The notes under the pieces: generated by a model
What the model was told of the DNA's origin: nothing
What the model saw: only the letters and a program-made list of their open reading frames with translations
Database searches by the model: none
Translations under genes and position numbers: made by a program
Shown here: piece after piece, positions 1 to 64,000 of the stretch
Numbering within the stretch: the stretch's first letter is position 1
Layout of the letters: every line of letters starts with the position of its first letter
Assembly: GCA_964035545.1 (NCBI GenBank)
Contig: OZ037772.1
Location: 1,426,001-1,490,000 of the forward strand
Origin: Bugula neritina
Lineage: Eukaryota > Animalia > Bryozoa
Reading direction: 5' to 3'
Length of the DNA: 64,000 bases

Positions 1-69
1 ACAAGTCTCGCAGTGAATAAACAGTTGACGTACACACAGCCGGGAGTCAGACTGATACTGTACGATATA

Positions 70-3000
70 CCTCAATATCAGAGACGGCAGAGTTGAGAGT
101 ACAGGACCAGTTGATCAGTCGGTTAGCTCTGTAGATCACACCTTTCTCGTGCATTCTGATAAACGCTTCGTTCACCGCTTTCAAAGATTTCTAATAAACA
201 ATTATATATGAGTCATGTGTCAAGTGTGAACTGATTGGAGACCAGGCCTCATGATTAACCAATCATAGAGAGGATAACACGCTGAGTCAGTAAACAGCCG
301 ACACGGCATATAGACTCCACTACTCAAACATAATATATGTATAGAGAGGATAACTCCTCACCTCATCCATAGTGAACGTAGTTCTGTCCCAGTCATAAGA
401 CCCGCCCACTTTCCTCAACTGATGGTAGATTCTGCCTCCTTTTCTATAGAAATTTTATAATAACACTGACCAATCGTTGTGCTGCAAAACTTAGTTATAT
501 TAGCAATTTAAATAATGAGACCAATGATAGAGTGTGATGAAGTAAACCTATATTTAACTTTTCGTATATTCAATTATATATAAGAATTTTATCATATTAA
601 CGCTATTATATTATCTTATATCAAACTGTAGCAACTGCACACCAATAAGATAAAATAAAAACTCAAACCCAAATACTAAGTCGCTATGAAATGCATTTTC
701 AAGATAAAATATTCCCTTACTGGTTCTTCCAGTCCCACACTCGTCTCACAAACTCATCTCGTCCCAAATCGTGTCAAGTTTTATTCTCTTCTCTAGTGCG
801 TTTTTTCTCGACGACAACTTGAGTGGCTATTCCTGCGTGGTCACATCCGGGTACAAACAGTGTCACCTTCCCATTCATCCGGTGCCTGACAATACAACAG
901 AACTGACACCTGCAGACACCTGACAACACAATCATATCAGACACCTGCAGACACCTGACAACGCGAGCATATCAGACACCTGTAGATATTCTGGAAAGGT
1001 GCTGAGAGAAATATCTGTGGTTGAAACAACATCAATATAATAGATGAATGACTTATGCCAACCGGTACTTAACACAAATTTTCTCAGCATTCAAAAAAGA
1101 ATTAACAGGGGGATGTTCATAGCCTGTCTGTGGAATATGTCAGAGTGACTTGGCAAGATGCCGAAATGTCATGTAGTCACCACCAGAGGAATGGTGTCTA
1201 CTGTTACCTGCTATAAGCTACGTACACCACCAGTTTAGTGACTAGGTAAGTACGGAGTTGTCTCATCTATATGAATGAACATCTCACCACCAAACTATCG
1301 CATCCTCAACCGCCCCCGTGAGGGCATGTCCTAGGTGAAGAGTCCCGGTCACATTAGGGGGAGGGATCATGATGATAAACTTCTCTTCAGGTGTGAGTTT
1401 CAGCACATCTCTACCTGTTACAAAGCAACCAATCACATCTCTCTCGGTTACAAAGTAAAAAGCAACCAATCACAGTACCTGTTACAACAGAGTAACAAAT
1501 CACACCTCTACGTGTTAGAAGTAACCAATCATATTATAGACTTTACTATGATGAGAAGTGTACCTTTGAGATTATACTCAGGTTTGAAGAATCCTTCCTT
1601 CTCCCACCAAGAGTACCAGGCAGCTTCCACATAGGACGGGGAGTAAGAATCAGGCATGGGACACGTCGTGTCTAGAATAATAGAAAACTATACAGTATAG
1701 GGGAGCAGCTGTGGTCTAGGGGTTAGAGCGTTTGTCTAGTGAACATGAAGCCATTGTTTGACAAAGGCCATTGGTGACGTTAGGAAGAGCATCCAGTCAT
1801 AATTGCTCCTCTGCCACATCTAAATAAGTCCTTGGCCCTTTCTAACAAAATCCCTTTCCACCAGGAGTCTCTCATAAGGATGGTGACTATACACTGATAT
1901 CTAGATATACTAAGTTGAGACTTGTCTTCTACTGGTCCATACAGTTCAAATGTGATAAACACATGTATAAATACAATAATCTATTCATAGCCCATAGTCT
2001 AACCACCAACAAGGACGAATAAATAAGACGGTGGCCTGACACTACTACTACAACTTATATAACTTATACACAGCAGACTGTTAGGAGTATTTGAATCTGA
2101 GGCTATCCAATGTATGAGTAGGGCAGCCCTAAATGTAGGATATTGGAATACGATGTCTTATTACTTCAGTCTAAAGCAGTTCTTATACCTTCACGATGTT
2201 CAGTCAGAAATTCAATTTTGATGAGTTGTATTTCATTGTAAAAGCCAATCATAAAAATTTTTGCTTTGTGCATGCTTAATCAAATAATTTTAGAGTAACA
2301 ATCAAAGGGAATGATAACTCCTTTAGATATGGGGTATTCATGTTTATAATTACATCGGCTGTCTTTTTCAATTATCACTTTTATGCTGTCAACTTAATTT
2401 ATTACGTTTTCAAAGGGCATCAAATAGTGATTAAGCGAGTTATATTTGAGTATTGCAGAGTGAGCTTCCTTATTAATATGATTTCAACAATTTTAAGTAA
2501 GACTATAGAGGGGCGGGAAACACTGAACTCCTTTAAGTAAAGATAGAAACGCAACTTCAGTTTAAACTGCTTACACACATAACTGTGTGTTCACTACCGA
2601 GCAGTGTACACTGATAAATCAGTGCTTCAACTGAAACTTGTAAGTAAAGGAATGAAGAGCTCAATTGAGTATAAAATGTAGAGAATAATTGAACTGAACC
2701 TTTTTTATGGCCAACTGGTGTGTCCACGTTATACGTTACTACAGCCTTCTCCTTTTTCTCTTTCACTTTTTTCTAGAAAAAAAATCAAATTTGAAGAAAA
2801 TAAAATGGAAATTGTTAGCTACAGATAGACAACTTCCAGGTAAAAGTACAGCCATACAGTCGCAATACGAATATGTAATTCAAGTAACACTTTCATGTAG
2901 AAGTACAACCATAAATATGAATAGAAAGTAACACAAGTATATACATTTAGGAGCAGTAGTGTAGAAATCGAGATAGCCTAGGTTCTTAAATCTTATTATC

Positions 3001-3305
3001 AAATTTTGGTTTAGGCTTTGGGTTGAAATTCTCACAAGAACATAACTTCTTATGCTACATTTCTAATCTAGAACACAGGCTTTCTCAATTTCTCCATTAC
3101 TGCACCTACCTCAGTATATATAGAACCTGTAACTAACTAAACAGACAACTCAGTAGTCAGTCGTGGCAGACTCTGCCTTCTATTTAGCCTGCTTAGCTTG
3201 AAACTTGGCTAGCTTAGCAGCTTTAGCAACTTCTTTCTTCAACTCTTTCTCAGATTTCACCTTGACCTCGCCAGTTGGCGCATCACCAAGGTTCACTTCC
3301 GACAT
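70..3305 (-). pseudogene. VARS1: Valyl-tRNA synthetase 5' part, copy 1 (continues off the left edge); pseudogene
   Basis: Spliced exons read MSEVN..KSEKELKKE; [26 protein letters not shown]; [15 protein letters not shown] (HIGH motif); [16 protein letters not shown]; [13 protein letters not shown]; [22 protein letters not shown]. Lesions relative to copy 2: TAG at 3180-3182 (codon 42), a 4-bp duplication and GT>TT donor loss at the end of exon 1 (about 3148-3163), and TGA at 774-776. Confidence 0.93.
1699..1895 (+). mobile_element. Probable tRNA-derived SINE (V-SINE-like) in a VARS intron; second copy at about 61243-61440
   Basis: Box A-like head TGGTCTAGGGGTTAGAGCG, followed by GGAAGAGCATCCAGTCATAA, which resembles my recollection of the V-SINE central motif GGAAGGGCATCC. 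Confidence 0.4.
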
Positions 3306-4279
3306 GTTCGTTTATTGTGAGACTTTCCTTAAAACACAATCAGCCGGCATGGAACTAATAGATATCTCAATACTAAACATACAAACTACTGACCCAGTAT
3401 AGTAATAGACAGATATCTTAATACTAATAATATAAACTAATGGCTCAATATTGCGTTAGTTATGCGTGGGGGTTCACTGATAAACGCCTATAAACCACAC
3501 GGTCCAATAATGAAAGACTGTGACTTTTCACGAACAGACATCTCATCTCTGATTCTGATGAAAAATCACGAAATTTTCAGACAATCGATACTGCATTTCA
3601 CATAATAATAATAATCATATTGTCATTTGAAAGATTCTGCTAAAATCAAAGTGCCGATGTTAATCACAAGGTCAACCATAAATGACTCAGTCTGATGACT
3701 GACGGTTATGCTTAATGATTAATTAGTAATATGAATAGATTGCAAGTGATCAGCATGATGATGATGATTATTGCTTCTCACCATCAAAGGTCAAACTTTG
3801 TAATTGCAGCTTGAAATGTAAAATTAAATAATATTACTTTTATTTAATCATACAAGTATAACTTACTATCATAACAACATTCAACTTTATGTAGTCATTA
3901 TGAACATGATAGCGGTTTACCTTTTACTTTAGGTGATAATTATACCATTCACGATTATCATTATGTCTACCATTATGATTATCTCAACTTTAACTTATCA
4001 ATTACGATAATTAACCATTTATTTTTAATGATGAAAATTTAAATCATTGAATTACCATTAAAAATGATTTAATTTCACACTTTTATTATCATAACTATGA
4101 AATTATTATTAATAGGCATATTTGATTTTTAGATTACAATAATAATTATCAAATCATGGTATAGAATTAAATAATTATTATAGTTAATATTATTATAAAT
4201 ATAATTAATATAATTGTATTTATTGAAACTAAAATAATAAGGTAAACTAAATGAATTATCGACATGAGTATGAGTATGA

Positions 4280-4670
4280 GTAGGCCACAACTAGAAGGTG
4301 CAGCAGCAATTTGAGATCCCCGTTTGCAATACCTCATCAAAGATATAGAACAGGTGCAAAATAATGCAATCAGATTCATTGCTAAATTGAAAGGCAGAGA
4401 CAGTATCACTGTGGCACGTGACAAACTAAACCTAGAGTCTCTCCCCGACAGACGCTTCAAGCTGAGGCACAAGTTACTGTTGCGACTTCTATCTAATGAG
4501 GGAAATCAGGCATTTCTAACATACTCCTATGAACTGATGAACAGTAAAACCTAAAATACTAGGTTTACTAAGGCATCAAGCAGGGACGATCCCCCAACCA
4601 TTTTTGCAAAATCAGCAGCCTACTACAGCAGCTTCTTTCCAAAAACAGCCCGGGAGCTTAAGTCTATGCT
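4280..4670 (+). mobile_element. Decayed LINE (CR1/L2-group) RT C-terminal fragment
   Basis: Translates as RPQLEGAAAI*DPRLQYLIKDIEQVQNNAIRFI...LNLESLPDRR, matching the RPxLEYAxxVWxP..LExVQxxAxRF motif of this group; contains in-frame stops. Confidence 0.7.
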
Positions 4671-6422
4671 AAATAAGTAGTCAATACACCAGAGTTGTAT
4701 ATGTGCAACATACTGAAAATACTTGCTAGCCTGTAATCGGCAACTGTAGAGGTGTGCCTCTTGCTACATGCTCTAATGCGTGTAAGAGGTAAGAAGACTA
4801 TCAATATGACTATCAATATTAGTAGGAGTACCCAAGTACCAGTAGACATAGTAGCTGTAGAAAGTCTATCCCAATCAGTAACTGTGTCTGTAAGCCGTGA
4901 GGGCTGAGACTATAACTAGGAATATAAAAAACTATAACTTGAGTATAACTAATTGAAGGTGAGTTAACATAAATTAAAAAATAATAAATAAAATTACTAC
5001 AAAATCAAAATGAAATATGCATTATAAATATTTATATTTTTATTTTATAATAATTTTTTAATTTATTTATATCATTTTACTTAGGTTCATCACCTTTCAT
5101 TATGATTAATGAAATTCATAAATCATATTCATAACGATAATGATAATCACTTAAAAAAAATTGATAAACCCATAATGATAATCATAATGATTATATTTAT
5201 TATTATCATTTATCGCTTATCAGTGATAATCATAATCATAATGATAATCTTGATCATAATCAATATGAATATCAATATCATGTTATACTTATTCAATAAT
5301 TAAAATTGATTGATTCTTATTCATATTAATAATGAATAAAAAATTATATTAACACTATAACTTACTTAATTAGAGTATTACTATTAGTATTACTATTACT
5401 ATTAGTATTACTTACAACTTGCTTATGCAAGGGAATTAAATCTTTAAAGCGTAGCATCCTTTTCAAGCAAAATAAGGATAATAAGTTTCGTCAAATTGAG
5501 TTAAAAACTACAACTTATAAGTCACAAGTATAAAGCAACTTATGCTCAGTCATCACTAATCCTAGTGGGTACGGCAAGCATATAGCATAATTTATTTCAC
5601 AATGCGACAAGATTATCTAGACGGTGCGCTTACGCCTCTCATTGTACTTAAGCAATATCCAATTGTACGGTTTTTATGACTTTATAATCTGTTTTTGAGA
5701 AGCAAGGCTAGATAGAAGTTAATGATCGATATTGACTCGCTAAGAGTTTTCATGTAAACCCGCAAACTACAACTTTTAACTTGACCGCAAAGCTGGAAGT
5801 ACGATAAGCGTCGCCGTATTGATTTCAGGCGAATTTTAGTTGATTTCTTTCAAACTGCTGAGAAGTAATATTTGCTTCCATTTTATGTCTGTATCAGCCA
5901 TCAGGGCTATCGCGATACAATTATAAATGTTCTTAATTCAATCAATATTATGAAATAATTAATGTAGGAAATTCAATTTTGACTATATAGAATAATCTCA
6001 ATCTAAATAAGTATTATTTATTTATTGTAACACTTGCACATCGTCTTACTCTTACTCTTAGTCAGATAACATAGTACATACTCATACTGATACTCAATCC
6101 CATACTCAATCTCATACTGAGTCTGATACTCATAGTCATAGTGATGGTCTTTGCCAGATTATTGCTAGATAATTTAAGCTAGTACTTGTACTACTACTAG
6201 TAGTACTAGTACTAGTAGTACTACTACTAGTAGTAGTACTAATAATCACAGTACTAAATACTACTAATAGTAATAGTATTACTATTAGAGTAATACTAAT
6301 ACTAATAGTAATACTACCACTAGTAGTAGCAGTAGTGCTAGTAGTAGTAGGCTACATGATGATGATCATTATGATTATGATTATGAAGATGGTTATTACT
6401 ATAACTATTACGGTATGAGTAT

Positions 6423-6704
6423 TGTAATGGGGCGTGGTTTACGCCTCATGCGTATCCCCCTGCCAATCAGAGAGTGATGGGTAATTATTGGATGAAGCCA
6501 AGCAGAACAATTTATATTAGTTAGTTAGTTAGCGTATACTTGCCGTGATGTAAAGTAACCTAGTACCAATACTTATAGAGATTTTTACGCCATTTATTAC
6601 AGTTTTATAATAAAGTCTTACACACGAAAATATCAGTGAATTGCTTGTGACTAGATGCATATTGCTCACTAGAAGCCCACACAAACATTGTGCTTCGCAC
6701 AACA
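6423..6704 (+). repeat. 5' LTR (about 282 bp)
   Basis: Begins TGT and ends ACA one base before the PBS; contains CCAAT and AATAAA. The left boundary is inferred because no second LTR is available. Confidence 0.75.
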
Positions 6705-6705
6705 G

Positions 6706-6723
6706 TGGTGGCAGCGGTGGGAT
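6706..6723 (+). promoter_or_regulatory. Primer binding site complementary to the tRNA-Leu 3' end
   Basis: TGGTGGCAGCGGTGGGAT is the reverse complement of ATCCCACCGCTGCCACCA, the 3' end of metazoan tRNA-Leu(AAG). Confidence 0.85.
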
Positions 6724-6756
6724 GTTTCTAGCTGAGACAATGAAGAGACGGAGAAT

Positions 6757-7473
6757 ATGACAGAGCACACAACGAAGCACCCGGGAGGTAAGCCAGCCAA
6801 TTTCTTGCATATGGAGGAGGTGTATAGAAGTAAACTGACCGCTCCCACCTTCACGGGTGTAGAAGACATAGAGCAATTCATTGAAGAATTCCACGATGTA
6901 GCAAACGTCGCTCAATGGCCGCCACAAGTAGCCCTCGTCAAGCTGCGGGAAGTATCGACGGAGCGCGCTAGACCGTTTGGACAAGGACGGAGCGTGGCGG
7001 AAATATTCACTACACTACGGGGCCGTTTTGGCATCCCCGCTCTGGAAGCCAGAGCCCGTCTACAGGTGCTACGCCAGGCGGAAAGCACTCCGCTCCGCGA
7101 CCACGTTGCCTTAGTGAAGAGGCTGGCGCTGAGCGCTTCAAGCGACCTGCCAGAAGCACACCGACGGTACTTTACTCTCATTGACTTTATGCAATCCCTA
7201 AAGGATGTGGGCCTTTGCCATCAACTACAGGCAAAGGGAGTGACCACTCTAGAAAGTGCCCTACAAGTCGGAGAAGACTACCTCTGGGCCGAACGGTTAC
7301 ATACCGGGAAACCAGAAAGCACACAAGTCACCGCGGAGATAGCCCAATCACTCGGAGGGAAGATGGGCCAGCTGAGTACCAGGCTGAAACAGATGGCAAA
7401 GACTCTTACTAATGCCGGGCCCCCTAATCAAGGACAAAAGAGAAAGACTACCCGGAGTGAGAGCAACAACTAG
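6757..7473 (+). CDS. gag: Gypsy Gag (238 aa; no CCHC knuckle seen)
   Basis: First ORF after the PBS; PTFTG..IEQFIEEF...W..LRGRFG pattern typical of retrotransposon capsid. Confidence 0.8.
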   Translation: MTEHTTKHPGGKPANFLHMEEVYRSKLTAPTFTGVEDIEQFIEEFHDVANVAQWPPQVALVKLREVSTERARPFGQGRSVAEIFTTLRGRFGIPALEARARLQVLRQAESTPLRDHVALVKRLALSASSDLPEAHRRYFTLIDFMQSLKDVGLCHQLQAKGVTTLESALQVGEDYLWAERLHTGKPESTQVTAEIAQSLGGKMGQLSTRLKQMAKTLTNAGPPNQGQKRKTTRSESNN

Positions 7474-9340
7474 CCAGGGCCTCCCCGCTCCAGAGACCTC
7501 CAACCCAGGAAGAGAGAACAACCCCAGGTATGGCAGAAACCACGACGGACCACCCGCCCTCTTGGGCGACCGGAGCCGTTCGTGCTACCACTCACCAACC
7601 GCTTTAGCCAGCTACCGGAGACGGAGCTGGCCGGCGAGGTCCCTCGGGACATCGGAAGGGAACTAAACACCCCTCTGCCAAAAAAGCGGCGCCCGCCTAC
7701 CACCAAACGGACACCACGCCGTTTGACCGAAGCTACGCATGCTGGGGAAGTAAGGTTGCAGCCACATGGAGAAAGCTACTTCCTGCCCGGGAAGGTAGCC
7801 GGCAAGGCCGTCACGTTCTTGCTGGACTCCGGTTGCAACACAAACCTCCTCAGCAGACGAGTCTTCGATGCCCTCCCTGCCCAGGTGAGGAAGGGATTAG
7901 CTCCCTACACCGGGGAACCTGGCACCCTTGCAGACGGGTCGTGTATCCCTTTCTACGGTGTTGTAGAGCTACCTGGTCGCGTCCGCGACCAGGCCATCCA
8001 AGAGACATTTATCCTCAGCCAGCTGGAAGAGGATGCTATCCTGGGGACGCCGTTCTTGAAACGACACCAGTGCCACATAGACTTCCATAAGTCCGCCATA
8101 CTAATGGCAGGCCGGGAGCTCTCTTGTGTTGACAAGTTCGGTCGCCCCCTGGTCGGGGGCGTGCAGGTGGTCCGTAACTGTACGGTACCCGGCCGCTCCC
8201 GGGCGACCATTCACTGCAGAGTGAATGACCGCCAGCTCTCTGGACTAGGGGTTGTCGAAGGAACGCACCAGAGAATCCAACTCGCCAGCAACTTAAATCG
8301 GCTGACTGACCCGGGGGAGATCTTGGTGCAGTGCGTCAACCCCTTTTCAGAGTCGGTGACACTACCGTCTGGATCCCTATTGGGCCGTTTCCACACGGTC
8401 CAAGAAGGAGACATAGGACCGTCGCTAGGCGAAGCGACGGAGGGTCCCCCAGAGGGCCCGTCTGTACGGCGGGGGACCGTCCCAGAACACGTCCAGGAAC
8501 TATACGAATCAGCCTGCGAAGGCTGTGCGGGCAACAAGGAGCGCCAGGCTATGGCCCAGTTGCTGCGCCAGTATGGGAACGTGTTCAGCAGCGGAGACCA
8601 GGACATGGGCTTAACCAAAGCCATCTGTCACGAGATACCGCTAGCTGCCGGGACTTTGCCTATCCGCCAACCTACCCGGAGACTGGGACCAGAGAAGGAA
8701 AAGGAGGTCAGCCGACAAGTCCGGGATCTTCTGGACCGCGGCATCGTAGAGCCTGCACATAGTGCGTGGAGCTCGCCGGTCGTCCTGGTCCGGAAGAAAG
8801 ACGGCAGTTGGCGGTTCTGTGTGGATTACCGCAAACTTAACAGCGTAACCATACAGGACGCCTACCCTCTACCTCGGATCGATGAATCCCTCGACGCCTT
8901 AGCCGGCAGCAAGTACTTCAGTACTTTAGACTTGCTGAGCGGTTACTGGCAAGTCCCCCTCAGTCCCGACGCCCAGGAAAAAGCGGCGTTCATCACCAGG
9001 GACGGGCTGTGGAAGTGGAAGGTACTGCCCTTCGGGTTAACCTCTGCCCCTGCCACTTTCCAGCGGCTCATGGAACAGGTCCTCAGCGACCTCCACTGGA
9101 AGACGCTGCTCGTCTACCTCGACGACGTCATCGTGATCTCCCCAGACTTCGCGACCCACGTCAGTCGTCTGAGGGAGGTCTTCGAACGACTCCGAGGTGC
9201 CGGTCTCAAGCTTAAACCTTCCAAATGCGCTCTCTTGCAGCCGGAGGTGAAGTACCTGGGGCACGTAGTCGGCCGTAATGGCGTGGCGACGGACCCCGAT
9301 AAGGTGCGGGCTGTGGCCGACTGGGTCACCCCCAGGATTT
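7474..9340 (+). CDS. pol: Pol N-part: aspartic protease, spacer domain, reverse transcriptase
   Basis: FLLDSG protease motif; WSSPVVLVRKKDGSWRFCVDYRKLN, LPFGLTSAPATFQRLM and YLDD. Open in the gag frame directly after the TAG. Confidence 0.96.
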
Positions 9341-12047
9341 GACCGGACTCCGGGCTTTCCTGGGGCTGGTAGGGTATCACAGACAATACATACCAGACTT
9401 TGCGGGAGTTGCACAGCCACTAAATCGGCTCACCGCAAAGGGGGTGGCCTGGCAGTGGACACCAGTCGAACAGAGGGCATTCGACAGTCTCAAGAGCCGC
9501 TTGCTAGAGGCTCCAATTCTGGCCTACCCAGACCCCGCTCTGGAATATATCCTTGACACAGACGCCAGTGACCAGAATGTTGGTGCTGTGCTGTCGCAAG
9601 TGCAAGAGGACCGTGAAGTAGTCGTAGCTTACTACAGCAAATCACTCTCACCTCCAGAGCGCAATTACTGCACCACTCGCAAAGAGTTGTTGGCAGTAAT
9701 CAAGTCAGTGAAACACTTCCGGCCTTATCTCTACGGTAAGCCGTTCCGCTTGCGGACGGACCACGCCTCCTTGATCTGGCTGTGTAAGAGGGCTGAACCG
9801 TCCAGTCAAGTCGCCCGATGGCTTGAAGTCCTAGCCGAGTTTTCATACCGGATCGAACATCGACCCGGTAGGAAGCACGGCAATGCGGATGGACTGAGTC
9901 GGCGACCGGACGAGGGGTGCAAACAGTGTCACAACATCGAGAGAAGGGATGGGAGTCCCCCAAGATCCGAGTTGGCGACACTGGACCACCCTGGAGTGAG
10001 CTACGATTGGGACCAAGGTCAACTCAAGCCAAGGAGCCCTGACCCACCAGAGGCTGTCAACAACCTCCGCGCCAATCCTGTCTTAGCTCGTAATGTCAGA
10101 GAGCTGCAGAAACTCCAGGAGGGCCTCCCTGGGGTGGTAGCCGACGTATATCGAGCTAAACGGGAAGGGCGACGACCCAGCAAGGAACAGCTGCGGCAGG
10201 GGTGCGCCGAGTTACGGTTGTACTGCCAACGCTGGGACTCCCTGCGGATCGGGCCAGATAGTCTGCTGACCATCACCTTGGCCGCCAACCAGGGACACCC
10301 TGGTCGAGAAAGGGTGATCTGCCCAACCGCCATGTGCCAGGAGCTAGTATGGGACACCCACCGACAGGCTCACGCCGGAGTTCGGAGGGTGCTTACCAAG
10401 CTAAGGCTCCGGTGGTATTGGCCCCAAATGGAGCGTGACGTCCGACTAAGGATCAAACAATGCGAAGTCTGCCAGGCCAGCAAGCATGGCCGTCTTCCTG
10501 GAGAGGCGGGACGGCGTAGGCTCTATGCTGGCAGGCCCTGGCAGGTGGTAGCTGTTGACTTGGTCGGACCCATGCCCCTCACCCCCAGAAGAAACAGCTG
10601 GATTCTAGTGTTGACCGACCACTTCACTAGGTGGGCAGACGCACTGGCTATCCCAGACGCGTCTACCCCGACAGTGGCCAGCGCACTAGACCAGCGTGTA
10701 TTCTGCTACTTTGGGTTGCCCGAGCAACTACACTCGGACCAGGGGTCGCAATTCCAGTCTCAACTGATGAGCGACCTCTGCCGCCTCTGGGGAGTAAACC
10801 AAAGTAGGACCACTCCGTACCACCCTCAAGGTAACGGAGATGTCGAACGCAACAACCGGATGCTGGGCGACGCACTCCGCAGTCTACTACTCGGCCGAGG
10901 CCAGGAGGAGTGGGATCTCGTGCTGCCACAGGTTATGAGGGCCTATCGCAGTATGCCCCATACCAGCACAGGCGAGACCCCCAACCTCTTGACCTTCGGT
11001 CGTGAGACACGAGTGCCCGAACACCTCGCCTATCACATTCCAGAACCAGAATACTCCCTCCACGAGTACGCTGGGGAAGTGGTAGAGCGTCTGAGAGTCG
11101 CACACGAAATACTGCGAGAGAAGCAGTGGCAGGTGCGACAGGAAGACGCTGACGAACCACCCCTCTACCAGACCGGAGACTGGGTCTGGATGATCAACTA
11201 CCGTAGGCGTCGAGGACAGGCGGCTAAATTACAGCCTAAGTTTGTAGGACCCTACGTAGTAGTTGAGGTGATGCCCAAGCACACTTACAAGTTGGAGCGG
11301 TCTGGACAGATATCTGTCCAGAATGATGCCCGCTTGAAACCTTATTGGGCTAGCCCAGGTGCGGCCGGGGGTGCCCCCCTATTGTTAGAGCCCAGGAGGC
11401 AGACAACAATGCGCGGGCGGCGGCGGCATAAACCCAATGATGAGTGGGTTGTGCCACGGACAGAAGACTTGGCAAGGCAAGAGAGGCCACCTCCCCCAAC
11501 AGGACCACACCCTCTGCCTCCAAAGCCAAGCCGTCCGACCCCAGAGCTACCACCACCACTTCCGGAAATAAGTATACTTCCGGAAGTGCAAAACCCCCAC
11601 ACGGGAGGGGCTCCGTCCAGAGAGAACAGAGGGGAAGAAAGAATAATAGCTGACGAGAGGCAGGAAGCACCACCAGTGGAGAATAACAACCCCCTGGTGA
11701 GTACACCACCTCCCTCACCAGCTACACCACCTTCCCCGGCGTCTACCACTAGTACATCTCCCCTCCTTGAAAGGGGACAACGTACTAGAAGACCCCCAGC
11801 TTATCTTCAAGATTTCGTATGCGACCGCATTACAAGCGGCAGGTATGAAAGTCCAGCTGGGCGCCGTACGGAAAGACTGGCAGCAAAGCGTGGGAGTTAT
11901 GAACACCACGGAAAAACCAAGTTTGGCAAAAACGGAATAGCGAGTGGAATTACCACTCTCCGGGCACACATTTCCGGTCTCGCAGAACAAACACGCTGCC
12001 CAGCCTTTTCCTACACCGACGCGGTCAAGAGTAGACGTACTTTCTAA
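9339..12047 (+). CDS. pol: Pol C-part: RT thumb, RNase H, integrase (HHCC, DDE, GPY/F) and proline-rich tail; frameshifted from the N-part
   Basis: LDTDASD, RKELLAV, TDHASL and NADGLSR; H..H...CEVC; VDLVGP, SDQG and VERNN; KLQPKFVGPY. One missing G near 9336 would restore PRDLTGLRAFLG. Confidence 0.95.
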   Translation: MTGLRAFLGLVGYHRQYIPDFAGVAQPLNRLTAKGVAWQWTPVEQRAFDSLKSRLLEAPILAYPDPALEYILDTDASDQNVGAVLSQVQEDREVVVAYYSKSLSPPERNYCTTRKELLAVIKSVKHFRPYLYGKPFRLRTDHASLIWLCKRAEPSSQVARWLEVLAEFSYRIEHRPGRKHGNADGLSRRPDEGCKQCHNIERRDGSPPRSELATLDHPGVSYDWDQGQLKPRSPDPPEAVNNLRANPVLARNVRELQKLQEGLPGVVADVYRAKREGRRPSKEQLRQGCAELRLYCQRWDSLRIGPDSLLTITLAANQGHPGRERVICPTAMCQELVWDTHRQAHAGVRRVLTKLRLRWYWPQMERDVRLRIKQCEVCQASKHGRLPGEAGRRRLYAGRPWQVVAVDLVGPMPLTPRRNSWILVLTDHFTRWADALAIPDASTPTVASALDQRVFCYFGLPEQLHSDQGSQFQSQLMSDLCRLWGVNQSRTTPYHPQGNGDVERNNRMLGDALRSLLLGRGQEEWDLVLPQVMRAYRSMPHTSTGETPNLLTFGRETRVPEHLAYHIPEPEYSLHEYAGEVVERLRVAHEILREKQWQVRQEDADEPPLYQTGDWVWMINYRRRRGQAAKLQPKFVGPYVVVEVMPKHTYKLERSGQISVQNDARLKPYWASPGAAGGAPLLLEPRRQTTMRGRRRHKPNDEWVVPRTEDLARQERPPPPTGPHPLPPKPSRPTPELPPPLPEISILPEVQNPHTGGAPSRENRGEERIIADERQEAPPVENNNPLVSTPPPSPATPPSPASTTSTSPLLERGQRTRRPPAYLQDFVCDRITSGRYESPAGRRTERLAAKRGSYEHHGKTKFGKNGIASGITTLRAHISGLAEQTRCPAFSYTDAVKSRRTF

Positions 12048-12082
12048 TCCATCTGCATCCAAGCTTGAACGTCGAGTATGAG

Positions 12083-12090
12083 TATAAATA
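12083..12090 (+). promoter_or_regulatory. Candidate TATA box for ORF3
   Basis: TATAAATA in the 85-bp gap between the pol stop (12047) and the ORF3 ATG (12133). Confidence 0.45.
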
Positions 12091-12132
12091 CCGAGTTCCC
12101 AGGTAAGCTTGCTTAGATCTAACACTCCACTA

Positions 12133-13221
12133 ATGGAAATAGATCTCACCTCAGTCAACGCTGATTTAATCGATCTGATTGAATCACAGTTACTGGAGAC
12201 AGAGTCACACGTGAATGACGACGAGAACAAAGTGATGGCGGATGATCTACTAGATCTGGAGCTTGATAATATGTCTCTCAGTCAGTTTACACGTTCTGAC
12301 ACAGTCTCTCGAGTGCCGTATAAAAAGATGCATGACTCTCAGACTAGTAACAGTCGATTGTCATCAGAATTATGCTGTAAAGATCAAACTCGATCTAACA
12401 ATAATTCTGCTCTTTTAGACGCCACTCGCTCTCCTGACTACGGAGATATGCCACCATTAGAACTGGCCTGGAACAGTGAGACACCTCCTACCTCCCTACC
12501 AGACGTGTTACTTCAGCAACATAGCTGGGTCGCACCAGAGACGGAAAAGCTGATTCAACTACACCGCGGCCATGACGGATGCACCACCTGCAGGCTGTGT
12601 CAGCAGCACTTCTTCACCCATCGCCGTTTGCGTGTCCACGTACCGCAGCACTTCCTAACTACTCTCTGTCCATGTGGTGAATATAGTTACCACAGGGACT
12701 ACATTCTCAGGCACCAGCGTACTATGGACTGCCATGTAGGACACTTGTACGATGTGGACAAATACAACTTCCCCACCTTTCTCAATCTAATCAAACCTTT
12801 CATTAAGGATCTCCCCCGCTTTGAACGGCTCAAACACGGATTCCCCTCACCTCGCATCATCACTCACGGACCGTGTCCAAGACCTCCCAGACATAGGAAA
12901 CCTACCAAGCCGTCTCACTCTCTTCCCGCACAGACCATACCTCGTCCATCCACCCTACCTCGAGTTCTACTTCACCGAGTTGAGATACCCCAAAAACGAC
13001 GTTCCCCCTCCCCCACTCCGATGCAGCCTTCTTCTAAACGACGATGGAGACCCTCCTCCCCGAAACGGCAGGCCCCTACAGCTCGCAACATAAAAGAAGT
13101 CGAGCTCCGTATGTATGAATTAGAAGCCGAGATTCAACGGTTGACTCCCAGAGTTGCTGCGGCCACTTCCGAAATGAAGACCCTTAAAGCTTCCGTGGCC
13201 CTCCTCAAACGGGGCGATTGA
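12133..13221 (+). CDS. Gypsy ORF3: acidic N-terminus, C2H2 and C2HC zinc fingers, Pro/basic region, C-terminal coiled coil (362 aa from the first ATG)
   Basis: CRLCQQHFFTHRRLRVHVPQH = C-x2-C-x12-H-x3-H; CPCGEYSYHRDYILRHQRTMDC = C-x-C-x12-H-x5-C; KRR clusters; heptad pattern in IKEVELRMYELEAEIQRL..MKTLKASVALLK. Confidence 0.8.
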   Translation: MEIDLTSVNADLIDLIESQLLETESHVNDDENKVMADDLLDLELDNMSLSQFTRSDTVSRVPYKKMHDSQTSNSRLSSELCCKDQTRSNNNSALLDATRSPDYGDMPPLELAWNSETPPTSLPDVLLQQHSWVAPETEKLIQLHRGHDGCTTCRLCQQHFFTHRRLRVHVPQHFLTTLCPCGEYSYHRDYILRHQRTMDCHVGHLYDVDKYNFPTFLNLIKPFIKDLPRFERLKHGFPSPRIITHGPCPRPPRHRKPTKPSHSLPAQTIPRPSTLPRVLLHRVEIPQKRRSPSPTPMQPSSKRRWRPSSPKRQAPTARNIKEVELRMYELEAEIQRLTPRVAAATSEMKTLKASVALLKRGD

Positions 13222-13342
13222 GACTGATGGCAGTTGTATCCTTCCCCTCTACTTCTCTGACTATCCACTAATCTGAACAATCACAGGCTTCTTCTTAAGC
13301 TGAGTGAGTTGTTGGTATGACTATTCCCTTTGCTGATTGTAG

Positions 13343-13925
13343 ATGTATAAACTCAGTGACAGTACAAGATGCATGCGAAAGGAAGAATAAGTCAGTCATT
13401 TTATATACAGCTGGTGATAAAGAATTCACAGCAACAGATAGCAGGTCCCAATATTCAGTGCTGCATGATGATTGCAAGGTATCTAAATCTGACCTATATA
13501 CTGTAAATCTGACCTATATACTGTAAATCTGACCTATATAGTGTAAATCTTACCTATATAGTGTAAACCTAACCTATAAAGTGTAAATCTAAGCTATATA
13601 GCATAAATTCGACCTGCAGTTGAACATGATGGCGATAGTTGCATCTTTTTTTGTATTGATATACAATATAGCTTGCCTTTGAGGCTTTTTAACAACTACT
13701 AATGAGTTCAACCTAAAAGCCACTTTGATTTCTGTGCAAGTTTAGAATTTTGAGTTTGCCCTCTGCCATTTTGTAGTATTCCAAATACTATTAGAAGCTC
13801 TGACAGTGATTGAGATTGACACCAAGACCCCCACCCACTTGCCTATTATTGACATTGCTGCTGGTGACATCTGGACCACCCACAAAGAGTTTGGGGTTCA
13901 GCTTGGAGAAGTCTGCTTTTCATAG
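13343..13925 (+). pseudogene. Orphan last two exons of a fibrillar collagen C-propeptide (COLFI), in block 13270-14295 that duplicates 40254-41262
   Basis: Exons read CINSV..KSVILYTAGDKEFTATDSRSQYSVLHDDCK and TVIEIDTKTPTHLPIIDIAAGDI..EFGVQLGEVCFS*, matching the COLFI C-terminus (LPIID...EFG...G.VCF). Confidence 0.85.
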
Positions 13926-14384
13926 ACTCATATCTAACAACAGTTTTATTTGTCTGATTTGTAAGACTGTCCCTGATTAGATAATTAGTGGCCAGTCAGA
14001 GGATGCAATCAATGTTGGTTGGCTGAGACCAGCAGTCTGATTCTTATACAACCTAATTTTTAACTGAAATATTTGATTACTCTAAATAAATTTATCACTT
14101 CTGAGGCACTGATGGTGATTTTTGCACATATAAATTTGAAGGAGTTTAGCTATAGAGTTTATGCTGTTTTTTAATTATTCCACCATAACCTGAGATTGGG
14201 AGTAGTAATTATAGAATGAGATAGGGAGGGTGTAAAGCCCCTCCCTATGACTTTATATATTTAGAAACTGTGGTTTGTTTAGCAATTCTGTTAGTGCGTT
14301 TAACAGACACTAGTTAGACATTCCAGCGTAGCATTACACAAATAATGTAAGTCGATAAAATGAATGAATAAATTTATTATTATA

Positions 14385-14388
<4 letters not shown>

Positions 14389-14448
<60 letters not shown>
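14389..14448. repeat. (TA)n microsatellite at the left end of the Penelope-like element
   Basis: Pure TA run. Confidence 0.97.
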
Positions 14449-14451
<3 letters not shown>

Positions 14452-14503
14452 GTAGTGTGTTCAGATTGTTAATGATACATATATATTTTTTTATTTAAAA
14501 AAT

Positions 14504-14554
14504 CTCACACGACTATATAGTTTCGTACAGTAAACTGCACTCGTCAGGTGTTAG
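14504..14554 (-). ncRNA. Minimal type I hammerhead ribozyme
   Basis: The reverse complement reads CTAACAC-CTGACGA-GTGCAG(TTTA)CTGTAC-GAAA-CTATATAG-TC-GTGTGAG. Confidence 0.9.
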
Positions 14555-14787
14555 ACTAAAAATAAATAAAATCTATGAAGCATACCGATTATTCAAATTT
14601 TTACATAAAGAAAACTATCATGCTAAACACAACGTAAAACGAAATGCAAACATAGTAGTGGATTTGGTGTTATCTATTAATTAATTAAATTGCTCTTTTT
14701 CTAAAGGATTAGACTATAAAAGCTAGATGTTTGATGGAAAGGGTAATTTATAATAGGTAGTACTATGGTTGAGAATTGTTAGTATTG

Positions 14788-16001
14788 TTATGTGATGTTG
14801 CCCAGGTAGTGCTTACGTGCATGTCTGCATGTGGATAGAATCTCATTTCTGTTATTAAGGGAAGATTTGCTGGGCTGGTATATTATAAAATATTTTTCCC
14901 ATAGGCAGAGGTTGCACCTTTTAGTGACTTTGTTGTATGAGTTGGTCTTTTTCATAATTTTCCATGTTATGTCAAAATGGGTGTTCTTGTCTTTTAGTTT
15001 CCAGATATATTTGCTGAATTCAGTATGGTTCTTTTTTGTTTTGTTGTTAAAAGTTGATTTGTGGTTATAGAATCTGGTTTTGAATTCTGTTTCTGATGTT
15101 CCCACGTAAGACTGGGGTTGGCTGCCATCTTTGGTTGTAACTGTAGCTTGGTATATGATGCACTTTGTGAGGCATTTTCCATCTAGTGGGCACACTGTGC
15201 TGTTTCTGCAGTTACATTCTCGAGGAGGTTGGTTTGCTGGGTTAAGTAATCTTTTATTGTGGCTGTTGATTATGTTGTTTAAATTTCTGCAGCAGCTGTA
15301 ACTGAGTTTTATGTTGTTTTTGTTGAAAATTTTGTAGAGTTTGTGATCTTTGGGTATTTCTTCCTCCAGGATTTTAAAAAATTGTTTTCCCAGGTTGCTT
15401 GTTACACTTTTGGAGAATGGGGGGTTATACCATGTGATGTTTCGTCGTCTTTCTCTTTTTGGTCTGCTAGTGGTGTGTGTTGGCTGGAATGTTAGGTTAT
15501 GTGTGTATCCACTTTTACTTAGAACTTCTTGGTGTATTTTTGTTGTTTGACTGAAGACTTCTTCGTTAGATGAGAGATTGGAGAGCCTGTTGTTTATGGC
15601 ATGTGGAATGTTTCTTGTGATATGGGGTGGATGGTTGGATTTAGAGTTTACATATAGGATTTCGCTGTTAGGTTTTACATGGGGTTTGTGTGTTCTTTTG
15701 CTGATGTCAAAATTTATATCTAGATAGTTGACGACTTTTTTGTTTACTTCAATGGTGATATTTAGATTATGTTTTTGGAAAATTTTGCAGATTGATTTTT
15801 TAATTCTATCTATATTTTTTGCAGTGTCGTTGATTACTCCTAGGCCGTCATCACGGTATAGACCGAAGGTATTTCCAAACTTCTGGTTGATTTTATATAG
15901 TAAAAATATGCCGACCAGAGTGCAACATTCTGCACCGTCATAGCTGACCATTGTAATGTCAAATAATGAGCCACATTTTTTACTCCAGGGTTGGCCGGAA
16001 T
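14788..16001 (-). CDS. Penelope-like RT C-half plus GIY-YIG endonuclease (truncated and interrupted)
   Basis: Open frame containing YRDDGL, ITWYNPPFS, CNCRNSTVCPLDGKC and CNLCLWEK..CRH. Confidence 0.93.
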
Positions 16002-19000
16002 CACAGCATAGTTAAGGTCATCCCCAGCAAAAAATTATCTCATAATCTAGTCTCAGTTCCTATATGCCAATGCTCTGTGGGCGGCATGCGTATTGCCTAC
16101 TTGTTATAATTTAGCATGAGGTTGAACAATTGCTAACAAACCAACACATTAGCTAGGGCTGCGCCTATATTTCCATTGCAACCATTATCACTATCTATTG
16201 AGCAAGCACGTGATCGTGGCACGCCTCAGCATCACATTATTATTACAACAGGCTAGTGTATGGTTCATTTCATGTACAATATACTTGATGCACAAAAACA
16301 GATGATTTTCATAACTTCTGTTCAGCGAACAATGTAAAACTGTTTCAGATTCTGGAAGCAAGCTAAATGTTTATACTTTTACTCAATATTTATCTATTTT
16401 GCTAGTCTAATGAAATAATGATTGACTATAACTTTTGAAGTGATAATGCAGATATTATTTAAATAACTTAGAATGCAGATGCAACAAATAGTTTAGAGAG
16501 ATGCTCTTTTCTCAAAACATAAAGTTTTCAGGCTAGACTATTTATATATATCTGCTCAATACTATTGACTGACTTTAAACCAATAATACCTTTATTATTA
16601 AAATCATTTTTAGTTGCATTAACTAAAAACTAAAATTGACTTCTTAGTGCTGACTCTTACTATCAGTTACAGACGGCCCAATAGCTTAGCATAGTAAAGA
16701 GACTTGTGTAGGTAAGATAGTTATGTGTGTGCGAATTTATTGGTAGCTGTAAGGGGCAGATATGCAGTATTTTGTGTGACTGCTTTGAGTTTGGGTAAAG
16801 GATTTGATTGCTGCAAGTTTCTAATAAAGCTATAGTACTTGTGTTGTCCCTTTGGTACTAGTACAAGCATTAATCAACACTCATTGAAGTGAGTTGGAAC
16901 TTATATATAAAAGGTTAGAACGTGAGCCTGTGCTATAAATATTCTATTTGCTTCCTGTTGTATACAGTCTAAACTCTGAAGAGTCCAATCAAGCCTACAT
17001 GGCTTCTAGCTGAATGTCCAAATTGACTATGAGCTATATCTTGTTGCTTACCACTGGGCTACTGGGCACTGCTGGCAACTGCTAACGCAGTGTTCACTCA
17101 AGCATGATATTATGGACTTGTATACCAACTCAGAGCTAAGATTATCAACTGTCTTATGTTTCTAAATTTAGCATCTAATAGAAAGAGCTGTGTCTAGTTA
17201 GACTCAGGGATGTAGTGGTACCCATACGGTCCCATACGCCGTATGGCCTAGAAGAAATTAGACTGTTCTAGGCCATACGCCCGTATGGGCATAATATTTT
17301 TGAAAGATGATTAGTGCACAGGATAGTTAGGGCATCCTCACTGAGAATATCATAAATTTCGCTCACAATCTAGTTTAAGTTCTTGTTATAATGTTAATGC
17401 TATGTGGGTGGTATGCGTGTTGCCTATTTGTGATTGTTTAGCCTGAGATTACACTATGAATAGTAAGCAGTCATCAACATTCCATCTTCTTATCTCTAGG
17501 TGTTCACTGAAGCGCGAAGTGCTGTGCATTGGTGATAGCTAAGGGAAAAATATTTCATTTCAGTGTGTAAATCACTAATTTGTAGAAAATCTATGAAGGC
17601 TATTGAAAGGATAAAAAAATTTGCTATGCATAAATTTCTCAGGTTTCCGACAGTGTTTGTTCTATTCCAATACCATACTTTCCTGCTGAGATATTTGGCA
17701 GATTTTGAAAAATAAACTTTTCAGATAAAATTGGCCAAAATGGGTAGTTTTTTGTCCATAACTTTGCAAAAAAAGTATTGAAAACTCGAAAAAGCAGGTG
17801 CTCTGAGGAACAGGAAGATCTACAACATGGTTTTTAAATTTTTATTCTAGCACAATTAGGCAGTGACAGCTAGAAGGTTCACCTTATCTATTTTATGTGG
17901 ACTTGTATTTTGTCAATAAGCAATGGAATTTAAAAAAACCAACATGAAATCCAGAAATAAAATCAAAATGTCTTCAAGAAACAGTACCGGTTGTGTAGGA
18001 GAGGTTAACGGTCTACAGGTACTATGTCCACATTTTGCTCAAAAACCTAGCGTAATTACATTTTAATTATCAATGCAATGAGGTTTTGCAAACTGTACAC
18101 CACCATAAGTAACCGTTTATGTTTGATTGTACTAACATCTGGCTTTATATTTAATCATCTTCTAGGTTAACACATATTAAACCTGTCAAATTTTTTCATT
18201 TAGGGTATGTTTCCTTGACGTGTCTAGTGAAAGTTCAGGGGTTTTATTTTAAAACCAAGCTAACATACTCTTCTTGGGTGTGCTTTATTGTGTGTTAGAA
18301 GGTGTGGTGGTATCTCCTTATGGTTTAGACTAATACTCTAATAAACTCCAATTAGGTTTTTAACCGATTTCTGCTTGCCAATAAGTTATCAATTCAAATT
18401 GCTCTTTATAAATAACAAACACACATTTTCTGATTTGCAATCTGCCTCTCTTCTGATCTATTATTCTTTTTCTGGGCACGTCAGTCTATTAGTTATTGAA
18501 AAAAATCAGGTTGCATTTGGAGAGCACTTGTTACCTGCCCCTATCCTTCCATTTTTTTGAGATCTTCAGCAATTTTTCTGTATAATTTGGACTTGGTGCA
18601 TGTCAGAACAAACCTAACTGCAGTTGAGTAAGACTACATTTAAAATTACAGTCAACAAGTATGGGACAATACTGAATATTTATATAGTTTGCAGCAATGT
18701 TATAGCTGGTATGGTATGAAAATAATAGTGAGGTGCACATTTCAACACAGATTTTTTCAGAAGAATTAAAATTCACAATGGCTTTAAATTGCATAAATTT
18801 GCATCAGAAGAGCCCTGAAGGCTTCGGCGGCCGAGGCGCTGCCCCGGACCCCGCCGGGGGGGGGGGGGGGGGGGGGGGCCTGGGCGGCCCCCTGGACGAC
18901 CCCCTGGACCCCCGGCCTGAGAGTATGGCCTAGAATATTTTTGCCACTACATCCCTGGTTAGACTGACTGACACCATGCTTGCCTGAGTTAAACAGTCAA

Positions 19001-22000
19001 GATGAAAAGTTTTAATCTTAGCTAGGCAAGTATTGAGATTTTGAAAAGAAAGCCTCCTTAAGATAATATAAAAGATATCCATTGAGGATTCAGATTTTTT
19101 CCAGTCTGATAGGTGTCATTTAATCAGCTCAAATATTAGCGATGCATTAGCCTATCTGCCATATTTTGATACTGCAGATATAACATTCCATAAAAAGAAT
19201 TGACTTAAGAATTTAGGCATGTGTAACAAATCAACCAGATTTATTTAAACACTAAATAGCCATTACTAAAGATCACAACAAAAATCAGTGTGGATCTTAT
19301 AGCATAACATAATTATTTTATATCTGTATGATCAGGCATAGAAGTAACAAGTTCAATAAATAAATTGAACATGCAGAAGGTATAACAGCTGTGAACTATT
19401 GTGAAGGAGCACGTCAGGTCTTTTTATAGAAATACATCCTATACGTATATTACAAACATGGGGGAAATAATTGGTTAGTTTCCTAATTGTTTTTCTCTAC
19501 TGTTAAATAATGACTAATGGCTAGACTGACTTTGTAAAGAAGCAGAATCTATAGAAAATCAAGTTGCAAAAGCCTAACCAAAAGACACATTGCTAGGGTG
19601 ATTAGTCCTATCGATTATTTTAAGTTTAATTTTAGTTTTTATATCCTTTGATAAAAGTCCTATTTCCACAGGTAGAGTCTTGAGATATAGGTGTCAATTG
19701 TAGAGTATTATCTTTTTTGAATATAAAAAAAGGAGTATAGAGCGGAGTAGAGAATCTAAAGATCTATAAGAGCTGCAGCTGAAATTATAGAAAGGATGTC
19801 CTGAGAAGACATACTAGCATTTCTTTGACAAAACCTGATCATCTAGTAGTCCACTTCATCTAAAATACAAATACCAGTTTTCTCAATACATGCAAAAGTA
19901 ATTTCCAACATTTTCAATTTGAATTAACATGCTCATACACCACAGTTAGTACTATAATAGTCTATATTTTGTAACATCTACTTATACCGTAATTACATAA
20001 AAGCTGCTGGTAACTGTTTAAAAGACACAGCTCATAATTAAAATTATTAGGTTGAATGCTCCCTTAAGATTGCATTTTTCAAATAATTCCCCATTATATA
20101 TGGCCTACATGATGACTATACAATTCTTTTGAAACATATGCATTGCTTATATTTTAAGTTGGTCACTCAATGTAAATGTAATTTGGTATGCTGCAAGTAT
20201 AAGTACAATTAGAATTACTTAACAGAAACTCTTCAGTGCAAAAATATATTTTCTATGTGACTATACTCAACCACAGAACTCTAAATAATTTGAAAAAAGT
20301 TATGGCCAGTAATAAATTTGGATAATTTTCTTAAAGTTTATTACATAATTATAATAATAAACCCAACTGACAATTTTGATCTAGTTTTACATCACTATGA
20401 CTATTAGTATTACTATGCATTTATTGAACATAAAACTCAAACTTGAAGTTTAGTGATACTGCACAATGCTAATAATAATACAGTTATAATAGTAATAGTA
20501 ATACACAGTATAGGCCTACTGTAATATACTAATAGTACAACTATACAAATACTATAAAATTAAGTATAATTGTTAAATTATTGCTTGCAAGCAATAAAAA
20601 TAAAAATATGTGAATTTGCTGAAGGAGGCAGTAGTACTAGTACTCACTTACCCTTGAAGTTAAACTCCTAAAGTTAATCAAAGTACACACCTTCATCCTA
20701 GGTTCGAGAGGTAAGAGATGTTCTTCACTCAATTTTATCATGATAATCCCATCGCCAGTTGGCACGTTCACTTTGCAGATTGTAATTTAATATCGAATAT
20801 TTTATTTACTGAGCTAGCTTTTACTAGTAACATATCAATCTGGGCGAGATCAGTAACGCTTATAGCTACGTATTATATTACACAGAGCGGTTTATTTGAA
20901 GGCAGCGCACTGCAGCTGTGGAATGACTAGGGTAGCCTATCCAGGAGTGGATGTAAATTATAAAGGTTCTACGTGCTTTTTGAAAGCATTATAGTGATAG
21001 CATGCAATTTAGTCATTGATATAAAATTAAAGATATTGTTTTAAAAATAATGACTTACTTAAAAAAACAGTTATTTATTTATTTTATTATTGTTTTTAAA
21101 AAAAAAAAATAATTTGTAAAGTTTTGAACACCCCTAATAATACCACAACTATACTCCACTCCTTTAGTTGTAACCTAATTAGATTAGAAGTCACATCTTC
21201 AATACAAACAAGCTATAGGCTTAGTATTTCTGATGTCTGTATACTGCTGCATTAGCTTTAAAGTTTAAACTGTAGTGAAGCTCTTACTGAATTAGTAGAC
21301 TGAAAGTGCAAAACCTAGTAAGCTACCAACACTATAAATTGTTATAAGCGAGTAAAGGAAATGAACAGTATATGTGTACAGAAACTTGTACTCAAATACA
21401 CGAACACCATAGTTATGGTTATTTGAGATGCAGTTGTATTAAAAAAAATTGTGAATTGAATACTCATTATAGACATTACATCATGCTGAATCCGGTTACA
21501 TATTTGACTATTTAAAGCTGTTTTTATAAAATAACTTAACTAAGTTACTTATCAATGACAAGTAATATAGCATTTAAATTCAAACCATGAGCTCATTTCA
21601 GCTAAAAATAGCAGCACCTTGTCACTGCACATGAATGGCTGGCCACTGTTTGAGCCATTAGCAAAATGGCTTACAGCTATTGCAAGCCTGCTACATGAAA
21701 GAATTATGTATCAATCAGAAACTTCTCATTCAATTGCAAGCATACCAGAATTGTATTACCATGATATAAAAAGTTGCCTACATATATAGGTGCAATAGTA
21801 GAAAAGTTTAAACAGCCTAAATTTGTCAAAAGATGCTAATTTGAGAACAGGTTGAAATTCTCTCTAAACTTTTTTTGCTGCATCTCAACATAGGGTCTAA
21901 TTTCTCAATATCCTCATCACTACACATACATACCTCATACTTGGTATACTCATGCACCTGGTAATAAGATTACTTTTAAAATAAAGTTATGCAATTACTA

Positions 22001-23047
22001 CTCAATTGATTAAAAATTCCCTCCAACAATTTTTGTAGATTCTGAATTTTTTTAATATTTTGCATCAACAATACAATAAGCTTGGTTACAAATAATATAT
22101 TATTATTATAATTTAGATTGCTGTACAGAACCACAAAATAATGTGCTTTGAAATCACACACAAAAGCTATAAAACTCAGTGGCTATTACCTCTCATTAGC
22201 ATTATAAGGTGCTTGGGCTCTCATGCATGCAAGCTGTTTTGGACTAAAAATATATAGGATATAAACTATAGAGTATATGTTTGAACGCCACTAGCTTGGA
22301 AGCTCTGCTTCCTAGTTAGACTTCAGAAATTGCTTCATTTTAGTACAACTAATTAATCTAGATTCTAAGTAGATTACACATTGTATAGGGTATCAGCTGT
22401 AGGCAGTACAACAACATTGCCATCACCAAGATTCCACCTACTATAGCTACTACAATATAATAACCAGTCTCATACCGCCTAATTATTTTACTGCAGAGGT
22501 GAACTTTAACCCTTTGGTTTAGCGCGCACAACATGACTCATGGGCCGCGTGAGCTCCCTGTAATCATTATGATGGCTACGATGCAGCGCAGCTCTACCGT
22601 GTTCAGCCAAGCATGCAGATTAAGTGAGAAGCAAAATTTCTAATAAAACCAGTGTATAAATTACATGTTTACACTTATTCTATTGAAGCTATGCAGAAAA
22701 TTTAAAAAGGTTCCAATAGATTAATATCTTATCATTCCATAGGTCAATTTTCACAAAGATATATCAATTAGGGATTGAATTATTTTTTGGGCACTGAGAC
22801 CATGTTTTTTTGAGCAAAAATGGGCAAAATTTGGTAGTTTTTGGGGCATAAAAGTGCAACAGATGACATAAATGAAAGTTTTAAAGAAGGTTCCAATAGA
22901 GCAGCAAGAGATATACAACATAGTTTTTGAATTTTGTTTCTAGACTCAAAATTGATTGAGTTATGAGTTGGGCACTGTTTCATATATAATTATAATGGAG
23001 CAATGAAATTACTGATTCAGTAGAAGGATGACCTTAATCAAGCTGTG
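16002..23047. mobile_element. 7046-bp DNA transposon with CACAG termini (CMC/EnSpm-like), no intact transposase
   Basis: 22-bp TIRs CACAGCATAGTTAAGGTCATCC and (rc) CACAGCTTGATTAAGGTCATCC with 3 mismatches. 2-bp AT duplication at 16000-16001 and 23048-23049. Removal restores the host ORF. Confidence 0.88.
17205..18957. mobile_element. Non-autonomous hAT element (1753 bp)
   Basis: Perfect 14-bp TIR CAGGGATGTAGTGG; perfect 8-bp TSD GTTAGACT at 17197-17204 and 18958-18965; subterminal GTATGGCCTAGAA near both ends. Confidence 0.93.
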
Positions 23048-23151
23048 ATGGTATAACAACATTTTTCTGGCATGGAAAATCACGGTGCGGTCTGTGTCTG
23101 TTATGGTGGTATGCTCTGCTGCGAAATCAATTGCAGTGTGGAGTAATTTAT

Positions 23152-23549
23152 TAGATGGAAAATGCCTCACAAAGTGCATCATATACCAAGCTACAGTTAC
23201 AACCAAAGATGGCAGCCAACCCCAGTCTTACGTGGGAACATCAGAAACAGAATTCAAAACCAGATTCTATAACCACAAATCAACTTTTAACAACAAAACA
23301 AAAAAGAACCATACTGAATTCAGCAAATATATCTGGAAACTAAAAGACAAGAACACCCATTTTGACATAACATGGAAAATTATGAAAAAGACCAACTCAT
23401 ACAACAAAGTCACTAAAAGGTGCAACCTCTGCCTATGGGAAAAATATTTTATATTATACCAGCCCAGCAAATCTTCCCTTAATAACAGAAATGAGATTCT
23501 ATCCACATGCAGACATGCACGTAAGCACTACCTGGGCAACATCACATAA
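23152..23549 (+). CDS. Inverted duplicate of the Penelope-like GIY-YIG region (partial)
   Basis: Near-identical reverse complement of 14788-15186. Confidence 0.85.
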
Positions 23550-23782
23550 CAATACTAACAATTCTCAACCATAGTACTACCTATTATAAATTACCCTTTC
23601 CATCAAACAGCTAGCTTTTATAGTCTAATCCTTTAGAAAAAGAGCAATTTAATTAATTAATAGATAACACCAAATCCACTACTATGTTTGCATTTCGTTT
23701 TACGTTGTGTTTAGCATGATAGTTTTCTTTATGTAAAAATTTGAATAATCGGTATGCTTCATAGATTTTATTTATTTTTAGT

Positions 23783-23833
23783 CTAACACCTGACGAGTGC
23801 AGTTTACTGTACGAAACTATATAGTCGTGTGAG
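23783..23833 (+). ncRNA. Minimal type I hammerhead ribozyme; predicted cleavage after GUC at 23826
   Basis: Core CTGACGA (23790-23796), stem II GTGCAG/CTGTAC, GAAA, palindromic stem III ACTATATAGT, stem I CTAACAC/GTGTGAG. Confidence 0.9.
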
Positions 23834-23962
23834 ATTTTTTAAATAAAAAAATATATATGTATCATTAACAATCTGAACACACTACATTATATTAGCTCTG
23901 TCACCCGTGATATCGAGCACTTTACTTCGCTAGAACTCCAACTAGATTGACAATCAGCATAC

Positions 23963-24141
<179 letters not shown>

Positions 24142-27100
24142 CTATACAGCTATAAACATGCACGTACATAAAGAAAATAACATTCATGCAACTAGTAGTA
24201 AATACTGTTTAGTATGAGCTTTTACTAATTTCACTGTGGCATATATCTGCGTTATAATAAATAGAGATTCATTATACACCACAAAATGAATTGGTGCAGA
24301 ACCTAAAGGACTTTTTTAGTCGTTTATGCAAAGTTTTTCTTTCAGTCCAATATATGAAAGTTATAAAACACGCACTAACTGAAAGCCAATTTTTTTTCAA
24401 TAAAGTATATCATAGACCTGTTTACTTTGTTCAGGAAAGAAGAGAGAGCCACAAAGGAAGAGCCACGCCTACCATGTGTCCAATGAAAACAGACCTGTCA
24501 TATTAAGTAGCTACAGACCTGCTATACCAGATAAAAACAAACCTGCCATATTGCACAAAACTGAACCTGCAGCGCTGAGCAAAGAGCAACCAATCAAATA
24601 TTCCAAGCAAAGAGGAAACGATTCAGCATTGTGGGAAAACCTCTCCAGGCAGGATCAGCAAACTCCGACAGCTGGTCAAAGTTTTAGCTACAGAAAAGGA
24701 AGAATTGCAGAGTATTGTAATTATTCAGTGAGGAAAACCACATGCTTACCTTGTTCTGGTAACCACCACACAACTGTGAAAAGAAAGGGCTGGACAGCTA
24801 CACAGCTTTGAGAGATTTCTCATACAGACAGCTGTTCTATAAGAAGTGTTACATAAGAGTTGTGACTATTGACTATTATATACAGGGTTGTAAGAATGTG
24901 GACACAGTTTTAGGATTTCTTATTTTAGGAATCCAATACTTTAGTTATGTTATGATAGCATTAACTTAGCAGAAGCTTTGGTGGAATTTGATATAATGCT
25001 TAATTACTACTCAGAGCAGGATAGTTTAGTATTTTTTTAAAAAGAACATAATATTATATTTGTATTTTCTTATAAATAGATGTTTATTATACATGCCGAT
25101 CATAAAAGTCAATTCATTATATGGTATACTAAAATTACATCTGTAAATAAACATGTGCATGCTGCAGCTGAAGAATAAAAATAAAATGAGAAGGAAACAA
25201 AACGTATTCAACTAGATGAGTCATCAAATGACATTGCTGTATAAAATGACGGATTAGGAAAGAGAAAGCCTGTCGAAACAAAGCAACACTGAACTACAAT
25301 GTGGCTAACAAATACTAGGTCAACAGAAATAATATCAAAATCAATGAATAAAATACCAAGAGGTGTAAAATGTCAATATAAGTACACATAGAAGAAATAG
25401 GTGATATACAGAATAAAAAGCAACAGTAATATTGTTAAAGCTTTTCAATTTCACACAAATATAAAATCTTTACAAGGCATTATTGTATATATAACTATTT
25501 GTATTAGAAGAGAGAAACAATATAATTTAGTATGCTCACATGGAACTATAGAAGGAAATGTCAGCTAAAAGAGGAAGGAAATGGAGGTCAAGGCCAGCAA
25601 AACAATGTCAAGGTCAACTGGAAAAAAGTAGTTTTAGGTCACGACTTGTCATTCTCAAACATGGCGGCTAGTTTGAGCACACTTTTGGACTAGAAGAGGA
25701 AGGAGGCGAGGAGACCACAGAGCTCTCTGGGGAGGAAGGTAAAACACGCTTTAGCTACAAAGCAAGAGTTGAAAAGAGAACTAATTGGAAAAAGTTGAAA
25801 TTTTACTCAATTTGATCAAAAATGAACAGATATTAATAAAAAAATTCTACAGATTCTAACGCTGATAAGCCAGGAAAACTATAGCATATTATAATTATAT
25901 TATCACCTCCATTATATAATAATTATATTACATAATATATTATACTGTTTATATGCCATATTACCATTATATTATATTATAATCATGCTATATTATAAAT
26001 ATGGTATATTATTATATTATACTATCAATGTACATGACTTGCACCAAGTAGATGCCAATTGTTACCTTTTCTGTGTTGGCAACTTGGGGCAGAACTCTTT
26101 TGGGTCGAATGTCTGAAATAGATGGGGAAGAGATGATTCACCGCCCCTAGCAGAGGCGTGATGTCAGGAGAAAAATCCGAGGCTAAGTTACGACAACTTC
26201 TTCTCATGGTGTTGGCGGCTTTGAGAAAGATAGCTCTGTCGTACTCCTTGCCTGAAGACAGGAAATGGGTCATTGTACTTCCATAAAGGAAACGTACATG
26301 AACTGTATCAGAAGCTCAAACTAACGTCTGTTAATAGTATTGGAAGATATAACAATCCTAATGAGAATTAAAGGCTCTATTATTAGTAATCATCAGATAT
26401 TTGAATTTGAATTGTGGGAGGCTAACGCACTCACCCTGAGTAAACATCAGTTTGAACAGAGCACTGAGGTTATCTCCAATACTGTTGAGACTAGCTATAG
26501 CCTGGGAGCACATTTCATATTGCAGGCACGGGTCTATGTCGGTAGGTTTCCTCTTTAGCGTGGCAGGGCACCTGCACAACATGAAATAACTACCACCTGC
26601 TACCCGTTGACATATGTGAGACCAGTTGCTAGTGACATCAAATGACAGGTACTTGGTTAGCAATTTTATACAAGTATGAGAGTTCTACTGTCACTTGATC
26701 AAAGCTTCCGACACTCTTCCCCTAGTGTGACTCATAAATTATATATGACTTAGGCTAGCAGGGGAGCATGAGCTCATTTTATAAGCTATGTAGCTCAAAA
26801 ATATGCAAGAATCCTACCATAAAGAGACACCCTTACACCGCACCATTAGTATGAGAGTCTTCATAAGAACTAAAGCTACACTCAAGTCCCACCAGCATGA
26901 TAGAATATGTCACAGACACTTACTATTGCACATATAGTCTATGGATGAAAAGGTTGCAGTCAGGTTCTCTGTAGATGTATGGATACATTGAGCAAGGGCA
27001 CCTTGGGCACATGCCATGGGCACATCTGTTGACAGCTGTCAAGTACATGACAGTACATATTGATGCACTGCCTTGTCTATGTTACCCAGCAGTGCCTGCA

Positions 27101-30100
27101 AACAAATATGGAGATATTACTTAGGAAATGAGCAGAATTATTTTTATTTCAGAGATTTTACATATTCTTACATTAACAAAGGCATAAATTTTGAACATCT
27201 ACATAAAATATTGGAGATATGTTAACTTTTTCTGCAACATCTGTAAGTTAAACAGTAAAAAACAAGTTTCTACCCAACATAAAATGTCAACCATAAGACA
27301 ATAACTTGCATGAATTGAATGATGAGCCTGGATATCTTATTGCTGAGCTGTGACATCCTCTGCACAGTGTCTGCAAGGTGCTCTGAGTCAATATCATCAC
27401 ACACACTAGAGCACAGCTGGCACTGTTCCAACAACACCTCCGATGAGGTCACCAGTTGCAGACAACACGCCTCTGTAGCTTCTTGACACTGGGAATCTTC
27501 TGGCTCTATAAGTTTGTATAATGAGGTTATATTTAATACGATGTTACGTGATTATATGGAGTTGTCATCACAATACAGAATAGTGATAGTTTTGAGCAAC
27601 AAATCTTATATTACTATATGAACTTATTGAGAAACAGCATCTTGGGAACATAGGCTTTACATTACTACATTACAATACACACACATGTATAACAGAAGTT
27701 GAACAAAATACTTTTATATTCCTATCCTAAAAATTTCAATATTTTTCAAGTCAGTTGGTTCTACACTGTTCAGTGGAATGCTTTTTTTAAACAAAGAAAG
27801 TGTTATTTACATTCATTAATTTTAGTTGCTAAGAGAGCTAAAGTTGCAGATAGTTCTTTTCCTTTCAGATAAAATGTGTTACATATGCATATGAATATGT
27901 TCAACTGATGATATCAATTAAAATACAAATACCTTGCAACATAAAATAACACAACACCTGCAAAATACTGCTTACAATAGAATTTGCAGCTCTAACTGTA
28001 ATATTGAGTCTACCCTGTAGTGTAATGGTAGCACGCTAGCGGGTGGAAATTTTTTAATTGAGTTTTGGGTTTGAAATGAAATTAGGACTCACCTGCTGAC
28101 GCTGCCTTGTAGCTCTCCAAAATGCTGCCAGCAGAGATTCTACACAACTCACACTGCTGCAGTATGCAGTCAAACACCTACCTGCTCCCTGCATTGGTTG
28201 CTATAAACAGTACAGAGCTACACGTATGAGATAAGAGTGGACTAACAGAGTAGTCTCTGAGAATATATACGAGGTATATGACCAGAGAGGAGATTATTCC
28301 AAAACAGCCGAAACTAGGTTGGTGTGAAAATAATCCGACTTAATTAATGACTTTAGAAGTAAAACTACTGCTACTGTTTCAGACACACTCAGCTCTCATG
28401 TGCCTCACAGACGTCTCAGACATAAGGTAGTGAACTGCTTTAGTAATTGAAATTTTTGTAAAAAAGGTGACAAACAATTGAGTGAAGACAAAAAACAGAA
28501 ACATAACCAGTACCTTTATTTTTTTGTAAACTGTAGGAGACGAAATCTTTGCACATGGAGAACATGGTACTGGAAGACATGAGCTTTGACCTTGACCTGC
28601 TTCTGACCTTCATAGATGGAGACTGTTGATTGGCTGAAGCAGAGTTGAAGACTAACTCCATAGAAGTGAGTTTATTCTCAGAGCTAAGGATCTCGCTCAG
28701 ACTGTCAATAGAGAAACAAAGAGATAGAGCTGCTCTACTCATACGTGGTGGAAGTTGATAAATGTCAAATAAATGCCAACAATATTTCACTCATTTGTAC
28801 TGGAAATTGAATGAAATCAGTAGAAAGTAAACGACATAAAATTATTTGAATTATCAAATAGCAAAGACGTTATGTTGTTGGCAATTTAATTAACTATTTT
28901 CTCAAATCAATATTATAAAGTATAAAACATAGTCCCAGAAAAACTCCACTGACAGAAATTGAACTTAAATTGGTGATCGAGCCAGTCCTAACATGTAAAC
29001 ACTAGATTTATCCCAGTGATTAGGCCAACAAAACTAAACTATAAGATTCCTAGGCAGATGCGAGGAGTAGTTAGTGGAACTGTTATAGTGCAGACCATAC
29101 TTAGCCTTAGTAGCTAGATTACCTGGTAACCTGCTGATTGAGGGGGGTCAAGGAACTCTTCCAACTGTCACCTAGGTTGGAGAAGACAGCCAGACACTCA
29201 TGAGGTGTGTTACTGTCAAGTAACTCTCACATGTCGGCTAGTTTCTCCTCAAACTTGGACACAGTGAAGTCTGTGTATCTATTGAGTTGTTTATCCGTTA
29301 CCTTGACAACCATAACATTGTCCACTTCTTCCTGTTCAAATATCTAGAACAGACAGACGCATGGTGTAACATATTTAGATGAATATTTATAAATTTATAT
29401 AAATAAATAAACAAGTGTATGTGAGTGTATGTGTGTGTGTGGTGCGTGTGTGGTCTGTGTGTGCGTGCATGTATCTGTGTGTATTATTGACACAATCAAA
29501 GGCAAAATTCAACCTAAACAATTTTATCAATAGCTGGGTAGAAAGTACGGATCACATAATTTTTGTGAAAAAAAAACTTTTACACATGATAATTGAAAAA
29601 CTAAAATAAAAATGCATATTTTTAATATCATCTGGTACATGCTTTAATTATGGCAGACACAAGGCATGCACAGAGAAAGATAATTTCTTTAGTACATACT
29701 GTGGGTAATGCTGATGTGGACACTATGAACAATGCAAGTATTATACAGGAGTTGTCTACTCTTTGAAAACAGATAACTTGCTGTAGGCATTGACTTTAAT
29801 TGAATCAGTTTATTGCCTTCCCTTATAAGAAGAGCGACCTTATAAAGGTCAGTTTTACCCGACTCTACAATAAATAGGAGTAACTCAGACTAACATTATA
29901 GGCCCTCCTGGGTTATTTTATCATGTAGTTTTCTCATCATACGTTACAACTCATTAGGATCTGGTAGTAGGAAAATATAAAAAAGATATTTTAATTTAGG
30001 AGGAAAAACTGAAAAGTTACCAAAATCGAAGATGAGGTCTAGCGGAATAATAAGAAACTTCTCACAACAAAGTAATTAGCAATGAAGGGTCAGAGGTCAA

Positions 30101-31800
30101 GCATACACCAAATCTAGCAAATTTATTATCTTTAACAGCCTCTCAATGAAACCATGCCATGCCTAGTTCATGTCATAGCAACATACAACTGAGGGGGTGG
30201 GGGGGAGCATGACTAGGTTAGGAGAACATAACTCTGAAAAGAAAACAATGAGCTGTGTAATTATGTATGTTGATTTTCCAGGTACAGCAGGTGTAGAGCT
30301 CAAAGGATTACCAAATTTTAATATTGATATAGAATGCAATATTGAGTTTTAAAGGCAGTCATAAAAATGAAAAAGAAATAAAAGTAATGGCGCTGTGATG
30401 AATACAGATAATTAAAGCTGAAACTTCTGAACTTTCTAAAACCACACTATGAGAGACTACGCCGCCGTTGCAATCAACAATTGCAAATAAATGTTGTAAA
30501 AACTCATATTTCTTTTTTATTTGCTTCCACAACAATGCTGAAGGAGATGAAGACTATGAGTGAAAACAACACAACCCTTTCTCTCTTACAGATCTAGATT
30601 GAGTATAGATTCACCATAATCCATTAGAGGGTATCGAGACACCAAATTACCGACCCCTACTAACTGAAGCTCACCACTAGGAACTGAAGCTAGGCTCTTC
30701 ACAGCCACTTCCTCTTTGCCTCCTTTTAGGTGTTTGAGTCCCGCAGACTGGAGAGGAAGCGCTGGGCCGAGGAGATGGTAGGTAAAGAGTCCGTCAGCAC
30801 GGCAGTGTGTGTGCGCTGCTTTACCTGCAACGGAGTATTTAGAAATATTCTCAGCAAAAACATTTCAATCACTGACTGTGTAGTTACAGTGAAAGTATAA
30901 TAATACCATAATATATAAGTCATCATAACATTGAAGTATACAATGATAACTAAACATATATGCCGAGTGATGACCAATGTGCGTGGGAACATTAATATAT
31001 ACACATCAAACGACCAATATGCTTGGGGAATACTAATGAAGACATGACTGTACACAATAAACAGGCTTACTGATCATTCTTCGCTTCCTCAATCTTAGTC
31101 TTGGCAAACAGGAAGTCCTTAGGAATGCTGGAGGACGTGCGTTTAGATGGGTCAACGCCGGCGAGGTGATTAAAGTGGAAATAGAGATCACCACCGATAA
31201 TAACTCGGTCTACCTACAGACATGATAACAGGAAATGATTCAAGATTGAAAATATTACACTAAACTAGCATAGTAAATAAACTACAAACACTAATCTATC
31301 AGTTTCATAAGCAATTTCATCACCCATATAATTGGATAGAATCAAGTAGAGTTTGTCACCTAATACACTTCACAATTGCTATAAAATCGAAAATGTAACG
31401 CTGTAGAAATTTTGTAAGCAAATTAGAAATGTTAATTGACGAGTTTTATACACAATTGCATCACACATGTAACTAAAAAGAATTTAGCATGAGCAAGTGC
31501 ATTCCATAATTTCTTACAGGTTATTCTAATACTTAAACACCACAAGGTTCATATATACAGTATAAGTAATGCAGTCATACAGTGTCATTAGATGCACATA
31601 GCTAGCAGAATCTGGCCACACAGTAAGCTGGCAGGTCCACAGTCAGTGAGGTTACAGTTCACACGTCTTACGTGGTTCAGTGTCATTGAGTCCACAATCT
31701 GCTCTCCATTCACAAAAGTGGGAGCTTCCTTATCAATAGGAGTTATCACCACCTGGTTATCTTTATGCACCAACAGACTGTAACAAGGACACTACATCTG

Positions 31801-32372
31801 AACAGATTGACTTTTGACTTTTTTTCTTTAATATTTGTTCATGCCTACTTATATTATAGCCAGTATTTACACTGAATTTCACAACGTGTTGTCATGTCTG
31901 TGATATGCAATCAATCAATCAATCGAATCACCAATCAACTAAAACTGCGTCTTCTTTCGAGATGTGACTTAAATTTAACACTTTACTCTACACCACCACG
32001 TTCTCTATGACATAGTATTCTATTTGAAAATTAAGAAATGCTTGCTTTTTAAGTACCACATGTATACTTGGACCAAATGTAACTGTAAGAATACCGTAGA
32101 TAGTAAAACAATTTGTGTCGAAAGTACAAACACGAAGAATAATACCACCAAGATCAAAAGATTTGGCAGCAAATTATACTTCATTACAATTACAAACTAA
32201 TGCATAGTTACACTGATTGAAATTGAGTTATACTTCACTTTACTAATATATTGATGGATTGGTTTATTACATATCACAGACATGAAAACATGTTGTGAAA
32301 GTCAGTGTAAATACTGGCCATAAAAAGTAGGCATGAATAAAATTGAAAAAAGAAAAAAGTCAGAACTCTGTT
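31801..32372. mobile_element. MITE-like element with about 115-bp imperfect inverted termini
   Basis: ..TTCATGCCTACTT..GCCAGTATTTACACTGA..CATGTCTGTGATATG (31801-31915) is mirrored at 32265-32372. Confidence 0.7.
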
Positions 32373-32577
32373 GGATTATTTAAAATAAAAGATCATTTAA
32401 AGCATTAACAAGGTATCTCTGCCCCATGCTTCTCTATATTTAATGGTTTGATATCCTGGTATTGGCAGTAAGTCATATTTCACTATACTAATAAGCTGAA
32501 TAAATGACAAATTTTATTAGAATTAATTAACTTTAACCAGAAATGCTATTTCACTTTCTATAGAAAAGTTACTGTTT

Positions 32578-32830
32578 AAGGGCAGACAATCACTAATACT
32601 CACCAGTATGTACGAGGGTAGACAATTACTAGTACTCACTCTCAAGGGCAGATAATTACTAGTACTTATGAATATGATCAAGGGCAGACAATTACTAATA
32701 CTCATCAGCATGTTCAAGGGTAAACAATTACTAATATTTATCAATGTGATCAAGGGCAGACAATTACTAATACTCATCAGCATATTCAAGGGCAGACAAC
32801 TACTAATATTCACCAGTATGTTCGAGGGCG
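32578..32830. repeat. 36-bp minisatellite
   Basis: Unit about CAAGGGCAGACAATTACTAATACTCATCAGCATGTT, about 7 copies. Confidence 0.9.
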
Positions 32831-35800
32831 GATGCCTCTTCTCTCACATTTTCCTCAACCAGTTTCTGTTTCAACTGCCAATCTCTCTGCTGATTTTCCA
32901 AGTTCAACTCTTTCTCCTAAACACAAGCATGACTTGATATATATAACTGTCCTACAGTAACAGCAGTAGTCACATGTATTGAGATACAAAAGAGGTATTA
33001 TAAGTATAGACAACAACTTGGCAGTCAAACAGATCTGAAATTTATAGTCTTTGTCTGGTTTGTAGTCTAACATCAGCTCTAAATTAAATTAAAAAGAATG
33101 CATTACGAAATGCAATACATAGTAACCGCCTATGATTTATTTAGAATAGACTACATTATATATATTATTGTATACATTATATAATATCATGTAACATGGC
33201 AAATATCACATAATACTGTATAAATTATACAGTATTATATAGTATATAATATTACCCCGCCACACGCGCAGGACCACGGCGGTGAAAGGTGACCAAAGAT
33301 GATCATAGTAAATAATATTACATATAATTATATTTTATAAAATTATTTTATAAAACTACTATAATGTTTACGTAACGTCATAAAACAACCGACTACAGAC
33401 ACGAGAGGAAGTTGTATCACCTTCAGAGCTTTGCGAAGATCCACAATCCCCTGCATGGTGGAGAGACTGTCCCGCCCTAACCTGATTGCTTGGCCCTCAG
33501 TCTACCTTTCTCAGCCCACAGCTCTCTGATCAACTTGACAATGAGATTTTTATTTACTCTAGCGAGGTTGACTATAGAACGGGCTGTAGATGTGAAGAAA
33601 ACATGCTACCCAACACCAAGATTCATACCCTCAATTATAACTTTTCAAAAGAAAAATAAAAATTGTAGAAACTTTGGAAGTTAGATGTGTTTTCAAAATG
33701 TGAAGTAAAAAACACAATCCAAAAAGAATATAACCAATCACATGACTTGTTACATATTTAGACGCTGAACACTTTTTAAATGAAGCAGATAATCATAAGT
33801 GGGCTGAAAAGCATATTACAGTAGCTAGTTAAAAACACACATACTCCCACTTTTCTCATAAACTGTAAATACGCCCACACTCACATTGGTACCTGAACTC
33901 ATACTGAAAGCGTTGCTCATAGCTGGTTCATATTGATACTGATATCATGAAGTTAATAATGATATTCATCCTCAATAGTAAAGTTAGTAAATGGTATTGA
34001 TTCACCCACAATGACAATTACTTGCAAAAGTTATATATTATTTATTTATTGACTTGGTGAGTTATTTAATTTTATCAGTTATAATGTGTATCATTCAAAT
34101 GCGAATGTTGAAAATGATCTAGTCAATTTGATTACCTCATACTAATTTCGATTCATCACAATTGTCGCAATAATTTTGCCAATAATTCAGTTTCACGATG
34201 CTCATTCAGTGATTGACAGCTAGTCTTACATTGACCTTCAAGCCTAAAGCAACAGAATCTAACAGTAAGTGTAACTATAAGATTAAGTATATTTAGTTTA
34301 CTATCAAGTATTAACATTACCACGTAAAATTAAAATCTGTCAGTGTCTATAAAATTAAATTCTATAAAGCAAAATTACAAACCATTTTTATTCATGCTCT
34401 AACTTTGAAACCAGTGATACAAAAATAGTGTCATATCACTATTTGATATTCATGATGATATTGTTCTTGTAATTGATGTTCACATTCTGTTAATGTTATT
34501 CGTATTGATATTATTATTGGTATTGTGATACTGATCGTCATTCTGATTTAGTGAATTTCACTATGATTGTGGTTGCCCCTGGCCTGGCAACTGGCTCTTC
34601 TCATTGCCACACTCAGTCAGTCACTCGTACTGAGAGTGAGTACGCCGTACGGTATTCACACTCACAGTGATTGTCGTTGGGATTGTCAATATTGTCATAC
34701 TGATACTCATAGTCATTCAACCATACTCATTGTGATTCACAGCGAATGCTTGAGTGAATTGATACTGATAGCACATTGAGCTTGACATTAGGCATTAATT
34801 GATTAATTTCAAGTGATTATCTTTTACTTCGAGTTTTACCTCGTAGTCGTTGGGTTCAGCTTCAACTTGGTGTTGGTTTCAAAGTTGAAGCATCAGGATA
34901 TTGTGAATATGAAGAGAAGATGAAGCAGCTGTTTGGGGTGTAAACAAACCTAAATAGTACGCAAAAATTATAAATACTAAACGAAGAAATCAGCGGCGAT
35001 GAAAAGCACCGCTTGTTACAGGGTTTCTAAATTTATATTGCTATAGTGATGAGAAATCGCTTGAAGCAGCATTGAATAGGTAGTCACCGAGTGTATTGAC
35101 TTAAGAGCATCAAGTTTAAAATGCAAACAAATTCTTACACAAACTTTGCACGTGGTCACTACTCATTCGGTGCTGCTTCTAGTGATCTTCAGAACAACAA
35201 TAATGGTGACAGACAGTGAGCGTAACGCATGATAGTTTGAAAAATCTGTAAGTTTATAAATTTATATTGCAGTTGCTTGTAGATAGTGCTAGTATATTAA
35301 TAGTGATAAATTGATTTATAATTATGTTTTATTGTTATACTATTGTACTTGTAGCCTATATATATATATATATATACTGTGAGTTATTATATTATATACT
35401 GTGAGTTATTATATTATATACTATGAGGCATTATACTATATACTATGAGTTATTATATTATATACTATGAGTTATTATATTATATACTATGAGTTATTAT
35501 ATTATATACTATGAGGCATTATAATATTATAAACTGTTTCCCCAACAATGAGTGGAGACACAACTCCAACAAATGGCCAGTTGATGCTCCAATGACCACG
35601 GCTCTCTTCACAGAAGGTGTGACAACTCTACAGGGGGACTATGTCCAAGGGTTGGGCTACTACGAGTACGTCCCGCAATACTTCAGATGTTCTGCTTTTT
35701 TCTTTAAACCCTTTATACTATACTAAAATTTATGTTAGATTTCTAGTTAAGCTTCCAGGCTACGTTACATCCAGAGCCTTTGCAGACACGCTGCCTGCAG

Positions 35801-37251
35801 CTCAGACACATGCAGACACTTGGCAATAGCTGCCAGTGAACTGATTCACTAGTGAAATAATATTGATAGTGTCATCCATGTGTCATGTTAGATTATTGGT
35901 ATAATGAGGTTACATCAGTGATGATTAAAATTACTTGTCAGTCTAGTTCACAATAATGCCTTTGCTGTCTATTTCTCTACATTCTTTACATTCCACAACA
36001 TTGCTTGGCTATTTCTTTAAACCTCTACATTATAGCCTACGGCATTCATAGTCTGTTGCATTAGATATGAAGTCATGGAATATAGAAGAACCACGTTTAT
36101 GTGAATCTCACACAAGTTCTGATTGGTTCTTGTGAATCTCACACAAGCTCTGATTGGTCTCATTACCTGTCTAATTACAAATATTGACAGAAGAAGACTT
36201 TAACTAACTGAAACTCTATCTCTATATTGATAATCTGCTTTAGTAAAAAGTGAGTACCTGGGGTGGAGAGAGCCAGTTCTCAGGAAGCTGATTATAGAGA
36301 GGGCTGAAGGAGCTGATTTTGTGCCAGTCTTGGAGACAGAGCAGGTTTTGGCCGGGACGGCTTTGAGAGTAACGATTAATGTGACAGCGGAGTTTGAAAG
36401 TCATCAACTTGAAGTGAGTGTGGATGCTTACCCACGTCTGCTGATTATAAACGAGTGTAGAGTTTTATTTACTGGGAAGCGGTTTGTTTTACCCCCTCAT
36501 AAGTGCAGAGAGGTAAATTTTCAGTTTCGTGGAACAGTTGATTTAGTTTATACAAAACACTCTCAATGCACTCTTCTAGAATACAAAGTTACAAGCTACA
36601 GGCTACAAAGTTATATAAGACATGCGTTATTGGAGGTGAAAAAGGTTTTGTTTTCTCTTTTTATTTTTCTTTATTTACTGATTATAGATATTTATTTTGA
36701 AAAGTTTTTGTCAACCACTGAGAGTTCCAAACACAGATGCGGGCGGTGACTTTAAGCAGTGTTACAAGTTCTGTACCTTTGAGGCTCAATGTCAAGGGAT
36801 TCCAGGGTCCACCTGCCACCTTAGTGAGTTGTCTTCTCACAGCATACAGTTTGAAGTATGCTTATCAACTACCTAGTATGCTGAAACAAATGTGGGTTTT
36901 TAGTGTATAAGTGCTTTCTGACTCTCTTCAGTTTGTATAATACAAGAACCCAGTAGAATCACTGAATTGGTATAACATAGATATATATTCATCAGAAATG
37001 TACATGATGTAGCAGTGCAGCCCAATGAAGTCATTCGGAAAGTTAAATGATGTTCTTTTAGACATTGCTCTGTAGAACTCAGACTGAGCATGTGACATCC
37101 AGGTTCCGAGTGTATTACCATCAGTGGTGGAGACGAAGGAGGTTGTTGGTGTACAGGGGGTACTCACTACTACAACCGAGCTTGTGTACCTGGCATTACT
37201 AGTAAGTGTGTATCTAAAGACAAGCAGAGTGACAGATGAACTGACAAACTG

Positions 37252-37370
37252 ACTGGCTAACTGGCTGGCTGACTGACTGACTGACTGACTGACTGACTGA
37301 CTGACTGACTGACTGACTGACTGACTGACTGGCTTACTGGCTGGCTGACTCACTGACTGACTGACTGACA
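37252..37370. repeat. (GACT)n microsatellite
   Basis: Direct reading. Confidence 0.95.
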
Positions 37371-38266
37371 GGTAAACAGATAGGTAAATATTGATCACAT
37401 ATATAGTGAAGCTACCAACTGAGACCCAGACTGTGTTTTGATTTAGCATATACTGGTATATGATATCTTTCTACAATGTGTTTACAGTTTACTCTACAAA
37501 GTATAGTTCCATCAGATGGACTCACTCTACTCACGTGTAAGACTCATCAAGAATGTCTACCCAATCAGATCTGTGTTAACGAGGTGTGCACACTGACGTG
37601 TGAAAGTGACTCTGAGTGTACATTCAACCAGGTTAGATACTGCATACATGTCTCTATCATAGCAGGTATTTCACAAACTATTCTGAAACCCATACTTTTA
37701 TTGTTCATTGTCTACGTATTCTCCACCATATTTTTACTAGAAGTAAACTTTATTTCAGTAATGAGTTTAAAATAAATTATTGTTTCGCATTGTACAGTTT
37801 ATTATTGCCTGAATCTTGTAATAAGAATATTGACAATATTAGAGCAGCTATGTGATTGGCTTAACAATACCAGAGCAGGGATTTGATTGGCTTAGCAATA
37901 TCAGTGCAGCGATGTGATTAGTTTTACAATATCAAAGCAGGGATGTGATTGGCTACTCTGTTCTGTTCTGCAGGGCTTCAGAGGAGACGAGGGGAAACGG
38001 GATTGCCCTGTGCTGTAGGAGATGCTGGAAAACCCGGACCTCAATGTCCAATGGGAGAGAGCCGGTCGACTGGGCTCAAGAGATTCCTCGGACCAGTCGG
38101 TGCTCCTGGTTATCCTGACCTGCAAGAACCGAGGTTGGTGAATAGTATCTTTGTGGGGCTCACTGCTTGTGTGGGAGTTGTTTCCTCTGAAATATTTGGA
38201 GGTGTAGCTTGAGTTCCTTGCCTTGTGTTATCAGTTAGCCCCGCCTAGGTGTTTCACAGGTTATTA

Positions 38267-38772
38267 CAGGGTTGGGGTAATTGTAATTTGTAATTGTAAT
38301 TTGTTGTATTTAATTACATTTTTTCAAGTAATTGAATGTAATTTGTGATTGATGTATAAAAATGTAATTGTAATTGTAATTAATTACATATCTAATGTAA
38401 TTGATTTTTACAATTACATCTCAATTACTTCAAACTTTTAAATCTTAAGAAATTCATTCTTTTTTAACATGCCTACTGTTAAATAACAAGTTCAGGTTAA
38501 GTCAATGTAGTATAGTATCAGTGTTGAGAACAAAGGAGGTTCACCACTGTCAAAATTGCCCCTGCTAGTTGGACCCTAGAAGTGAAATTGCATAACTTCC
38601 ATTTGTCCTTTGTGAGAACAAAAGTAATTGTAATTGTAATTAATTGCTCTACAATGTAATTTTGTAATGTAATTAATTACATTTATTTCAACTGTAATTA
38701 TAATTGTAATTGACAAATTCTCATGTAACTGTAATTAATTACATTCACATGTAATTGACCCCAACAACCCTG
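38267..38772. mobile_element. hAT-like MITE with GTAATT subterminal arrays
   Basis: Termini CAGGGTTGGGG and CCCCAACAACCCTG; flanks GGTTATTA and GTTTATTA (7/8 TSD match). Confidence 0.8.
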
Positions 38773-41599
38773 GTTTATTATGGAGCTCATACTTTTATTG
38801 TTCAAGGTCTAGATGTATTCTCGTCCACCATGTTTTTACTAGAAGTAAACTTTAATTCGGTAATAAGTTTAAAATAAATTGATTTTTCCTATTTTGCTGT
38901 TTATTGTTGCCTGAGTATTGTAATGAGAATATTAGCTTCACAATACCAGTGCAGCGATGTGATTGGTTTGACAATATCAATGCAGCGATGTGATTGGCTT
39001 GACAGTATCAGAGTAGTGATGTGATTGGCTACTCTGTTCTGTTCTGCAGGGCCATGCCTACTTGTATTATGTGTTAATCTTGTTTTGCAGTGAACAGAAA
39101 GGGATAATGGGTCCTAAAAGACACCCAGGATCTTACAGAACTGATGGAGAGGAAGGGTTCACCCGATGTTGATGGCCTGCCTGCTATATCCGGCAATCCT
39201 GGAGATGCAGGAGAAAGGAGACCACCTGGTTTCTCAGGAGATACCGGACTTTTTGGAGAACCAGGTGATGTTTATGCTCAATTGAGTTTAATCTGTCAAG
39301 TTATGTTGGGATCTTTTTCGTTTTCATTATTTTATGTTTGTTATGTGGAAAAGGGGAAAACTCTATCTCGAAGCATTTTTGTTTTTTCAGAGAGCTTTGG
39401 ATTATTTGATTATGGTCTACACAGGGGTGTAGACAAACTAAACTAGACAGGGGTGTAGACAGACTAAACTTACTACGAACTTATAACTACCCTGCGTCAT
39501 GCTGTCATGAGGTCTCTATTCTCTCCTATAATTTGACCTTTATTTAGCGAGCAGATTTCAAGTGGGCTATTCTATAGTGACCAGTCACACTGTTTATTAT
39601 AGCAACAGAGAAATCAAGTTGAAAACTAGTTGCACCTGTTGTGATGCTATCACTGGGTGCTTACCGGTAGAGACGGAGTACCTGGACCTGTTGAGATAGG
39701 ATATCAGGGTAAACAAGGAGATCAAGGTCCTGCAGCTAAGAATTCGGAGTTAATCACTATTGTTTGTGTATTTCTATTCTTTTTAGGTATTCTATAATAT
39801 GCTGGGGTTGTCAGATTGATCTAGTGGAGTTACCTCCTCTTAAGTGAAAGATACTTTAATATTATAATTTGCTCATCAATCTGACTGATTAAAGCTACTG
39901 CTGTCAAAAAACAAGATTGTTGCAGTCTAAAAATTAACGCCAGCTATAAACTATACGCAGCAAATCTTTTAGCTTGGAGTAAATTGACCAATCTTTGATA
40001 ATCAATTTTAATTTTTTAGCTTTTATAGTATGGATGTTGATGAGTGTTGCTATAGTAACATGTTGGTTTCCTGTATGGATTGTAGTTTGAGTATCAGGCA
40101 AAGTTTTCCCGATTCAACTTCCTTCGAATTCACTCTGAGAGAGCAAAGCAAACCCTGACTCACAGGTAATAGTCACTGCTAGCAGCTTATCAAATAGTCA
40201 CTAGTTGCTAGTCACCAGATATTAGTCCTCTACTATGTTGCTAGTCACTTGATAATCTGAACAATCACTGGCTTCTTCTTAAGCTGAGTGAGTTGTTGGT
40301 ATGACTGTTCTTTTTGCTGATTGTAGATGTATAAACTCAGTGGCAGTACAAGATGCATGCGAAAGGAAGAATAAGTCAGTCATTTTATATACAGCTGGTG
40401 ATAAAGAATACACAGCGACAGATAGCAGGTCCCAATATTCCGTGCTGCAGGATTTTTACAAGGTATCTAAATCTGACCTATATACTGTAAATCTGACCTA
40501 TATAGTGTAAATCTGACCTATAAAGTGTAAATCTGACCTATATAGTGTAAACCTGACCTATATAGCATAAATTCGACCTGCACTTGAACATGATTGCGAT
40601 AGTTGCATTTTTTTTATATTGATATACAATATAGCTTGCCTTTGAGGCTTTTTAACAACTACTCATGAGTTCAACCCAAAAGCCACTTTGATTTCTGTGC
40701 AAGTTTAGAGTTTTGAGTTTGCCGTCTGCCATTTTGTAGTATTCCAAATACCATCAGAAGCTCTGACAGTGATTGAGATTGACACCAAGACCCCCACCCA
40801 CTTGCATATTAATGACATTGCTCCTGGTGACATCAGGACCACCCACAAAGAGTTTGGGGTTCAGCTTGGAGAAGTCTGCTTTTCATAGACTCATATCTAA
40901 CAACAGTTTTATTTGTCTGATTTGTAAGACTGTTCCTGATTAGATAATTAGTGGCCAATCAGAGAATGCAATCAATGTTTGGTTGGCTGAGACCAGCAGT
41001 CTGATTTTTATATAACCTAATTTTAAATGAAAGATTTGATTACTCTAAATAAATTTATCTGAGACTTCCAAGGCAGTGATGGTGATTTTTGTACATATAA
41101 ATTTGAAGGAGTTTAGCTATAGAGTTTATGCTGTTTTTTTAATTATTCCACCATAACCTGAGATTGTGAGTAGTAATTCTAGAATGAGATAGGGAGGGTG
41201 TTATGCCCCTCCCTGTGATTTTATATATTTAGAAATTGTTGTTGATTTAGTAATTCTGTTGGTGCTACATTTTTGAATTAATTTAATCCAATCATTTCTT
41301 TAATATTGCAAAATATATTTTACCATACAGCACTACACAATTTATTTCTCAGCTTGTAAATTTCACCATCAAAATTATTATAGTACTAAAGTTGGTCACA
41401 GATTTCTGATAAGCTGCAGTTTTCAGATCTGATTATTTATCCTATTCATCCTGAAATGAGACATTGTTAGTTTAAAATGGAATTTTACATATATTTTAGT
41501 TACTTAGTTCCAACTGTGTTGACCATATGAACATTTTAAATTTTACTTTGGCTGCTATGAAGTATATAAGCAAATGGCATTAAGTTATTAATATATAAT

Positions 41600-41935
41600 A
41601 AGGTTTGCAAAGACTTAATATACCAAGCAACTGTGACAAGACATGCCAATAACTCCAGCCAATCATACATAGGACTTTGTTCAACTACCTTCAAAGCCAG
41701 ACTCAGCAACCATAAAGCCTCTTTCCTACATGCAGATAAAGCCAACAACACACAACTCAGCAGACACATCCGGGATTTAGAACAAAAACAACACGAAATT
41801 CAGCCTAAAATGGATCATTTTAAAAATTTGTAAATCATACTCAAAACCTAATCAACAGATGTAACTTATGTAGCTATGACAAATATGTAATTTTGAAACA
41901 ACCGGAGTTATCCACTCTCAACAAACGCAACGAGC
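41600..41935 (+). mobile_element. Decayed Penelope-like GIY-YIG fragment of a second family
   Basis: LIYQATVTRH..SYIGLCSTTFKARLSNHKASF, then a frameshifted RCNLC..TLNKRNE. Confidence 0.8.
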
Positions 41936-42137
41936 GAAGTGTGAGAATTCCATGCTAGTGACCTGCCACACACAGTGCGTGTGTTGCGAGTGCAAAATAT
42001 TATTAGCAAATGATGTTAGCGTTAAACTTTACTGCTCGCCTACAGACGTTTGTTTTTAAACAGCGTCACCGGGCAAAGTAATTTGGATATTATAAAAGCG
42101 GAAATGTAAAATATATAAAACTGTTTTAATTCAGCTC

Positions 42138-42620
42138 AGTATATTATGTCATACAGCATATTATGTTATACAGTATATTATGTTATACAGTATATTATGT
42201 TATAGAGTATATACTATGTTATACAGTATACTCTGTTATACAGCATATTATGTTATACAGTATATTATGTTATACAGTATATTATGTTATACAATATATT
42301 GTGTTATAATACAGTGTATAATGTTATACAGTATATTACGCTATACAGCATATTATGTTATACAGTATACTATGTTATACAGTATATTATGTTATACAGT
42401 ATATACTATGTTATACAGTATACTCTGTTATACAGTATAATTATTATGTTATACAGTATACTCTGTTATACAGTATACTATGTTATACAGTATATACTAT
42501 GTTATACAGTATACTATGTTATACAGTATATTATGCTATACAGTATACTATGTTATACAGTATACTATGTTATACAGTATATTATGTTATACAGTATATT
42601 ATGTTATACAGTATACTGTA
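42138..42620. repeat. Minisatellite of about 17-19 bp (TATACAGTATATTATGT)
   Basis: Direct reading; it generates the spurious Tyr-rich ORFs. Confidence 0.95.
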
Positions 42621-43504
42621 TACTGTCATTGAGCTGGTTTACAGTGAAGGATGATTTGCTAAATTTTGTGTTTTTATATAAGATAGGATTCCTTCAATTA
42701 ATATGCTAATGGTTAGGAATCAGCAAATAAACTGCCTTGACCTGCAAAGTGACCTACAATGTGCAGCTTGTCAAAACCCAAGTCAAACTTAAGCAAGCTG
42801 CAGCACAAATTCACCAGCTTCAGCCATAATATTAATAATTGAACTGCTTTGTGCTTTTTACATGCATAATATAATAATCATAATCTTATTATTATAATCA
42901 AATATACTAGAACAAATATAGACTTCTATTGTATATTATGCCTATCATTCATAAATTGCACTTTTAGAAAAAGGGGAACTTAATAGTAAACAGTTATGGA
43001 AGGGGAGATGATATGGCATGAAAAAGGTTTGGAACCACTGAGCTAAACGAACCACCATACCTCTACCATAGCATCACATCCCTCTGCCATCTTGATTGCA
43101 GCCTGCCAATTAAGAAAATTCAGGATTAACCAGAGATTCAGTGATGTCGCTGAATATGCTAGTACTAAACAGCTCAACTTAAACAAAATAAATATATTTT
43201 ACATAATGAAAGTACAAACAAAAAGATGCAAGTGCTAGCTGACACTCAAGACTACTGATAAGAGACAAATTTCTTGTAGATATTTTGCTACTATAGAGGA
43301 CATTGACGTTATCGGTATATTTGTAATTTGAAAATATACATTCTAAATTAGCTCAATTGAAAAATATGTACACTTCCTGCCCTGGATAATTTTTTAGATT
43401 TCAACCTAAGAGTTGTCTATCTTCGACACAATATAGCGATCGGCTCACTGAATGCAACATTTCTTTCACGTGATTATTATAGAGCTTTGTATCGACCTTT
43501 GTAG

Positions 43505-43654
43505 TCGAGTGACGTGTAATAATCCTTCTGCGCGCAGAACTTCCTCGTTATTTTGGTTTTATTGTGCCTCATCTAAGTTACTACTTACTAGTAATAAATA
43601 CTAGTTACCAAGTTTCTTACCAGTTTACAGACTGACACTATTGACTCTCGTGAG
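43505..43654 (+). promoter_or_regulatory. Candidate TRIM promoter and non-coding first exon (exon duplicated at about 44236-44308)
   Basis: CpG-containing patch with GTGACGTG, palindrome TTCTGCGCGCAGAA and ACTTCC, followed by a GAG|GTGAG donor, upstream of the ATG exon acceptor at about 46059. Confidence 0.45.
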
Positions 43655-46082
43655 GTGAGAACAGTTTGAGTTATCTCATCATTTCTCAAATTAATCAGGT
43701 ACCCGTACTTTAATACTTGCAGTTAGATTTACTATTTTACTTTTAGTTTTAGTATTTACTATTTAAGTATTTTAGTATTTAGTATTTTACTATTTTAATT
43801 CTAGATTTACTTTTACTTTTAGTTTTAGTTTTACTTTTAGCCTTTAGGCTTTAGGTTTAAGTCTAGGCTTATAACTTATATAATATCAATATAGGATTAA
43901 GCTTAAGACTACGTTATATTTAAATTATAAGTTATATAAATTAAAATTCTTACAGTTAATGTTATAATGTTAATTAAATATAATTGTTTCTCTTTCAGTC
44001 TTTGATTTGAAATTTACAATAGACATAGTAATACCATAGCTCATAGGCATATGATCTATAATTAATTAATTATAATGATTTATCGAGTAATATAAATATG
44101 AATATCGTATTAATAATACTAAATTTATTATTATTATAAAAAATTTAATCGACTTCAAGTTTAGGTTCAAGTTTTAATACTAAAAAAATTGATCTACTAG
44201 TAGTAGTACTAGTACTACTACTACTACTATTCATATTGTGCCTCATCTCAGTTACTAGTTACCAAGTGTCCGACCAGTTTACTGACTAACACTATTGACT
44301 CTCGTGAGGTGAGAGCATTTTGAGTCATCTCATCATTTCTCAAATTAATCAGGTACTTTACTACTTACAGTTTCCGTTAGATTTACTAATTACTTTGTCT
44401 TTTAGACTAAGAGTACTACAATATGACTATGAGTATGACTATGAGTATAGACTATAGTGTATACTATTACTATTAGTATTAGTATTAGTATTAGTATTAC
44501 TATTATAATTTGTATTGTTGTATGAGTAATTAGTATTATCTTCTTTCACTCATTGCACTACATTTACTATAAGTATAAGTATAATTATAACTATAAACTT
44601 AAAGTGTAAGTTACTATATTAATATTACTGCACTACTATAACTGTCAGTATTACTTTTAGCGTTACAGTTGGTCTTACTGCCAGTGCCAGGTCTGCTACC
44701 AACATCATTAAATTTATTTATAATGATAATATTGCCATTGGTGATTATCACACAATATTATTGATTATCGACATAGCTCGACTTTGTTAAGTCAATATTT
44801 AACAAGTTGGTTTTATAATACTAATACCAATAGGTTTATTATAACCAGTGAGTCGCTTATTTTTACTTTGTGAATTTATGATTGTAGCATTTTCATACTT
44901 ATAATATTTATTGCAAATTTTTGAATTAATGTTACACTTACTCAATTTGAATATCAGAATATCTTACCACTGGCACTAGTCAGTTATTAATTAATGACAG
45001 TGCATAGTGATCACTGCATGTGATACATTGTCATACCCTGCACATCCCAATGCACTGCCCTTCTGGATTCATTGTGAATAGCGTATTCGGTTGGCTTATA
45101 TTATTTTACTCAGCTTTGATTATACAACTAACACGTACTGCACTGCTCTAATTTATGTAACAATGCTTGCTAGTTGCTGCTATCTTTACCTCTATATTTC
45201 TGTCATTCAAAAACTAACATAATTACATAATAGGTACATAATTGGAATTTGACTATTCTATAAATTACTGAGAATATATGGTTAGCCACATTTATATGAT
45301 GTACTCTTGTTGTAGACATAAAATATGAGGTTAGTGTTAATAAATCATTTGCTAGGTAAGAGTGTAGAATAAATAATTGACTAGAGATGAGTGTAGAAGC
45401 TGCCAACTCATGAAACAACTACACCTGATCTAACAGAAGCACAAACATGTTAAATTAGTTTGTTTCACACCACCATAGTTTCTATTAGATGATTAGAATA
45501 GCAAACTAGCCGTTGATGGCATGTTTCCTGGCTGGTCGAAGGATTAGCCAATGCATCACCAATATTCCAGAGATGTTAAAATAAGTTTTTTAATTTAGAT
45601 TATTAAGATAACAAATAATTTTTAACACCCAGCACAAAATATTTTATGAGACTATGTTTTCTCCCACTGCTATGTTTCCCCCTGTTTTGTGTCTTAGCGT
45701 GAGCCCACTCTACATATTAGAAACACTTGATTAGTGATGTTCAATAGAAGTAGAATAATAGTGTTCACTGAAGCACACAACATTGCTTCATATTTACTGT
45801 ATGTGGAGTTTGAGTCACCAGCAATAAACTATTCAGTGATTACAAAGGAAACAATACAGCCTTTGTTAGAGAGTTAAAGCTGTGAGCTCAGCATGTTGTA
45901 GCTGGCTATCATGTATACCAGTGTTATTAACTGCCTTTGTTTAACATTATTTTTCACTTTATTTTGTATGGTTTGTTGTTAATGGTTAAGTCTTTGATTT
46001 GGAAACCTTCACAGATGTGGTGTGAAATATTATGCTAAGAGTATGTGCATCTTTTACAGGATTTCCTTATTATATAACCAAG

Positions 46083-49000
46083 ATGGCAGAATCCAGAGTC
46101 GTGAAAAAGAGACTCAACAATTCGTATCGCTGTGGGTACTGCTCGCAGTACTTCAACAAACTTGAAGATCCCAGAACTCTGCCCTGTCTGCATGTGTACT
46201 GCATGAGATGTTTGAAGACTGACATAGGTGGTAGGAAGGATCATATTAGATGTGCTTATTGTAGGTGAGTTACAGTACATAACACAATATATCATGTCAT
46301 AGGCTTGCGTATGATTTTCTCACTATCATCTAGGAGTTGTCTGATCTGTGTCTATGAAAAGCAAACAATACTGTATATTCTATGTGAACTCTGGTTACTA
46401 ACTTGTGGAGTGTGTGGATATCTTTTCATCAGGTAGAGAAAGTAACTGTTATGTAGATTGCACCATCAGCTGTCCTCTCTTGTTGATTTGTGGTGCCGTT
46501 GGATGTCATGGGAGTCAGGTTGTCTCCCCATTATATTATTTTGTTCTCGTACAGTACAATACTTGTTAGAGCAGTGGTTCCCAACCTTGTTCATACCATT
46601 CCCACTTTTATACATGTTTACTATTAAGTCCCCTCCATTTCGTCAATCGGAAATTTTTATGACTGTCATAATGATAATATAGATTACTATGCAATATTTT
46701 TCCTATTACATTTGAATATAATATAATTATTTCTGATAATTATATTATGCATGTGTAAAACACAGAGCAGTTCAATTATTAATATTATGGCTGCAGCTGA
46801 TGATATTGTACCAGCTTGCTTTCAAACCTTCCACCCCAACCCCTAAACCCCAACCCCAATATTGTAATTAAAAACACATTCATGTAGAAGTAGACTGAGA
46901 TGGCAGAACTGGTTAAATAGATAAGCTAAGATGAATGCTTATAGATATACATGTACATGTAACTTGCAAGAGCTCAAAAGTCTTCAACAAACTGCTTGAA
47001 ATTTTCAAAATCGAAATCCAGGCTCCCCCTAAAATGCCCAAATTCCCTCTTATAGGGGGATTCTCCCAGGTTGGGAACCACTGTGTTGAATTGACTTGTG
47101 TTTACTATCTTCTTTCCTGTGATTAGAAACATGTATGATGTTGTCATGACAACAGAGTTGCTGTGGCACAAAGTACAGTTTACTAGTATGTAGTGATTGT
47201 GTAGTGAGAGTGGAGTGTCTGGTTATTGTCCCTGGTTATGTGTGATCTGTAAGGAGTAGAATTATATTATTTTAATATAATGTTGAGAGAGGTACTTTTA
47301 TAATGGCAGTTTGCTCAATAGCTTTAGTTCTATTGCGATAGACTCATAGCTCTGGAGTCTAGCAGCTGTTACTATTACCACTAGCTGTTCAAAATTCTGC
47401 CAACATCCGGGCTGCCAAAGCATAATAGCCATTGACAAGGCCAAGCAGTCACTAGGAAATTATTTGACTAAAGAGCAGGTCTTATGACAATTAGTAGTCA
47501 GTCCCTTAGACAGGAATCAGTGATTCTGTGACCTATTTAGTTAAATCCAATGCTGACCTTTTGATTGATTATTAGATAGCCATCACAATTTTATTTGGTA
47601 CAATATAATGTTATGGGGTGTCAATCAGTGTCTAATATAGTCTGTGAATTGAGTGTCTCCTTTAGCTTTGATGAGTTGATTACTTCTTCTACCATCAGTC
47701 AGTTGTATTGAGTGTTACTTTGTATTGAGTCATGAATAGTGTTGAAGATTTGGGCCTATATTATGCCAACCCCCCCCCTCTGACTTAGACTGAGACCCAA
47801 CCTGCTGCACATACATAGTAGTACTACACTGAAGATAGTTAACATGTGTATATATCATATACATATATATATATATATAACATAATTATATATATACATG
47901 CATATATCATCCTACTAGTAATGGATTACTAAGTACAAGTTATCCTATGACTCACTCTTCTTATGCTAGCTGCACGAGATAGACAACACTCACACGTGAC
48001 ACGAACTCACAGTGCACTAGCTCTTGACACATTGCCAAGGATGATGAAATGACAGTTTCGCGCCACTCCTAGCAGTTAGAGTGGCAGGGAATAGTTGTAG
48101 TATGTTGTAGTATTGGATCCTCAGAATTCACTCCTCAGTAATTAGTTGCATTGCACAAACTTGCAACAATAGTGAATAATTATTGACAATATGGCCTCCA
48201 CTTAGTAGTAAACTAGTAATTTATCTATCATTTTACAATACAAGTTACAGTTGAGTCTATTTGTTGAGTAGCAGTTCTTTGTCATGAGTGACTATTTTCC
48301 AGCATATTAGTACATAATATAGTCAAGTGTGTTTTTGTGATAGCCTGTGGTCTATATAATGAATGTGTGTTGATGAGTGATGAGTATTTATTTGAGTATT
48401 TGTCAAGGACACAGCTGTGTGTGTGGATGGAGTATTTCATTACTTGAGATATACTAAACACAGCTAACACAGATAACATACTGATTGCTATATATTGTAG
48501 GAAAGATCACTATGACATCACAGATCCCACAACACTACCAGTAGCTCAGCATGGAGACCCCTTAGAATACAAGTCTCCACCCAAACCTGCACCCATTCCC
48601 TGCGATGTGTGTAAAGGTGGAACACAAGCTGCTGTGTTTTGTCTTGAGAGTCAAAAAAAGTTGTGTCAGCAGCATCAAGAAGTGAGTCTTTCTTATATAA
48701 TTTCTCAAGATTAGTTACTAAACCAGTTCTGGTTTGTATGTAGAATATTATTGAAAAGAAATGTTGAGTCTGTGTGACTTTTTATACTAAACACACAGTT
48801 TCACAGTGCAGTGAGTCAACTATGACAGACTTGTTGGTGAAAATACAACCAACTAAACTGTTGACCTTTATTATACAGAATCACAGGGAGCTGATGGGAG
48901 ATAGACATCAGTTTATTGACATTGAGGTCTACAGAGCTTCTCCCCAAAGATATACTATCACTGAATGTGAACATCATAAAGAGGAACAGCTGACAGAAGT

Positions 49001-52000
49001 GTGTTCCAAGTGTCACCAGATATTCTGTATGAGATGTGATATGAGGACTGGCTGTAAGGATAAGACAGGTATTTACTTGCTGTTTCTATTTCTGTAGAAA
49101 GAAACTGGGAAATATTACAAGAACCTGTTTATTATTTTATTATTAAAGTGAGTTATGCAACAGTAAAAGAGGAAGTCAGTTTGTCAGCATTAGGGTTTGT
49201 GTGAGACAGAAGTGGATAGTGCAGGAGTTGATATTCTCACTGTTATGTTGAATATTTAGTATATTTCATCCTTCAAGTGTCTGTTTCCTTGATAAGATGG
49301 TATAGGCATAGCTTTAACTCAGTGGTGTCTCACCTTCTTCATACCATCCTCCTTTTTATGATTATTTTCTATTAAGTTTTCCGCCTTTTTGATAAAATTG
49401 TAATTTCATTTATAAAGAAAATCTGGGACAGGTTGTTTTCCTAATAATTCATTGAATGTAGAAAAAAGCAGCTAGAGTAGAGTGAATATTAGACACATGG
49501 ATGTAGAAGTAAACTTAGATTGTAGAGTGTAATGTGGATAAATAAATGAACTACATAAAATGAAGGAGTTATAATTATACATATTCATGTAACCTGGAAC
49601 ACAAGGCAAGAGCTCAAAAAGCTGGTAACAAACTCTGTGAAATTTTAGAAATGAAAACCCCTAAAAAACTCAAATTTCCTGTGAAGGGGAAATTCCCCAA
49701 GGTTGAGAGCCACTGCTTTAATTTTTTCAACTATTTCATTCCAAGTGCAGTGATTAATGAGCTAACCTCTGACATCTTTCTAGTCCAAGTTCAACTGTCT
49801 ATAGTTATTACATAGTATGTGTGTAGTGATACATCATCAACCTGTAGGTACAAGTAGCAGGTGTAGAATAAGTACAATATCACATCTATAATAATGTTTT
49901 TATAAATAGTGTGATTTTATGTATACAGAGGAGACAGTAGCATCCCATGACTTGGCATCTTTGAGTGATTTGTCTTGTGAGTTACGAGAAAGTCTGACTG
50001 GTGGAATAGAGACTCTGTCTGAGAAAGTTGCAAAGTTGAATGACATCTCAAAGGATGCCTGGAAAGAACTGAGTAAAATAGAAGATGAAGTGAAGAAGAT
50101 GGTTGCCAGAGTAAACGCTGTAGCTGACGCTCAGGTATGCTGACATGGTGATGCCATGTAATATTATTTCTGTTTGTCTGAAATTGGAATTTGCATTTGG
50201 TCTTTGAGTTGTAATCAGAAATGAATTTCATTTGCCACTAGAATTAACTGGCCATTAAAGTATTATCATTCTGTGTACAAGTAGCAGTAGTCATTCATCA
50301 CATGTTACTCAGTGCAGAGGAACCTGTCAATACAGATGACTCACTCATCCTTCTGCAACTGTCAATCACTCACACAGAGAGGTTGGCTGTCTGAGTGATT
50401 GACAGGTGTCAGGAGGAGGAGACTAGTCACGTGATGTACTAGCTCTCTGCTGTGTATAGAGTGTCACGTGACTGAGTCATTGTCCACTCAGTGGGTGATC
50501 TGTCACTTTCATTTCCAGTGTAGAGGTTGTGAGGTACAGATGTGGTTACACTGTGTTACTATTTATTAGATAGAAAAGATTAGAAAGAGAGCTACAAACC
50601 TGAGGCTAGAAATATATGGATATTTGAAGAGCTGCACACAGATAGTGGATAATTATAGAATAGAGCTGGCCTTGAGTAAGACAATGGGCAGACAGTCTCT
50701 GCTGGACACAGTACAACATGCAGTTGATAAGTTCAATGATGCAGGGATTGTGAGAGACTACAAAGAGCTGAGTGAGAAGGTGGAAAAGGCGTCAGATATT
50801 GGTGTAATAGAGAAGTGTGTACTTCCAGACAGCATCTTGTTACCAACATGTAGGTGGAGTCTATAAATAGTAACACTAACTATAAATAACTTTCTGCTTG
50901 TAATCATGTGAGTTGTTTTCACTGAATATTTGAATAGTAGAATAAGTAGATAGAGTTTATTTATTAGAGAATTGAGTTTTGTTCTACTCTCACATTATGA
51001 GACATTTCTGCAGTGTTTCAGAGTTTATGGTGTATAAGTGAGCTGCTAAACTGTGTTATGCTGACTACCTGCTGTCAGTATTAACAAGATATTCTCACTT
51101 AGACCTGTGCATCACGTAGCAACTTGTAGTAACTACAGACTGCTTGTATTTAAAACATTTTTTTATTTCAAGTTTGAAAAGCTGTTCCCTACTTCTTCAG
51201 GTGATGAGATTCTCAAGTTATAGAATTGTTATTTTGTTGTTCCAGTCAGTGAAGACAGTCTGGGACTGAAGCTGCTGCAGCCACCATCTTCTCTCCAGTC
51301 TGATGGACTTCCTGTACGTGACTTGTGTGACTCAGTAAACATCTCAGCTGATGGACATCTGATGTGTCGGACACTAGAAGGTGTAGAAGTAATAAATAGA
51401 GACACTCTGGATACTATCAGCTCAGTGAAACACACCAACACTACAGGGTGGGGGGAGATAATCCAACCTGAAGGGGTGATGGTTGGCATCTCGTATAACA
51501 TAGAGGAGGAAACAGCTGAAGCCTCACTTCTTGATCCGAACTCCTTTGAGAAGACTCGCTCCCTCTACAAGCAGCCATTAGGTGTACCTGCTTACTATAG
51601 AATAGCTCAGCACGACTCACTGCTCTGTATTGTAGACATGATAGAGAAACAGCTGGTAGTCTGTAATCTAGTTGACAATAAAATACAGAAGTTCCCACTT
51701 CCTGAGATGGAGAACCCTCTACCTGTATGCATCCTCCCAGACTCAACTCTCCTCATTGGAGACCGTGCTCCAGATGGTAAAGTGAGAAGATATAAAGTGG
51801 AGAACACAACTCTCACTCTAATGTGGGAGTTACCTCACATCTCAGTACCAACTGGTATTTCCTTTGATCCAACATCTGAACTGATTCACATCTGTACACT
51901 GGAAGGACCTCTCCTCATCCTCTCACTTGAAGGTAAATACTCTGTTTATTATAGTAAGTTTAGTTATTTTATATATAATTATGTTGTAGTAAATAATATA

Positions 52001-53066
52001 TTTTAATAATTAACAGTAAACAACTTCCACTCATAAGATATATTATGATATTGTTAGTATTTATCAAGTCACTGATATTATTTTTAGCTAAAAGTTATGT
52101 AATAAAGACTGTAACATGCTGATAGTAGATGTTATATTCTTCATCACATGACTTGTAGCTAATAATAATATTATTGAATAATACTGCCTCCCTACAATAA
52201 GTTTATTTCCAGCTGCAGTAACATGCAGGATGTAAGCACAGGTAAAAGTGTATATTATATTGTATAGGTTTAAGGTGTACTCTGTGTAGTGTGCAGTGAG
52301 CTCTTAGTAAACTCTCTATTCAGTCTTCCTTTCTAAGGGTTCACCTGGTAGTGTAGAGGATAGGGACTCCACACTGCTGAGTGAGTTGGTGCTGCAAGGG
52401 GTTTAAAACCACCTATCAGCATGTCTAGTTAGTATACTATGCAAGTGTTTTACAGTAATTTTAGAGGTGCTCAGTCTAACAACTGTACAGACTGCCAGCT
52501 ACACATGAGTTATGAGTTGTAGTTTGACTTCAGTCTAGTGCTGCTATTGTTTTGGTCATCAGATAATTTAAATGTTAATAATTTGATACTTTTTGACTGC
52601 CATTACTGAGACTATGTAATTTGATGATGGCTGGTAGAGCAGTGTTTGCTGGTGGGACTCAGGTGGCTGTGGTTGGTTCTTGTCAAGTATTTAATATGTG
52701 ATAATGTTGGAGTAGCTGCAGTATTATTAGAAGTAGACACGTGGGTGTGTTCTTGCTCAGAGCCACAGGCTAAGTTTATGGGTCAAGGTCAATATTGTTG
52801 TATAACGAGACACTGTTTTCTATTTGAGTATTTACTTCATGCATGTAACCTGCTTAGTTGCATCTTTAAAGGCAGTCTGTCTGTTTCTCTCAATACACAC
52901 CAACTGATACAATATGATGCTATTATTTACAGGTCAACTGGTGCTTACTGTTCCCAGAGAAAGTCTTGGTGTTAGTGACTGGGTGTTTGACATTGCTGCG
53001 TATAACAGAGACACAGTGTTTTTAGCATGTGTAGATGGTCTGAGGAGATACACAATAAAATACTAA
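46083..53066 (+). CDS. TRIM E3 ligase (RING, B-box1, B-box2, coiled coil, NHL-like beta-propeller), 619 aa, apparently intact
   Basis: Exons 46083-46264, 48501-48681, 48879-49068, 49929-50134, 50570-50849, 51246-51932 and 52933-53066 have GT-AG introns and compatible phases, and sum to 1860 nt. RING CGYC..LPCLHVYCMRC..CAYC; AATAAA at about 53244. Confidence 0.9.
46572..47083. mobile_element. hAT (Charlie-like) MITE in a TRIM intron
   Basis: Perfect 16-bp TIR CAGTGGTTCCCAACCT; TSD degenerate. A related single end lies at about 43025-43040. Confidence 0.85.
49320..49715. mobile_element. Older copy of the same hAT MITE family
   Basis: Termini CAGTGGTGTCTCACCTT and AAGGTTGAGAGCCACTG; flanks CTTTAACT and CTTTAATT; internal similarity to 46572-47083. 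Confidence 0.8.
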
Positions 53067-53789
53067 ACTTATCAGCTACAGTCTACTAATAATCAGCTCA
53101 GTGAGGTACTGAGAGATAAATTGGATAATATTTGTCATCAACATAATTATATTCATTACAATTCATCAATACACACACTCTGTATTTATAGTTGGATATG
53201 AGATGTTTTACTGTATCAAATATATGTTGCTATTTTACCATCTAATAAAGTTTATTTGTTAGTGAAAACATAGTCTGTTTTCATGCCTCATTAGCTTTAG
53301 TTCAAGTTGAGTTTGGTTAGTAAAAATAATCTATACTGGAGCAGTAACTGTAAATGACTTGTTTGTGGGAGAATTTATTCACTGAATTGACATGCAGGTG
53401 CAAGTACCTCCAACATGACTAAGTAAATTTATTCCAACCATTCATAATAATATACATTCCATTGCTGTGTACAACAGCATTGAGTAGCCAATCAAATTGT
53501 TTCTTGTCACGCAATCAGGAATCTGATAAATAATATATAAGGCAATCAACTAGATATAAACACTGTATTACTCTACACATGAGCTGTCTATGATACAGCT
53601 GTTTTGTAAACTGTGTGTAATTTGATGAGTTTAGTTCAATTGGTTGCAGTTTAATTATGACATGTTCCCCATTCACCTGGTAGAAATACCTTGTGTGCAC
53701 AGACAAGTTGTAATGACTAACAGAAACTTTTTCAGTAGGTTCCAGTTCATCTTGAATATAATAGTACAGCTTGTTGTCATTTGGTCTCC

Positions 53790-54213
53790 ATAGTATTGAT
53801 GGTACACTACCTTGTTTGGCCTTAATATTATAGATGGTATATTACCTTGTTTGGCCTCAATAGTATTGTTGGTAGACTACCTTGTTTAGCCTCACTAGTA
53901 TTGATGGTACACTACCTTGTCTGGCCTTAATATTATAGATGGTACATTACCTTGTTTGGCCTCAATAGTGTTGATGGTACACTACCTTGTTTGGCCTCAA
54001 TAGTATTGGTGGTAGACTACCTTGTTTGGCCTCAATAGTATTGATGGTATACTACCTTGTTTAGCCTCAATAGTGTTGATGGTAGACTACCTTGTTTGGC
54101 CTCAATAGTATTGATGGTATACTACTTTGTTTGGCCCTAATAGTATAGATGGTACACTACCTTGTTTGGCCCTAATAGTATAGATGGTACACTACCTTGT
54201 TTGGCCTCAATAG
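53790..54213. repeat. 35-bp minisatellite
   Basis: Unit about CCTTGTTTGGCCTCAATAGTATTGATGGTACACTA, about 12 copies. Confidence 0.95.
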
Positions 54214-55944
54214 TCTTGCTAACAGCACAACTTACAAGATTCAACTAATTTAACTTGTTGAGATTAACATGAATATAATACATATGAAATGTGAAAATAG
54301 CATTAAAAGTCAAGCAAGGAATTCACATGTTGACACAATTATATACTTTCACTTGAAGGTAAGCTTGATGAACCAATATGAACTGTTCACAGAGTTTACT
54401 GTGTAGGATTTGCACCTAGAATATTTAGTTACATCAGAGCTAAGTGAAAAATCTAACAGTTGATTTATTCTGTTGAGTATTGATCTTATTACCCAACTTC
54501 ACCCTTTTTACTGTAGAGTTTGTTGATGTAAGTTCACTTAATTAAACTATTCTCATGCAAGGGGTGGGGGTGGAATATTATTGTGAATTTATGCTTTACT
54601 TGTTATTATAGGGTCTATTTAGGCAAAGCTATTTCACCAGGTTTGTGATTGCTAACACTTTATTCTATTTATTTCAAGATACTAATAAAACTGTACAACT
54701 ATCAAAAACACGTTCCATAATAAAAGAGAGAATATACAAGACTTTACAATAACAATTCCAAGTGCTCTCTGCCTGCTAGTCAAATAGACTAGGGCCCACT
54801 ACAAGTATTCAGCTCCGCCTACTACTAATTATTAACAGTCACTGATTGGCCATCACGATGGCACCATCACACTAGTTGATCTGCATGCTGCAAAATGCAT
54901 CATGTCCTCTAGTTAAAGTGTGTGCACGGAGTTATCATTTCGATATAATAACATAATATACAAAATCTCTGCAATATGCCACCTGGGATATCTGTATGAT
55001 AAACTTAACCAATCAACTAGCAGCATCTTCACTATTCAATGAAATTATCAAACTATATTATTTAACTGTAACATTATCCTAGTGAAACCTCTCAACTGTT
55101 CCTCCTATTCACTAATCATCAAATTATTCTCCTCTACCAAATCAATACATTGTGCAGACTCCATATTTAATCTCCTCTACATACAGTTTATATTCCAGCT
55201 ATCAGAGTCATGATTCTACATCACATGAATGTTCTCTACTTTAACAAGAGAATAGCCAACTATAAAAACCTGCTATAGCACACAATATAGCAACCTGTTA
55301 TAACATGACACACAGTACATCAATATTCATTCACTACACAAAATATCTCAATACACATAACAACTGGAGCTGCTGAAGTTCAATGGCTTATACAAGTTGA
55401 ATTGAACAAAACACTACGTTGTTCTTCAGCATATCAACTAGTATGAGTAGTGTGGAGAGATCTTTTATATATATAAAAACTTGTGTTTGAAGGAAATATT
55501 AAATTATATTATTCCTCTTAGCATCACATGTAGCATGAATATCAACTTATAGTTAGTGAGTTACTAGAAGTTTCTTTGTAACGGAAACCAGTCCGGGTTC
55601 CCCTGCAGTTCCATCTCAACGAGTCTGGCCTGAGCTGAGGTCACCGCATGATGACATCATTCACTAGGTTCTTCTTGGTGTCTGGAAATTTTCTACCAGT
55701 TACTCCAGTGACTGAAAATGAAGTACTAATACCAGTGACTCGGTCTCAAACTTACTTACTGAGTCATTGTGATTATTAGTTGATGACTTAATGTTTTAGT
55801 GAAGTTATAGTTATAGTTAACTTATAGTCCTACTGACACTAATAGCTAATGTGCCATTCAGTCTCATCTTCATTCTCAGTAATTGTAATACTGATATTAA
55901 GACTAACTAACGCCTAATGCTAAGTTCAACTACTAATTATTACA

Positions 55945-56035
55945 CTACTAGTACTACTACTACTACTAGAAGTAGTGGTGGTGGCGGTAGCGGTAGCAGT
56001 AGTAATGGGAGTACTAGTATTATTAGTAGTAGTAT

Positions 56036-56077
<42 letters not shown>

Positions 56078-56114
56078 TAGTACTAGTAGTAGTAGTAGTA
56101 GTATTAGTAGTAGT
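55945..56114. repeat. (TAG)n/(CTA)n microsatellite
   Basis: Direct reading. Confidence 0.9.
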
Positions 56115-56695
56115 ATGACAGCGCTTCTTCATAGGATCTGCCAGTCACCCAGTAGTTGTTGTCACTAAACTATGTAAAATATATAGAGGTTAAAAGGTCA
56201 CTAAACTATGTGAAATATATAGAGGTCAAGAGGTCACCAGACTATCACCAACTTTCCATGTACCAATCTCAGATCGATCTCAGCGAGATCGATCCATGGA
56301 AAGACGCCAAAGATCGATCTCCGTCGATCTGAGCTGGTCGGTCTGTGGAGCTCGAACTCAGATCGATCTCATGTCAATAAGACCATGGAAAGACACCAGA
56401 TCGACCTGAGAAGTAGAAAAAGACTGCGTGCTACAATGTTGTCTGCTAATAAAAATGATAACTTATTGATAATTACTAAGCAAAGTATTAAATAATCATG
56501 ATAGCCGCCTTTTCAGATGCCAAAACTTTGACTTTCAGTACAATGATTAAGAAAACTCAATTATATGCAGAAGAAGGTAAAAAAAAATGGGAGAATTTAA
56601 ATTGAGTTCAAATGACTATATTAAAACTCAGTTTCATAAGCTATTTCCTTTGTAATTTTAAGCCTAACAGTCCTGTAAGTTTATTAATAATCTGC

Positions 56696-56892
56696 AAGGG
56701 CCACACCCACTCCCGAAAGGGCCACACCCACTCCAGAAAGGGCCACACCCACTCCAGAAAGGGTCACACCCACTCCAGAAAGGGTCACACCCACTCCAGA
56801 AATGGCCACACCCACTCCGGAAAGAGCCACACCCACTCTAGAAAGGCCACACCTACTACAGAAAGGGCCACACCCACTTCAGAAATGGCCAC
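56696..56892. repeat. 21-bp minisatellite
   Basis: Unit AAGGGCCACACCCACTCCAGA, about 9 copies. Confidence 0.95.
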
Positions 56893-57182
56893 ATTAGAGG
56901 GAATTCATAGTTTATCAACATAAACATAGTCTGTGGTAAATATTAGGTCTGTGCTAAACCCACTTGCTTTCTGTAAATAACACCAGACAAAATGAAGAAT
57001 GACTCATACCTCAGCCTTAGGTTGCCCCTGGATCTGCACAAAGTAGGCTGGTATTCTGTGCCCCCACCATAGCTGTCTGGAGATACACCAGCCCTTGGAG
57101 TTCCTCAGCCATTTGTACCAAGTGACTGTGTGATAGTCTGGTATGATCTTTAGCTTGCCTGATTCTACTACCTGCATTATAC

Positions 57183-57460
57183 ATTCTATACTATAGATAT
57201 ACTATGCTATAGATATACTATGCTATAGATATACTATACTATAGATATACTATGCTATAGATATACTATGCTATAGATATACTATGCTATAGATATACTA
57301 TGCTATAGACATACTATACAGTACTAATATATATACTACACAGTACCAATATATTATATACTATACACAGTACTAATATATATACTATACAGTACTAATA
57401 TATTATATACTATACAGTACTAATATATATACTACACAGTACTAATATATATATACTAAT
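57183..57460. repeat. Compound AT-rich minisatellite (16-bp, then about 21-bp units)
   Basis: CTATAGATATACTATG repeats followed by CAGTACTAATATATATACTA repeats. Confidence 0.9.
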
Positions 57461-57683
57461 TGTGAAACAGCCAAAATAGGAAAATAAGACCTTGTAGTGC
57501 AGTGAGCAAGGCAAGTTCAAGCCATACAACTTTAACATGTTGCATTACAGAAGAAAGACCTGCTTCATTTTGGTAAACAACTATAAGTAATATTGGGAGT
57601 TACGCCACCTATGAGTAACAACATGGAGTTGTGTTTCTTTTCATAAACGCAAAAAGGTAAAAATTACTTGTTTCTTCAAGGTA

Positions 57684-57806
57684 GCATAACTCCTAATTGT
57701 GTGACATATTTCTAAGTTGAAATGGTTTTTCCTTGCATTATATAATATATAATGCAAGGAAAAACCATATCAACTTAGAAATATGTCACACAATTAGGAG
57801 TTATGC
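57684..57806. repeat. 123-bp near-perfect palindrome
   Basis: 61-bp arms GCATAACTCCTAATTG...CCTTGCATTATATA with one mismatch around a 1-nt centre. Confidence 0.93.
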
Positions 57807-58029
57807 CGCCTCTTTGTCAAAAACACGGAATACAAGATTCACACACCAAACAGTACTCAGTGCTATATGAATAGACTCCAATATAGTTCTCCCTCCGTAT
57901 CTCAGTAAGCTGAGAGACCTGACACCTCAATTCATGACACAGTAGAATTCTTACCTTAGCAGAATACCATATTTAACACACGGATCTGTTAAATTATTTT
58001 GTCCCTACACACAAAAGGCTTTGAAAACA

Positions 58030-58585
58030 CAGGACAACAGGTTATGAATATACAGGACAACGGGCTATGAATATACAGGACAACAGGCTATGAATATACC
58101 GGACAACAGGCTATGAATATACAGGACAACAGGCTATGAATATACAGGACAACAGGCTATAAATATACAGGACAACAGGCTATGAATATACAGGACAACA
58201 GGCTATGAATATACAGGACAACAGGCTATGGATATACAGGACAATAGGCTATGAATATACAGGACAACGGGCTATGAATATACAGGACAACGGGCTATGA
58301 ATATACAGGACAACAGGCTATGAATATACAAGACAACAGGCTATGAATATACAGGACAACAGGCTATGAATATACAGGACAACAGGCTATGAATATACAG
58401 GACAACAGGCTATGAATATACAGGACAACAGGCTATGAACATACAGGACAACAGGCTATGAATATACAGGACAACAGGCTATGAATATACAGGACAACAG
58501 GCTATGAACATACAGGACAACAGGCTATGAATATACAGGACAACAGGCTATGAATATACAGGACAACAGGCTATGAATATACAGG
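58030..58585. repeat. 23-bp minisatellite
   Basis: Unit ACAGGACAACAGGCTATGAATAT, about 24 copies. Confidence 0.97.
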
Positions 58586-59689
58586 AAACAGAGCACCTGT
58601 CCCAAACTCCATCTCCACAAAGTCGTCAGCCACAATAGGTATTCTCCTGTCAGCAAAAAGATGTCTCACAAATTTCCCGTGTAAGTGTTTGTATCGGCCG
58701 TCTTCAGGGTGGACAGCCACGGCAGTGTCACCTACAATAGTTACCAGACTTTATAGTCTCTCACAGTATTGAGTATTGATATACAATTATATATTTACTG
58801 AGTGTTTACCAGATCCAACTTCACAGTCACTATACTCAGAGTACACAACTCCCAGTAAGTTAGTATCAAGCTAATTAACCACTAACCCCTTATTCACACT
58901 TACCGTATCGTATCGTAACAGCAAATATCAGCCATTTTTACAAATGTCTGAGCTTCCTGTACGGTGTTGCGGTACGGTAGGATCAAGCACTGCTTGATTC
59001 AAATAAGTTGCGGCGGACTCCTATTGGACAGAAAAACTTTTGCGTTAATTCATTGGATATAAATGTCTAATGTAGCGTCATAGATCGTACCTAATAGCGG
59101 ACTTTGAAAACTTCAACCCGCACCTTAAACCAAAATGGAATAATAGAATTAAAAAATTTAGGCTATCTCAAGTTCTCCACTACTGCTCCTAAGTGAGAAT
59201 AGTTAGAGAAATCTACTCGAGTTACTTCAATTGGCAGCAAGAGTCAGCCATTATTACGTTGCTAAGCAACAAAGCTATTAGTGACATTGATGTCTACTAA
59301 CCCAACATAGTTTCTAATCTAGTTGTGGCCACAATAATCTTTTCGTCAGAATCTTCTACTTTATATGCAAAGGAAAGGAGAATTTCGAACTCCACCTTCT
59401 CCTTGTAGCCAGGCACAGAGAGCATAGTCCTTCCTGTCAACTCTACTTTGTCTACCTGCAATCAGTGATACAACTCTCTCAGACTATACAGGTCAAAGGT
59501 TAAACTGTAGTGTGTGCTTCTGAGTCACTGTGTTCTCATTCTTTTCTATTAGTTCATATAATGTATATGAATGCTCGTACGAGTGAATATGTGGCTGTGG
59601 TCTCATTGATGTATTCATTCGAAGATAGTCATAATGTAATATATCAGGCTGTGTCTGAATACTACTATTAGGTTAGTTACTACCAACAC

Positions 59690-62600
59690 ACAAGTCTCGC
59701 AGTGAATAACCAGTTGACGTGCACACAGTCGGGAGTCAGACTTATACTGTACGATATACCTCAATATCAGAGAAGGCAGAGTTGAGAGTACAGGACCAGT
59801 TGACCAGTCGGTTAGCTCTGTAGATCACACCTTTCTCGTGCATTCTGATAAACGCTTTGTTCACCGCTTTCAAAGATTTCTAATAAACAATTATATATGA
59901 GTCATGTGTCAAGTGTGAACTGATTGGAGACCAGGCCTCATGATTAACCAATCATAGAGAGGATAACACACTGAGTCAGTAAACAGCCGACACGACATAT
60001 AGACTCCACTACTCAAACATAATATATGTATAGAGAGGATAACTCCTCACCTCATCCATAGTGAACGTAGTTCTGTCCCAGTCATAAGACCCGCCCACTT
60101 TCCTCAACTGATGGTAGATTCTGTCTTCTTTTCCATAGAAATTATATAATAACACTGACCAATCATTGTGCTGCAAAACTTAGTTATATTAGCAACTTAA
60201 ATAATGAGACCAATGATAGAGTGTGATGAAGTAAACCTATATTTAACTTTTTGTATATTCAATTATATATAAGAATTTCATCATATTGACGCTATTATAT
60301 TATCTTATATCAAACTGTAGCAACTGAACACCAATAAGATAAAATAAAAACTCAAACCCTAATACTAAGTCACTATGAAATGCATTTTCAAGATAAAATA
60401 TTCCCTTACTGGTTCTTCCATTCCCACACTCGTCTCACAAACTCATCTCGTCCCAAATCGTGTCGAGTTTTATTCTCTTCTCTAGCGAGTTTTTTCTCGA
60501 CGACAACTTGAGTGGCTATTCCTGCGTGGTCACATCCGGGTACAAACAGTGTCACCTTCCCATTCATCCGGTGCCTGACAATACAACAGAACTGACACCT
60601 GCAGACACCTGACAACACAAGCATATCAGACACCTAGAGATATTCTGGAAAGGTGCTGAAAGAAATATCTGTGGTTGAAACAACATCAATATAATAGATG
60701 AATGACTTATGCCAACCGGTACTTAACACAAATTTTATCAGCATTCAAAAAAGAATTAACAGGGGGATGTTCATAGCCTGTCTGTGGAACATCTCAAAGT
60801 GACTTGGCAAGATGCCAAAATGTCATGTAGTCACCACCAGAGGAATGGTGTCTACTGTTACATGCTATAAGCTACATACACCACCAGTTTAGTGACTAGG
60901 TAAGTACGGAGTTGTCTCATCTATATGAATGAACATCTCACCACCGAACTATCGCATCCTCAACTGCCCCCAATCACATCTCTCTCGGTTACAAAGTAAA
61001 AAGCAACCAATCACAGTACCTGTTACAACAGAGTAACAAATCACACCTCTACGTGTTAGAAGTAACCAATCACACATTATAGACTTTACTATGATGAGAA
61101 ATGTACCTTTGAGATTATACTCAGGTTTGAAGAATCCTTCCTTCTCCCACCAAGAGCACCAGGCAGCTTCCACATAAGACGGGGAATAAGAACCAGGCAT
61201 GGGACACGTCGTGTCTAGAATAACAGAAAACTATAAAGTATAGGGGAGCAGCTGTGGTCTAGGGGTTAGAGCGTTTGTCTAGTGAACACGAAGCCATTGT
61301 TTGACAAAGGCCATTGGTGACGTTAGAAAGAGCATCTAGTCATAATTGCTCCTGTGCCACATCTAAATAAGTCCTTAGCCTGTTTTAACAAAAATGCTTT
61401 CCACCAGGAGTCTCTCACAAGGTTGGTGACTATACCCTGATATCTAGATATACTAAGTTGAGACTTGTCTTCTACTGGTCCATACAGTTCAAATATGATA
61501 AACACATGTATAAATACAATAATCTATTCATAGCCCATAGTCTAACCACCAACAAGGACGAATAAATAAGACGTGGCCTGACACTACTACTACAACTTAT
61601 ATAACTTATACACAGCAGACTGTTAGGAGTATTTGAATCTGAGGCTATCCAATGTATGAGTAGGGCAGCCCTAAATGTAGGATATTGGAATACCATGTCT
61701 TATTACTTCAGTCTAAAGCAGTTCTTATACCTTCACGATTTTCAGTCAGAAATTCAATTTTGATGAGTTGCATTTCATTGTAAAAGCCAATCATCAAAAT
61801 TTTTGCTTTGTGCATGCTTAATCAAATAATTTTAGAGTAACAATCAAAGGGAATGATAACTCTTTTAGATATGGGGTATTCATGTTTATAATTACATCGG
61901 CTGTCTTTTTCAATTATCACTTTTATGCTGTCAACTTAATTTATTACGTTTTCAAAGGGCATCAAATAGTGATTAAGCGAGATATATTTGAGTATTGCAG
62001 AGTGAGCTTCCTTATTAATATGATTTCAACAATTTTAAGTAAGACTATAGCGGGGCGGGAAACACTAAACTCCTTTCAGTAAAGATAGAAACGCAACTTC
62101 AGTTTAAACTGCTTACACACATAACTGTGTGTTCACTACCGAGCAGTGTACACTGATAAATCAGTGCTATAACTGAAACTTGTAAGTAAAGGAATAAAGA
62201 GCTCAATTGAGTATAAAATGTAGAGAATAATTGAACTGAACCTTTCTTATGGCCAACTGGTGTGTCCACGTTATACGTTACTACAGCCTTCTCCTTTTTC
62301 TCTTTCACTTTTTTCTAGAAAAAAAAATCAAATTTGAAGAAAATAAAATGGAAATTGTTAACTACAGATAGACAACTTCCAGGTAAAAGTACAGCCATAC
62401 AGCCGCAATACGAATATGCAATTCAAGTAACACTTTCATGTAGAAGTACAACCATAAATATGAATAGAAAGTAACACAAATATATACATTTAGGAGCAGT
62501 AGTGTAGAAATCGAGATAGCCTAGGTTCTTAAATCTTATTATCAAATTTTGGTTTGAGGTTCGGGTTGAAATTCTGACAAGAACATAACTTCTTATGCTA

Positions 62601-64000
62601 CATTTCTAATCTAGAACACAGGCTTTCTCAATTTCTCCATTACTGCACCTACCTCAGTATATATAGAATCTGTAACTAACTAAACAGACACCTCAGTAGT
62701 CGTGGCAGACTCTGCCTTCTGTTTAGCCTGCTTAGCTTGAAACTTGGTTAACTTAGCAGCTTTAGCAGCTTCTTTCTTCAACTCTTTCTCAGATTTCACC
62801 TTGACCTCGCCAGTTGGCGCATCACCAGGGGTCACTTCCGACATGTTCGTTTATTGTGAGACTTTCCTTAAAACACAATCAGCCGGCATGGAACTAATAG
62901 ATATCTCAATACTAAACATACAAACTATTGACCCAGTATAGTTATAGACAGATATCTTAATACTAATAATATAAACTAATGGCTCAGTATTGCCTTAGTT
63001 ATGCGTGGGGGTTCAGTGATAAACGCCTAGAAACCACACAGTTCAATAATGAAAGACTGTGACTTTTCACGAACAGACATCTCATCTCTGATTCTGATGA
63101 AAAATCACAAAATTTTCAGACAAACGATACTGCATTTCAACTTTGGGACGATCACATAATAATAATCATTGTCATTTGAAAGATTCTGCTAAAATCAAAG
63201 TGCCGATGTTAATCACAAGGTCAACCATAAATGACTCAGTCTGATGACTGACGGTTATGCTTAATGATTAATTAGTAATATGAATAGATTGCAAGTGATC
63301 AGCATGATGATGGTGATGATTGCTTTTCACCATCAAAGGTCAAACTTTGTAATTGCAGCTTGAAATGTAAAATTTAATAATATTACTTTTATTTAATTAT
63401 ACAAGTATAACTTACTATCATAACAACATTCAACTTTATGTAGTCATTATAAACATGATAATGGTTTACCTTTTACTGCAGGTAATCATTATACTATTCA
63501 CGATTATAAATATAATTAATATAATTGTATTTATTGAAACTAAAATAATAAGGTAAACTAAATGAATTATCGACATGAGTGTGAGTATGAGTAAGCCACA
63601 ACTAGAAGGTGCAGCAGCAATTTGAGATCCCCGTTTGCAATACCTCATCAAAGATATAGAACAGGTGCAAAATAATGCAATCAGATTCATTGCTAAATTG
63701 AAAGGCAGAGACAGTATCACTGTGACGCGTGACAAACTAAACCTAGAATCTCTCCCCGACAGACGCTTCAAGCTGAGGCACAAGTTACTGTTGCGACTTC
63801 TATCTAATGAGGGAAATCAGGCATCTCTAACCAACTCCTATGAACTGATGGACAGTAAAACCTAAAATACTAGGTTTACTAAGGCATCAAGCAGGGACGA
63901 TCCCCAACCATTTTTGCAAAATCAGCAGCCTACTACAGCAGCTTCTTTCCAAAAACAGCCCGGGAGCTTAAATCTATGCTAAATAATTAGTCAATACACC
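59690..64000 (+). repeat. Segmental duplication, copy 2 (matches 1-4690)
   Basis: Colinear near-identity with private deletions. Confidence 0.97.
63590..63980 (+). mobile_element. Decayed LINE fragment, duplicate of 4280-4670
   Basis: Same translation, DIEQVQNNAIRFIAKL. Confidence 0.7.

Follow-up and report, generated by a model that had tools for sequence, protein, structure and literature searches.

Organization of the element

The window analysed here is a stretch of 64,000 nucleotides from Bugula neritina, and all positions are counted from its first letter. A Ty3/Gypsy element spans 6423-13268, in AT-rich and repeat-rich sequence, and carries behind pol, a place often taken by env, a third open reading frame, ORF3 (Table 1). 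The assignment to Ty3/Gypsy follows the pol order of protease, reverse transcriptase, RNase H, then integrase (PR-RT-RH-IN) found by Pfam, together with a TG...CA 5' LTR and a primer binding site (PBS) after it, whose 18-mer we take to match the 3' end of tRNA-Leu.

Table 1. Features of the element and of its 3' border in the window. Residue numbers are those of ORF3.
Feature	Position	Strand	Description
5' LTR	6423..6704	+	282 bp, TG...CA, AATAAA at 6609; by sequence
PBS-like 18-mer	6706..6723	+	directly 3' of LTR; by sequence
gag-position ORF	6736..7473	+	245 aa stop to stop; without CCHC knuckle
pol part 1	7474..9342	+	aspartyl protease and reverse transcriptase; Pfam
pol part 2	9303..12047	+	RNase H; integrase with zinc-binding, core and SH3-like domains; a long tail rich in Pro; Pfam
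Spacer	12048..12132	+	85 bp, pol stop (12047) to ORF3 ATG; holds TATAAATA at 12083
ORF3	12133..13221	+	transcription-factor-like accessory gene, 362 aa, open for 362 codons
Acidic/leucine-rich tiles, residues 4-53	12142..12291	+	pass the Kotha-Staller activation-domain rule (predicted)
Invariant block, residues 60-92	12310..12408	+	predicted disordered; holds TATAAAAAG at 12319
Folded core, residues 121-240	12493..12852	+	W/T helix, C2H2 finger, C-x-C...H finger, Y-x-V-D helical cap
Pro-rich basic linker, residues 241-314	12853..13074	+	NLS-like and SP/RS clusters; by sequence
Leucine-zipper-like coiled coil, residues 315-362	13075..13218	+	predicted dimerisation helix
Start of 3' untranslated region	13222..13268	+	element breaks off at 13268, 47 bp past ORF3 stop
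Dispersed repeat	13269..14297	+	unrelated to the element, replacing its 3' end; 92% identical to 40253-41265

In the first part of pol, RVT_1 was matched at E 4.8e-37 and Asp_protease_2 at E 2.7e-4, the latter below the Pfam cut-off; the frame is broken near the end of this part, so that pol is split over two frames, and the second part matches RT_RNaseH, rve, Integrase_H2C2 and SH3_Tf2-1. The gag-position ORF gave no match in the Pfam search. Its TAG stop (7471-7473) is in frame with pol and may be either a readthrough signal or a sign of decay. Between protease and reverse transcriptase lies a beta-rich stretch (about 8160-8400) without a Pfam match, which in our view resembles a degenerate dUTPase-like insert; a region matching it occurs in the distant ORF3 homologue P0317. 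The observed/expected CpG ratio is 0.86 in ORF3 and 0.76-0.81 in the LTR, gag and pol, against 0.35 elsewhere in the window, ORF3 thus having a ratio like that of the other parts of the element.

The LTR at 6423-6704 is present as a single copy, with no second LTR found within the 64-kb window. Sequenced contigs track the window to 13266-13268 and then pass into other, shared sequence in 4/4 runs (at most three samples from one study), in two of them for at least 255 letters. Given the repeat junction and the point at which these contigs leave the window, we conclude that the present copy is truncated at 13268 and that its 3' LTR is therefore out of view. A search of metagenome contigs, viral contigs and GTDB found no related locus.

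Several other features were observed in the window. An ORF at 14788-16011 on the minus strand (407 aa), without a Pfam match, resembles the reverse transcriptase C-terminus and GIY-YIG end of a Penelope-like element, and has a 741-bp inverted copy, 100% identical, 8 kb away at 23049-23892 (+). Positions 1-4471 and 59690-63782 form a dispersed duplication of about 4.4 kb, 96-98% identical, which is either a young repeat or a segmental duplication. A 260-aa ORF at 51224-52006 (+), also without a Pfam match, is by impression probably an exon, from a host or repeat protein of beta-propeller-like type.

ORF3 is a conserved, selected gene

An earlier reading of the same DNA, made from the letters alone (here, the sequence-only reading), had described an uninterrupted and intronless 362-codon sense ORF after the pol stop. 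The frame is indeed uninterrupted, its ATG lying 85 bp past the stop at 12047, and the absence of introns holds for the DNA level only. The motifs quoted in that reading (DLIDLIESQLLE, DDLLDLELD and DMPPLE) were all recovered in the translation, as were the C2H2 finger, the C-x-C-x12-H-x5-C finger, the basic clusters and the terminal coiled coil. The statement that ORF3 is not an Env protein was likewise borne out by hydropathy: the highest mean over 19 residues is 0.51-0.96 in 12/12 full-length ORF3 sequences, hence no transmembrane segment is present, and the N-terminus is acidic (net charge -14 over residues 1-46) and has no hydrophobic core, which argues against a signal peptide. An identity as Env or another fusogen was dropped, since the transmembrane anchor is absent in all 12.

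A phmmer search returned 72 ORF3 homologues (70 from JGI, one from ENA and one from Logan) with 44-82% local identity. A profile search extended these to 293 representatives at E ≤ 0.001 and 127 at 1e-10, with detail taken from the best 150 of the 293. In the near family, the eight putative metal ligands are kept in 94-100% of rows; in the alignment of near and distant sequences, six are invariant in 40/40 rows, at identities to the window core as low as 20%.

Selection was assessed from the substitution spectrum of 12 full-length sequences (of 73), where substitutions common to at least two rows were set against neutral single-base change as a comparison without a significance test. The mean BLOSUM score in the core was +0.18 against a neutral expectation of -0.54, with -0.33 against -0.70 in the basic linker and -0.12 against -0.28 in the coil. 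Residues 1-104 had a near-neutral spectrum (-0.35 against -0.21 for residues 1-46; -0.25 against -0.44 for residues 47-104). For the 3' third of ORF3, 40 DNA differences were listed and 48 more were unlisted; seven at or behind the stop were dropped, and among the remaining 33 listed differences, 20 are synonymous (expected fraction 0.30, p ~2e-4) and 21 fall at third codon positions. The sequence-only reading had named a dN/dS near 1 as a sign against its interpretation, and both the substitution spectrum and the synonymous bias argue against neutrality. Comparison of the homologues thus confirms ORF3 as a real, selected gene, more than a chance reading frame.

ORF3 belongs to the Gypsy family

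The region after the pol stop (12048-12132) had been taken to lie outside pol; this is correct for the present copy and incorrect for others. Among 116 homologues of the pol tail, 14 extend in the alignment beyond the pol stop of this copy and enter the spacer, nine of them as far as 12101-12113, about 20-30 bp ahead of the ORF3 ATG. Since the pol of other copies reads into it, the region is a spacer in this copy only.

Linkage of the two genes was further assessed by pairing contigs of exactly the same size, an indirect measure drawn from contig sizes rather than contig sequences. Six of the 72 ORF3 proteins match a pol-tail protein in this way (null mean 1.26, maximum 5, over 400 shifts), and above 3 kb there are five such contigs against 0.3 in shifted controls. 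Pol-tail and ORF3 identities also co-diverge (Spearman 0.72, exact Mantel 3/720) over the window and five of the six same-size pairs; the pair of size 5764 was left out because its pol protein stops short of the compared tail.

Several proteins join the two genes directly. P0264 opens with pol-tail sequence (58% over 26 aa; E 8e-6, uncorrected for composition), followed in one frame by the ORF3 N-terminus, and P0258 and P0233 likewise combine pol and ORF3 parts. In P0317 (33% core identity), a Gypsy protease scoring above the Pfam cut-off lies upstream of the double-finger domain; in the core tree P0317 belongs to a remote clade with good support, which suggests that the association between ORF3 and the element is old. 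P0314 gave a hit to pol without composition correction and carries an integrase-tail-like motif; BLASTP of P0314 against pol with composition correction found nothing, so this protein is a weak lead only. A search for longer ORF3 fusions, which is a weak test, was empty. Most of the distant homologues come without a known locus, and some of them are annotated as host genes.

The sequence-only reading had named an unrelated neighbour as the alternative source of ORF3, and this finds no backing: contig pairing, pol read-through and co-divergence all tie ORF3 to Gypsy. Judged by these comparisons, ORF3 is almost certainly a gene of this multi-copy Gypsy family.

Modules and predicted fold of the ORF3 protein

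The Kotha-Staller rule for acidic activation domains, as given in the accessible text of PMC10550315, is passed by residues 4-53, and by only 8/1000 shuffles. It is also passed by 0/116 pol tails. In near homologues, the rule is passed by 20/33 N-terminal and 0/28 C-terminal parts; in distant homologues, where several rows are near-duplicates, the corresponding figures are 7/28 for N-terminal and 2/34 for C-terminal parts.

The AlphaFold analysis of the finger region that had been proposed earlier was carried out with AlphaFold2 and gave two tandem C2H2-type fingers, confidently modelled at pLDDT above 90. The confident core covers residues 121-240 (pLDDT 91), a long helix extends over 315-361, and the remainder is predicted to be disordered. 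Finger 1 (C153-x2-C156-x12-H169-x3-H173) has the C2H2 spacing and the conserved F/L positions, and zf-C2H2_4 was weakly matched in 39/73 sequences (E up to 1). Finger 2 (C179-x-C181-x12-H194-x5-C200) follows the pattern described in the sequence-only reading throughout the near family, C200 being kept in 61/61, and departs from it in distant members, where C-x-C...H is kept and the fourth ligand varies; its model still overlays on second fingers.

As a pair, the fingers overlay on those of Kaiso, SALL4, ZBTB proteins and CTCF at 2.5-2.9 A over 50-57 residues, although these structural matches are weak, with a best Z of 3.5 and no Foldseek E below 1. The W/T helix and the Y-x-V-D cap had no match to a solved fold. 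Foldseek against the PDB and viral libraries gave no row at E below 0.001; VIA with the full ORF3 model returned generic helices only. In the ESM Atlas, the feature matches of a bryozoan homologue were C2H2 proteins and clusters without a name, at 0.90-0.91, and the structure rows were uninformative. The wide profile matches HIC2 over both fingers (E 2.4e-6), and no Pfam family reached its cut-off for the domain. The domain is an uncatalogued double zinc finger.

DNA-contacting C2H2 fingers carry helix residues of the Asp +2 / Arg +6 type, and C2H2 fingers can also bind RNA and proteins. Under standard finger numbering, which we assume here, finger 1 offers R164/R165 and finger 2 (H-R-D-Y-I-L-R-H) has Asp at +2 and Arg at +6. 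In the near family, R165 is kept in 61/66, D189 in 58/65 and R193 in 56/65 sequences (86-92%).

The linker has a net charge of +7 to +17 in 12/12 full-length sequences, with basic clusters around residues 288-313. In the C-terminal helix, 12/13 a/d positions are hydrophobic, with Ile, Val or Met prevailing at a and Leu at d, a pattern that favours dimers. A heptad was found within the last 90 aa of 24/28 near and 21/34 distant homologues, as compared to 1/116 pol tails. An identity as bZIP, whose signature is a basic helix (N-x7-R/K) directly before the zipper, was considered and dropped: the region ahead of the zipper is Pro/Ser-rich and modelled as disordered, and bZIP_1 matched at E 0.15 in only 2/73 sequences. 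The transcription-factor-like build of acidic tile, tandem C2H2-type fingers, basic linker and coiled coil is supported by these predictions, and the interpretation given in the sequence-only reading is, as a whole, partly supported.

Invariant block, promoter-like sites and RNA-level signals

Both TATA-like and donor-like sites, as candidate internal-promoter and splicing signals for ORF3, were seen. Splice-donor-like sites occur at 6786, 7883 and 12101, the last as CAG|GTAAG within the spacer. The TATA-like TATAAAAAG, coded as P-Y-K, is kept in 4/11 mid-distance and 0/26 far members. The block around it (residues 60-92) exceeds the finger core in summed contig depth, a depth that does not equal copy number, and is possibly a second internal promoter or a short motif. 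Behind it, a Met within residues 103-113 is found in 58/61 homologues, with a cluster at 106-111. Alignments begin at or before residue 10 in 35/72 homologues and reach the C-terminus in 26/72, hence breakage is no greater at the N-terminus than elsewhere in the protein. Internal env promoters have been described for the Oikopleura Tor elements in the accessible text of PMC4402516.

The candidate TATAAATA at 12083 is doubtful as a conserved promoter and appears copy-specific, since the pol C-ends of other copies, compared by eye, read other residues there. Repeats in the LTR are limited to short TTAG ones and a single 8-mer that recurs, and no motif in common with the ORF3 upstream region was found beyond chance. 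The plus strand of the element (6420-13170) folds more stably than dinucleotide shuffles over much of its extent (mean z -1.2, 21/67 windows below -2). The 5' end of ORF3 reached z -3.97, but a special RNA structure there was rejected, as these 21/67 windows along the element are also below -2. The Rfam search gave no match.

Proposed function and alternative explanations

ORF3 is probably a nuclear nucleic-acid-binding regulator. The more specific reading, that it is a dimeric, sequence-specific DNA-binding activator of the element's own transcription, is drawn by analogy to Tas and stands at about an even chance. In such a scheme, a subgenomic RNA produced from an internal promoter or by splicing would yield the ORF3 protein, the basic linker is predicted to direct it to the nucleus and the C-terminal zipper to join two copies. 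The two fingers of each monomer would read a short repeated site in the LTR or in the internal promoter, and the acidic tile would recruit coactivators, boosting the element's own promoter in a positive feedback.

A different role at the RNA level, that of a Rev- or CERV-like factor exporting or packaging unspliced genomic RNA, is unlikely but has several features on its side. The fingers and the RS/SP-rich linker would act on RNA, perhaps standing in for the nucleocapsid knuckle that gag lacks; the donor-like sites and the basic SP/RS linker are present in the sequence, and, according to the accessible text of PMC10309623, CERV of Cer1 is required for gRNA export and has a Cys-rich loop along with a leucine zipper and an NLS. 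The same text gives CERV a C4-type loop and a zipper shared with Gag, unlike ORF3. The acidic activation-type tile, the DNA-type helix residues and the DNA-bound C2H2 pairs as best structural neighbours fit DNA better, and the RNA of the element is stable throughout, with no peak near ORF3.

The high CpG ratio of the element (0.76-0.86 against 0.35 in the flank) would suit a VANC-like anti-silencing factor acting on its own family's DNA, where it would remove or block methylation or heterochromatin instead of bringing in the transcription machinery itself; the accessible text of PMC6719617 provides the precedent, and the methyl-CpG readers Kaiso and ZBTB38 are among the top structural rows. 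We consider this quite unlikely, as the Z-scores of Kaiso and ZBTB38 tie with those of generic C2H2 pairs, the LTR shows no evident tandem array of motifs as in VANC targets, no chromatin-enzyme domain was found in ORF3, and a high CpG content may merely mean a young age.

The invariant block with TATAAAAAG and the Met at 103-113 prompted a third alternative, in which ORF3, or a short isoform starting in the Met cluster 106-111 from a promoter within codons 60-92, is a dimeric, non-activating self-repressor for copy-number control. Besides the frequency of that Met, the near-neutral amino-acid spectrum and the higher summed depth of the block would agree with it. Against this, the N-terminus is retained as often as the C-terminus or more so, the P-Y-K motif is missing in 26/26 far members and the acidic tiles are conserved; repression as the role of ORF3 is very unlikely.

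That ORF3 is a captured host gene or the fragment of an unrelated neighbour, a passenger without a role for the element, is highly improbable and largely refuted by the linkage, the co-divergence with pol, the synonymous bias and the protease-fused distant member, even though annotated bryozoan genes share the domain and no 3' LTR lies in the window.

Returning to the activator reading, we tentatively propose, and hold somewhat less probable than not, that the element represents an old and diversified env-less lineage of invertebrate Gypsy elements with a factor of its own (double-finger domain, acidic activation domain and zipper), perhaps with a short repressor isoform, and exchanged with hosts. 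ORF3 would then possibly be the retrotransposon counterpart of Tas/Tax, and the short isoform would possibly come from a second internal promoter.

Bryozoan relatives and significance

The double-finger domain also occurs, in one or two copies, in annotated genes of Watersipora and Bugula (P0191, P0333, P0295, P0334 and P0337). Two annotated bryozoan genes have it twice in tandem, two Bugula genes with the domain have consecutive locus tags, and the annotated bryozoan genes are not grouped together in the core tree. The annotated bryozoan genes include XP_067940964, XP_067944745, KAF6040922 and KAF6040923. These genes are possibly misannotated elements, domesticated copies or the source of the domain.

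Although below the Pfam cut-off, the domain has about 300 representatives at 50% clustering, annotated bryozoan genes included, and this makes it a candidate route between transposons and host zinc-finger regulators, in one direction or the other. LTR retrotransposons are usually taken to depend on host transcription factors, and complex retroviruses such as the foamy viruses are characterised by encoding DNA-binding transactivators of their own. If the activator reading is true, a regulatory layer of self-encoded factors also arose outside Retroviridae, and the element would supply an orthogonal activator-promoter pair and allow one to test directly how a transposon drives or limits its own expression.

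Comparison with known systems

Non-env third ORFs after pol, as found here, are known from LTR retrotransposons of bdelloid rotifers, where the accessible text of PMC5408684 describes GDSL esterases, DEDDy exonucleases or membrane proteins, unlike the zinc-finger ORF3; the words 'zinc' and 'finger' are absent from its main text. The word 'zinc' is also absent from the main text of two annelid LTR surveys (PMC8220671 and PMC8556966) and of an errantivirus survey (PMC13524379), and in the accessible text of the Troyka paper (PMC12440569) it appears only for the Gag knuckle. In the literature covered, with Repbase/GyDB and most subscription journals outside its scope, no Gypsy element was found whose ORF3 is of the C2H2 transcription-factor-like type. 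This suggests that, among the known non-env third ORFs of animal Gypsy elements, the C2H2 transcription-factor-like type is new, a prior annotation being possible.

The accessory proteins of two other Gypsy elements are closer in kind, again as described in the accessible texts. CERV of the Caenorhabditis elegans element Cer1 (PMC10309623) shares with ORF3 a zipper, an NLS and a Cys-rich part, and is nuclear, as is predicted for ORF3. CERV is made from a spliced RNA and serves gRNA export, whereas ORF3 stands as a reading frame of its own and has C2H2-type fingers in tandem as well as an acidic tile; the C4-type Cys loop and the Gag-shared zipper of CERV are absent in ORF3. The Drosophila 412/MDG1 elements are env-less, and 412 carries sORF1 and sORF2 (PMC11952523); sORF1 is a nuclear protein with a predicted DNA-binding-type fold, nuclear localization being predicted for ORF3. 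It differs in having a helix-turn-helix fold of about 110 aa without zinc fingers and in lying upstream of gag.

VANC21 and VANC6 of the Arabidopsis VANDAL transposons, as presented in the accessible text of PMC6719617, resemble the anti-silencing alternative for ORF3 in being transposon-encoded factors acting on their own family's DNA; they belong to a plant DNA transposon and rely on tandem motif arrays. Among cellular proteins, the tandem C2H2 factors (HIC2, ZBTB/Kaiso and SALL4) share with ORF3 the spacing of finger 1, the two-finger geometry and, for HIC2, the profile match. ORF3 differs from them in having only two fingers, the second with C-x-C, set between the W/T helix and the Y-x-V-D cap.

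Tas comes from an accessory gene that lies in the 3' part of its retroelement. No Tas/Tax-type homology was found for the full ORF3 model in the Foldseek viral library (no E below 0.001), and an acidic activation domain as in Tas/Tax is predicted in ORF3 by the sequence rule. As described in the accessible text of PMC517496, Tas/Bel1 of foamy virus is a nuclear DNA-binding transactivator of the acidic class acting on the LTR and on an internal promoter, which is what we propose for ORF3; Tas serves an enveloped retrovirus and its acidic domain is C-terminal, whereas that of ORF3 is N-terminal, ahead of C2H2-type fingers and a zipper, in an element without env.
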